Positions 1-36,443 of a stretch of 36,443 nt of DNA are shown in pieces. The stretch covers positions 1 to 36,443 of the forward strand of contig JAZDNL010000037.1 of NCBI GenBank assembly GCA_043799765.1, given 5' to 3'. Numbering within the stretch: the stretch's first letter is position 1; every line of letters starts with the position of its first letter. The notes below the pieces were generated by a model. The model saw only the letters and a program-made list of their open reading frames with translations, searched no databases and was not told where the DNA came from. A program made the translations under genes and the position numbers. This DNA comes from Candidatus Micrarchaeota archaeon (GTDB taxonomy: Archaea; Micrarchaeota; Micrarchaeia; Norongarragalinales; Norongarragalinaceae).

Positions 1-1340
1 ATGTCGCCGTACTGGTGCGCGTAGAACGTCCTTTCAAAAAAGCCGAAGAGCGAGGGGAAGTCGTTGCAGTCCGAGGACGAGATGAGCCCGAGGCAGTGGG
101 AGCGCAGGACAGGTTCCGAAGACAACTTGGAAAAGATGTCCTCGGGCTTGCCGAACACGTATCGGTCAATCACTTCCTCGCGGTCCTTCGGCGCGCAGCA
201 CAGAACGCCGATTCCTTTGTCGTCGTATCTCGGACGCCCCGCTCGCCCTGTCATCTGGGCGACTTCGAGGCAGGGAATGAACTCGGAAAACGCGCCGTTG
301 AATCTCTTCAAGTCGCGCACAATGACCCACGACGCGGGATAGTCGATTCCCATCGCGAGCGTCGTAGTGCAGACAATCGCCTTTACGCACCTGTCCTTCT
401 TGAAACCGCGTTCGATCAGTTCGCGCTGACGGGTGCAGATGCCCGCGTGATGGAAAGCAACCCCGTCCTTCAGACAGTCGGCGAGCGCATGGCACTGCGA
501 CGTCGGCTGCCCCAGCGCCTTCAGCGCCTTTTCCGCCAGCTCTTCGCATTCCTTCTTTTCCTCTACCGACAAAAACGCCTTTGTCGTCTTCCGCAATTGG
601 TCGGCAAGCGTCTCCGCGTTGCGCCGCGTGTAAACGAAAACAAGCGCCTGCGCACCCTGTTTTTCGGAAAGCGCAAGTTTGACAAGCGCGTGCTCGCCGT
701 CCGCCTTGATTTTCGCGCCTTCGAAACGCACGAATTCCCCGTCGCAGACGCCGAGCTTCAACGGCGTGGGGCGGTAGGTGCTGAATATGAGCTTGGCGTC
801 AAGCCACGCAGCTATTTCGTGCGCGTTCGGAATCGTCGCGCTCAGGCATAGGAGTTTGCAGCCCAAACCCAGAAGCTTCGTGATTACTATTTCAAGCGTC
901 GCGCCGCGCGACGAATCATTCAGCACGTGCACCTCGTCGACCACCGCGAGCCCGACGTCCTTAATCCACGGCGCGCCGTGCCTCAGCAGCGAGTCCATTT
1001 TCTCGCTCGTGACGACGATGACGTCATAGGCGGCCAACTGCTCGGAGGAAGAGTCCAAGTCGCCGGTGCTTATGCCGACGCTGAAACCGAAGGGTTCTAA
1101 GGTTTGCTTGAATTCCGTGTGCTTCTCGGAAGCCAAGGCGCGCAGGGGGACAACGTAGACCGCCTTCTTCTTCATTCTCGGCGCTAGCACGGAAAGTAAT
1201 GCGAGCAGTGTCTTGCCGGAAGCAGTCGGAGCGCTCACCACGACGCGCTCCTCCGTGAGCAGACCCTCGGCTACCGCCTGTTCCTGAAGCGGATTGAGCG
1301 ACGCATAGCCGAGCTTCTGCAGCTGCTCTTGGAGCTCCAT
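1..1340 (-). CDS. hel308: Hel308/Ski2-like superfamily-2 DNA helicase (5' part; 3' end runs off the window)
   Basis: Absent from the ORF track because it is open at the window edge. My translation of the minus strand from ATG 1340..1338 gives MELQEQLQKLGYASLNPLQEQAV, VVSAPTASGKT (Walker A), VVDEVH (DEVH box), LSAT, GVAFHHAG and QMTGRAGRP. Confidence 0.8.
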   Translation of the reverse strand, partial: MELQEQLQKLGYASLNPLQEQAVAEGLLTEERVVVSAPTASGKTLLALLSVLAPRMKKKAVYVVPLRALASEKHTEFKQTLEPFGFSVGISTGDLDSSSEQLAAYDVIVVTSEKMDSLLRHGAPWIKDVGLAVVDEVHVLNDSSRGATLEIVITKLLGLGCKLLCLSATIPNAHEIAAWLDAKLIFSTYRPTPLKLGVCDGEFVRFEGAKIKADGEHALVKLALSEKQGAQALVFVYTRRNAETLADQLRKTTKAFLSVEEKKECEELAEKALKALGQPTSQCHALADCLKDGVAFHHAGICTRQRELIERGFKKDRCVKAIVCTTTLAMGIDYPASWVIVRDLKRFNGAFSEFIPCLEVAQMTGRAGRPRYDDKGIGVLCCAPKDREEVIDRYVFGKPEDIFSKLSSEPVLRSHCLGLISSSDCNDFPSLFGFFERTFYAHQYGD

Positions 1341-1362
1341 GCATCCTTTTCGTCGGCGCGCG

Positions 1363-1370
1363 TTAAAAAA
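1363..1370 (-). promoter_or_regulatory. TATA-like box for the helicase gene
   Basis: TTTTTTAA on the minus strand, about 25 nt upstream of ATG 1340. Confidence 0.4.
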
Positions 1371-1395
1371 CAGGGGAGGCGTGGCTTCCAGTGGG

Positions 1396-1405
1396 TTTTA
1401 AAAAA
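1396..1405 (+). promoter_or_regulatory. TATA-like box for the tpiA-argF-speB-prs operon
   Basis: TTTTAAAAAA, about 33 nt upstream of GTG 1436. Confidence 0.4.
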
Positions 1406-1435
1406 GCGGGAGGGGAAGTAATCAAGGGGATTCTC

Positions 1436-2092
1436 GTGATAGTCCTGAATTTTAAGGCATATGCGGAGAGCGGCGGGGAGCACGCGCTCCTTCTTGCGCG
1501 CATCGCCCGCGAAAGTGCGTCGCTCTGGAACAAGCCCGTATTCGTCTGTCCTTCGCTGCTCGATACGCAGCGCGTCTGCCACGAGCTTCCGCAGTTCGAC
1601 AAATTTCGCGTCCTAGCACAGCATTGCGATTCCAACGCCGAGGGAGCGTTTACGGGAAGTATTCCCGCCGAAGCGGTGAGGAAAGCCGGCGCATACGGCA
1701 CGCTCCTGAATCATTCGGAAAAGAAACTCAAGCAACTGGAAGAATACGTTATTGCCGCGAAAAAAGCGGGGCTTTACGTGATTGTCTGCGCCTCGACTGC
1801 GAAGGAATGCGGCAGGGCGGCGAAGATGAAGCCCGACGCGGTTGCGTTCGAGCCTCCCGATTTAATCGGAAGCGGGGTTTCGGTTACGACTCGTCCGGAA
1901 GCGGCGAAGAAATGCATTTCCGCGATACGGAAAACGAAAGGGGTTCTTGCCCTCGTGGGCGCGGGTGTGAGTAATGCCGAAGATGTCGCCACCGCGAAAA
2001 AACTCGGGGCTGACGGCGTTCTCCTTGCTTCCGCCTACGTGAAGGCGCACGACCACAAAACGTTCCTGAACAAACTTTTGGAGGCTGACTGA
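1436..2092 (+). CDS. tpiA: Triosephosphate isomerase, archaeal type
   Basis: ORF 1391..2092 has NFKAY, GAFTG, LNHSE and EPPDLIGSG motifs and a length typical of archaeal TIM. The GTG at 1436 (VIVLNFKAY) fits family N-termini and lies about 33 nt after the TTTTAAAAAA box; the GTG at 1391 is the alternative start. Confidence 0.8.
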   Translation: MIVLNFKAYAESGGEHALLLARIARESASLWNKPVFVCPSLLDTQRVCHELPQFDKFRVLAQHCDSNAEGAFTGSIPAEAVRKAGAYGTLLNHSEKKLKQLEEYVIAAKKAGLYVIVCASTAKECGRAAKMKPDAVAFEPPDLIGSGVSVTTRPEAAKKCISAIRKTKGVLALVGAGVSNAEDVATAKKLGADGVLLASAYVKAHDHKTFLNKLLEAD

Positions 2093-2093
2093 A

Positions 2094-3008
2094 ATGGTGA
2101 AACATCTGCTGGGTTTGATGGGCGTTCCAGCGACTGAAATGGAGCATTACATAGAACTCGCACGAAATATCAAGGCGAAGAAGGTGAAGCCGATTCTCGG
2201 CCAGAAGACGCTCGCGATGCTGTTCGAGAAGAGCTCGACGCGAACGCGCGTTTCCTTCGAAGTGGGGATGACGCAGCTCGGCGGGCATGCGATTTTCCTG
2301 GACATCAAGACCAGCCAGCTCGGGCGCGGTGAAAGCATCGCGGACACCGCACGCACGCTGAGCAGGTTCGTGGACGGCGTCATGGTTAGGCTTTACAAGC
2401 ACGGCGACGCGGAGGAACTCGCGAAACACTCGACGGTTCCGATAATCAACGGATTGACTGATTTCGAGCACCCGTGCCAGTCGCTCGGCGACATGCTGAC
2501 CGTGGTTGAGCACAAGGGCAAACTCAACGGACTTAAGGTTGCGTTTGTAGGCGACTGTGCTTTTAACATGAGCAACTCCACGATTCTCGGGTTCGGCACG
2601 ATGGGCGCGGACGTAGTCGCCGTCTGCCCGGACAAACCCGAGTACAAGCCGTCCGCCGACTTCCTCGCGAAAGCAAGGAAGCAGGTGAAGGGCAAAATCA
2701 GCGTTGTACACGACCCAGTCGAAGGGGTGAAGGACGCCGACGTGGTCCACACCGACGTCTGGACGAGCATGGGCCAGGAATCCGAGAAGGAGAAACGCCT
2801 CGCGGATTTGCGGCCGTTCCAACTCAACGCGGAACTGCTGAAGCACGCGAAGCCGGATCACATCGTGATGCACTGCCTTCCAGCGCACCGCGGCGACGAA
2901 ATCACGAACGACGTAATCGACGGGAAGCATTCGGTTGTCTGGGACCAAGCTGAAAACCGCCTGCACATCCAGAAGGCGATCATGGCGTCGCTGATGGGCG
3001 GGTATTGA
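2094..3008 (+). CDS. argF: Ornithine carbamoyltransferase (a related carbamoyltransferase specificity is not excluded)
   Basis: Motifs STRTRVSFE, FEHPCQ, DVWTSMGQE and HCLPAHRG (HCLPA is OTC-type, not the HPLPR of ATCase). 304 aa. Confidence 0.8.
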   Translation: MVKHLLGLMGVPATEMEHYIELARNIKAKKVKPILGQKTLAMLFEKSSTRTRVSFEVGMTQLGGHAIFLDIKTSQLGRGESIADTARTLSRFVDGVMVRLYKHGDAEELAKHSTVPIINGLTDFEHPCQSLGDMLTVVEHKGKLNGLKVAFVGDCAFNMSNSTILGFGTMGADVVAVCPDKPEYKPSADFLAKARKQVKGKISVVHDPVEGVKDADVVHTDVWTSMGQESEKEKRLADLRPFQLNAELLKHAKPDHIVMHCLPAHRGDEITNDVIDGKHSVVWDQAENRLHIQKAIMASLMGGY

Positions 3009-3009
3009 A

Positions 3010-3810
3010 TTGAAACTGCTTCATTCGCTTCCGCCGTACAACTTCGCGGGGCAGGAGAACGACTTCCGCAGCGCTAAGTTCGTAGTCGTTCCCGTGCCTT
3101 ACGACTCCACGTGCTCGTTCAATGCGGGAACTCGCGACGCGCCCCATCTGATGATATCGGCGTCGCGTTTCATGGAGGAGAAGAAATGCGGCGGCATCTT
3201 CACGACTGACGAACTGGAGCCGTGCAGGGCGGACGCCAAGGAAACCATGCGCCGCATCACGCAGGTGGTGGGCGACGTACTGGCGGCAAAGAAAGTGCCG
3301 GTGCTGCTCGGAGGGGAACATACCATTGCTTACGGGGCACTCTCCGCTTACAAGCAGCGCGACTTCTCCGTTCTTGCGCTTGACGCGCACCTCGACTTCC
3401 GCGACGAGTTCGAGGGGAGCAAATTCTCGCACGCATGCACGCTGCGCCGGTTGCACGAAATCGCGCCCGTCACGGTTGTGGGCTGCCGCTCGTGGGGAGC
3501 GGATGAAATGAGGGAAGCGAAGAAAGCAGGGGTTCGCGTTTTCGGTCCGCGCTTCGACGCGAAGGAAGTGGCGAAAGGGCTGCGCAAAAACGTATACGTT
3601 TCGATTGATTTCGACGGCCTCGAGGATTTCCCGACAGGCATGCCCGAACCGGATGGCGTGCGCTATAGCGACGCCATCGGGCTACTGCAAACCGTTTTAA
3701 AAACGCGGCGCGTAATCGGGTTGGACGGGACGGAGCTGCTGCCCGGGAGCGCCAGGGAGGCGTATCCCGGCGCGAAGTTCATTTACGAAATCCTGTGCAT
3801 GGTGGGGTGA
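3010..3810 (+). CDS. speB: Agmatinase / ureohydrolase family protein
   Basis: Ureohydrolase metal-site motifs GGEHTI, LDAHLDFRD and SIDFDGLEDFPTGMPEPDG. TTG start 2 nt after the argF stop. Confidence 0.7.
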   Translation: MKLLHSLPPYNFAGQENDFRSAKFVVVPVPYDSTCSFNAGTRDAPHLMISASRFMEEKKCGGIFTTDELEPCRADAKETMRRITQVVGDVLAAKKVPVLLGGEHTIAYGALSAYKQRDFSVLALDAHLDFRDEFEGSKFSHACTLRRLHEIAPVTVVGCRSWGADEMREAKKAGVRVFGPRFDAKEVAKGLRKNVYVSIDFDGLEDFPTGMPEPDGVRYSDAIGLLQTVLKTRRVIGLDGTELLPGSAREAYPGAKFIYEILCMVG

Positions 3811-4778
3811 AGGGGTTGGACGCTCTCAAGGAATTGCGGATTTTTCACGGAAACGCCACGCCTGAGTTGGCGAAGGCGATTGCGAAGGAACTGCATACTA
3901 AGCCAGCCGAAGCGGTTACGAAGCGTTTCGCGGACGGCGAGGTCTGGGTGGACATCAGGGAGAGCGTGCGCGGAAAGCACGCGTTCATCGTCCAATCGAC
4001 GTGCGGACCCGTGAACGACAACCTGATGGAACTTCTCGTTATAACGGACGCGTTGAAGCGCGCCACTGTTTCGCGCGTGACCGCCGTGATTCCCTACTAC
4101 GGGTACGGCAGGCAGGACAAGAAGGCGAGTCCCCGCGAACCCATAAGCGCGCGGCTCGTAGCGAACCTCATTGAGAAAGCCGGGGCGGACGACGTGCTTT
4201 CCGTCGATCTGCACAGCGGGCAGATCCAGGGGTTCTTCCAGATTCCGGTTGACAACCTGACCGCGCGGCCGCTGATGGTGCAGCACGCGCGCAAGCATTT
4301 CGGCAACATGAAGGACGTCATCGTCGTGTCCCCCGATGCAGGCGGAGCGAAAAGGGCGCAGGAGTTCGCGAACGCGCTGGGCACTTCGCTTGCGATAATA
4401 CACAAGACCCGGCCGGGTCCTAACAAGTCGCAGGTGACGCACGTCGTGGGCTACACGGCGCTTAAAACCGCGCTGCTTTACGACGACATAGTCGACACCG
4501 CAGGCTCGCTCGCGAACGCCGCAGATGCGCTCGTCGCCAACGGCACGAAGGAGGTCTATGCCTACTGCACGCACGCCGTGCTCTCTGATGACGCGATTGC
4601 GCGCATACAGAACTCCAAAATCAAGAAGCTCATCGTGACGGATTCGATTCCGCTCAGCGCCCAGGCGCGCACCTGCAGGAAAATCGAAGTCGTCTCGCTC
4701 GCGCCGCTGATCGCGCTGGCAATTGAGCACAACCAGCGCAACATATCCGTAAGCGAGCTTTTCAGGAACGGGTGCTGA
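3795..4778 (+). CDS. prs: Ribose-phosphate pyrophosphokinase (PRPP synthetase)
   Basis: LRIFHGNATPELAKAIA, FADGEVWVDIRESVRGKHAFIVQST and a PRPP-binding loop VVSPDAGGAKRA. The start may be the GTG at 3807, which overlaps the speB stop as GTGA. Confidence 0.85.
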   Translation: MHGGVKGLDALKELRIFHGNATPELAKAIAKELHTKPAEAVTKRFADGEVWVDIRESVRGKHAFIVQSTCGPVNDNLMELLVITDALKRATVSRVTAVIPYYGYGRQDKKASPREPISARLVANLIEKAGADDVLSVDLHSGQIQGFFQIPVDNLTARPLMVQHARKHFGNMKDVIVVSPDAGGAKRAQEFANALGTSLAIIHKTRPGPNKSQVTHVVGYTALKTALLYDDIVDTAGSLANAADALVANGTKEVYAYCTHAVLSDDAIARIQNSKIKKLIVTDSIPLSAQARTCRKIEVVSLAPLIALAIEHNQRNISVSELFRNGC

Positions 4779-5662
4779 TGCTCGGATACGCCGCCGCGCT
4801 GCTGTCGGGATTCCTAGCGAAGCTTACTGACGGCCAGGTTGACGAGCAGCTGTGGTTCGGAAGGAACGCGGCTTACGCTACGGCAATCGTATACGGCGGC
4901 CTCGGCGGCTTCCTGACGACGCTTTCGCCGCAGTTCGCGACTGTTTTTTGGGCGATACTCGTAGCCGTCCTCGTAACCGGCAAGATAGATTCCAAGGAGC
5001 ACCAGCTGGCTGTCGGCGCTTTCATAGTGGCGGCGCTGATGCTCGGCACCAGGACGCCCGACACCGCAATCTTCCTCTTCCTCGCTTCCGCCGCTGCGCT
5101 CGACGAAAAACTTAACGACTTGGCGGACTACGGCGCGCTGAAAAGCGGAGTTGCGAAGAAAATAGCCCGCTACCGCATCCTGCTGGACGTCGCCGCGCTC
5201 ATAATTTCCGCGATTTCACGCGACGCATCCTACATCCTCGCCGTGCTTTCTTTCGACATCGGCTACCAGGCGGGGGCTTTTGCCTCGAAGAAAATCGCAA
5301 ACCCGCACCCGCCAGTGCGCGGCACGCACCTGATGCTCGACCTGCGCGATGGCGACGTACGGAAGCTGGACTCCGAGAAAACCGTCTCGAAATTCCTCAA
5401 GGACGTGCCCAAGGCGCTGGGCATGCGCGCGATAACGAAGCCCGCGGTTAAGCGCGTCGGGACCGGCACGGACTACGGCATAAGCGGGTTCGTCATGATA
5501 GCCGAAAGCCACGTTTCCGTGCACACATACCCGCGCAAGCGCGCCGCTTTCATCGACGTGTTCTCGTGCAAGCCGTTCGACTGCAGGCGCGTGTCGGAGA
5601 TGGCGCGCCGCACGTTCGGTGGAACCGTGGAAGAAAAGGCGCACGGCCGCGCTATTTCCTGA
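4778..5662 (+). CDS. Fusion protein: N-terminal polytopic membrane domain plus C-terminal SpeH-type pyruvoyl-dependent decarboxylase (AdoMet or arginine decarboxylase proenzyme)
   Basis: The C-terminal ~110 aa read GTHLMLDL...GISGFVMIAESHVSVHTYPRKRAAFIDVFSCKPFD, the SpeH family signature including the ES self-cleavage site. The N-terminal ~180 aa have 6-7 hydrophobic segments. The ATG at 4778 overlaps the prs stop (TGATG); the GTG at 4772 is the alternative start. Confidence 0.7.
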   Translation: MLGYAAALLSGFLAKLTDGQVDEQLWFGRNAAYATAIVYGGLGGFLTTLSPQFATVFWAILVAVLVTGKIDSKEHQLAVGAFIVAALMLGTRTPDTAIFLFLASAAALDEKLNDLADYGALKSGVAKKIARYRILLDVAALIISAISRDASYILAVLSFDIGYQAGAFASKKIANPHPPVRGTHLMLDLRDGDVRKLDSEKTVSKFLKDVPKALGMRAITKPAVKRVGTGTDYGISGFVMIAESHVSVHTYPRKRAAFIDVFSCKPFDCRRVSEMARRTFGGTVEEKAHGRAIS

Positions 5663-6269
5663 ATACGGCGTTGATGCGCTCGCGGGGAAGTGATTTTCCG
5701 CCGTAAGCGACGCTCCATTTTTCCGAGGCGAACGACACGCGCCGCCAACCGCGAAAGAGCGCCGTTACTTCCGCTTCTGAAAAATAATGCGTGGGAATGC
5801 CCTTTCTCACGAAACAGTCGCCGACTTTCCTGCCTTTGCCGTTGCGAAAATCCGCGGTGCCGAAGACGCGGAGGAAAAGGAGCCCGTTTTTCCTCAGGAC
5901 GCGGCGGATTTCGGAGACGGCTTTCGCGCGGTCCGCCTTGCGCAGGTGCCCCATTACATGAAAGCAAATCACGGCATTGAAAAAGGAATCGCGGAAAAGC
6001 AAGGAACGGACGTCCTGGACCGAGACGAAGCATTTCTCGCCGCGTTTTCGGCATAGTTCGGCGGACTGCCTTACCGCTTCGGGCGAAAAATCGACGGCGT
6101 AAATATTCCAGCCTTTTCCGAACAGCGCGCTCAGGTTTTTTCCGTTTCCGCATCCTAGCTCGAGAACGCGGCTTCCTTTTTTTATCGCGGGCTTCGGCTG
6201 GAAGTTCGTGGTGCCGCGCCACGCCAACGCGCCGCGTTCATAGGCGGCGTCCCATGAGCGCATCGACAT
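5652..6269 (-). CDS. Class I SAM-dependent methyltransferase
   Basis: Motif I VLELGCGNGKN followed by IYAVDFSPEAV. The ATG at 6269 (MSMRSW) lies 2 nt after the upstream gene stop; the longer ORF back to 6356 would overlap that gene. Confidence 0.7.
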   Translation of the reverse strand: MSMRSWDAAYERGALAWRGTTNFQPKPAIKKGSRVLELGCGNGKNLSALFGKGWNIYAVDFSPEAVRQSAELCRKRGEKCFVSVQDVRSLLFRDSFFNAVICFHVMGHLRKADRAKAVSEIRRVLRKNGLLFLRVFGTADFRNGKGRKVGDCFVRKGIPTHYFSEAEVTALFRGWRRVSFASEKWSVAYGGKSLPRERINAVFRK

Positions 6270-6271
6270 GC

Positions 6272-7528
6272 TCAAACCTCGTACGTCTTGTCCTGTTCTG
6301 GAGCGATGGCGTCGAAGCCCTCTTCCTCGGTTAATTGCTCCGCGAGCGCGTCGCAAACTCCTTTGTCTCCGTGGATGCAGTATACTTTATCGGGATTGAC
6401 GCGGCGCGCGTACTCGAGCAAATCATCAGCTCCCGCATGCGCGCTGAAATCGAAATGCCTGACCGGGAGCGAGATGTCGATTTTCCTGCCGTGGTCGCGG
6501 ATTTTCTTCTGCTCTTCGAGCATCCTGCCGTTGGTTCCGGCAACCTGGTAGCCCGTAAGGAACACGACGCCTTTCCCAGTTGCGTTCAGCTCGCGCATGT
6601 ACGAGAGCGCGGGCCCGCCGTCGAGCATTCCCGCCGTGGTGACGATGACGCACGGCTTCTTCGAGATGCGCCTTCTTGTCTCGCGGTCCTCGACGAGGTT
6701 CGCGCGCTCCATCGCGGAGAAAAGCGCCTTCTGGTTGCGGCAGTATGACGGGAAGTCGCAGGCTATCTGGGAAACAGTTTTGCCCATGCCGTCGAGATAA
6801 ATCGGAGCGCGGGTTTTCGCCGCGAGAACCTGCAGGATTTCCTGCGTCCTGCCTACGGCGAAGCAGGGAACGAGCACTGTTAGATTTTCGGCGAGGGCGT
6901 CGTTCACTGCGTCGCAAAAGGATTTTTCCAGCTCCTCGCGCGGCGGATGTATGCGCTGGGCGTAGGTGCTTTCCGTCACGAGCACGTCAACGTCCTCGTC
7001 AGGCGGCTTTGCGCCCAGGTGCATGCGCGTCGGCGTCGTCTTGAAGTCGCCCGTGTAGAGAAGCGTCTTCTTGTTCCGTATGAGCGCCTGCGCGCTGCCG
7101 AGTATGTGCCCTGCGTCAAGGAAGCGCAGCGTCGTGCCGTCGAAGAACTGGTAGTCGGAATCGTAGGAAAGCGCGGTGAGGCGCTTGTTCATGCGCTTGA
7201 CGTGCTGGCTGCCGTACGGAAGCGGCGTCTTGTTCTGCAACGCGACTTTCTCGGAATCCGCGAGCAGGAGATTCATAACCGGAATCGTCGGGAACGTCAT
7301 GAACGCGGGGACGTCGTGATGCTTGTATAGCGCAGGCAAAGCGCCGGAATGGTCCATGTGCGCGTGCGTCACTATCGCCGCATCCACCTTGTGCTGCTCA
7401 AGATTAGGCGCCAGATTCCCGTCGTGGATGCGGATGCCTACGTCGAGAAACAGGCGCGCCTCGCCGGTCTGGAGCCAGAAGCAGCTCTTTCCCACCTCGT
7501 TGCACGCGCCGAGGAAGCAGAGTTTCAT
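6272..7528 (-). CDS. Beta-CASP metallo-beta-lactamase ribonuclease (aCPSF2-like, no KH domains)
   Basis: HAHMDHSG motif. 418 aa with MBL plus beta-CASP architecture (...DAGHILGS...TESTY...HGD). Confidence 0.7.
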   Translation of the reverse strand: MKLCFLGACNEVGKSCFWLQTGEARLFLDVGIRIHDGNLAPNLEQHKVDAAIVTHAHMDHSGALPALYKHHDVPAFMTFPTIPVMNLLLADSEKVALQNKTPLPYGSQHVKRMNKRLTALSYDSDYQFFDGTTLRFLDAGHILGSAQALIRNKKTLLYTGDFKTTPTRMHLGAKPPDEDVDVLVTESTYAQRIHPPREELEKSFCDAVNDALAENLTVLVPCFAVGRTQEILQVLAAKTRAPIYLDGMGKTVSQIACDFPSYCRNQKALFSAMERANLVEDRETRRRISKKPCVIVTTAGMLDGGPALSYMRELNATGKGVVFLTGYQVAGTNGRMLEEQKKIRDHGRKIDISLPVRHFDFSAHAGADDLLEYARRVNPDKVYCIHGDKGVCDALAEQLTEEEGFDAIAPEQDKTYEV

Positions 7529-7551
7529 TCACGAAAACAAGGACGGGAACG

Positions 7552-7560
7552 TTTTTTAAT
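7552..7560. promoter_or_regulatory. Single central A/T box shared by divergent genes (beta-CASP RNase and acdB)
   Basis: TTTTTTAAT is the only A/T-rich element in the 52-bp spacer. It lies 28 nt from ATG 7528 (minus) and 25 nt from ATG 7581 (plus). Confidence 0.45.
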
Positions 7561-7580
7561 GATTGCCGAGTGCTTAGCGT

Positions 7581-8213
7581 ATGCTTCTCGACTACGAGGA
7601 CGCGAGGCGGCTCGCCAAAAAGTACGGGATGCCGCTCGTGGCGGGCAGATGCTTCACCACCCTCGACGAGGCCAAGGACATCGCACGGAAGCTCAAGCCT
7701 CCTTTCGTAGTCAAGGTTCTCGGTCCCGGAGTGATGCACAAGACGGAGAAGCGGCTGATTGCGCTCAACCTCGACTCCCTTGACGAGATAAGCGTTGCGA
7801 TGGACAAGCTGTCGCGCAACGCCCGCGGAATGGAAGTCGACTGCTTCCTGATGCAGGAGCAGAGGCAGGGCGTGGAACTCATCATAGGCGGGAAGCGCGA
7901 CCCCGCTTTCGGCGCAATCGTGCTTTTCGGCTCCGGCGGAATCATGGCGGAATTGTACGGCGACGTGGCGATGCGGGCGGCGCCGCTTTCGCGCAAGGAC
8001 GCGCTGGAAATGCTTGCGGAAACCAAGGCGAATGCGTTCTTCTCGGAAAAGGGGTTCCGCGGACGGAAGGCGTGCGAGGACTGCGTAGTGAAGCTGCTGA
8101 TCGGGACGTCGCGGCTGATGCTCGGCGAACCGCAGGTAAAGGAGCTGGATTTCAACCCGGTTATTGCAGACACGCGCGAAGCCGCGATAGTGGACGCGAG
8201 GATAATCGTATGA
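7581..8213 (+). CDS. acdB: ADP-forming acetyl-CoA synthetase, beta (ATP-grasp) subunit
   Basis: ATP-grasp-type N-terminus YEDARRLAKKYGMPLV...PFVVKV. ATGA-coupled to the alpha-subunit gene. Confidence 0.65.
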   Translation: MLLDYEDARRLAKKYGMPLVAGRCFTTLDEAKDIARKLKPPFVVKVLGPGVMHKTEKRLIALNLDSLDEISVAMDKLSRNARGMEVDCFLMQEQRQGVELIIGGKRDPAFGAIVLFGSGGIMAELYGDVAMRAAPLSRKDALEMLAETKANAFFSEKGFRGRKACEDCVVKLLIGTSRLMLGEPQVKELDFNPVIADTREAAIVDARIIV

Positions 8214-9589
8214 GCGGGCTCGACGCACTGCTGGAACCGAAGAGCGTCGCGGTGATAGGCGCGTCGCGCGACCCGAAGAGCGTCGGGTACGGCGTGCTTC
8301 AGGGGCTGCTGAAGGGCTGCGTCCTGCCATCGGAATATGCCAAGCCTTTCGGCGGGAAGGTTTACGCGGTAAACCCGAACGCGGAAAAAATACTCGGCAC
8401 AAGATGCTACGCGGACGTTAAGGATATTTCGGGCACTGTTGATTTGGCGGTAATCTGCGTGCCTGCCAAGGTGGTTCCGGCGGTGCTGAGGGACTGCGCG
8501 GAGAAAAAGGTGAAGGCGGCGGTTGTTGTTTCGGCCGGTTTCGCCGAAACAGGGGACGCGACGCTTCAGGAGGAAATTGCGGCAATCGCGAAGCGCGGAG
8601 GCATGCGGTTGCTCGGCCCGAACTGCCTCGGCGTCATCCGGCCGTCGAAATCGCTCAACGCTTCATTCGGCTTAAGCATGCCTCGCGCAGGAGGAACGGC
8701 CTTTGTAACGCAATCCGGCGCGCTCGCGGACAGCATCATCGACTGGGCGCTGGAGGAGATGTACGCTTTCAGCGCCATCGTGAGCCTCGGAAACAAGGCG
8801 GACATTGACGAGGCGGATTTGACGGAATGGTTCGGCCGCGACGGGGAAACAAAGGCGATTGCGCTTTATCTCGAAGGCGTGAGGAATGGGCACAAGCTGA
8901 TGACCGCGGTGAAAACCGCGGTGGCCCGCGGTAAGGCGGTGCTCGTGCTTAAGGGCGGAAGGCGCGGCGAGGGCGCGAAGGCTGTTTCCTCCCACACAGG
9001 CGCGCTCGCGGGCTCGTACGCCGTCTTCGAGGCGGCGATGCGCCAGAGCGGCGCCGTTGTCGTCGAAAGCCTGGAGGAACTGTTCGGGTTGGCGAAAGCC
9101 GCCAGCGAACAGCCGAGAGCCGCGGGCAATGCCGTCGCGGTAGTCACGAACGGCGGGGGCGCGGGAGTGCTTTGCGCGGACTATTGCGAGGAATTCGGAG
9201 TGAAGCTCGCGGAACTGAAGGAGGCGACGCTTAGCAAACTCGATGCTACGAAGCTCATGCATCCCGCGTATTCGCGGCGCAACCCCCTTGATTTGGTGGG
9301 CGACGCTACTGCGAAAAGGTACGAAGCGGCGCTGAATATCCTTCTGGCGGACGACGGCGTGAAGGCGGCAATCGTGATTCAGACGCTCCAGACCATGACC
9401 GAAGCGGAGGAGGACGCGCGGACCGTGCTGCGCATGCGGAAAAAATACCCGAAGAAACCCATCGTGTGCGTTTTCATGGGCGGGAAATACAGCAAAGCCG
9501 CGATTCGCCTGCTGAGCGAGAACGGCGTGCCCAACTACGACGACCCGCGGAAGGCGGCGAAAGCGATGGCGCTTCTCGTCGGCGCGTGA
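8210..9589 (+). CDS. acdA: ADP-forming acetyl-CoA synthetase, alpha (CoA-binding/ligase-CoA) subunit
   Basis: LLEPKSVAVIGASRDPKSVGY (CoA-binding), GPNCLG and FVTQSGAL (succinyl-CoA-synthetase-like). The ATG at 8210 overlaps the acdB stop; the 8072 extension is Arg-rich and implausible. Confidence 0.75.
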   Translation: MSGLDALLEPKSVAVIGASRDPKSVGYGVLQGLLKGCVLPSEYAKPFGGKVYAVNPNAEKILGTRCYADVKDISGTVDLAVICVPAKVVPAVLRDCAEKKVKAAVVVSAGFAETGDATLQEEIAAIAKRGGMRLLGPNCLGVIRPSKSLNASFGLSMPRAGGTAFVTQSGALADSIIDWALEEMYAFSAIVSLGNKADIDEADLTEWFGRDGETKAIALYLEGVRNGHKLMTAVKTAVARGKAVLVLKGGRRGEGAKAVSSHTGALAGSYAVFEAAMRQSGAVVVESLEELFGLAKAASEQPRAAGNAVAVVTNGGGAGVLCADYCEEFGVKLAELKEATLSKLDATKLMHPAYSRRNPLDLVGDATAKRYEAALNILLADDGVKAAIVIQTLQTMTEAEEDARTVLRMRKKYPKKPIVCVFMGGKYSKAAIRLLSENGVPNYDDPRKAAKAMALLVGA

Positions 9590-9647
9590 CGCGCAATTTT
9601 ATTAATGCAAACGGCGAAGCAGTATTGCTAGTTGTGGGGATGACGGC

Positions 9648-10517
9648 ATGCGAATGAAGACGGGCAGCGAGCGTCTGAAAAGGGGGTTCGCGTCGATGCA
9701 GAAAGGCGGCGTCATAATGGACGTGGTCAGCCCCAAGCAGGCGCGAATCGCGGAAAAAGCCGGCGCCGTGGCGGTTATGGCGCTCCACGCGATTCCGGCG
9801 GACATACGCGCTCTCGGAGGAGTGGCGCGGATGGCGTATCCCGAGCGCATAGAGGAAATCATGGCCGCGGTTACTATTCCGGTTATGGCGAAGTGCAGGA
9901 TAGGGCATTTCGCCGAGGCGCAGGTGCTGCAGGAAATCGGGGTTGACATGATAGACGAGTCCGAGGTGCTCACCCCGGCGGACAGCAGGCACATAGACAA
10001 AAAGAAATTCACCGTTCCGTTCGTCTGCGGCTGCCGCAACCTGGGAGAGGCGCTGCGCAGGATAGGCGAGGGCGCGGCGATGATACGCACCAAAGGCGAA
10101 CCCGGAACGGGCAACGTCGCCGAAGCTGTTAAGCATGTGCGGCAGGTTAGCGCGGAGATTGCGGGACTGCGCGGCGCGGATTTCGCCGCAAAGGCGCGCG
10201 AATACCGCGTGCCTGTTGCGCTTGTCAGGGAAACCGCGGCGCTGGCACGGCTGCCAGTAGTGAATTTCGCCGCAGGCGGCATAGCGACCCCGGCGGACGC
10301 GTCGCTTATGATGCAGCTCGGGGTTGACGGCGTGTTCGTCGGCTCGGGCATATTCAAGTCGTCGAAGCCCGAAACGCTCGCAAAGGCGATTGTACAAGCG
10401 ACGCGCGAGTACGACAAACCCAAGGAGGTGCTGAAGGCGTCGCGGAACGCGGGAGTGCCGATGAAGGGGATGGGCGACATTCCGGAAGCGGAGCGCATGC
10501 AGGACAGGAGCAACTGA
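9648..10517 (+). CDS. pdxS: Pyridoxal 5'-phosphate synthase lyase subunit PdxS
   Basis: [18 protein letters not shown] and [15 protein letters not shown] motifs. Confidence 0.9.
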
Positions 10518-10522
10518 TTCTC

Positions 10523-11095
10523 GTGAGGAAGACAATAGGCGTTCTCGGGCTCCAGGGCGCGATTTCCGAGCACGTCGGCGCACTTGCAAGGGCGGGGGCG
10601 GCCGGAAAAAGGGTGAGGCGGCTTGACGAACTCGACGGCCTGGACGGGCTCATCATTCCGGGCGGTGAATCAACTGCAATCGGAAAACTGATGCAGGCGT
10701 CGGGAATGTTCGAACGCGTGCGGGAGCTCGCCAGGGAAGGTTTTCCCATCTACGGGACGTGCGCGGGAATGATACTGCTCGCGAAAAAAGGCGGCGCTCT
10801 TGGGAGCGGGCAAAAGCTGCTCGGGCTCATGGACATGGAGGTTGAGCGCAACGCGTTCGGCAGGCAGCGGGAATCTTTCGAGGCGGACGTGGACATCGAG
10901 GGAATCGGAAAGTTCCCTTGCGCGTTCATACGCGCGCCTGCCGCCGTAAAGGTGTGGGACGGGTGCACGCCGCTCGGCAGGTACGGGAAATTCATAGTCG
11001 CGGCAAGGCAGGGGAACCTTTTCGCAACCGCGTTCCATCCCGAACTCGTCGCCGACAGCCGCGTCCACGAGTATTTCATAAGGGAATTCTGCTGA
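10523..11095 (+). CDS. pdxT: Pyridoxal 5'-phosphate synthase glutaminase subunit PdxT
   Basis: IGVLGLQGA, IIPGGESTA, GTCAG (nucleophile Cys) and AFHPEL motifs. Adjacent to pdxS. Confidence 0.9.
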   Translation: MRKTIGVLGLQGAISEHVGALARAGAAGKRVRRLDELDGLDGLIIPGGESTAIGKLMQASGMFERVRELAREGFPIYGTCAGMILLAKKGGALGSGQKLLGLMDMEVERNAFGRQRESFEADVDIEGIGKFPCAFIRAPAAVKVWDGCTPLGRYGKFIVAARQGNLFATAFHPELVADSRVHEYFIREFC

Positions 11096-11106
11096 AGAGC
11101 AAGCGC

Positions 11107-11114
11107 TTTTTAAT
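11107..11114 (+). promoter_or_regulatory. TATA-like box for the idsA-ispH-ispE operon
   Basis: TTTTTAAT, about 24 nt upstream of ATG 11135. Confidence 0.45.
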
Positions 11115-11134
11115 GCTGGCGCGGTGTTTTAGCC

Positions 11135-12157
11135 ATGGACGTTTTGTCGGTGCTGCAGCAGAAATCCAAGGTGATAGACGCCAGCCTGCCGCTTTTCCTG
11201 CCGAAACGCGAGGGTTCGGGCTGGAAGAAGGATTATCGCGACATGCTGTGGGACTACAACCTGCGGGGCGGAAAAAGGCTGCGGCCCGCGCTGTGCATGC
11301 TTTCGTGCGAGGCTTTTTGGGGGAAGCAGGAGCAGGCGGTCCCGACAGCCGTAGCGCTCGAGCTTCTGCAGAACTTCTTCCTTGTTCACGATGACATAGA
11401 GGACGAGAGCCTTCAACGCAGGGGGAAGCCGTGCCTGCACCTCATTTACGGCATTCCGTACGCGATAAACGCAGGGGACGCGACGTTCGTGAAGGTGTGG
11501 GAGACGCTGATGGCGAACCGCGGCGTGCTGGGCGATGAAAAAGCGCTGGAAATCCTTGAGGAGTTCGTCGGCCTCTGCAATAGGACAACGGAAGGGCAGA
11601 TGCGCGAGATGTTCTGGGTCAAGGAAAAGGAATGGGACATCGACGAGAAGGATTATTTTGAGATGGCTGGGGAGAAGGCTGGCTATTACACCGTCGTCGC
11701 GCCGCTGCGGCTCGGCGCGATATGCGCGGGGCGCGGCGGGTTGAAAAGCAATTTCGACTCGTGGGGAATCAAATGGGGCGTCGCGTTCCAGATTCAGGAC
11801 GACCTGCTGAACGCCGTCGGCGGGAAGAAATACGGGAAGGAAATCGGCGGCGACATCTACGAGGGCAAGCGCACGCTTCTTCTGATACATTTGATGGAGC
11901 ATTGCAGCTACAAGGAAAGGAAGGAAGTGCTGCGCATCATGAACAAGCCCCGGCAGAAGAAAACCGCGGCGGAAGTGAAGAAGGTTCTTGCGCTCATGAA
12001 GAAATGCGGGAGCGTGGATTACGCGCGCCGAACCGCCCGCGAACTCGCCGAGGAGGCGAAGCTCGGCTTCGAGAAAAGCTTCGCGGACGCGCGCCAGGGA
12101 GCGGCGAAGGAGTCGCTCCGCGCGCTTATCGATTACGTCATAGAGAGGGATGTCTGA
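11135..12157 (+). CDS. idsA: Polyprenyl (geranylgeranyl) diphosphate synthase
   Basis: First Asp-rich motif FLVHDDIEDES and second FQIQDDLLN. 340 aa. Confidence 0.85.
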   Translation: MDVLSVLQQKSKVIDASLPLFLPKREGSGWKKDYRDMLWDYNLRGGKRLRPALCMLSCEAFWGKQEQAVPTAVALELLQNFFLVHDDIEDESLQRRGKPCLHLIYGIPYAINAGDATFVKVWETLMANRGVLGDEKALEILEEFVGLCNRTTEGQMREMFWVKEKEWDIDEKDYFEMAGEKAGYYTVVAPLRLGAICAGRGGLKSNFDSWGIKWGVAFQIQDDLLNAVGGKKYGKEIGGDIYEGKRTLLLIHLMEHCSYKERKEVLRIMNKPRQKKTAAEVKKVLALMKKCGSVDYARRTARELAEEAKLGFEKSFADARQGAAKESLRALIDYVIERDV

Positions 12158-12981
12158 TGAAGGTTATCCGCGCCAGCAAGGCGGGCTTCTGCTTCGGCGT
12201 AAAGCGCGCCGTGAAGCTGTCCGAGGAGGCGTCAAGGGGGAAGGGGCCCGTGCACACGCTCGGCCCTGTTGTGCATAATCCGCAGGCAATCGAGCGTCTC
12301 GAGCATATGGGCGTCAAGGAGATAAACGAGATAAGGGAGGCGCGCAAGGGAACGGTGATAATACGCGCGCACGGCATTCCCCCTGAAGATTACAAGGCGC
12401 TTGAAAGCAAGGGCATCGAAATCGTTGACGCGACGTGCCCCTTCGTGAAAAAGGCGCAGGACTACGCGCGCATGCTGCACGACGAGGGCTATGCCATAGT
12501 CATAATCGGCGAGAAGGACCACCCCGAGGTGCGGGGAATCAAGGGGCACGCGAAAGAAGCCACGGTCATCGAAACAACCGAGGAGGCGGAGAAGCTGCCC
12601 ATGTGCGGGAAGATGGGCGTGGTCGTGCAAACCACGCAGGAGCAGGCGGTTGTCGGCAAAATCATCCCGATACTTTTCAACAAGACGAAGGAGCTTCGCG
12701 TCTTCAACACGATATGCAGCGCCACCGGCGAAAGGCAGGAGGCGGTGAAGGGGTTCGCGAAAAAGGTGGACGTCATCGTCGTGGTTGGCGGCAGGAACAG
12801 CGGGAACACGCGGCGGCTGGCGCAAATCGCCGAGCGCATCGCGCCCACCTACCACATCGAAACCGCCAGGGAACTGAAGAAGGAATGGTTCAGGGGCGCG
12901 AGAACCGTCGGCGTGGCTGCTGGCGCGAGCACGCCCGACTTCGTCATCGACGAAGTGGTGAAGAGGCTTGAAAGTTACTGA
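12157..12981 (+). CDS. ispH: 4-hydroxy-3-methylbut-2-enyl diphosphate reductase (IspH/LytB)
   Basis: MKVIRASKAGFCFGVKRAV, GPVVHNPQ, DATCPFV, FNTICSAT and GGRNSGNTRRL motifs. The ATG at 12157 overlaps the idsA stop (TGATG); the upstream part of ORF 11722.. is an Arg-rich read-through of idsA in another frame. Confidence 0.9.
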   Translation: MKVIRASKAGFCFGVKRAVKLSEEASRGKGPVHTLGPVVHNPQAIERLEHMGVKEINEIREARKGTVIIRAHGIPPEDYKALESKGIEIVDATCPFVKKAQDYARMLHDEGYAIVIIGEKDHPEVRGIKGHAKEATVIETTEEAEKLPMCGKMGVVVQTTQEQAVVGKIIPILFNKTKELRVFNTICSATGERQEAVKGFAKKVDVIVVVGGRNSGNTRRLAQIAERIAPTYHIETARELKKEWFRGARTVGVAAGASTPDFVIDEVVKRLESY

Positions 12982-13765
12982 GCGCGCCGATGCGAAGGTC
13001 AATCTCCTTCTCGACGCTGGCGCCGTGAAGGGCGGCTTCCACCAGGTGGACGCGGTCTTTCAGGAGATATCCCTCCATGACGACGTCGTCGTGGAAAAAT
13101 CGCAGAGGACGTGCGTCTGGTGCGTCGAGGTTTCAAAGAATAACATCGCGGAAAAAGCCGCGAAACTCTTTTTCGACAAGACTGAGGTGATAGGCGGCGC
13201 GAAAATCTCGATAACCAAGCGCATACCGACTGCCGCGGGATTGGGCGGCGGAAGCTCCGACGCCGCCGCGGTGATACGCGGGCTCAACAGGCTGTACGGC
13301 ACCGAGCTTACGAAAGAGGAAATGAAGGAAATCGGGCGCCAGGTTGGTTCGGACGTCTGCTTCTTCCTCGAGGGCGGCGCGTGCCTCGCGAGGGGCAGGG
13401 AATTCAACCTGACGAAGCTCAGGCCGAAGGCGCGCTTCTACGTAGTGCTCGAAACGCCGAAGGTGAAGCTGCCTGAAAAGAAAACCGCCTGGGTTTATTC
13501 GGAATACGACGGGATTGCGAAGAAAAAGCACTACGACGCGGACCGAATGGCTTACGCGGTGGAGCACGGAACGGCGAAAGAAATCGCCGCGCTGCTCGGA
13601 AACTCACTCGAGGACGTCGTCCTGAAGGCGTTCCCCGCGTGCGCGGCGGCGAAGAAGCGCCTTCTTGAAAAGGGCGCGCTCGGCAGCCTCGTAAGCGGCG
13701 CGGGGCCTACGGTATTCGGGATATTCGACAAAAGGGTTGCGGGCGCGTACGAAACGGTCGCCTAA
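12968..13765 (+). CDS. ispE: 4-diphosphocytidyl-2-C-methyl-D-erythritol kinase (IspE, GHMP kinase)
   Basis: AKVNLLLD...GFHQVDAVFQEISLHD and the GHMP motif PTAAGLGGGSSDAAAV. TTG start overlapping the ispH end by 14 nt. Confidence 0.75.
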   Translation: MKVTERADAKVNLLLDAGAVKGGFHQVDAVFQEISLHDDVVVEKSQRTCVWCVEVSKNNIAEKAAKLFFDKTEVIGGAKISITKRIPTAAGLGGGSSDAAAVIRGLNRLYGTELTKEEMKEIGRQVGSDVCFFLEGGACLARGREFNLTKLRPKARFYVVLETPKVKLPEKKTAWVYSEYDGIAKKKHYDADRMAYAVEHGTAKEIAALLGNSLEDVVLKAFPACAAAKKRLLEKGALGSLVSGAGPTVFGIFDKRVAGAYETVA

Positions 13766-14238
13766 TTTTTATAAACGAGCGCTACCGCGTACGCCATCAC
13801 GCCCTCGCCCTTTCCGAAGGCGGACAGCGTTTCCCCCGTAGTCGCGGTTATGCCGATTTTATCCGCGGGGATGCCCAGTATTTTCGAAAGCGACGCCTGC
13901 ATCTTCTCGAAGGAAGGTTCTATTTTCGGCTTCGCGCATTCTATCGAGATTGCGACGTTCGCGACGCCGTAGCCCGCGTCCTTCACTTTTTTCAGCGCGA
14001 CCTTTACGTATTCGCGGCTGTCTTTTACGCCTGCCTTGCACATGGCGTCGGCGTAGGAGGAAAGGGAGCGTCCGCCAACCGCCGACGTCAGGGCGTTGCA
14101 CAGCGCGTGAAGGACCACGTCGCCGTCGGAGTTCGCCTTGAATCCTTCGATGCCTTCGAACGCAACTCCGCCGAGCACGCACTTCCTTCCTTTTTCAAAG
14201 GCATGCGAATCGTGCCCCAACCCGATGCGAAATTCCAT
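13762..14238 (-). CDS. ispF: 2-C-methyl-D-erythritol 2,4-cyclodiphosphate synthase (IspF)
   Basis: FRIGLGHDSHAF and SDGDVVLHALCNAL motifs. The ATG at 14238 overlaps the ispD stop by 1 nt (TGATG). 158 aa. Confidence 0.9.
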   Translation of the reverse strand: MEFRIGLGHDSHAFEKGRKCVLGGVAFEGIEGFKANSDGDVVLHALCNALTSAVGGRSLSSYADAMCKAGVKDSREYVKVALKKVKDAGYGVANVAISIECAKPKIEPSFEKMQASLSKILGIPADKIGITATTGETLSAFGKGEGVMAYAVALVYKN

Positions 14239-15533
14239 CAAATCACCTGCAAAAGCGTTTTTACGCGCGCATAAATCTCGCGCAACCTGTTCTCCGCAAG
14301 CTCGCACGCCCTCGCGAGCATCGGGTTCTGCGGCTTAAGGCGCGACTGGATGTCCGCGAAGCGCTCGTCCAGCCCCATCACCACGCCGCCCTGCCCGACG
14401 CACAGGTCCGCGTACGTGAGTATCTCCGCGGCGAGCGACGACGGCAGCAAATCCTGCGGCGCGAACCCGTACTGCGACAGGTCCGTGCCGCGCAGCTTCG
14501 CCTCTTCGAACGCGGCGTTGTGCGAAAGCACGACGCGCGCGACGCCTTCCTCGTTTTTCGCCCGCAGGAAAACAGCGGCGTCAACCGCGTGCACGCCCGC
14601 CTTGTTCAGCGGTTCTGCGTAACCGATGTCGTGAAGCAGCGCCGCGATGCGCAATTCCTCGACGTCGAGAAGCTCTATGCGCTTCACGAGCGACGCCTGC
14701 GAGTATTTGCCCTTGGAAAGGTTCTCCTTGAGCTTGAGCGCGGTTTCCGCCGCGACGCGCGCGACTTCGAGATCGTGCTTGTAGCGCGTCGGGTTCTCGC
14801 CCAGATAATGCTTAAGCATCCGCATCGCGTCGTCGTACGTCAGGCGCGTCTTCGTCATCCTCCTCCGCAAAACGTCCTCGGCGAAAACGATGTCCTCGAG
14901 CGTGGTAATCTTGATGTTCTCGTAGCTCCCCTCGACGATTTTCACGGGCACGCCTATGCGCTCGACCAGCTGCGCGTCGTCGGTGCCGTAAAACTTCTCC
15001 GCAAGCGCCTTTTCGAACGCCTTCAACGCGACGTCGTACCTGATGCACTGCGGCGTCTGGATCGCCCAGAGCGCGGCGCGCACCGGCGTTTCCTGGACGA
15101 GCATGTCGGCGCCGACGCGCTTCACCGTTTCCTTCACGCGCGTCCCTACCACGGCGGCGCCCGTCTCCTTCGCGGCGTTTATGCACTCCGTAATCTCCTT
15201 CTGCGTAACGAGCGGGTTCGCGCCGTTGTGGATTGCGACGATATCGCAGGGCGGGCACGCCTTCAGGCCGTTGTAAACCGAATCCTGGCGCTCCTGCCCG
15301 CCGGCTACTACGGCGCGCACCTTCTTGAAGCCGAAGTCCTTCGCCATCGACTGGAAGTCGGGCATGCGCTCCTCCCCGCAGACTATTATGATGTCCGTGA
15401 CGAGCGGGTTGTCCTCGAACGCCTGCATCGCGTGCGCTGAAACGGGCTTGCCGAGAAGCGGGAACAGCTGTTTGCTGATTCCCCCGAGCCGCTTCGCCTT
15501 TCCGGACGCGGCAATAATCGCGACTACCTTCAT
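14238..15533 (-). CDS. ispD: 2-C-methyl-D-erythritol 4-phosphate cytidylyltransferase (IspD) fused to a C-terminal HD-domain phosphohydrolase
   Basis: aa 1-225 read VAIIAASGKAKRLGG...VAGGQERQDSV...YENIKITTLEDI (IspD). aa ~226-431 carry H..(48)..LLHDIGY...YADL, the H-HD-D pattern of the HD superfamily. Confidence 0.8.
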   Translation of the reverse strand: MKVVAIIAASGKAKRLGGISKQLFPLLGKPVSAHAMQAFEDNPLVTDIIIVCGEERMPDFQSMAKDFGFKKVRAVVAGGQERQDSVYNGLKACPPCDIVAIHNGANPLVTQKEITECINAAKETGAAVVGTRVKETVKRVGADMLVQETPVRAALWAIQTPQCIRYDVALKAFEKALAEKFYGTDDAQLVERIGVPVKIVEGSYENIKITTLEDIVFAEDVLRRRMTKTRLTYDDAMRMLKHYLGENPTRYKHDLEVARVAAETALKLKENLSKGKYSQASLVKRIELLDVEELRIAALLHDIGYAEPLNKAGVHAVDAAVFLRAKNEEGVARVVLSHNAAFEEAKLRGTDLSQYGFAPQDLLPSSLAAEILTYADLCVGQGGVVMGLDERFADIQSRLKPQNPMLARACELAENRLREIYARVKTLLQVI

Positions 15534-16603
15534 GCCTTTCGCCTCTCCTTCAGCATCGCGTCGATTTCATCGAACAGCGCGCCGACGATTTCTTTTTCGG
15601 GAACCTTGCGTACCACCTGCCCCTTCCGGAATATCACGCCTACTCCGCGTCCGCCTGCGACTCCGACGTCGGCTTCGCGTGCCTCGCCGGGGCCGTTTAC
15701 CACGCAGCCCATCACCGCGACGTGGAACGGTTCCTTGTACGCCTGCAGCCTTCCCTCGACTTCCTCGGCGATTTTTATGAGGTTGATTTCCGTGCGCCCG
15801 CACGTGGGGCAGGACGTCATTATCGGCCCGCGCTCGCGCATGCCCAGGTCCTTGAGTATTTCGTATCCGACGCGCACCTCTTCCAGAGGCGACGCCGTAA
15901 GGGAAACGCGTATCGTGTCGCCGATTCCTTCCATCAGCAGGGCTCCGAGCGCCATTGACGACTTGATGCTCCCGCCGAGAACCGTGCCTGCTTCCGTGAC
16001 GCCCAGATGAAGAGGGTAATCGCACTGCTTGGCCATGAGGCGGTACGCGGCAACGGTACGCGGGACATCACTGAACTTAAGCGATATCACTATGTCATGG
16101 AAATCCAAGGACTCCAGGATTTTCACGTGCCCTAACGCGCTTTCAACAGCGGCTTCGGGCGTCGGATGCCCGTACTTCTGCAGCAGCTTCGGCTCAAGCG
16201 AACCCGCGTTGACGCCGATGCGCATCGGGATGTGCGCGTTTTTCGCCGCCTTTACGACGGCGCGCACCTTTTCCTCTCCGCCTATGTTTCCGGGGTTGAT
16301 GCGCAGCTTCGAAACGCCGTTGTCGATGCACTTGAGCGCGAGCTTGTAGTCGAAATGGATGTCCGAGCAGACGGGAATGGGCGAATCCCTGGTGATGAGC
16401 TTGACTGCGTCCGCCGCCTTTTCATCGGGTATGGCGACGCGAACGAGTTCGCATCCCCGTTCGGCGAGGGCGCTTATCTGCTCCAGCGTTTTCTTCGCGT
16501 CGCGCGTATCGGTGTTGCACATGCTCTGCACAACTACGGGCGCACCGCCGCCGATTTTCACGGAACCCGCGTGCACCTGCCTGGATTTACGCCTTGGAAA
16601 CAT
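15530..16603 (-). CDS. ispG: 4-hydroxy-3-methylbut-2-en-1-yl diphosphate synthase (IspG/GcpE)
   Basis: VKIGGGAPVVVQSMCNTDTRD, RVAIPD, SCPTCGRT and MGCVVNGPGEA motifs. The ATG at 16603 (MFPRRKS) is preferred over the Arg-rich extension to 16687. Confidence 0.9.
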   Translation of the reverse strand: MFPRRKSRQVHAGSVKIGGGAPVVVQSMCNTDTRDAKKTLEQISALAERGCELVRVAIPDEKAADAVKLITRDSPIPVCSDIHFDYKLALKCIDNGVSKLRINPGNIGGEEKVRAVVKAAKNAHIPMRIGVNAGSLEPKLLQKYGHPTPEAAVESALGHVKILESLDFHDIVISLKFSDVPRTVAAYRLMAKQCDYPLHLGVTEAGTVLGGSIKSSMALGALLMEGIGDTIRVSLTASPLEEVRVGYEILKDLGMRERGPIMTSCPTCGRTEINLIKIAEEVEGRLQAYKEPFHVAVMGCVVNGPGEAREADVGVAGGRGVGVIFRKGQVVRKVPEKEIVGALFDEIDAMLKERRKA

Positions 16604-17738
16604 GTTTTTCAGCCTCTTTTCTCGCCCACGCGTCCGCCGCGAGTATCTCCTCCAGCGACGGCGACGAAACCGCGCGGTGCGCGGCAACTACCCTGCTTAC
16701 GGTTCCCGGAATGTCCATGAAACCGATTTTCTTGTTCAGGAAAGCAAAAACCGCGATTTCGTTCGCCGCGTTCATCACCGCGGGAACGGTTCCGCCCTTT
16801 TCGCCCGCGTTCAGCGCAATTCGGAAGCACGGGAACCGCTCCTCGTCGATTTTCTTGAACGTAAGGGAGCCGACTTCCGCCAGGTTCAGCCGCTTCAACG
16901 AGGGGTTCGGCAGGCGTTCGGGATAGGAAAGCGCGTACTGGATCGGCAGGCGCATGTCCGGCAAACCAAGTTGTGCCATCACCGACGTGTCCTCGAACTC
17001 CACGAGCGAATGAATCACGCTCTGCGGATGGATTACCGCCTCGATTTTTCCGTAAGGCACGCCGTAAAGCCAGTGCGCTTCTATCACTTCCAACCCCTTG
17101 TTCATCAGCGTCGCGGAATCAATCGTGATTTTCCCGCCCATCGCCCAGTTTGGGTGCTTGAGCGCCTGTTCGGGCGTTGCCTTCTCCATCTGCTCAAGCG
17201 TCCAGCCGCGGAACGAGCCTCCCGACGCCGTGATTATGATGCGCGCTATTGCCTTCCAGTTCTCGCCGTGTAGGCACTGGAAAATCGCGGAGTGCTCGCT
17301 GTCTATCGGCATGAGCGTGACGTCCTCCTTCTTAACGAGAGGCATCACGACGCTTCCGCCTGCGACCAGCGTCTCCTTGTTCGCGAGCGCGACGTTTTTC
17401 TTCGCCTTGATTGCGGCGACTGTTGGCTTCAGCCCGGCTGCGCCGACAATCGCGGTGACGACGGTATCGCAGCCGTCCATCGTCGCCAGCGCGCGCAAGC
17501 CGTCCTCGCCGTGGAGGATTTCAATTGACGGAAGCTTGGAGCGCAGCTTTTTCGCATCCTCCTCCTTTGAAACGCAAACCGCCTTGGGTTTAAACTGCTT
17601 CGCCTGTTTTTCAATAAGTTCGACGTTCCCGCCGGCACTAAGTCCGACTATTTTAAATTTTTCAGGGAAGCGGCTGGCGACGTCCAGCGTCTGGGTGCCG
17701 ATGGAGCCCGTTGAACCGAGAACGCACAAGCGCTTCAT
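16587..17738 (-). CDS. dxr: 1-deoxy-D-xylulose 5-phosphate reductoisomerase (Dxr/IspC)
   Basis: MKRLCVLGSTGSIGTQTLDV, LANKETLV, PIDSEHSAIFQC and NAANE motifs. The ATG at 17738 overlaps the dxs stop (ATGA); the 106-aa upstream extension is Arg-rich noise. Confidence 0.9.
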   Translation of the reverse strand: MKRLCVLGSTGSIGTQTLDVASRFPEKFKIVGLSAGGNVELIEKQAKQFKPKAVCVSKEEDAKKLRSKLPSIEILHGEDGLRALATMDGCDTVVTAIVGAAGLKPTVAAIKAKKNVALANKETLVAGGSVVMPLVKKEDVTLMPIDSEHSAIFQCLHGENWKAIARIIITASGGSFRGWTLEQMEKATPEQALKHPNWAMGGKITIDSATLMNKGLEVIEAHWLYGVPYGKIEAVIHPQSVIHSLVEFEDTSVMAQLGLPDMRLPIQYALSYPERLPNPSLKRLNLAEVGSLTFKKIDEERFPCFRIALNAGEKGGTVPAVMNAANEIAVFAFLNKKIGFMDIPGTVSRVVAAHRAVSSPSLEEILAADAWARKEAEKHVSKA

Positions 17739-19603
17739 TTTCCGCACAACCTTTCGATTCCCTTGAGAACCCCTTCCTTGTTCAGACCATACTGCGCGAG
17801 GAGGATGTCCGGCGCGCCGTGCTCGATGAACTCGTCGGGATAGCCGAGGCAGTGCACCTTCGCTGCGATTCCCTGGCGCGCAAGCAGCTCGAGAATCTCG
17901 CTCCCGAATCCGCCCGCAAGAACGCCGTCCTCGACAGTGAGCACGTGCCCCGTCTTTTTCGCGTATTCCAGGATGAGCGTTTCGTCTAGCGGCTTGATGT
18001 ACTGCGGATCTATTACGGCGACGGAACGTTTCGACTCTTTTGCCGCCTCGAGGCAAACGTTCGCCATTACTCCCACTCCGATCAACACGGCGTCATTTCC
18101 ATCTTTCATCAGGTGGGCCTTTCCGAAAGGCATTTCCTTGAACTCCTTCTTCAGCGGCAAGCCCGGCCCGGAACCGCGCGGGTAGCGCACCACAACGGGG
18201 CCGTTGTGCTTGACGGCGGTGTAAAGCATGTCCTGCAGCTGCGGCTCGTTTGACGCCGACATTATCACCAAGTTCGGAACCGAACGCAGGAATGAGATGT
18301 CGAAAACCCCGTGATGCGTCGGCCCGTCGTCGCCGACTATTCCCGCCCTGTCGATTGCGAACGTTACGGGAAGGTTTTGCAGACAGACGTCGTGTATCAG
18401 CTGGTCGTAGGCGCGCTGGAGGAACGAGGAATACACCGCCACAACTGGGTGCAGGCCGTTTGAAGCCATTCCCGCCGCGAACGTAACGGCGTGCTGCTCC
18501 GCGATTCCCACGTCGAAGAAGTTCTCGGGGAACGCTTCCGCGAGTTTTATGGTCCCCGTTCCCGACGGCATCGCGGCGGTTATGCCCACTATTTTCTTGT
18601 CCTGCCTTACGAGCTCTACTAGCGTCTCGCCGAACACGTCCTGGAACGCGGGCTTGCCCTTTGCCTTGACGGGCTTGCCGCTTTCGGGATCAAAAGGGGC
18701 GCAGCCGTGGAAGCGCGGCAGGTCGTCCTCGGCGTATTCGCATCCCTTGCCCTTCTGCGTGATGACGTGAAGCAGCACGGGGCCGCGCATCTTCTTTATC
18801 ATTTCAAACGTTTCTATGAGTTTCGCGATGTCGTGCCCGTCAATCGGCCCGACGTACGTGAAGCCCAGTTCCTCGAAAACCAGGCCGCTCGTCAGAACCG
18901 TAAGCGCGGCTTCCCTCAAGCGGCGCACGGTGTCCACCAATTCCTTCTGCTCAGGAGGAATCTGGGACAGCATGTAGTAGATGTCCTGCCGCACGCGGTT
19001 GTACACGGGCCAGTTCGGCACTTTTTTCGCGAGCCGGTTGGTGTAGAACGACATCGCGCCGACGTTCGGCGATATGGACATGAAGTTGTCGTTCAGGATT
19101 ACGATCAGGTCGGTTCCGCGGTGCCCCGCCTGGTTCAGCGCCTCGAAGGACATCCCGCCGGTCATTGCGCCGTCGCCTATCACCGCAAGAACCTTGTAGT
19201 TCTCGCCTTTCATGTCGCGCGCCTGCGCTATGCCGAGCGCCGCGGATATGGACGTGGACGCGTGCCCCGTGCCGAAAACGTCGTGCTCGCTCTCGCACAT
19301 CTTGGGGAACCCGCTGATGCCCTTGTGCTGCCGTATCGTGCCGAAGCGTTCCCGCCTTCCCGTGAGGAGCTTGTGCACGTAGCACTGGTGCCCGACGTCC
19401 CAGACGAATTTATCGCGGGGCGAGTTGAAGACGTAGTGCATGGCTATGGTGAGCTCGACAACGCCGAGATTCGGCGCGAGGTGCCCGCCGGTGACGGACA
19501 CCGTCTTGATTATGGTCTCCCTTATCTCGGCGGCAAGCTTCGGCAGCTCCGCCGCCGAAAGCCGCTTCAAGTCGCTAGGGGAGTCTATGTTTTCCAGAAG
19601 CAT
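17735..19603 (-). CDS. dxs: 1-deoxy-D-xylulose-5-phosphate synthase (Dxs)
   Basis: GGHLAPNLGVVELT, WDVGHQCY, GTGHASTSISAALG and the IGDGAMTGGM ThDP motif. 622 aa. Confidence 0.92.
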   Translation of the reverse strand: MLLENIDSPSDLKRLSAAELPKLAAEIRETIIKTVSVTGGHLAPNLGVVELTIAMHYVFNSPRDKFVWDVGHQCYVHKLLTGRRERFGTIRQHKGISGFPKMCESEHDVFGTGHASTSISAALGIAQARDMKGENYKVLAVIGDGAMTGGMSFEALNQAGHRGTDLIVILNDNFMSISPNVGAMSFYTNRLAKKVPNWPVYNRVRQDIYYMLSQIPPEQKELVDTVRRLREAALTVLTSGLVFEELGFTYVGPIDGHDIAKLIETFEMIKKMRGPVLLHVITQKGKGCEYAEDDLPRFHGCAPFDPESGKPVKAKGKPAFQDVFGETLVELVRQDKKIVGITAAMPSGTGTIKLAEAFPENFFDVGIAEQHAVTFAAGMASNGLHPVVAVYSSFLQRAYDQLIHDVCLQNLPVTFAIDRAGIVGDDGPTHHGVFDISFLRSVPNLVIMSASNEPQLQDMLYTAVKHNGPVVVRYPRGSGPGLPLKKEFKEMPFGKAHLMKDGNDAVLIGVGVMANVCLEAAKESKRSVAVIDPQYIKPLDETLILEYAKKTGHVLTVEDGVLAGGFGSEILELLARQGIAAKVHCLGYPDEFIEHGAPDILLAQYGLNKEGVLKGIERLCGK

Positions 19604-19627
19604 AGACAGGATTAGGGCTTCCGAAAC

Positions 19628-19634
19628 AATAAAA
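19628..19634 (-). promoter_or_regulatory. TATA-like box for the dxs-dxr-ispG-ispD-ispF operon
   Basis: TTTTATT on the minus strand, about 28 nt upstream of ATG 19603. Confidence 0.4.
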
Positions 19635-19685
19635 CCCTTTCGCCAAACGTCAATCGTCCCTACGTCTTTTGACGAAGGAAGGCGA

Positions 19686-19692
19686 TTTAAAA
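19686..19692 (+). promoter_or_regulatory. TATA-like box for the EamA-like gene
   Basis: TTTAAAA, 27 nt upstream of ATG 19716. Confidence 0.45.
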
Positions 19693-19715
19693 CACGCCTG
19701 CGTTGTTTTGAGCGT

Positions 19716-20132
19716 ATGGAAAGCTGGCTGCTCTACGCGCTCGGCGCGATGCTTCTTCTGGCAGGAGGGAACTTCGCCTTCAAGATACTCGCGAAGGACT
19801 TCAATTTCGCGAACACGCTGGAGAACAAGACCGTGCCGATAGCGCTCATAGCGCTCGGATGCGGCGCGGCAATCTACTTCCTCGTTTTCCCGAACGCGCC
19901 GCCCGCGCTGCTCACTTGGCTCGCAGCGGCGGTCATATGCTCGGTGCTGGGCTACTTCCTGGTAATCGCCTCGCTCAATACGGGCAACGTGGCGCTCGTC
20001 AGCGCGGTGCTGAGCTTGGGCACCATCGTGCTTGCGCTGGCATCCGTGAAATTCCTGGGCGAAACGTTCACGCCCACTCAGGCGGTGGCGATGCTGCTGG
20101 CCGTCTGTAGCGTCGCGATACTGGCTCTCTGA
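19716..20132 (+). CDS. Small EamA/DMT-like membrane protein (single 4-TM EamA-type domain)
   Basis: The ATG at 19716 (MESWLLYALGAMLLLAGGNFAFK) lies 27 nt after a TTTAAAA box. About 138 aa, four hydrophobic helices. The upstream part of ORF 19440.. overlaps dxs in antisense. Confidence 0.6.
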   Translation: MESWLLYALGAMLLLAGGNFAFKILAKDFNFANTLENKTVPIALIALGCGAAIYFLVFPNAPPALLTWLAAAVICSVLGYFLVIASLNTGNVALVSAVLSLGTIVLALASVKFLGETFTPTQAVAMLLAVCSVAILAL

Positions 20133-20135
20133 AAA

Positions 20136-20387
20136 CTAGCGCTTCTTGTGCACGATGCCGGCGCGGGTCATGTGCGCCAGCTTCTTCGGTCCGGTGTCGC
20201 CGCTGCCGTCGTCCCCGCCGTTCTTGGCGATGGTGATTTGTTCGTCAATCCAGTCCTTGGCAATTCCCTGGGTTTTCATCTCCTTCTGGCAGTCGTCCTT
20301 GAGCGCGCAGGACTCGCATACGCGCCAGTAGGCGCACTGAAACAGCCACTTGCGGATAACCTTTTTCTTTTTGTCTATTGCGACCAT
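20136..20387 (-). CDS. Small hypothetical protein with a C-X5-C-X2-C-X5-C cluster
   Basis: MVAIDKKKKVIRKWLFQCAYWRVCESCALKDDCQ... The K/D/E-rich composition looks protein-like, unlike the shadow ORFs. A TATATATA box lies about 25 nt upstream of ATG 20387. Confidence 0.5.
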   Translation of the reverse strand: MVAIDKKKKVIRKWLFQCAYWRVCESCALKDDCQKEMKTQGIAKDWIDEQITIAKNGGDDGSGDTGPKKLAHMTRAGIVHKKR

Positions 20388-20408
20388 GCCCTGCACCCCA
20401 CCCTAGAG

Positions 20409-20416
20409 TATATATA
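20409..20416 (-). promoter_or_regulatory. TATA box for the small Cys-cluster gene
   Basis: TATATATA, about 25 nt upstream of ATG 20387. Confidence 0.4.
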
Positions 20417-20429
20417 CTCACAGAAGAAG

Positions 20430-21374
20430 TTAATATATCTTGCTATTGGTGAGTAGTAACAACTTGGAGAGCCTGATGCACTCCGCCAGCGCTGCAGACG
20501 TTTTCTCGGGCTTCCCCCTTGCCCCGCCAACCGCCTCGTGCCCGCCGCCGCTCCCGGCAAAGGAGCGCCCCGCCTTTTCCATTATTTTCCCGACATTCCC
20601 CTTGGCTGACGGTCTTTTCGCACCCGAAATCCGCCCGTCCTTCGGGTTGGCGACGAAAGCGAAGTCAGCGCCGGCATCGGTCAGCGCCAAAGCAGCGCCC
20701 AACTCGAACGAACCGGCGTTGCTCCACGCAACCATGCCGTTCCCAGCTTTTTCGAACTGCGCCCTCTGCATCGCCTTCAGGACCGCGATCTTCTGCGACA
20801 AGTCCGGCTCCTCGCGAACAAAGGCGGCTGTTTTCGCGTAGTCGGCCTTCTTCAGCAGTTCCGCGACAATCGGGAACGTGGCGGCGTTCGCGCCTGCGAA
20901 AAAGGCGGTGTCGGAAAGGATGCCCGCCAGAAGAAGGGAGGACTGCTTCGGATTTAGCTGCATCTTCATCTCCTTGGCGAGCAGGAATATGGCTTCGCAC
21001 GTGCTGGCTGCCCCTCGCTCGACGTGGACGTAACCGCGCACATGGTTGGAATGGAAGTGATGGTCTATGGCGACGACGCGTTTCCCCTCCAAACGCAACC
21101 CCCCGAGCAGGTCGGGGTTGCTCACGTCCACGAGGATGACGTTGTCGGCGTCCGCGGGAGAAGCGGAGGGCAGAGGGATGTGCAACGCTTCAAGGACTTG
21201 GCGGGCTTGTCTGTTCGCCGTGTCCACCAAATGAACGGACGCCTTCACGCCCTTCTTCGCGAGCAACTCCCGCATCACCAAAGCTCCCGCGAGCGCGTCG
21301 ACGTCTGCAATCGAGTGGGGGTAAATCGCGGTTTTCCCTTTCAGCGACAGCAATTCCTTCGCGAGCCGCTTCAT
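20430..21374 (-). CDS. DHH/DHHA1 family phosphoesterase (NrnA/RecJ-like)
   Basis: DVDALAG, ILVDVSN, VAIDHH, GILSDTAFF and GGGHEAVGGA motifs. The ATG at 21374 (MKRLAKELL) lies 25 nt from a TTTAAAA box; the TTG at 21392 is the alternative start. Confidence 0.8.
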   Translation of the reverse strand: MKRLAKELLSLKGKTAIYPHSIADVDALAGALVMRELLAKKGVKASVHLVDTANRQARQVLEALHIPLPSASPADADNVILVDVSNPDLLGGLRLEGKRVVAIDHHFHSNHVRGYVHVERGAASTCEAIFLLAKEMKMQLNPKQSSLLLAGILSDTAFFAGANAATFPIVAELLKKADYAKTAAFVREEPDLSQKIAVLKAMQRAQFEKAGNGMVAWSNAGSFELGAALALTDAGADFAFVANPKDGRISGAKRPSAKGNVGKIMEKAGRSFAGSGGGHEAVGGARGKPEKTSAALAECIRLSKLLLLTNSKIY

Positions 21375-21395
21375 GGGAAAAGAAGGGAGCAAGGG

Positions 21396-21402
21396 TTTAA
21401 AA
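21396..21402. promoter_or_regulatory. Single central TTTAAAA box shared by divergent genes (DHH phosphoesterase and the 346-aa membrane protein)
   Basis: The 50-bp spacer places the box 25 nt from ATG 21374 (minus) and 26 nt from GTG 21425 (plus). Confidence 0.45.
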
Positions 21403-21424
21403 TCGCCCTTGCCGAAAGGAATTC

Positions 21425-22465
21425 GTGATACTCGACGCGCAGGCGCTCGAAGCGAAACTGACGCCCGAGGCGGCGCTCTCCATCATACAGAAGTCGCTTG
21501 CGCAGAAGGGCTGGAAGAAGCACGAGGTTGCGGACATCAAGCTCGTGTACACGCCGTTCTGGACTTTTTCGTTCGACGTGGTCACGGGCGGGCAGGGTCC
21601 GACGCCGACCGGGCGCACGGCGCTCAACGCCTTTTCGGGAGAACTCAACGACTTGGTGCCGATTATCCTCGACCGCCCGATAAAGCGCTCTAAAACCGCG
21701 CAGGAGGGCGCCGAGGTGGAAAGCACAAGCGTCTCGCAGCACGAGGCGAAGGACACCGCCGCCATGAAGATAGCCGCGCACGTGGGCGGAATCACGAAGG
21801 ACATGATTTCGGTTTCGGCGCTGAACAAGATTTACGTTCCCTTTTATCGGGTTTGGGTGAACGTCAGCGACGACACCTACAAGATAGAGGTGGACGCGGC
21901 TATGGGCGCGCCGATGGGGCTCGATGAGATACCGACGCGCCAGAAGGGCTGGGACGAAGCCACCTCGGAAACCATAGACAGGATGAAATCCCCGAAAGGC
22001 TGGGCCGAACTCGGTGCGAAAACTGCAGGCGCGGCAGTAGGCGCAACCAAGCCGGGCGGGGAGAACACGCGCTACATCATACTCGGGCTCGTAATCCTCG
22101 TGCTCCTCTGGTTCGTGTTCGGCCGCGGAAGCGCGGGCGATGTCTCTTGCAAGCTCGACGACAACTATCTCGGCTCGCCGCAGTTCCTCGGGCTTTTCGG
22201 CGCTAAACCGATAGAGCCCGCCTACGGAATCAACAGCACGCTTTACGTCAGGGGGCAGTGCGACATCGCCAACAGGGGCACGGCTCCGATTCCCGTGGTC
22301 ATTGTTTCAATCGGCATAAAGAACGGCGACATCGCCATAGCGAGGAACACTATAGTCGCCAGGGACATCCCGGCAACCACGTCCGGCGCAACTCAGAAGA
22401 AATTCGAGCTCAACTGGACGAATACCGGCGCGACGGACTTCTCATTCGAATACGAAAAGCTTTAG
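21425..22465 (+). CDS. Hypothetical single-pass membrane protein with an internally duplicated N-terminal module
   Basis: 346 aa with one TM segment (YIILGLVILVLLWFVF, aa ~216-232). Two similar modules end in LVYTPFWTFSFDV and IYVPFYRVWVNV. I recognise no family. Confidence 0.55.
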   Translation: MILDAQALEAKLTPEAALSIIQKSLAQKGWKKHEVADIKLVYTPFWTFSFDVVTGGQGPTPTGRTALNAFSGELNDLVPIILDRPIKRSKTAQEGAEVESTSVSQHEAKDTAAMKIAAHVGGITKDMISVSALNKIYVPFYRVWVNVSDDTYKIEVDAAMGAPMGLDEIPTRQKGWDEATSETIDRMKSPKGWAELGAKTAGAAVGATKPGGENTRYIILGLVILVLLWFVFGRGSAGDVSCKLDDNYLGSPQFLGLFGAKPIEPAYGINSTLYVRGQCDIANRGTAPIPVVIVSIGIKNGDIAIARNTIVARDIPATTSGATQKKFELNWTNTGATDFSFEYEKL

Positions 22466-22480
22466 GTGGGTTGAAGGAAG

Positions 22481-23314
22481 ATGCAGGCGGAATCACCGAA
22501 GTATCCGTTTCTTTCCGCGTCGGGAAGCGTGGGGGGCGAGCTGAAGGAGGACGACATAGAGCGCGCCGCCGCGTTCCTGATGGACGCGCTGGCCGGAAGA
22601 ACGCACGTCCCTTCCACGAAAACATACGCTCTCTCCCGATTGCTCCTGCATGCGCTCGACGACGGCTGGGCGTACGGGAAGTTCGCCGATTCCATGGCGA
22701 AAACAATCCGGGATGAGGATGTCGCGGAGGTTGCGCGCGATTTCTTCCCTTCCTTCTCGCATGGCAGAATCCCGCTTCCCGAATACCTGAAAGGCGGAGG
22801 CTCGCTTTCCGGCGCGGCGCTTGAAAAGGGATTCGTCTCCGTCGACGCCGACGAATTGCGCTCGTTGGTGCGAAACGCGGTTCGGAAAAAAATACTCGAC
22901 TTCAGGAACGCCCGCCGCGACCTCATACCCAAGCGCGTGCTCGAAATCGCTGAGGAGTTGCGGAAGAAGCTGCCTAAGCCGTCGCACGTCGCGGCGCGCG
23001 GAAAGAATCTGGAGCTTCCGTGCGTGCAGGTCCTTCTGAAAGGGGAGCCCGAGGGTTCGCGCTATTACGGCGCAATGGCGCTCGCCATTGCTTGCGTCCG
23101 CGACGGGGTTTCGAAGGAGGCGGCGCTTGAAATAATGGAGGACTATTCCGGACGGTGCGCCCACGGCTCCCATCCCTTTTCGGCGCGGGAGGCGCGCGAC
23201 GTGGCGGAATGGGTTTACCGCCATCCCAACGTCCGTTTTTCGTGCAGGCGCATGCAGGACAACAACCTCGCGCCTGCCGGGCTTTGCGAAAAATGCAGGT
23301 GGAAGCCCCGATGA
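22481..23314 (+). CDS. priL: DNA primase large subunit PriL (putative)
   Basis: N-terminal KYPFL. The C-terminal segment ELPCVQVLLKG..SRYYGAMALAIACVRDGVSKEAALEIM plus further Cys residues (GRCAHG, FSCRR, CEKC) resembles the PriL Fe-S domain. ATGA-coupled to priS. Confidence 0.65.
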   Translation: MQAESPKYPFLSASGSVGGELKEDDIERAAAFLMDALAGRTHVPSTKTYALSRLLLHALDDGWAYGKFADSMAKTIRDEDVAEVARDFFPSFSHGRIPLPEYLKGGGSLSGAALEKGFVSVDADELRSLVRNAVRKKILDFRNARRDLIPKRVLEIAEELRKKLPKPSHVAARGKNLELPCVQVLLKGEPEGSRYYGAMALAIACVRDGVSKEAALEIMEDYSGRCAHGSHPFSAREARDVAEWVYRHPNVRFSCRRMQDNNLAPAGLCEKCRWKPR

Positions 23315-24405
23315 CTGACAATTACGTGCGCGAACGGATTGCGTGGTTCTATTCGCGCTTCGAAAATCCGCCGCACGACGTGGCGAAGCGCGAATTCGGG
23401 TTCGGATGGAACTCCAAGATAGACCAGAGGCACAAATCCTTCCCGTCCCCCAGGGAGTTGAAGGAATTCCTGCGCCGCGAATCGCCGCTTTACGCGTCCT
23501 ATTCCGTCGCCTATTACCAGATTCCCGACGCCCGCCCCATGCAGCGCAAGGGCTTTCTCGGCGCGGAACTCGCTTTCGACATAGACAAGCCGAGAGTGGG
23601 CGAGCACGAACACAACGGAATAATATGCCCAGTGTGTTTGGATGCGGCAAGGCAGGACGCGCTACAACTTCTTGAGGAATATCTGCTCGGCGACTTCGGC
23701 TTTTCCCACTCGGAAATAACCGCCAACTTCTCGGGCAGCAAGGGCTACCACCTGCACGTGGATTCGGAAGCAGTCAGGCAGCTGGGTTCAGATGCACGTC
23801 GGGAACTAGTCGAGTATGCTTCGGAACCCCGCGGCGAACTTCTCGTCGAGGAGGAAATCCTCGGCGACGCGAGGGAGTTCTACGAGGAAAGGAAGAAGGG
23901 CATATCCAAGCTGATAACCGGCCCGGGGGAGAAGGCGCGCGGCTGGGGGAAGAAGCTTTACGACGAAGCTGTTGTCGCGTTGAAGGCGTCCTCTATTGAA
24001 GAAGAGAAAAGGAAGCTCGCACTCGAAAACCTGCGGCGCGGAAACTACGGCGCGGTCAAGGGCACGGAGAAGATATGGGAGAAGGCGCTTGCCGCGGCGA
24101 AGCAGAAGCACGCCCTCGTGCTGGACAAGCAGGTTACGCTGGACACCGCCAGGCTCATCAGGCTTCCGGAAACCATACACGGAGGGACGGGATTGGTTGC
24201 CAAGAAATGCGATCTCCGCTCATTCGATCCGCTGAAGGATGCGCTCGCCTTCCCCGAAAAAACCATGGTGCGCGTCAAACCCAACAAAACCGCGTCGTTT
24301 GAAATGATGGGCAGGACGTTCGAGGTCAAGGAAGGCGTTGCCCTCGATTTGCCCGAGCCTGCTGCGATGCTTTTGCTCCTGAAGGGATACGCTGCGCTCG
24401 CGTAA
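23311..24405 (+). CDS. priS: DNA primase small (catalytic) subunit PriS
   Basis: ELAFDIDKP (catalytic Asp pair), a zinc knuckle CPVCLD, SGSKGYHLHV and VTLDTARLIRLPETIHGGTG motifs. Start at ATG 23311. Confidence 0.88.
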   Translation: MTDNYVRERIAWFYSRFENPPHDVAKREFGFGWNSKIDQRHKSFPSPRELKEFLRRESPLYASYSVAYYQIPDARPMQRKGFLGAELAFDIDKPRVGEHEHNGIICPVCLDAARQDALQLLEEYLLGDFGFSHSEITANFSGSKGYHLHVDSEAVRQLGSDARRELVEYASEPRGELLVEEEILGDAREFYEERKKGISKLITGPGEKARGWGKKLYDEAVVALKASSIEEEKRKLALENLRRGNYGAVKGTEKIWEKALAAAKQKHALVLDKQVTLDTARLIRLPETIHGGTGLVAKKCDLRSFDPLKDALAFPEKTMVRVKPNKTASFEMMGRTFEVKEGVALDLPEPAAMLLLLKGYAALA

Positions 24406-24426
24406 TTAGTTAAACGTCGGCGCGCC

Positions 24427-25035
24427 TCAAAGGGGATGCACCGCGCACAATAATGCCCTCAGCAGTTCGCTCCTATAGTGGACTGGGGCAACAATGTCGC
24501 CGTGGGATATCATAAGCGGAGGACCCCCGACACGGCCGGCAACGGGCCATACCAGTATCAGCCCCGTTCCCTTTTTTTTGTCTATCACGGGATAGACGAG
24601 GCCTCCTTTGAATTCATTCTTGAGGCGCATCGCAGTAGGCACCATGTTGATGCGGCTTTTGAAATCGATGTGAATCGAATCATCCTGCAGCCGCGCGGCA
24701 GATTCGAGGTTGGTGCCTGAAAGCGGCACCCGGACGCTTTCCCGCTTCGCGGCGAGCATGTCGAGCGCATCCTCAATTTTCATCGCCGAAACGGACAGCT
24801 CCTTGGGGCTGAAATAGCCGGGCGGCGCGCCTCCGGGCTCGCCGGAGAACAGTTGCGCGATCATGGCGCGCCCTGTCTTGTTCGTTGGAAACCAGTCAAA
24901 CGCGTCCAGCAGTCCCTGCTCCCGCAAGCCGGGCTTTCTTCCAAGTCTTTTCTCGGAGAAGAGGCGGGCGACAGCTATCCATTTTTGCGAGGACAGTTCA
25001 CGCACCGCAGACGGCTTGACACGTTTCATTGCCAT
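24427..25035 (-). CDS. Hypothetical protein
   Basis: 202-aa ORF with normal amino-acid composition. ATG 25035 lies about 26 nt from a TATTTAAAA box. I see no recognisable motifs. Confidence 0.5.
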   Translation of the reverse strand: MAMKRVKPSAVRELSSQKWIAVARLFSEKRLGRKPGLREQGLLDAFDWFPTNKTGRAMIAQLFSGEPGGAPPGYFSPKELSVSAMKIEDALDMLAAKRESVRVPLSGTNLESAARLQDDSIHIDFKSRINMVPTAMRLKNEFKGGLVYPVIDKKKGTGLILVWPVAGRVGGPPLMISHGDIVAPVHYRSELLRALLCAVHPL

Positions 25036-25056
25036 GAAAATATGCGGGAGCGCGCC

Positions 25057-25065
25057 TATTTAAAA
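25057..25065. promoter_or_regulatory. TATTTAAAA box between the divergent hypothetical gene and the GINS gene
   Basis: 26 nt from ATG 25035 (minus). A second box ATAAAAG (25074..25080) lies closer to ATG 25098 (plus). Confidence 0.4.
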
Positions 25066-25097
25066 CGCAACGCATAAAAGGCGCGACGCCGAAGAAG

Positions 25098-25613
25098 ATG
25101 CGGGAACGTCTTATGGAAGTCAGCTACGACGCGCTGAGGCGCGTCCTTCTCGAGGAGCGCAAGGGCAGCGGCTTGCAGCAGTTGGACGACGCGTTTTACT
25201 CGTCGTACCGCGAGCACCTGCGCAAGCTTAGGGCGGGAGCGAACGACGCGCCGGGAATAAAGGCGTTCGACGACATGGCGCGCGCGCTGAAGGAGCTGTC
25301 GTGGCTGCGGCTGAACAAGATAACGCTGAAGGCGCTGCGCGACTCGCAGAAAAACGCGATTGACGGCGACGGGCTCGCCTCTGAAGAAAAAGGGTTTTAT
25401 ACGGACGCAGTCAATATAATGCAGAAATTCGGGGAATGCGCGGACTGCAGTCCGATTGAAAGGAAACGCAGGCTTCGCGCTTGCGCGGACATACCCGCAT
25501 TCGCCTCGCAGGATGGAAGCGGGCTCGGCCCGTTCCGAAAGGGCGAAATTCTCGATGTTCCTGAAGACGCGGGCTCGCTTCTGCTGAAGCGGGCGCTCGC
25601 GGAGGAGATTTGA
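25098..25613 (+). CDS. GINS complex subunit (Gins51/Gins15 type)
   Basis: The N-terminus SYDALRRVLLEERKGSGLQQLDDAFYSSYREHL...LRLNKITLKAL matches the archaeal Gins51 A-domain pattern. The C-terminal part GPFRKGEILDVPEDAGSLLLKRALAEEI is B-domain-like. The gene lies next to primase and eL42/eS27 as in other archaea. Confidence 0.65.
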   Translation: MRERLMEVSYDALRRVLLEERKGSGLQQLDDAFYSSYREHLRKLRAGANDAPGIKAFDDMARALKELSWLRLNKITLKALRDSQKNAIDGDGLASEEKGFYTDAVNIMQKFGECADCSPIERKRRLRACADIPAFASQDGSGLGPFRKGEILDVPEDAGSLLLKRALAEEI

Positions 25614-25614
25614 A

Positions 25615-25902
25615 ATGATAGTACCGAAACAGATAAAGGCGTACTGCCCGAAGTGCCGCAAGCACACTGACCACAAGGTGAAGATCAGCACCAGCAAGTA
25701 CAAGCCCGGCAGAAAGCTCGCGTGGGGAACGCGGAAGCACGAACGCAAGCTCGAGGGCTACCACGGAAAGGTCAAGGGCAAGGCCAAGGTGAAGAAGCAG
25801 GGCATACGCAACAAGATGATGCTTGAGTGCTTGGTGTGCAAGAAGAGGCACGAGCGCGTGATAAGCGGCCGCATGAAGAAAAAGGCGGAAACAGCTAAGT
25901 AA
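25615..25902 (+). CDS. rpl44e: Ribosomal protein eL42 (L44e)
   Basis: MIVPKQIKAYCPKCRKHTDHKV...CLVCKK zinc ribbon. 95 aa. Confidence 0.92.
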   Translation: MIVPKQIKAYCPKCRKHTDHKVKISTSKYKPGRKLAWGTRKHERKLEGYHGKVKGKAKVKKQGIRNKMMLECLVCKKRHERVISGRMKKKAETAK

Positions 25903-25914
25903 ACCGGTGATTGA

Positions 25915-26076
25915 ATGAGCAAATTCCTGCGCGTCCGCTGCGACTGCGGAGAGGACATGGTCGTTTACGGGGATTCGAAAACAGCCGTCTACTGCGAGAA
26001 GTGCGGCAACCTGGTAGCGGAGCCTAAAGGAGGCAGGGCGGTCATTAATTGCCGCATCATAGAAGTGCTTTCATGA
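25915..26076 (+). CDS. rps27e: Ribosomal protein eS27 (S27e)
   Basis: Below the 60-aa cut-off of the ORF track. My translation gives MSKFLRVRCDCGEDMVVYGDSKTAVYCEKCGNLVAEPKGGRAVINCRIIEVLS (C-X-C...C-X2-C zinc ribbon), in the conserved position after eL42. Confidence 0.85.
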   Translation: MSKFLRVRCDCGEDMVVYGDSKTAVYCEKCGNLVAEPKGGRAVINCRIIEVLS

Positions 26077-26861
26077 GAAGCGAGTCGCGGATAACGCGCA
26101 AAAAAGTCAGGCTGAAGGACCCCGTGCTAATCGCGGGGCTTCCCGGAATCGGGTTCGTCGGGAAAATGGCTGTTGACCATCTCGTCGGCACGACCAAGGC
26201 GGAGCACTTCGCCACGCTTTATTCCCCGCACTTCCCGAACCAGGTGCTGGCGATGAAGAGCGGTGCGCTCAAGCCGTTCACGATGAAATTTTACGCGAAA
26301 CGCCTCGGAAAGCGCGACTACGTTTTCCTCCGCGGCGACTTGCAGCCCATTACGGTGGAGGGGCAGTACGAGGTTTCGGCGCGCATCCTTTCGCTCTTCG
26401 GCGATTTGGGCGGGAAGGACGTCATCGCGATGGCCGGCTACGCGGTCAGCAAAGCCGAGGACAGGCGCGCGATATACTGCGCGGGCACGAGCAAGAAATT
26501 CAACGAGGAGATGAAGAAGGCGGGCGCAACCAAGGCGTTCGACAAGATTATCCCGATAGTAGGCATGGCGGGGCTTCTTCCCGCCCTTGCGCGCGGCTAC
26601 GGAATGCGCGGGGCTTGTTTGCTCGTAGAAACTAACGGGCACAATATCGACGGGCACGGGGCTAAGGCGCTCGTGGAACTGCTCGCGCGCTACACGGGGC
26701 AGAAATTCGACACGAAACTTCTTGAGAAGCGCGCCGCGAAGGCCGAAGCGGAACTCACTAAAATGGAGCAGCAGGCGCGCGCGGCGCAGCAGGCTCCGGC
26801 GCCTGCGCAGGCGGTTGACGCGGACCAGACGCGGTTGGACGCGACGCGCTACATACGCTAA
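26073..26861 (+). CDS. PAC2-family proteasome assembly chaperone
   Basis: PVLIAGLPGIGFVGKMAVDHLV and later IVGMAGLLPA, typical of the PAC2/DUF75 family. The ATG at 26073 overlaps the eS27 stop (ATGA). Confidence 0.7.
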   Translation: MRSESRITRKKVRLKDPVLIAGLPGIGFVGKMAVDHLVGTTKAEHFATLYSPHFPNQVLAMKSGALKPFTMKFYAKRLGKRDYVFLRGDLQPITVEGQYEVSARILSLFGDLGGKDVIAMAGYAVSKAEDRRAIYCAGTSKKFNEEMKKAGATKAFDKIIPIVGMAGLLPALARGYGMRGACLLVETNGHNIDGHGAKALVELLARYTGQKFDTKLLEKRAAKAEAELTKMEQQARAAQQAPAPAQAVDADQTRLDATRYIR

Positions 26862-27872
26862 TTAGTAAAGCGTTTCGGCATTCAACGGATAGCTCGTGCA
26901 CTGCCGGATGTCATCAAGCCCCATCGCGCTTTGCGAGATTCTCGAAAATCCGATGCCGCACCCCGAATGGAGAATCGGGTTTTGTTTCACGACGTCCAGA
27001 TAGTCGCCGAATTCGTCTATTGAAACGCCGCGCTTGCTGAGGATGTCGTACATCGGGCTTTCGAGAAGGCGTTTGTAAAGAAGTTCGTAGTCATTTTCGC
27101 GCTCCGCGCTTCCTACGGCTTCGCCGCCGTACGGCATTATCAAGTCCGCGCTGTTCACGACCAGCGGGTTCTCGCGGTTCTGCCGCATGTTGAAGAATTT
27201 AATCGCAGTGGGAAAGTGCGTTATGAAGAGCGGCTTCCCTCCGAGCGCCTGCACGAGGAAGAGTTCGTGCTGCCTTTTGAGGTCGTCGCCCCACGCGATC
27301 TGGAAGTGCGTGTCGGCGAGCATTTCCACGGCAGCGGTGTAGGTCATGCGGTTGAAAGGCGAGAGGTACGTTTCCAATTCTGGGATGTCGCGTCCGAGGA
27401 ATTCAAGCTCGGGACGGGCGTTTTTCAGCGCGCTCTTCAGCATCGCTTTCACCGTGCCTTCCACGTTCATAAGCATGCTCTCGAAATCGCCCTGATGCTC
27501 GAACTCGAGAAGCTGGAACTGGTTCAGGTGGCGCTCGTCCGCGGTTGCCTCGGCGCGGGAGCTCGTAATAACAGTCCAAACCTTTTTGTGGCGCGGAATC
27601 TTCGCCTCCAGATAGAGCTGCCCGGTTTGCGCGAGGTACGCCTGCCTTCCGAAATGCTGAAGGCTGTAAAGCGTGTCAACGTTCTCGCAGGCGCCGGTTA
27701 TGCGCGTTATGGTGGGCACGTCCATCCACGTAAAGCCGTGTTCATGGAAGTACTCGAGCGCGCCCCAGTACAGCGCGTCGTTCACCTTGTCGATTGCCAC
27801 GAACTCGTCGCCGTTTATCTTCTTGAAGCGTCCCTCCGTGCTTTTCAGCATTTCCAGTTGCGCCTGCATCAT
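26862..27872 (-). CDS. Class II aaRS catalytic-core paralogue (AsnRS-like archaeal asparagine synthetase A type), no anticodon-binding domain
   Basis: AYLAQTGQLYLEA, SSRAEATADERHLNQFQLLEFE (motif 2-like) and GCGIGFSRI (motif 3-like). Only 336 aa, with no N-terminal OB fold. Confidence 0.55.
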   Translation of the reverse strand: MMQAQLEMLKSTEGRFKKINGDEFVAIDKVNDALYWGALEYFHEHGFTWMDVPTITRITGACENVDTLYSLQHFGRQAYLAQTGQLYLEAKIPRHKKVWTVITSSRAEATADERHLNQFQLLEFEHQGDFESMLMNVEGTVKAMLKSALKNARPELEFLGRDIPELETYLSPFNRMTYTAAVEMLADTHFQIAWGDDLKRQHELFLVQALGGKPLFITHFPTAIKFFNMRQNRENPLVVNSADLIMPYGGEAVGSAERENDYELLYKRLLESPMYDILSKRGVSIDEFGDYLDVVKQNPILHSGCGIGFSRISQSAMGLDDIRQCTSYPLNAETLY

Positions 27873-27915
27873 TCCACCACCCCGAACCCTCTCAACGGAA
27901 AGGGATATATTGGTT

Positions 27916-27937
27916 TGTTGTAAAAATACTTACAACA
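27916..27937. promoter_or_regulatory. Perfect inverted repeat TGTTGTAA-N6-TTACAACA abutting the TrmB-family gene start (candidate operator)
   Basis: Arms at 27916..27923 and 27930..27937 are exact reverse complements. The repeat ends 1 nt before ATG 27939 and lies downstream of the ATATATT box at 27905..27911. Confidence 0.45.
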
Positions 27938-27938
27938 C

Positions 27939-28652
27939 ATGAAAGAAGAAACGCTGATGAAAGCCGGAGGGTTGTCGCGCAACGAGGCGAAGGTTTACCT
28001 CGCGCTCGTTAAGCTCGGCTCCTCGAAAGCCGGCCGCGTCTCCAAGGAAGCGGCCATAGACCGCACCTCCACCTACAATTCGCTGAAGGGGCTGATGGAG
28101 AAGGGGCTGGCGTCCTACGTCACCATAGGGAAGGTGAAGTGGTTCCAGGCAGCTCACCCGAAGAACATACGCGAATATCTGGAGGGAAAGCTCGAGGTAA
28201 TAGCGGAAATAATGCCCGAATTGGAACGCGAATACTCCGCAGCAAAACTCCAGAACAACGTGCGGCTCTACAAAGGCATGAAGGGCGTCAAAACAGTCCT
28301 GAGAATGGTGCTGGACACGCGGAAGGAAAGCCGCGTGTTCGGCTCGGAAAACCAGCTGGACGAGCGCATGCCGGAGTTCGCGGCGAAATTCAAGGCTCAG
28401 ATGGCGAAGCGGGGGATAAGGACGAGGCGCATAGTGCGAAAAGGAAGGATGGTGGAAAAAGAGGCGTTGCGGGACGTGCGCTTCGTTCCTCTGGAAACCG
28501 AATCTCCCGTCGTTACCAACGTTTTCGGCAACAAGATAGCGATAATCGTGTGGACCGAAACCCCGGAGGCGATACTGATAGACAACGCCGACGCCGCGGA
28601 GGCGTATCGCGGATACTTCGACTTCATGTGGGAACGGGCGGAGAAACGATAA
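27939..28652 (+). CDS. TrmB-family transcriptional regulator
   Basis: N-terminal winged HTH GLSRNEAKVYLALVKLGSSKAGRVSKEAAIDRTSTYNSLKGLMEKGLASYV. 237 aa. Confidence 0.8.
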   Translation: MKEETLMKAGGLSRNEAKVYLALVKLGSSKAGRVSKEAAIDRTSTYNSLKGLMEKGLASYVTIGKVKWFQAAHPKNIREYLEGKLEVIAEIMPELEREYSAAKLQNNVRLYKGMKGVKTVLRMVLDTRKESRVFGSENQLDERMPEFAAKFKAQMAKRGIRTRRIVRKGRMVEKEALRDVRFVPLETESPVVTNVFGNKIAIIVWTETPEAILIDNADAAEAYRGYFDFMWERAEKR

Positions 28653-28653
28653 C

Positions 28654-28923
28654 TCAACGCTTTTTGGATATTTTCATTCCGGTCCGCTTCTCGAACTCCT
28701 TGGCGGAAATTGTCTTTTCCTTGCCGAGTGCGATGTCGCGCTCGATGCGTTTCGCCTCGCGCAGATCCTCCTCGTCCTCCATCTGTTCCAGAAGCTTGTA
28801 CCGGTTGTCGAGCTCCAGCAGACCGAGCATTATTGCGTCAGTTTTCGTCTTGGCGATTCCCGCTTTGACCGCTCCGGCCATTATCTGTTCGGGAATTCCG
28901 ACAAGTTTCACGTTCATGTTCAT
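28654..28923 (-). CDS. Putative ribbon-helix-helix antitoxin-like protein
   Basis: MNMNVKLVGIPEQIMAGAVKAGIAKTKTDAIMLGLLEL fits a strand-helix-helix pattern, followed by an acidic C-terminal tail. The first ATG is at 28923; the TTG at 28947 is the alternative start. Divergent from the RelE-like gene. Confidence 0.4.
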   Translation of the reverse strand: MNMNVKLVGIPEQIMAGAVKAGIAKTKTDAIMLGLLELDNRYKLLEQMEDEEDLREAKRIERDIALGKEKTISAKEFEKRTGMKISKKR

Positions 28924-28952
28924 AAAATCACAATAAATAGCATACAAACCAC

Positions 28953-28960
28953 TATATAAA
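28953..28960 (-). promoter_or_regulatory. TATA box for the RHH antitoxin-like gene
   Basis: TTTATATA on the minus strand, about 30-34 nt upstream of ATG 28923. Confidence 0.35.
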
Positions 28961-29005
28961 GCATACTGGAAGGGATGCCGGCGGCGGTTTAAGGGCGCAC
29001 GCCGC

Positions 29006-29284
29006 GTGCTGCGTTTGGGGGAAAACGTGTCCGACTACGAAGCGATTTTCACGAAAAGCTTTGCCGAGTCGCTGCGAAAACTCGACAGGCACGCTAGGGA
29101 GGTGGCGGAAAAGCGCATAGCGAGGATAATGGAAGCTCCGCTTCTTTCCAAGAACCTCTGCGGCGACGCATTCCGTTTCAGCGAGAGATTCATGGAATAC
29201 CGGATTGTCTTCAAGGTGGAGGGAAGGGCTATAACGTTCCTGCGGCTGGGCAAGCGCGACAACGTCTATTCGCAATCTTTTTAA
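29006..29284 (+). CDS. relE: RelE/ParE-family type II toxin (mRNA interferase)
   Basis: YEAIFTKSFAESLRKLDRHAREVAEKRIARIMEAP...LCGDAFRFSERFMEYRIVFKVEGRAITFLRLGKRDNVY matches the RelE/StbE pattern. The start is GTG 29006 or GTG 29027. Confidence 0.7.
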   Translation: MLRLGENVSDYEAIFTKSFAESLRKLDRHAREVAEKRIARIMEAPLLSKNLCGDAFRFSERFMEYRIVFKVEGRAITFLRLGKRDNVYSQSF

Positions 29285-29313
29285 ACGCCGATTTCCCATA
29301 TATCCTCCACTCA

Positions 29314-29332
29314 TTTTACGCTTGACGTAAAA
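29314..29332 (+). other. Small perfect hairpin TTTTACG-CTTGA-CGTAAAA between relE and rpl30e
   Basis: 7-bp stem and 5-nt loop, read directly. It lies 30 nt after the relE stop and 57 nt before the eL30 ATG. It could be a terminator or a leader element. Confidence 0.3.
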
Positions 29333-29388
29333 GTGGGGAGTAAACCGGTCAGCGGTTTGAGATCCATTAGGATTCAAAGGTATTGCAT

Positions 29389-29700
29389 ATGGCAGGCATA
29401 GAAGTAGACAAGAGCATACGGTTGTGCGTCGACTCCGGCAAGGTGGAGCTGGGCGCGGACAGGACGAAGAAGCTTCTGCTCACAGGCGAGCCGAAGCTCG
29501 TTATCCTCGCCGCGAACTGCCCCGCCAACACCGCGCAGGAGCTCAAGCGCTACGGCGAGCTGGCTGGCGTGCCGATACTCGATTATCCGGGCACGAGCAT
29601 CGAGCTGGGTGTCGTCTGCGGAAGGCCCTTCACGGTCAGCGCGATGGCGGTGCTGAACGCGGGCAATTCCGAGATCATGCAGGCGGTGAAGAAGAAGTGA
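29389..29700 (+). CDS. rpl30e: Ribosomal protein eL30 (L30e)
   Basis: KSIRLCVDSGKVELGADRTKKLLLTGEPKLVILAANCP...VCGRPFTVSAMAV. Located upstream of nusA-S12-S7 as in archaeal operons. Confidence 0.85.
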   Translation: MAGIEVDKSIRLCVDSGKVELGADRTKKLLLTGEPKLVILAANCPANTAQELKRYGELAGVPILDYPGTSIELGVVCGRPFTVSAMAVLNAGNSEIMQAVKKK

Positions 29701-30107
29701 CGGCGAGAACGCTGACGAACGAGGAACTCCAAATAATGAACATGTTCGAGCAGAACACAGGCGCGCGCGCCGAGGACGTGGTAATCGCCACGGACTCGGT
29801 CGTGTTCGTGGTCCAGAAGGGCGATCTCGGCCGCGCGATAGGCAAGCACGGCGCGAACATAGAGCGCCTGCACCGCGTTTTCGGGCGCGAGGTTGAGGTA
29901 GTCGAGAACTCCGACGAAATCGGCGAGTTCGTGGGCAACCTCTTCAGGCCCGCGATGATAGAGAAGCTCGACAACGCTAACGGAACCGTCACGATAAAGG
30001 TGGCGGACAAGGACAAGGGGCTCGCCATAGGCCGCGGAGGGAAGCGCGTGAATCGCGCGCGCATGCTCCTCAAGCGCCTGTTCGACAGCGAGCTGAGGGT
30101 GGTCTAG
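29697..30107 (+). CDS. nusA: Archaeal NusA-like transcription termination/antitermination protein (two KH domains)
   Basis: [14 protein letters not shown] and [14 protein letters not shown] (GXXG KH loops). The GTG at 29697 overlaps the eL30 stop (GTGA). The upstream part of ORF 29424.. is out of context. Confidence 0.8.
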
Positions 30108-30108
30108 G

Positions 30109-30537
30109 ATGGCACGGGGCGAATTCGCAGGAAGGATTCTCAAACTGAAGCGCAAGAAGCACAGGTGGCTCAAGAAGCCGTGGAAGCGCAAGGCTCTCAA
30201 GATCAAGGAGAAGTACGACCCCCTCGAAGGCGCGCCGCAGGCGAAGGGCATCGTGCTGAAGAAGGAAGGCAAGGAGCAGAAGCAACCGCACTCCGGCATC
30301 ATCAAGTGCGTGCGCGTGCAGCTCCTGAAGAACGGCAAGAAGGTGAGCGCGCACGTGCCGAGGGACAAGGCGATTACGAAGATAGACGAGCACGACGAGG
30401 TTACGATAGAGGGATTGGGCGGCTCGCAGCGCGGGCAGATGGGCTCCATCCCCGGCGTCCGCTACCGCGTGGTCGCGGTGAACGGCGTCTCGCTCGAGGA
30501 ACTTAGAACCGGCAGGAAGGAGAAGCCGAAGAGGTAA
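30109..30537 (+). CDS. rps12: Ribosomal protein uS12
   Basis: [15 protein letters not shown]...[15 protein letters not shown]...IPGVRYRVV. 142 aa. Confidence 0.92.
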
Positions 30538-30543
30538 TGAGAG

Positions 30544-31149
30544 ATGATTGAAACCAAGCTGTTCGGCAAATACTCGTACGACGTCAAGGTGAACGACATC
30601 AGCCTTGCCCAGAACATATCGCTGAAGCCGCTCGAAATCCCGCACACGTTCGCGCGCCACGGGAACAAGCAGTTCGCGAAGGGCAAGGTGAACATAGTCG
30701 AACGCCTCGCAAACAAGCTGATGCGCGGAGGAACCGGCGAGAAAGTGGGAGGACGCGTCATCCGCACGCACGGACGGCTGCAGGGAAAGAAGCTGAAGGT
30801 GCTGAAGGTAATCCGGGACGCGTTCACGGCAATCGAGAAGAAGACCGGGAAAAACCCGCTCCAGTTGCTCGTCGACGCGCTCGAGAACAGCGCGCCTAGT
30901 GAGGACATAACCCGCGTCCGCTTCGGAGGCGTGTCCTACCAGGTTGCGGTTGACATCAGCGCGCAGAGGCGGCTTGACCTGGCTCTTCGTAATGTCGCGC
31001 TGGCGGCAATCATGAGCGCCTTCAACAGCAAGACGACGCTGGCTGAGGCGCTGGCGAACGAGCTCATGCTCGCTGGCATGAACGACCAGACGAGTTACGC
31101 GATTAAGCGCAAGAACGAGATGGAGCGCATCTCGAGGTCCGCGAGGTAA
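30544..31149 (+). CDS. rps7: Ribosomal protein uS7
   Basis: LFGKYSYDVKVNDISL...IVERLANKLMRGG...GGVSYQVAVDISAQRRLDLALRN. 201 aa. Confidence 0.92.
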   Translation: MIETKLFGKYSYDVKVNDISLAQNISLKPLEIPHTFARHGNKQFAKGKVNIVERLANKLMRGGTGEKVGGRVIRTHGRLQGKKLKVLKVIRDAFTAIEKKTGKNPLQLLVDALENSAPSEDITRVRFGGVSYQVAVDISAQRRLDLALRNVALAAIMSAFNSKTTLAEALANELMLAGMNDQTSYAIKRKNEMERISRSAR

Positions 31150-31154
31150 TTTTA

Positions 31155-33341
31155 ATGGCACGAAAGGAAGTCGTAGTCGATGACGTTGTCCGCCTGATGG
31201 CGAACCGCGACAGCATACGCAACATCGGAATCGTCGCGCACGTCGACCATGGAAAGACGACGCTCAGCGACTCGCTCGTCGCGCGCGCAGGACTTATTTC
31301 GAAGGAGCTCGCGGGAGAGCAGCGCGTGCTGGATTACGACGAGCAGGAACAGGCGCGCGGAATCACCATCAAGGCGGCGAACATCTCGCTCGGATTCACC
31401 TACGACGGCCAGGAATACCTCATCAACCTTATCGACACTCCGGGGCACGTGGACTTCGGAGGGCACGTAACCCGTGCCATGCGCGCCGTAGACGGAGTCA
31501 TCCTCGTAGTCGACAGCGTCGAGGCGGTGATGCCCCAAACTGAAACAGTTCTCAGGCAGGCGCTCAAGGAGAAGGTGCGCCCCGTTCTTTTCATCAACAA
31601 GATAGACCGCCTGATAAACGAGCTGAAGCTCGACGCCAAGGGCATGCAGGACAGGTTCATCAAAATCATAACGAGCGTAAACCATCTCATCGAAACGTAC
31701 GGCCCTCCCGAGTTCAAGGAAGACTGGATGATAAAGGTGGAGAAGGGCAACGTCGCTTTCGGGACGGGCTTCCACAAGTGGGCGATCAGCTACCCGCGCA
31801 TGAAGGAAACGGGCATCACGTTCGGCGACATCTACAAGTTCTGCGCCGAGGGCAACCACACGGAGCTGCAGAAGAAGGCGCCTGTCGACGAGGTAATTCT
31901 CGAGATGGCAATCAAGCACCTTCCTTCGCCCAACACGTCGCAGAGATACCGCATCCCCGTCATCTGGCAGGGCGACATCAAAAGCGAGCACGGGCAGGGC
32001 ATGGTGAACTGCGACCCCAATGCAAAAGTCACGTTCATGGTAACCGCCATCCAGGTGGATGAGCACGCCGGCGAAGTCGCAATCGGAAGAATTTATTCGG
32101 GCACCGCCCGCAAGGGAATGGACGTGTACATGGGCTCTCAGTACAAGACTGAGAAGATCCAGGGCGTCGCCATTTACATGGGGCCCGACCGCGTGCCTGT
32201 CGAATTTGCGACTGCCGGGAACATCATCGCGCTCGTAGGTTTGAAGGACGTTTACGCTGGCGAAACGCTTTCGGAAGGCGAGATGGTGCCTTTCGAGAAG
32301 ATCAAGCACCACTCCGAACCCGTCGTCACAAAGAGCATCGAGGCGAAGAACCCGCGCGACCTGGTAAAGCTGATTGACGCCCTTCGTAAGATAGCGAAGG
32401 AAGACCCGACGGTCCGCGTTGAAATCAACCAGGAAACTGGCGAACATTTGCTTTCCGGAATGGGAGAGCTGCATCTCGAAATCATCGAGTACAAGATATC
32501 GCACGAGCGCGGCGTTGCCATAGAGACGTCGCCTCCGATTGTCGTGTATCACGAAACCATCGGCGCGGAAGGCCCCGAGGTCGAGGGAAAATCCCCGAAC
32601 AAGCACAACAAGTTCAAGATACAGGTGGAGCCGCTGCCCGAAACAGTCGTGAAGGCGATAAACGAAGGCGAAATCGACGACAAGACAAAGGGCAAGGACC
32701 TCATCGAGCGCCTGATAAAAGCAGGAATGGAGCGCGACGACGCGAAGAAGGTAATCTGCATGTACGGCAGCAACGCGTTCATCGACTCCACCAAGGGAGT
32801 CCAGGGCCTGCAGGACATCCGCGAGCTTCTCACGGAGGCGTACAAGGACGCGATGAAGGCCGGGCCGCAGGCGAAGGAGTCCTGCATCGGCGTGGTCGTG
32901 CGCCTGAACGACGCCACCATCCACGTGGACCCCGCGCACCGCGGACCCTCGCAGATTATCCCCGCGATTAAGCGGCCGATATTCGCGAGCATGCTGCAGG
33001 CGAAGCCCGCACTGCTCGAACCCAAGCAGAAGCTCGTCGTCACTGCGCCCACCGATTACCTGAGCAACGTCATCAACCAGATTAACGCCCGGCGCGGACA
33101 GGTTACCGACATCCAGCAGGATTTGGGCGCGTCCAACGTGACGGCGAACGTTCCGGTTGCAACCATGTTCGGGTTCGCGAACGACATCCGCGGCGCGACG
33201 CAGGGACGCGCGGCGTGGTATTACGAGTTCCTCGGGTACGAGAAGCTGCCGGGATCGCTGCAGGCGACGACAATCGCGAGCATCCGCAAGCGCAAGGGCG
33301 AGTCCGAGATGGTTCCGACCGCCCGCGATTTCATGGACTGA
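31155..33341 (+). CDS. fusA: Translation elongation factor 2 (aEF-2)
   Basis: IRNIGIVAHVDHGKTTLSD, LIDTPGHVDF and NKIDR GTPase motifs. 728 aa. The last 8 codons plus the stop lie inside the 29-bp direct repeat. Confidence 0.95.
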   Translation: MARKEVVVDDVVRLMANRDSIRNIGIVAHVDHGKTTLSDSLVARAGLISKELAGEQRVLDYDEQEQARGITIKAANISLGFTYDGQEYLINLIDTPGHVDFGGHVTRAMRAVDGVILVVDSVEAVMPQTETVLRQALKEKVRPVLFINKIDRLINELKLDAKGMQDRFIKIITSVNHLIETYGPPEFKEDWMIKVEKGNVAFGTGFHKWAISYPRMKETGITFGDIYKFCAEGNHTELQKKAPVDEVILEMAIKHLPSPNTSQRYRIPVIWQGDIKSEHGQGMVNCDPNAKVTFMVTAIQVDEHAGEVAIGRIYSGTARKGMDVYMGSQYKTEKIQGVAIYMGPDRVPVEFATAGNIIALVGLKDVYAGETLSEGEMVPFEKIKHHSEPVVTKSIEAKNPRDLVKLIDALRKIAKEDPTVRVEINQETGEHLLSGMGELHLEIIEYKISHERGVAIETSPPIVVYHETIGAEGPEVEGKSPNKHNKFKIQVEPLPETVVKAINEGEIDDKTKGKDLIERLIKAGMERDDAKKVICMYGSNAFIDSTKGVQGLQDIRELLTEAYKDAMKAGPQAKESCIGVVVRLNDATIHVDPAHRGPSQIIPAIKRPIFASMLQAKPALLEPKQKLVVTAPTDYLSNVINQINARRGQVTDIQQDLGASNVTANVPVATMFGFANDIRGATQGRAAWYYEFLGYEKLPGSLQATTIASIRKRKGESEMVPTARDFMD

Positions 33342-33343
33342 GG
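33315..33343. repeat. Direct repeat copy 1 (CCGACCGCCCGCGATTTCATGGACTGAGG), the 3' end of aEF-2
   Basis: Perfect 29/29 match to 34018..34046, found by reading both stretches. It covers codons PTARDFMD, the stop and GG. Confidence 0.9.
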
Positions 33344-33347
33344 AAAA

Positions 33348-33971
33348 CTATTTCCCTTTCGCCGCGGGAAGCCTTAGTATATACATCTCGGTTACTGCTT
33401 GCGCCAGATTCCTGACCGCGGGATGGCTCGGGGACAGGAAGTTTCCCGGACCTTTGATACCTATAATGACGCCTGGCATGACGGAAACGGTGGTTTGGCG
33501 GCTTATGCGCTGGCTTTCCTTGATTTCGTCCTCGGGAACGGAAACTCTGACGCGGATTTGGCGAACCGCCTTGTAGAAGGAAAAGTCTACGCCGAATTTG
33601 TCGGCAATGCCCTGGAGTTCTGTGCGGTGTTTTTTCGACATCCGTCTCAGATGCAGATCCGATAAATTCAGAAACACTTCGGCATAACCGAAACCCGTTT
33701 CCGTTTCTCCAGGTACGGGTTTCCCGTGCTCATGGGCATAGGCGACAAACCTGGGCCGGGTGGGGATGAGAACGCCGAAAGAGGGCGTGATGCGTTCCTT
33801 CAAGGACTGCCAAAATGCGAGTTTTACTGGGATGGATTCCGTTCTCAATCCTTTAGGAAGCAAAGCCAACAGCGCGTCGTTATGGCTAGCCTCAAGCTTT
33901 TCCAGCTCCATAAACGCCGGCATCCGCGACAATAATGACGGCATTCGCGGCATTAGTTTTTCCTTGCCCAT
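33348..33971 (-). CDS. Hypothetical protein (orphan cargo of the repeat-bracketed insert)
   Basis: The ATG at 33971 (MGKEKLMPRMPSLL...) lies about 26 nt after ATATATA (33994..34000, minus strand). 207 aa. The stop is 5 nt from repeat copy 1. I recognise no motif. Confidence 0.55.
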   Translation of the reverse strand: MGKEKLMPRMPSLLSRMPAFMELEKLEASHNDALLALLPKGLRTESIPVKLAFWQSLKERITPSFGVLIPTRPRFVAYAHEHGKPVPGETETGFGYAEVFLNLSDLHLRRMSKKHRTELQGIADKFGVDFSFYKAVRQIRVRVSVPEDEIKESQRISRQTTVSVMPGVIIGIKGPGNFLSPSHPAVRNLAQAVTEMYILRLPAAKGK

Positions 33972-33993
33972 AATTAAAACGCGAAAGCGCACA

Positions 33994-34000
33994 ATATATA
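33994..34000 (-). promoter_or_regulatory. TATA box of the orphan cargo gene
   Basis: ATATATA, about 26 nt upstream of ATG 33971. Confidence 0.4.
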
Positions 34001-34017
34001 CATTTGGAAAGATAGCG

Positions 34018-34046
34018 CCGACCGCCCGCGATTTCATGGACTGAGG
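34018..34046. repeat. Direct repeat copy 2 (orphan copy of the aEF-2 3' end)
   Basis: Identical 29-mer. ORF 33760..34044 ends ...APTARDFMD, the same tail as aEF-2. Confidence 0.9.
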
Positions 34047-34070
34047 CGGCTATGGCGCCCGCGTCGGGCC

Positions 34071-34751
34071 CTACCGGTGCAGGCTCACATAATTTACTTT
34101 AGGCAGCGGCACGCCGCGGTGAAAGACGGTCGAAATCGAAACTGCGGTCGGGAGCGGCGTCTCCTTCATTTTTTGGAATGAAACGGAATGCTTCCTTGTC
34201 TTGAACCCGCGCCTGCCTAGCCACTTGGCCAGCGGCTTCGGCCCGTCTTCTTCGTAAACAAGGTCCGTTTCCTTCTGCGAGTGCCGAAAAAGATTCACGT
34301 GGGCTTCGCCGCCTATCGGAGAAAGAACCCGGTTTACCTCGCGGAGCAGCCATGGCCGATCCCTGATGTAAGGCGCGGTTCCAACGCTTATGACGAAATT
34401 TATCGAATCGTTCCTGAAAGGAAGGGACAGGCAGTCCGCAGTCACCGCCGAACCGACCCTCGTCCCGTTGAAATCCTCTACGGAAAGGTTGAGCGGTATT
34501 ATCTCGAAGGCGGCGTTCCGCTTCTTGAGAAGGGAATCTATCTTTTTGGCAACCACTCCTTCGCCGGCGCCTATCTCAAGAATGCGGAAAACTCCCCCAG
34601 GCCGCCCGCGACGTTCCCATTCGGAGTATGCCCGCGTCACTTGTTTCAGGAGGTTGATGCCCAGATACTTGTTGTAAGAACGCAGTCCGCGGCAGCCGAT
34701 ATTGCCCTGCGCAAGCAGCACGCGTTTTGCGTTTTGCCAATAGTTCGGCAT
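34071..34751 (-). CDS. Class I SAM-dependent methyltransferase
   Basis: Motif I FRILEIGAGEGVVA and a later acidic/aromatic region. The ATG at 34751 (MPNYWQN) lies 25 nt from TTTTAAAT. The longer ORF to 34937 would overlap the uL1 start. Confidence 0.6.
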   Translation of the reverse strand: MPNYWQNAKRVLLAQGNIGCRGLRSYNKYLGINLLKQVTRAYSEWERRGRPGGVFRILEIGAGEGVVAKKIDSLLKKRNAAFEIIPLNLSVEDFNGTRVGSAVTADCLSLPFRNDSINFVISVGTAPYIRDRPWLLREVNRVLSPIGGEAHVNLFRHSQKETDLVYEEDGPKPLAKWLGRRGFKTRKHSVSFQKMKETPLPTAVSISTVFHRGVPLPKVNYVSLHR

Positions 34752-34764
34752 GGGAAAGTCCTGA

Positions 34765-34788
34765 CGAAACGCTTTTAAATCCGTTTCG
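34765..34788 (-). promoter_or_regulatory. TATA box (TTTTAAAT, 34773..34780) flanked by the inverted repeat CGAAACG/CGTTTCG
   Basis: The arms at 34765..34771 and 34782..34788 are exact reverse complements and bracket the box. The box lies 25 nt upstream of the methyltransferase ATG 34751. Confidence 0.4.
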
Positions 34789-34824
34789 ACAGGAATATAG
34801 TTCCTGCTTATCCCGCAGAACTGC

Positions 34825-34839
34825 CGGCGAAATTCGCCG
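34825..34839 (+). promoter_or_regulatory. Palindrome CGGCGAA-A-TTCGCCG in the uL1 leader
   Basis: 15-nt perfect palindrome, 22-36 nt upstream of ATG 34861 and just 5' of the GGAGG Shine-Dalgarno sequence. Confidence 0.3.
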
Positions 34840-34860
34840 CGCAGGAGGGGATTGACAGAC

Positions 34861-35499
34861 ATGCCGATAACGAAGGAACACATTACGAAGGCAATAGACG
34901 CCGCCCTTAGCGAAGGCAAGGGCAAGCGCAAATTCACTCAAAGCGTGGACCTCGCCGTCGGATTCAAGGACGTGGACTTCAACAAGGCGGAGAACAGGCT
35001 CAATCTGGACATAGTTCTCCCGCACCCGCCGAGAAAGGCGAAAATCGCGATTTATGCCGACGCAACAATCATGACGAAGGCGCGCGAAGTCGCCGACCTG
35101 ATCATCATGGCGGACGAGATTCCAGTTTACGCTTCGGACAAGAAGAAGCAGAAGCAGCTTCTGGACTACAACGGGCTCGCAGCTCCGTCGCTCATGGTTC
35201 CGATTGGAAAGGCGCTCGGACAGTTTTTGGGAGCGAAAGGACGCCTCCCGAAGCCGGTTATGCCGAACGCCGATTTGAAGGAAGTAGTTGAGCGCACGCG
35301 CAGGACAATCAACATCAAGAGCAAGGGCAAGTACCTTCCCGCGGTGAGCTGCATCGTCGGAAACGAGAACATGCCGACTGCGGAAATAGCGGAGAACGTG
35401 CTGACGATTTTCGAAGCCATTGAAAAGAAGGTGCCCGAGCACAACATCAAGAGCGTTTTCATCAAAACAACCATGGGCAAGCCCGCGAGACTATTGTGA
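34861..35499 (+). CDS. rpl1: Ribosomal protein uL1
   Basis: ITKEHITKAIDAAL...KRKFTQSVDLAVGFKDVDF. GGAGG lies 12 nt upstream of ATG 34861. Confidence 0.9.
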   Translation: MPITKEHITKAIDAALSEGKGKRKFTQSVDLAVGFKDVDFNKAENRLNLDIVLPHPPRKAKIAIYADATIMTKAREVADLIIMADEIPVYASDKKKQKQLLDYNGLAAPSLMVPIGKALGQFLGAKGRLPKPVMPNADLKEVVERTRRTINIKSKGKYLPAVSCIVGNENMPTAEIAENVLTIFEAIEKKVPEHNIKSVFIKTTMGKPARLL

Positions 35500-35503
35500 T
35501 AAC

Positions 35504-36364
35504 ATGCCGACGAAGAAGGAAAAAGTGGAATCCGTCGCGCGCATAAAGAAGGATTTGGCGCGCCACAAGACGGTAGCGATCGCCACGATCGCCAGCCTTC
35601 CGGCGAAGCACTATCTTTCGATAAAGAAGCAGACGCGCAAGGACGTAACGATTGAATTCGCGCGCCAGACTTTGCTTAAGAGGGCGCTCGAAGAGAGCGG
35701 ACGCGCCGAACTGAAGCCGCTTGAGGAGAAGTTCTGCAACGGCGCAGTAATCATCGTTTCCGACTTGGATGCGTTTAAGTTGTACGCGCTGTTCAAGCGC
35801 AGCAAGAGCAAGACTTTTGCGAAACCCGGCGCAATCGCGCCTTCCGACATAACCGTGCCCGCAGGCGAAACGAGCCTCGCCCCCGGTCCCGTGCTCACGG
35901 AGCTGAAGCAGGCGAAAATCGACGCTCGCATCTCAGGCACGAAGGTAACGATTGCGAAGGACGCACTGGTGGCGAAGAAGGGCGAGCCGATCAGCGAGCC
36001 GGTTGCGAAAATACTCATGAAGCTCGGAATCGAGCCGTTCGAAATCGGGATAGACGTCATTTCCGTTTACGACAACGGCACGATTTACGAGGGCGCGGCG
36101 CTCAACATAGACGAGGAGGCGTTCGTGCAGGGCATCGCGGACTGCTACCGCAGCGCGATCAACCTCTGCGTGTTCGCCGAAATCTGGAACGAGACGAGCG
36201 CGCCGCTGATAATCCAGAAGGCCGCCCGCGAGGCGAACGCCATACAAAAACTTATAGAGAGCAAGAAACCTGCAACGGAAAAGATGCCTGCTGCTGAAGC
36301 GGCGGCACCTGCTGCAGAAGCTGCGCCTGCCGCTGCAGGCGAGGCAACCAAGGAGGGATCATGA
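35504..36364 (+). CDS. rpl10: Ribosomal stalk protein P0 (uL10)
   Basis: MPTKKEKVESVARIKKDLARHKTVAIATIASLPAKH... with an Ala/Glu-rich C-terminal tail AAEAAAPAAEAAPAAAGEATKEG. Start at ATG 35504. Confidence 0.88.
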   Translation: MPTKKEKVESVARIKKDLARHKTVAIATIASLPAKHYLSIKKQTRKDVTIEFARQTLLKRALEESGRAELKPLEEKFCNGAVIIVSDLDAFKLYALFKRSKSKTFAKPGAIAPSDITVPAGETSLAPGPVLTELKQAKIDARISGTKVTIAKDALVAKKGEPISEPVAKILMKLGIEPFEIGIDVISVYDNGTIYEGAALNIDEEAFVQGIADCYRSAINLCVFAEIWNETSAPLIIQKAAREANAIQKLIESKKPATEKMPAAEAAAPAAEAAPAAAGEATKEGS

Positions 36365-36443
36365 TGAAAGACGTATACGCGGCTTTGCTCCTGCACTCCG
36401 CAGGACAGAAGGTCACCGAGGACTCCGTGTCCAAGGTTCTCGC
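36361..36443 (+). CDS. rpl12: Ribosomal stalk protein P1 (L12e), 5' fragment that runs off the window
   Basis: MMKDVYAALLLHSAGQKVTEDSVSKVL is a typical archaeal P1 N-terminus. ATGA overlap with the P0 stop. Confidence 0.8.
   Translation, partial: MMKDVYAALLLHSAGQKVTEDSVSKVL

Follow-up and report, generated by a model that had tools for sequence, protein, structure and literature searches.

Why should a Micrarchaeota contig carry a complete bacterial-type set of genes for the MEP/DOXP isoprenoid pathway, and is this island a resident, working part of the archaeal genome? The window, meaning the whole analysed stretch of 36,443 nucleotides, was examined with these questions in mind. From its sequence, we put at roughly 85% the probability that it represents a Micrarchaeota chromosome with a bacterially acquired and apparently functional MEP island, which has been adapted to its host and joined to an archaeal idsA gene.

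Genes were identified by Pfam and NCBIfam profile searches, and overlaps were determined by translation and junction read-out (Table 1). The minus strand carried dxs-dxr-ispG-ispD-ispF; ATGA (4 nt) was shared by dxs and dxr, dxr and ispG overlapped by 17 nt, ATGA was again shared by ispG and ispD, and TGATG (1 nt) was shared by ispD and ispF. The plus strand carried idsA-ispH-ispE, with a shared TGATG at the first junction and a 14-nt overlap at the second. The two operons converged, the stop codons of ispE and ispF overlapping at 13762-13765. This two-strand layout, with all of its junction overlaps and the convergent stop codons, had been proposed in a preliminary description and was borne out by the domain calls, translation and junction read-out. 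The gene starts agreed with independent gene calls on related contigs, which gave lengths of 383, 357, 431, 158, 265, 274 and 340 aa.

Table 1. Positions of the genes, protein domains and candidate promoter elements of the island.
Feature	Position	Strand	Description
TATA-like box TTTTTAAT	11107-11114	+	~25 nt upstream of idsA start codon
idsA	11135-12157	+	340 aa; archaeal-type short-chain C15-C20 trans-prenyl diphosphate synthase
ispH	12157-12981	+	274 aa; HMBPP reductase; start overlaps idsA stop
ispE	12968-13765	+	265 aa; CDP-ME kinase; TTG start
ispF	13762-14238	-	158 aa; MEcPP synthase
ispD(+HD) fusion gene	14238-15533	-	431 aa
HD-superfamily domain, C-terminal	14238-14855	-	residues ~227-431 of the IspD fusion
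IspD domain	14856-15533	-	residues 1-226 of the 431-aa fusion; MEP cytidylyltransferase
ispG	15530-16603	-	357 aa; HMBPP synthase; two-domain bacterial type
dxr	16587-17738	-	383 aa; DXP reductoisomerase; three Dxr Pfam domains
dxs	17735-19603	-	622 aa; DXP synthase
TATA-like box TTTTATTG	19627-19634	-	~27 nt upstream of dxs ATG

All seven MEP enzymes scored above their NCBIfam equivalog cut-offs and had the matching Pfam domains, and the family-diagnostic catalytic motifs that had been reported beforehand were seen in the translations and in alignments to solved IspH, IspG and IspD structures. Dxs matched DXP_synthase_N (404 bits) and TIGR00204 (812 bits; cut-off 466), whereas the transketolase models reached no more than 212 bits, which supports its assignment as Dxs and not a transketolase; the ThDP motif GDG...NDN was present, as were GGHL, AEQHA, DRAG..GPTHHG and RYPRG. 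Dxr matched NF009114 (580 bits; cut-off 461) and contained GSTGSIG, DSEHSA, NKGLEVIEA and HPNWAMG. IspG matched PF04551 (507 bits) and NF001540 (512 bits; cut-off 345), retained CPTCGR and GCVVNGPGE, and had PDB entry 3noy as its top match (E = 4e-109). IspF matched PF02542 (148 bits) and TIGR00151 (160 bits; cut-off 116), with the motifs GHDSH, SDGDVVLHAL and ATTGE. For IspH the scores were 322 bits with PF02401, 301 bits with TIGR00216 (cut-off 188) and 308 bits with NF002187 (cut-off 276); FCFGV, HNP, ATCP, HPEV, NTIC, SGNT and AGASTP were kept in the alignment, where the top PDB match was 3dnf (E = 1.3e-82). IspE had the GHMP_kinases_N and _C domains, matched TIGR00154 (187 bits; cut-off 139) and carried KVNLLL, PTAAGLGGGSSDAAA and GSDV; an ispE gene of identical 265-aa length was called on contigs L083 and L084. 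By profile scores and motifs, the seven MEP enzymes genuinely belong to their families, and the pathway is complete, looks intact and is apparently functional, with its genes in two convergent, translationally coupled operons.

Dxs shared 94% identity with a protein of 'Candidatus Micrarchaeota archaeon CG10' and 93% with that of Ca. Norongarragalina meridionalis. Judged by its sequence matches, the source organism is an uncultured Micrarchaeota archaeon (order Norongarragalinales, DPANN) and belongs to a new species, either within the genus Ca. Norongarragalina or close to it. At least five Micrarchaeota contigs from independent assemblies, N. meridionalis among them, were colinear with the island and its flanks on both sides, and BLASTN alignments ran through the island, both borders and the flanks at 83.5-86.7% nucleotide identity. 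The same archaeal neighbours accompanied the island on an N. meridionalis contig of 123 kb as well as on further contigs from NCBI, ENA and JGI; the contigs came from different samples (GCA_902384935.1, GCA_002778425.1, ERZ27293400, JGI 3300025150, Ga0066637 and Ga0210017). The cluster is inherited colinearly within the genus. This colinearity shows that the contig is no chimera and is archaeal, as the preliminary description had proposed. Domain searches and synteny identified archaeal genes for TIM, the ADP-forming ACS alpha subunit, a beta-CASP nuclease, primase PriS, PAC2, a TrmB regulator, aEF-2, P0 with the L10P insertion domain and S7 in the flanks, where GINS, L44e and S27e were assigned by synteny. 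A supposed Hel308 fragment at the start of the window, named earlier among the flanking genes, had no Pfam match.

Codon usage of the island was indistinguishable from that of the flanks (r = 0.989), and its GC3 lay within the range of the flanking genes, including aEF-2 and PriS. That binning or assembly had stitched a bacterial fragment into an archaeal contig, as might be suspected from the bacterial best matches of all MEP proteins outside Micrarchaeota and from the often fragmentary state of DPANN MAGs, was effectively refuted by the recurrence of the island between archaeal genes in independent assemblies, by colinearity across both borders, by this shared composition and by the translational coupling of an archaeal-type idsA to ispH.

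Adaptation to the host, which had also been suggested, was further supported by conserved TATA-like boxes ~25-30 nt before the start codons. Before idsA, the element AGCGYTTTTTAA was kept in N. meridionalis and in the CG10 Micrarchaeota MAG despite a different upstream gene, and the box at this position is a candidate archaeal promoter of idsA-ispH-ispE; its distance from the idsA start would imply a leaderless or near-leaderless transcript. The box before dxs, which is preceded by the purine-rich GAAAGGG, recurred at each of the four orthologous loci that were aligned, as TTTTATTG in three of them and as TTTTAATG in N. meridionalis, and may serve as the promoter for dxs-dxr-ispG-ispD-ispF. 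Another box that is conserved, at 19686-19693 (plus strand), fits a divergent EamA gene that starts at 19716.

In a neighbour-joining tree of Dxs, the Micrarchaeota sequences formed a single clade (100/100 bootstraps) that was nested among Bacillota; support for the sister group was weak (49/100). The nearest IspG representatives (61% and 57% identity) sat in a Bacillota-type uppS-cdsA-dxr-rseP-ispG-proS context. This one tree and the best hits point to bacterial, Bacillota-like relatives of Dxs and IspG outside Micrarchaeota, in line with the bacterial kinship first proposed. A published reconciliation analysis, as given in its searchable text, handles dxs differently from the other six MEP genes (PMC12892359). 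The bacterial pathway would have been acquired before the Norongarragalina-like lineages split; its genes would then have been reordered into operons with archaeal promoters and joined to a resident archaeal prenyl synthase.

The preliminary description listed that synthase as a GGPP synthase, which proved over-specific. IdsA matched PF00348 (204 bits), and its best NCBIfam matches fell below their cut-offs (IdsA_Meth, 217 bits against 468; GGPP_syn, 182 bits against 500). The first aspartate-rich motif (FARM) read DDIED and contained no insertion; positions -5/-4 were occupied by Phe-Phe, a pair typical of FPP synthases. These chain-length residues fit a C15-C20 product, so that either C15 or C20 is possible. 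Identity within its own clade was 85% (86-92% by tblastn on related island contigs); outside it, the closest homologues were 45-55% identical, and those that were named were all archaeal (Diapherotrites, Njordarchaeum, Atabeyarchaeia, Micrarchaeota, Nitrososphaerales and Aenigmatarchaeota) except for one Zixibacteria MAG. The archaeal type of IdsA makes the plus-strand operon a chimera of bacterial and archaeal genes.

The ispD product, originally taken for a plain IspD, was a fusion with an HD domain that had been missed. Its IspD domain matched PF01128 (190 bits) and TIGR00453 (205 bits; cut-off 181), with 5ddt as the top PDB match (E = 2.4e-50). PF01966 matched residues 250-376, and H253, H301-D302, H315, D318, H338 and D376 were invariant in 20 homologues. 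The HD part was covered by no PDB sequence match; its AlphaFold2 model had a pLDDT of 93 and gave only weak HD-family matches in a Foldseek search against the PDB (best E = 0.05, TM ~0.4). The fusion was found in contigs L081, L084, L085, L091 and L092, was missing in L082, a Micrarchaeota contig of more distant kinship, and was confined to a narrow clade among the sequences searched. The C-terminal domain is a putative metal-dependent phosphohydrolase or phosphodiesterase, and most likely equips the pathway with a phosphohydrolase or regulatory function. As in the bacterial bifunctional IspDF, IspD bears a second catalytic domain at its C-terminus, but here the partner is an HD-superfamily domain and IspF is encoded separately just downstream. 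No report of this architecture was found in the searchable literature, where an HD domain was mentioned in none of the 15 top-ranked papers on such fusions.

The finding as a whole is not new. The searchable text of a 2025 study (Natl Sci Rev 2025, PMC12892359) reports complete MEP pathways in the Micrarchaeota orders Norongarragalinales, Zaosheniarchaeales and Micrarchaeales, with a complete MVA pathway alongside in Norongarragalinales, and horizontal acquisition of the MEP genes. It thus covers the same lineage, seven genes and inferred bacterial transfer, together with coexisting archaeal lipid genes; its searchable text and supplements deal with presence/absence and gene-tree reconciliation, without operon anatomy, idsA coupling or the IspD-HD fusion. 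The window represents a different species from N. meridionalis in that lineage (~84-87% nucleotide identity). Co-located MEP genes in Woesearchaeota were first noted by Castelle and Banfield (2018) and were reported for a clade of 52 genomes by Castelle et al. (2021, PMC8204110). In both of these DPANN groups, bacterial MEP genes are clustered beside a prenyl-metabolism gene, but the reported neighbour in Woesearchaeota is a UbiA prenyltransferase and here it is IdsA. What is new here is only details such as the IspD-HD fusion enzyme.

A metagenome scan found low-GC MEP clusters of this kind, one of which (L134) was archaeal by its flanks and ended in ispH followed by a polyprenyl synthase. 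The GC content of these clusters was 31-37%, compared with 59% for the window; they also differed from it in phylum and in gene order (e.g. ispG-dxr-ispDF-x-ispE-ispH), and their proteins were 32-58% identical to those of the window, compared with 57-61% for the nearest bacterial Dxs and IspG; the Woesearchaeota acquisition was probably a separate one. Two Parcubacteria (CPR) MAG clusters (L011 and L014) had all seven MEP genes in ~11 kb on one strand and an IspG 62-64% identical to that of the window, but truly bacterial flanks (MltG/YceG, Der, LytR-Cps2A-Psr, signal peptidase I and UppS), another gene order, an IspD fused to IspF and a Dxs that was not close in the tree. CPR bacteria and DPANN archaea share groundwater habitats. 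Bacillota, with the nearest Dxs and IspG relatives, have the same families of enzymes, the same catalytic residues and a two-domain IspG as well, whereas their MEP genes are scattered (ispA-dxs; uppS-cdsA-dxr-rseP-ispG-proS) and those of the window form two operons of overlapping genes with archaeal-type promoters. A 2026 review states that the MEP genes of bacteria do not form operons (PMC13001223).

Whether the island has supplanted the mevalonate route, so that membrane isoprenoids come solely from the bacterial pathway, is a question raised by the tight operons and the coupling to idsA, which suggest a main supply line, and by the domain searches, which found no mevalonate-pathway gene within the 36-kb window. 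Such a window is uninformative on the rest of the genome, however, and since complete mevalonate pathways have been reported in the same order, in an order-level statement that may not hold for each genome (PMC12892359, searchable text), the MEP pathway is probably an addition, and replacement is very unlikely.

Somewhat less improbable, though still unlikely, is retention of the genes mainly for purposes other than bulk lipids, with the mevalonate route feeding the membrane: DXP for cofactors, MEcPP or HMBPP as stress or signalling metabolites, or precursors for quinones or carriers only. The presence of both routes in a small genome would lend itself to a division of labour, the HD domain hints at an extra regulatory or hydrolytic step, the pathway is described as sensing oxidative stress in bacteria and plastids (PMC11192765), and menaquinone biosynthesis is reported in some Micrarchaeota (PMC12892359). 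Against this, all seven steps to IPP and DMAPP are intact and IspH is coupled to a short-chain prenyl synthase, which fits flux to prenyl diphosphates; DXP would not be needed for vitamin B6, since PdxS/PdxT, the DXP-independent route, adjoins the island.

In the preferred reading of a host-adapted pathway joined to idsA, Dxs, Dxr, IspD, IspE, IspF, IspG and IspH would convert pyruvate and glyceraldehyde-3-phosphate to IPP and DMAPP, which IdsA, encoded directly upstream of ispH and coupled to it, would elongate to FPP, GGPP or both, supplying archaeal lipids as well as other isoprenoids. Going by the literature, the MEP pathway probably runs parallel to the mevalonate pathway in this organism.

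The segment between positions 11135 and 19603 was shown by an ORF listing and by Pfam and NCBIfam scans to hold eight genes. The chosen gene starts gave the same protein lengths as independent calls on related public contigs. When the junctions were read out, all of the gene overlaps claimed in the preliminary description were reproduced. The minus-strand junctions are ATGA, 17 nt, ATGA and TGATG, and the plus-strand junctions TGATG and 14 nt. The stop codons of the convergent operons were likewise found to overlap, at 13762-13765. The window gave no match in either an Rfam or a tRNA scan.

Genes and the additional domain of the MEP island, with the families or models to which they were assigned
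Feature	Coordinates	Strand	Family or model
idsA	11135-12157	+	polyprenyl_synt
ispH	12157-12981	+	LytB
ispE	12968-13765	+	GHMP kinase, TIGR00154
ispF	13762-14238	-	TIGR00151
ispD	14238-15533	-	TIGR00453
HD-superfamily C-terminal domain of IspD	14238-14855	-	PF01966, 39.9 bits (cut-off 22)
ispG	15530-16603	-	NF001540
dxr	16587-17738	-	NF009114, TIGR00243
dxs	17735-19603	-	TIGR00204

All seven MEP enzymes scored above the curated NCBIfam equivalog cut-offs. Dxs reached 812 bits against TIGR00204 (cut-off 466) and 404 bits against DXP_synthase_N, and contained the GDG..NDN motif; transketolase models gave at most 212 bits, below their own cut-offs. These model scores rule out a transketolase paralogue, and the objection that the genes encode non-MEP paralogues therefore fails. 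Dxr, a three-domain protein, scored 580 bits with NF009114 (cut-off 461) and 537 bits with TIGR00243 (cut-off 316), and its translation contained GSTGSIG, DSEH and NKGLEVIE, which we take, from E. coli Dxr, to represent the NADPH motif and the metal ligands. The scores of IspD (205, cut-off 181), IspE (187, cut-off 139) and IspF (160, cut-off 116) were obtained with the models listed in the table, and the IspD domain was aligned to PDB 5ddt (E = 2.4e-50). IspG scored 512 (cut-off 345) and its CPTCGR and GCVVNGPGE motifs were aligned to 3noy; IspH scored 301 with TIGR00216 (cut-off 188) and the cysteines of FCFGV, ATCP and NTIC were aligned to 3dnf. Both of the latter proteins had three conserved cysteine ligands, as expected for [4Fe-4S] enzymes. 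The catalytic motifs on which the earlier family assignments relied were intact in the translations and in the three alignments, and the predicted MEP function holds on these motifs and the equivalog scores.

The island was flanked by archaeal genes, encoding TIM, ADP-forming ACS, a beta-CASP nuclease, PriS, PAC2, TrmB, NusA-KH, S7, aEF-2 and P0 with the L10P insertion domain. Direct identification in the window was made for aEF-2, P0 and PriS; the identities of L44e, S27e and GINS came from a colinear, annotated related contig (L081). In a protein database search the window Dxs was 94% identical to that of 'Candidatus Micrarchaeota archaeon CG10', 93% to that of Ca. Norongarragalina meridionalis and 60% to that of a third Micrarchaeota MAG, the next matches being from Bacillota (57-59%). 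An exact look-up of the protein returned no record, and the matches listed from a GTDB genome scan were all bacterial, none exceeding 57% identity.

The same island was present on a 123-kb N. meridionalis contig, in the CG10 MAG, in an ENA assembly and on three JGI metagenome contigs, flanked in each beyond dxs by EamA-DHH-PriS-GINS-L44e-S27e-PAC2 and beyond idsA by ACS. The window was colinear with these independently assembled contigs (L081, L083-L085, L091 and L092), and BLASTN alignments ran across both island borders at 83.5-86.7% identity, the sole difference being PdxS/PdxT, which is inserted in the window. Relative synonymous codon usage of the island was correlated with that of the flanks (r = 0.989), and GC3 was 0.72-0.85 in the island and 0.64-0.82 in the flanks. 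An assembly chimera is ruled out by synteny and composition. From these comparisons the window is assigned to a new species of, or close to, Norongarragalina. Archaeal residence, as claimed earlier, was borne out by the archaeal informational genes on the contig and by the recurrence of the same junctions in independent assemblies.

TATA-like boxes were located 25-30 nt upstream of the start codons of dxs, idsA and the divergent EamA gene, and were conserved among species; we infer that they are archaeal promoters for near-leaderless transcripts. These boxes and the host-like codon usage and GC3 support the proposed domestication of the island. The idsA operon may extend further upstream, since it is preceded on its own strand by ACS, PdxS and PdxT, separated by short gaps; against a longer unit, a TATA-like box occupies the 39-nt gap before idsA and is kept even where the upstream gene is different. 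PdxS/PdxT (9648-11095, plus strand), the DXP-independent pyridoxal-phosphate synthase, separates ACS from idsA in the window. N. meridionalis lacks the pair here and has only 22 nt between its ACS and idsA, so that the island border has undergone a small rearrangement at the species level. Several conserved ORFs that gave no Pfam match were also observed at 21425-23314 (plus strand) and 24427-25748 (minus strand). Those upstream of PriS measure 346 aa and 277 aa, those downstream 202 aa and 230 aa. The 346-aa and 277-aa ORFs were syntenic in all of the Norongarragalina-like contigs, and one of them may be the PriL that had been assumed in the preliminary description.

Dxs was placed in a neighbour-joining tree (36 sequences, 606 columns, 100 bootstraps), in which the four Micrarchaeota sequences formed one clade (100/100) that was nested among Bacillota, namely Desulfotomaculum relatives, Negativicutes and Moorella relatives; support for its sister group was weak (49/100). 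An exhaustive HMMER search gave nearest IspG representatives with 61% and 57% identity, both in the Bacillota-type context rpsB-tsf-pyrH-frr-uppS-cdsA-dxr-rseP-ispG-proS. Both results support the bacterial origin that had been proposed for the genes.

Two contigs of MAGs labelled Parcubacteria group, L011 (JABMPQ010000075.1) and L014 (JBDRPV010000052.1), carried all seven MEP genes in one cluster, with the order ispH-dxr-ispDF-ispE-...-ispG-uppS-dxs and truly bacterial flanks in L011. These single clusters are unlike the scattered MEP genes usual in bacteria. Because CPR MAGs carry such whole-pathway clusters, the CPR was weighed as the donor; the window IspG was about equally similar to the CPR protein (62-64% identity) and to the Bacillota one, and a CPR donor was unsupported by the Dxs tree.

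Typical bacteria have scattered MEP genes, whereas the window has two convergent operons. In the genomic context comparison only ispA-dxs was linked among the MEP genes of ordinary bacteria, and according to a 2026 review (PMC13001223) bacteria do not organise their MEP genes in operons. Since these genes are scattered in bacteria, the dxs-dxr-ispG-ispD-ispF order is derived. The same order was common to the window and a more distant Micrarchaeota contig (L082), and this favours a shared origin of the cluster among Micrarchaeota.

The label of GGPP synthase is more specific than the analysis of IdsA supports. Its equivalog scores were far too low (217 with NF040698 IdsA_Meth, cut-off 468; 182 with NF041003 GGPP_syn, cut-off 500), and only the general family PF00348 was satisfied. 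The first aspartate-rich motif (FARM) was DDIED with no insertion, preceded by Phe at both -5 and -4; Phe at -4 occurred in 5 of 118 IdsA homologues. Under the Ohnuma/Wang chain-length classification, a DDxxD FARM with no insertion and an aromatic residue at -5 defines type I archaeal enzymes, and in eukaryotic FPP synthases Phe at -4 limits the product to C15. A C15-C20 product fits the classical chain-length rules, and the enzyme could make FPP, GGPP or both. IdsA grouped with archaeal enzymes at 45-55% identity, compared with only 34% identity to the prenyl synthase at the equivalent position in L082. Because IdsA is archaeal-type and so distant from its L082 counterpart, and the MEP genes are of bacterial type, we regard the idsA-ispH-ispE operon, on sequence grounds, as a bacterial/archaeal chimera assembled in an archaeal lineage.

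The IspD domain recognised in the preliminary description was real (residues 1-226), but that description had missed that the 431-aa protein is a fusion, in which residues from about 227 to 431 form an HD-superfamily domain. The HD metal-ligand residues H253, H301-D302, H315, D318, H338 and D376 were invariant among about 20 homologues, the total that was detectable, most of which were stand-alone proteins of about 170-310 aa with 29-41% identity; the genomic context of one of these was uninformative. The domain was modelled as all-helical (pLDDT 93), its top Foldseek matches were generic HD or HD-GYP proteins at weak significance (E of at least 0.05), and a PDB sequence search gave no match. 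From its profile score, residues and predicted fold, the C-terminal part is assigned to the HD-domain phosphohydrolase superfamily as a divergent member. Among the contigs compared, the fusion occurred solely in Norongarragalina-like ones and was intact in all of these in which the gene was called (428-431 aa); in a JGI metagenome scan it was found at full length only at 89% identity or more. L082 encoded an IspD that lacked the HD domain, and its 15.9 kb contained no ispE. A literature search found no report linking IspD with an HD domain; the fusion is a small and apparently unreported lead.

In L082 (MAG GCA_043800965.1), IspH was fused to a C-terminal NUDIX domain (11646-12878; LytB, residues 3-274; NUDIX, residues 282-390). 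The presence of two different phosphohydrolase domains on MEP enzymes in two Micrarchaeota lineages is a suggestive pattern. That the IspD-HD fusion of the Norongarragalina clade and the IspH-NUDIX fusion of L082 are functional additions to the pathway is doubtful, with a probability that we put at about one in five. Such domains could hydrolyse a pathway intermediate or product (CDP-ME, MEcPP, HMBPP or IPP/DMAPP), and this hydrolysis might regulate flux, dispose of toxic intermediates or link the bacterial route with the archaeal isopentenyl-phosphate/IPK branch of mevalonate metabolism. If true, this would be an undescribed regulatory layer specific to archaea running both routes. On a further contig, L095, a stand-alone HD_3/YfbR-like HD protein (2767-3393, minus strand) and a low-GC ispE-dxr-ispD-ispH-ispG cluster were about 2.7 kb apart; this proximity to MEP genes may be a coincidence.

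From established family biochemistry, Dxs would join pyruvate and glyceraldehyde-3-phosphate, Dxr, IspD, IspE, IspF, IspG and IspH would lead to IPP and DMAPP, and IdsA would extend these to FPP and/or GGPP. It is plausible that MEP products flow into archaeal ether lipids. A complete mevalonate pathway is reported for Norongarragalinales as well (PMC12892359), so the MEP pathway is probably an additional route beside it.

Clustered MEP genes in archaea have been described before. In 52 Woesearchaeota that form a clade, Castelle et al. 2021 (PMC8204110), who cite their own 2018 survey, described the MEP pathway, its genes being co-located and lying close to a UbiA prenyltransferase. Norongarragalinales, Zaosheniarchaeales and Micrarchaeales are reported to have gained a complete bacterial MEP pathway by HGT (Natl Sci Rev 2025, PMC12892359); no per-gene organisation data were found in the supplements of that paper. 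Neither the MEP nor the MVA pathway is mentioned in the description of N. meridionalis (Vazquez-Campos 2021), and a further literature search on a non-mevalonate route in Micrarchaeota gave nothing of use. Our metagenome scan revealed many low-GC contigs on which MEP genes are clustered in other gene orders. One JGI contig (L134, Ga0209541_10001084, GC 37%) carried ispG-dxr-ispDF-acyltransferase-ispE-ispH followed by a polyprenyl synthase at 4908-13312, with no dxs within 8 kb; it was archaeal by its flanks (S15P/S13e, Rpb3-type RpoD and a presenilin-type peptidase) and is probably of the Woesearchaeota type described in 2021.

The central claim is already known, and the layout of the operons adds detail of a kind seen before. 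Since the same point was made for Woesearchaeota in 2021 and for this Micrarchaeota order in 2025, the window adds no new principle. It adds a clean, fully resolved anatomy of two convergent overlapping-gene operons, one of them the chimeric idsA-ispH-ispE operon, as well as species-conserved, putative archaeal-type promoter boxes and complete codon amelioration, and its coordinates can be used directly for heterologous tests. In textbooks, archaea rely on mevalonate, and the linkage of a complete bacterial MEP route with an archaeal prenyl synthase is relevant to the "lipid divide" and to the cross-domain transfer of whole pathways.

What the first reader, a model, noticed from the sequence alone, without database searches (positions are those of the whole stretch)
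33315..34046. Perfect 29-bp direct repeat of the aEF-2 3' end brackets a 674-bp foreign-looking insert
Seen: CCGACCGCCCGCGATTTCATGGACTGAGG occurs at 33315-33343 (the last 8 codons, the stop and 2 nt of aEF-2) and again, 29/29 identical, at 34018-34046. The 674 bp between the copies are visibly lower in GC and use many A/T-ending codons (TTA, CTT, GGT, GTA, TAT). The flanking genes use almost only G/C-ending codons. Established: duplication of a gene 3' end is the classic footprint of site-specific integration that rebuilds the target gene. From my memory of the casposon literature (to be verified), the 3' end of aEF-2 is a reported integration site for thaumarchaeal casposons and other integrated elements. 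Inference: this is an attL/attR or target-site-duplication scar. It would come either from a decayed larger element or from a very small non-autonomous cassette mobilised in trans. A 29-bp repeat fits a recombinase att core better than a short transposition duplication.
Basis: partly seen in the sequence, partly recalled or inferred. Interest (0 to 1): 0.7.

Follow-up and report, generated by a model that had tools for sequence, protein, structure and literature searches.

The report
Gene-insertion hot spot behind archaeal EF-2
The exact 29-base repeat is real and marks where a small one-gene piece of foreign DNA was recombined in just behind the elongation factor 2 gene of a tiny (Micrarchaeota) archaeon, at a spot where related genomes carry nothing or quite different genes; no enzyme that could move it is in sight.

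Summary
CCGACCGCCCGCGATTTCATGGACTGAGG occurs at 33315-33343 (last 8 codons, stop and 2 nt of aEF-2) and at 34018-34046, 29/29 identical, with none expected by chance.

The 674 bp between the copies are almost entirely one orphan gene, ORF207, on the minus strand. It has the lowest GC3 and codon adaptation of 39 window genes.

The host is a Micrarchaeota archaeon of the Candidatus Norongarragalina clade. In this clade the aEF-2/rpl1 spacer is a hot spot:
- one relative has no insert;
- four assemblies carry one unrelated 248-aa gene;
- others carry radical-SAM + TcmP + an IS200-type transposase;
- at least one more variant exists.

All variants start right after the aEF-2 stop and end at the same 20-mer. 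So the window's extra DNA is about 1.4 kb: the ORF207 module, repeat copy 2, and a SAM-methyltransferase module.

Best reading: the newest module entered by a crossover within the aEF-2 tail (att-like or Campbell-type), next to an older one.

There is no integrase, Cas1, transposase or terminal inverted repeat. No second copy of either cargo gene exists in any database, and no site lacking only the 674 bp was found. It is not a casposon.

Assembly error cannot be excluded without reads. Interest is moderate.

The parts
31155..33341 (+). aEF-2 gene (728 aa), the target gene. Its reading frame is intact and ends inside repeat copy 1.
   Evidence: Pfam GTP_EFTU, EF-G_D2, EFG_III, EFG_IV and EFG_C. 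It is 96% identical in protein to the EF-2 of Ca. Norongarragalina meridionalis, L001.
33315..33343 (+). Repeat copy 1 (attL-like): the last 8 codons, the TGA stop and GG of aEF-2.
   Evidence: Exact 29-mer; 2 matches in the window, 0 in shuffles.
33344..34017 (.). The 674-bp insert (ORF207 module), absent from all relatives.
   Evidence: No blastn or tblastn match in any of about 25 clade loci. GC 0.47-0.55. No terminal inverted repeats.
33348..33971 (-). ORF207, an orphan gene that fills the insert. The longest open frame runs on to an ATG at 34037 inside repeat copy 2.
   Evidence: An open frame of 232 codons has p=0.0007 against dinucleotide shuffles. The GC1/GC2/GC3 pattern is that of a coding frame. 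No hit in Pfam, PHROGs or PADLOC; NCBIfam gave only two sub-threshold hits. No homologue found. The AlphaFold2 model has pLDDT 42. Lowest CAI and GC3 of 39 genes.
33969..34017 (-). Leader and promoter-like right end of the ORF207 module. It has a TATA-like ATATATAC at 33994-34001, about 27 nt upstream of the ATG. It is a diverged copy of the locus's own right-junction sequence.
   Evidence: Global alignment to the L081 right junction gives p=0.002, and to the window's own right junction p=0.015.
34018..34046 (+). Repeat copy 2 (attR-like for the ORF207 module, and the left junction of the methyltransferase module).
   Evidence: Exact 29-mer. No other locus of the clade has a second tail copy.
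34071..34751 (-). Class I SAM-dependent methyltransferase (226 aa). It is the second, probably older, cargo module (34047-34760) and is also absent from relatives.
   Evidence: Pfam Methyltransf_11 at 2.8e-10 and Methyltransf_25. No close homologue. Absent from L001, L081, L082 and L091. GC3 0.66, CAI 0.62.
34761..34780 (.). Conserved right junction CTGACGAAACGCTTTTAAAT, shared with at most one missing base by every filled variant. It is the left half of an imperfect palindrome (34759-34794) centred on a TATA-like TTTTAAAT. It probably acts as a divergent promoter for the cargo gene and the rpl1 operon.
   Evidence: Alignment of seven junctions. Palindrome I7.
34861..35499 (+). rpl1 (ribosomal protein L1), the right-hand conserved anchor of the hot spot.
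   Evidence: Pfam Ribosomal_L1. 95-98% identical proteins in the clade.

Best explanation
The two 29-bp copies are the junctions left when a small piece of DNA recombined with the chromosome by one reciprocal crossover inside the aEF-2 tail (Campbell-type, attL/attR-like).

The incoming DNA carried three things: a copy of the aEF-2 tail, one gene (ORF207), and a diverged copy of this locus's own leader/promoter.

It landed at a site that already held an earlier acquisition, the methyltransferase module. Two one-gene modules therefore sit in tandem between aEF-2 and rpl1, and aEF-2 stays intact.

The spacer between aEF-2 and rpl1 is a lineage-variable hot spot in the Norongarragalina clade. Unrelated cargo is placed between the aEF-2 stop codon and a conserved promoter-bearing 20-mer.

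The module encodes no recombinase. The crossover was made either by a site-specific recombinase supplied in trans or by the host's homologous recombination on 29 bp of identity. I cannot tell which, and rate the two about equally.

**Shown:** the repeat, the extra DNA, the hot spot, the shared junctions, and the lack of mobility genes.

**Inferred:** a circular or circularised donor, the order of the two insertions, and the crossover mechanism.
For: - The 29/29 repeat overlaps the gene's 3' end with the reading frame preserved.
- The closest genome, L001, has aEF-2 followed directly by about 130 bp and then rpl1. Window 33342 to about 34760 is therefore extra.
- Different cargo sits at the same junctions in relatives: ORF248 in L081, L091, L103 and L104; rSAM + TcmP + IS200 TnpA in L082, L105-L107 and L099; another ORF in L094 and L098.
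- The left junction lies right after GACTGAG(G/C) in all variants. The right junction is the same 20-mer in all.
- The ORF207 module ends with a diverged copy of that right-junction leader (p=0.002). This fits DNA that came from the same locus of another lineage.
- ORF207 is the compositional outlier of the window and is a real open frame.
- Relatives at about 90% nucleotide identity differ from the window at 3-5 of these 29 bases. Zero differences between the two copies therefore argues for a recent or mechanistic duplication.
- Flank identities rank the relatives the same way on both sides, so there is no sign of a chimera.
- Precedents exist: ef-2 as a target, tandem integration there, and archaeal att sites of 29-69 bp (PMC6563490); att-flanked modules without an integrase in tandem at the 3' ends of housekeeping genes (PMC7563491).
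Against: - No recombinase of any kind is in the module, in the 36-kb window, or at this site in about 25 related loci. The one exception is an IS200-type TnpA in one variant.
- No site lacking only the 674 bp, no second copy of ORF207 and no circular form was found.
- The complete single-module variant V1 shows no tail duplication. The apparent third, degenerate tail copy at the window's right junction is not significant (p=0.24-0.6). Tail duplication is thus a one-off here, not the rule for the hot spot.
- If the donor was as diverged as its leader copy suggests, 29/29 identity of its tail to the resident tail is somewhat surprising.
- Reads were not available, so the assembly of the repeat is unverified.
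Confidence: 0.55

Rival explanations
1. Target-site duplication made by a transposase or casposase acting in trans. A staggered cut 29 bp apart at the aEF-2 tail was filled in after a mini-element (a non-autonomous casposon- or MITE-like unit) was inserted.
For: - aEF-2 3' ends are the commonest target of family 1 casposons, and tandem insertions occur there.
- Perfect direct repeats immediately flank the insert.
- A family 1 casposase can integrate very short TIR-bearing DNA in vitro (PMC8464041 abstract).
Against: - There are no terminal inverted repeats. The best inverted match of the ends scores at p=0.11 and is not terminal.
- There is no Cas1 or PolB in the window.
- 29 bp exceeds the reported casposon range of 1-27 with a median of 15. 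The real duplication of the Nitrosopumilus koreensis element is 13 bp.
- The right end of the insert is a diverged copy of host-locus leader sequence, not a transposon terminus.
- No other copy exists anywhere.
Confidence: 0.1
2. No dedicated mobile element at all. The locus is a 'replacement' flexible island whose cargo is swapped between lineages by homologous recombination in the conserved aEF-2 and rpl1 flanks. The 29-bp duplication is then a by-product of one unequal or illegitimate join between two different alleles (ORF207 allele and methyltransferase allele), for example homology-facilitated illegitimate recombination.
For: - Highly conserved flanks surround unrelated cargo in lineages of 87-93% identity.
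- There are no att-like repeats in the other variants.
- No recombinase is present at the site.
- The ORF207 module brings its own copy of the locus leader, as an allele from a relative would.
- The three minus-strand cargo genes share a similar leader, ATG and first codons.
Against: - The donor and resident tails would have to be identical over 29 bp although their leaders are only about 60% alike. Relatives differ at 3-5 of these 29 bases.
- The join falls exactly at the ends of a perfect repeat, as a crossover within the repeat would give.
- This rival overlaps with the homologous-recombination version of the best explanation. It differs mainly in the topology of the donor: a linear allele rather than a circle.
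Confidence: 0.2
3. Assembly artefact. The metagenome assembler threaded a loop or joined co-existing strain variants through the shared 29-mer, so the tandem arrangement does not exist in any one genome.
For: - The locus differs between lineages, and two variants co-occur in one sample: L091 and L095 are both from ERZ27293400.
- Many contigs of relatives break next to this locus.
- A 29-bp repeat is shorter than the usual final k-mers and would form a loop in an assembly graph.
Against: - The junction leader' - GATAGCG - 29-mer is not predicted by any simple mixture of single-module alleles. It needs a real molecule, either the tandem array or a circle.
- Flank identities to three relatives are consistent across the locus.
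- The contig breaks in relatives are explained by a multicopy IS200-type element.
- A circle sharing the 29-mer would itself be evidence of a mobile module.
Confidence: 0.08
4. Old in-situ tandem duplication of the whole unit (tail - gene - leader), followed by divergence of the two gene copies.
For: The window shows the order tail - gene - leader - tail - gene - leader. The two leaders are weakly alike (p=0.015).
Against: - ORF207 and the methyltransferase show no similarity at all (BLASTP E=6.7).
- The 29-mers are identical while the leaders are strongly diverged. One duplication date cannot explain both.
Confidence: 0.04

Closest known systems
Family 1 casposons of Thaumarchaeota integrated at the 3' end of aEF-2 (Krupovic et al. 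2014, 2016, 2019; PMC4046053, PMC4779613, PMC6563490)
   Same: - The same target gene and the same part of it.
- The target reading frame is preserved.
- Direct repeats flank the insert.
- Tandem occupation of the site is known (NitNF5-C1 and NitNF5-C2).
   Different: - No Cas1 casposase, no PolB and no terminal inverted repeats.
- 0.67 kb with one gene, whereas casposons are described as large DNA transposons (PMC5137440).
- The repeat is 29 bp, against a reported range of 1-27 and an experimentally defined 13 bp.
- A different phylum (Micrarchaeota, DPANN).
- The tail sequence is unrelated to the Nitrosopumilus target ATTGATAAAGAGT.
Cis-mobilizable elements (CIMEs) and tandem accretion at the 3' ends of fda, rpsI and rpmG in streptococci (PMC7563491)
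   Same: - Cargo-only modules bounded by att-type repeats of a housekeeping gene's 3' end.
- No recombination genes of their own.
- Modules sit in tandem at one site.
- Size range overlaps: CIMEs are 1.2-13 kb and microCIMEs 130-220 bp.
   Different: - CIMEs are defined by descent from, or tandem association with, ICEs or IMEs whose tyrosine integrase recognises the sites.
- No such element or integrase was seen here in any lineage.
- The known cases are bacterial, not archaeal.
Archaeal integrative elements with tyrosine recombinases (SSV/pTN3-type and thaumarchaeal iMGEs; PMC6563490)
   Same: - Direct repeats of the size reported for crenarchaeal att sites (29-69 bp).
- Integration into the 3'-distal part of protein-coding genes.
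- Re-use of one site to build arrays.
- A known case (NitEve-E2) where the element supplies a new stop codon.
   Different: - No integrase gene, whole or split.
- The module is far smaller than any described element.
- The module carries host-locus-like leader sequence.
Integron gene cassettes, including the archaeal integrons reported in 2022 (recalled from my own knowledge, not checked here)
   Same: - One-gene modules of about 0.7 kb, all in one orientation.
- They lie next to a fixed promoter.
- Cargo is unrelated from genome to genome.
- The recombinase is not in the cassette.
   Different: - No IntI gene and no recognisable attC.
- The repeated sequence is a gene tail, and it is present only once as a duplicate.
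- The array depth is two.

Membership tests
Casposon | Cas1-family casposase encoded in the element | tested here: not met
   ORF207 has no Pfam, PHROGs or PADLOC hit, and NCBIfam gave only two sub-threshold hits to unrelated enzymes. No Cas1 was found among about 40 window genes scanned.
Casposon | Family B DNA polymerase (self-synthesising) | tested here: not met
   The same scans apply. The insert holds a single 207-aa orphan ORF.
Casposon | Terminal inverted repeats (25-602 nt) | tested here: not met
   The best inverted alignment of the 40-nt ends scores 15 against a null of 11.5 +/- 2.5, p=0.11, and is not terminal. All 30 possible frames of the element were tried.
Casposon | Target-site duplication flanking the element, at the 3'-distal part of aEF-2 or of a tRNA gene | tested here: inconclusive
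   Perfect direct repeats at the aEF-2 tail are present. At 29 bp they are longer than any reported casposon duplication: range 1-27, median 15, and 13 bp when measured.
Tyrosine- or serine-recombinase integrative element | Integrase gene in the element | tested here: not met
   No Phage_integrase or resolvase hit in the insert, in the window, or in the cargo of relatives.
Tyrosine- or serine-recombinase integrative element | attL/attR direct repeats overlapping the target gene's 3' end, with the gene restored | tested here: met
   29/29 repeat; aEF-2 is intact.
Tyrosine- or serine-recombinase integrative element | Empty attB in close relatives, exactly lacking the element | tested here: inconclusive
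   L001 lacks the whole 1.4 kb. No sequence lacking only the 674 bp exists in the collections, and the methyltransferase gene is found nowhere else.
Tyrosine- or serine-recombinase integrative element | Excised circular form or attP copy | not testable with these tools
   No reads were available. The degenerate tail pattern found nothing in viral contigs.
CIME (cis-mobilizable element) | Bounded by att sites and lacking recombination or transfer genes | tested here: met
CIME (cis-mobilizable element) | Derived from, or in tandem with, an integrase-bearing element that uses the same att site | tested here: not met
   None of about 25 loci of the clade carries such an element at this site. The rest of the genome could not be searched.
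Integron cassette | IntI integrase with attI next to the array | tested here: not met
   No integrase in the window.
Integron cassette | attC recombination site at the end of each cassette | not tested
   No attC model was run. The repeat search showed no shared imperfect palindrome at the 3' ends of the two modules.
IS200/IS605 element or its non-autonomous derivative | Y1 (HUH) transposase, or the family's subterminal hairpins | tested here: not met
   ORF207 is not a Y1 transposase. No strong hairpins lie at the insert ends. By contrast, the real IS200-type copy in variant V2 has them.

The most novel reading that the evidence does not exclude
The aEF-2/rpl1 spacer of these DPANN archaea is a dedicated gene-capture platform, integron-like in logic but unrelated in parts. 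Unrelated promoterless ORFs would be recombined in between the aEF-2 tail and a fixed divergent promoter, leader and start-codon region. A recombinase encoded elsewhere, or by a host or symbiont partner, would do this with the aEF-2 tail as its attachment site. The window would then have caught a two-cassette array with the newest junction still perfect.
Probability: 0.12. Interest if true: 0.75.

Novelty: new variant of a known kind. Interest (0 to 1): 0.45.

Why it matters
Mobile elements and routes of gene flow in DPANN archaea are poorly charted, as far as I know. These archaea have very small genomes and depend on hosts.

This locus shows a precise, repeatedly used insertion point behind an essential translation gene. 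It holds at least five different contents across one genus, including a candidate anti-virus system. One case has a still-perfect recombination junction.

It extends the 'aEF-2 tail as landing pad' theme from Thaumarchaeota to a distant phylum, and to modules that carry no mobility genes.

If a trans-acting recombinase exists, the 29-mer gives a direct handle to find and test it. If none exists, the locus is a clean example of how short identities let host recombination stack foreign genes next to core operons.

Tried and rejected
1. **Homologues of ORF207.** The word-indexed search of 5.8 billion proteins and the exhaustive phmmer of 1.84 billion representatives found only the query itself. 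There was one spurious hit, P0002, a translated tandem repeat whose score comes from 12 short stretches. No hits in Pfam, PHROGs or PADLOC; NCBIfam gave only two sub-threshold hits (E 0.007 and 0.03, scores far below the cut-offs).
2. **Structure of ORF207.** The single-sequence AlphaFold2 model has pLDDT 42. It is too poor for a fold search, so none was run.
3. **Homologues of the methyltransferase.** Only the query itself was found. No relative appears in viral contigs for ORF207, the methyltransferase or ORF248.
4. **aEF-2 tail carried by a virus or plasmid.** The degenerate pattern CCNACNGCNCGNGAYTTYATGGA had 0 hits in viral contigs.
5. **Exact-protein look-ups** of the window's EF-2, S7, S12, L1 and ORF229 found nothing on record. 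No near-identical strain was available.
6. **Tail duplications elsewhere.** None was found in 80 Micrarchaeota or Thermoplasmatota genome loci, or in the clade loci.
7. **A third, decayed tail copy at the right junction.** One local alignment suggested it, but it is not significant (p=0.24-0.6). I dropped it, together with the idea that filled variants carry an element-derived TGA stop in place of the TAA seen in the empty L001. That idea rests on a single empty genome.
8. **Terminal inverted repeats** were not found.
9. **ORF207 as a decayed paralogue** of the neighbouring or the distant methyltransferase: no similarity.
10. **Relatedness among ORF207, ORF248 and the methyltransferase:** none.
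11. **tRNA genes or known RNA families at the site:** none. The only hit was a meaningless sub-threshold microRNA match.
12. **Resemblance between the aEF-2 tail and the conserved rpl1-upstream element** (shared GTTCC). I judged it within chance and did not use it.


Full report
**1. The observation**

- The 29-mer CCGACCGCCCGCGATTTCATGGACTGAGG is present exactly twice, at 33315-33343 and 34018-34046. Both copies are on the + strand. No third match appears with up to 3 mismatches, and none occurred in 100 dinucleotide shuffles.
- aEF-2 is the 728-aa ORF 31155-33341, with all EF-G/EF-2 domains. Copy 1 is its last 8 codons (PTARDFMD), the TGA stop and GG.
- Including 8 upstream bases the repeat is 34/37.
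- GC drops to 0.47-0.55 across the insert, from about 0.59 for the window.

**2. What lies between and beside the copies**

- *The insert (33344-34017)* is filled by one minus-strand ORF. The longest frame is 33348-34037, starting inside copy 2.
- The likely start of ORF207 is the ATG at 33971. It lies 27 nt from a TATA-like ATATATAC at 33994-34001 and gives 207 aa.
- An open frame of 232 codons is unlikely by chance (p=0.0007). Its GC1/GC2/GC3 pattern is that of a coding frame.
- ORF207 has no convincing family hit and no homologue in two very large protein searches. The one extra hit, P0002, is a translated tandem repeat. The structure model is unusable.
- ORF207 has the lowest GC, GC3 (0.607) and CAI (0.545) of 39 genes. 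It sits at the end of a continuum rather than apart from it.
- *Right of copy 2* lies a 226-aa class I SAM methyltransferase, 34071-34751 on the minus strand (Methyltransf_11, 2.8e-10). It also lacks close relatives and has GC3 0.66.
- *Further right* come rpl1 (34861-35499) and rpl10.
- There are no tRNA genes and no meaningful Rfam hit.
- Pfam scans of about 40 window genes found no integrase, Cas1, PolB or transposase.

**3. Whose genome**

- aEF-2 is 96% identical to that of CABMDO010000019 (L001).
- The L1 and EF-2 protein clusters contain VVB68172.1 and VVB68170.1 of Candidatus Norongarragalina meridionalis. The next L1 relatives are only 59% identical.
- The window therefore belongs to a narrow Micrarchaeota (DPANN) clade.

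**4. Comparison with relatives**

| Variant | Content between aEF-2 and rpl1 | Loci |
|---|---|---|
| V0 (empty) | about 130 bp only | L001 |
| V1 | one unrelated 248-aa orphan gene, minus strand | L081, L091, L103, L104 |
| V2 | radical-SAM gene, TcmP-family gene, IS200-type Y1 transposase with hairpin ends | L082, L105-L107 (left part); L093, L095-L097 and L099-L102 (right part) |
| V3 (window) | ORF207, second 29-mer, methyltransferase | window |
| V4 | different sequence against the same right junction | L092 |
| V5 | a small membrane ORF against the same right junction | L094, L098 |

- Homology between the window and L001 resumes only near 34761-34783. Window 33342 to about 34760 (1.4 kb) is therefore extra.
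- The V2 gene pair matches the PADLOC candidate defence system PDC-M41.
- In every filled variant the cargo begins right after GACTGAG(G/C), that is the aEF-2 stop plus 1-2 nt. It ends at CTGACGAAACGCTTTTAAAT, window 34761-34780.
- That 20-mer is half of an imperfect palindrome centred on a TATA-like box (I7). It is plausibly a divergent promoter.
- Nucleotide identity of the flanks ranks the relatives the same way on both sides of the locus: V1 strains 90-93%, L001 87-91%, V2 84-89%. These are different lineages, and there is no sign that the window contig is a chimera.

**5. What the second 29-mer means**

- Only the window has a second tail copy. It lies between two unrelated one-gene modules.
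- The right end of the ORF207 module (33969-34017) resembles the locus's own right junction. This is the cargo start codon, leader and TATA region.
  - Against L081 the p-value is 0.002.
  - Against the window's own junction it is 0.015.
- The three minus-strand cargo genes also share similar leaders and first codons, with p-values of 0.0005-0.04.
- The ORF207 module therefore looks like tail - gene - leader taken from the same locus of a more distant lineage. It appears to have been added by a crossover within the tail, to the left of a resident methyltransferase module.
- Relatives at about 90% identity differ from the window at 3-5 of the 29 positions. Two identical copies thus point to a recent or mechanistic duplication.

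**6. Mechanism**

- The topology fits a single reciprocal crossover between a tail copy on incoming DNA and the chromosomal tail. This is a Campbell-type event giving attL/attR-like junctions.
- I cannot decide between a site-specific recombinase acting in trans and host homologous recombination on 29 bp.
- For a dedicated enzyme:
  - the exact, repeatedly used left junction;
  - the known use of ef-2 tails by archaeal elements;
  - an att length typical of Crenarchaeota.
- Against a dedicated enzyme:
  - no recombinase at this site in about 25 loci;
  - no tail repeat in the complete V1 variant;
  - the proposed third relic copy is not significant.
- Transposition is disfavoured. There are no inverted repeats, 29 bp exceeds the reported casposon duplication lengths, and the insert's end is host-locus-like.
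- An in-situ duplication is nearly excluded.
- An assembly artefact is unlikely, because the leader'-to-29-mer junction needs a real molecule. It cannot be excluded without reads.

**7. Comparison with known systems**

- The locus works like tandem accretion of att-bounded, recombinase-less modules at the 3' end of a housekeeping gene, as with the CIMEs of streptococci.
- It shares its target gene with thaumarchaeal casposons.
- It fails the defining features of casposons (Cas1, PolB, TIRs) and of integrase-bearing elements.
- The CIME criterion of association with a cognate integrative element is not met in the available data.

**8. Verdict**

It is an insertion junction at a real hot spot, but the foreign DNA is twice as large as described. 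It is not a casposon, and current mobility is unproven.
- Novelty: a new variant of a known kind.
- Interest: 0.45.

Noticed in passing
window 11114-19732: A near-complete bacterial-type MEP/DOXP isoprenoid pathway is clustered in this archaeal contig: polyprenyl synthase, IspH, IspE, IspF, IspD (fused to an HD domain), IspG, DXR and DXS. Archaea normally use the mevalonate route. This looks like a transferred operon in a DPANN genome.
   Followed up: no
window 26874-28653: A clean 1.78-kb indel relative to L082: a class II tRNA-synthetase-like gene (tRNA-synt_2, 26862-27929, minus strand) and a TrmB-family regulator (27924-28652). The flanks abut exactly in L082 at position 4645. This is a second variable spot in the window.
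   Followed up: partly
window 28937-29284: A ParE-like toxin gene (Pfam ParE-like_toxin, 1.5e-4) lies in a low-GC stretch just upstream of the NusA/S12/S7/EF-2 operon. A possible antitoxin ORF at 28582-28959 has no family hit.
   Followed up: no
L099 1101-1571; L105 10127-10540; L082 12630-12974: An IS200/IS605-type Y1 transposase with GC-rich subterminal hairpins sits at the same hot spot in one lineage. Every contig of that lineage breaks inside it, so it is probably multicopy in that genome.
   Followed up: partly
L082 10751-12596 (also L105, L107): The cargo of variant V2 is a radical-SAM protein plus a three-Cys-motif partner protein (TcmP). The pair matches both components of the PADLOC candidate defence system PDC-M41. 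The hot spot can therefore hold defence-type genes.
   Followed up: partly
window 34795-34823: ATATAGTTCCTGCTTATCCCGCAGAACTG upstream of rpl1 is identical in the window, L001 and the V1 lineages (which are only about 87-92% alike in the flanking genes) and differs at two bases in V2/V5; the bases around it vary. It could be a regulatory element of the rpl1-rpl10-rpl12 operon, for example an L1 autoregulation site or a transcription signal.
   Followed up: no
window 34759-34794: An imperfect palindrome, TCCTGACGAAACGCTTTT / AAATCCGTTTCGACAGGA (83% complementary, no spacer), is centred on the TATA-like TTTTAAAT between the cargo gene and rpl1 (I7). It may be a symmetric divergent promoter or a regulator-binding site.
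   Followed up: partly
window 5652-6356: A second class I SAM methyltransferase has atypical codon usage (CAI 0.58, GC3 0.65). It is 29% identical over 103 aa to the hot-spot methyltransferase.
   Followed up: partly
L041, L043-L045, L047, L050 and other Thermoplasmatota loci: The aEF-2 matches there span 2.7-3.3 kb instead of 2.2 kb. NCBI names the partial clade protein PIT85514.1 'intein-containing elongation factor EF-2'. Inteins in aEF-2 seem common in those more distant lineages. None is present in the window.
   Followed up: no
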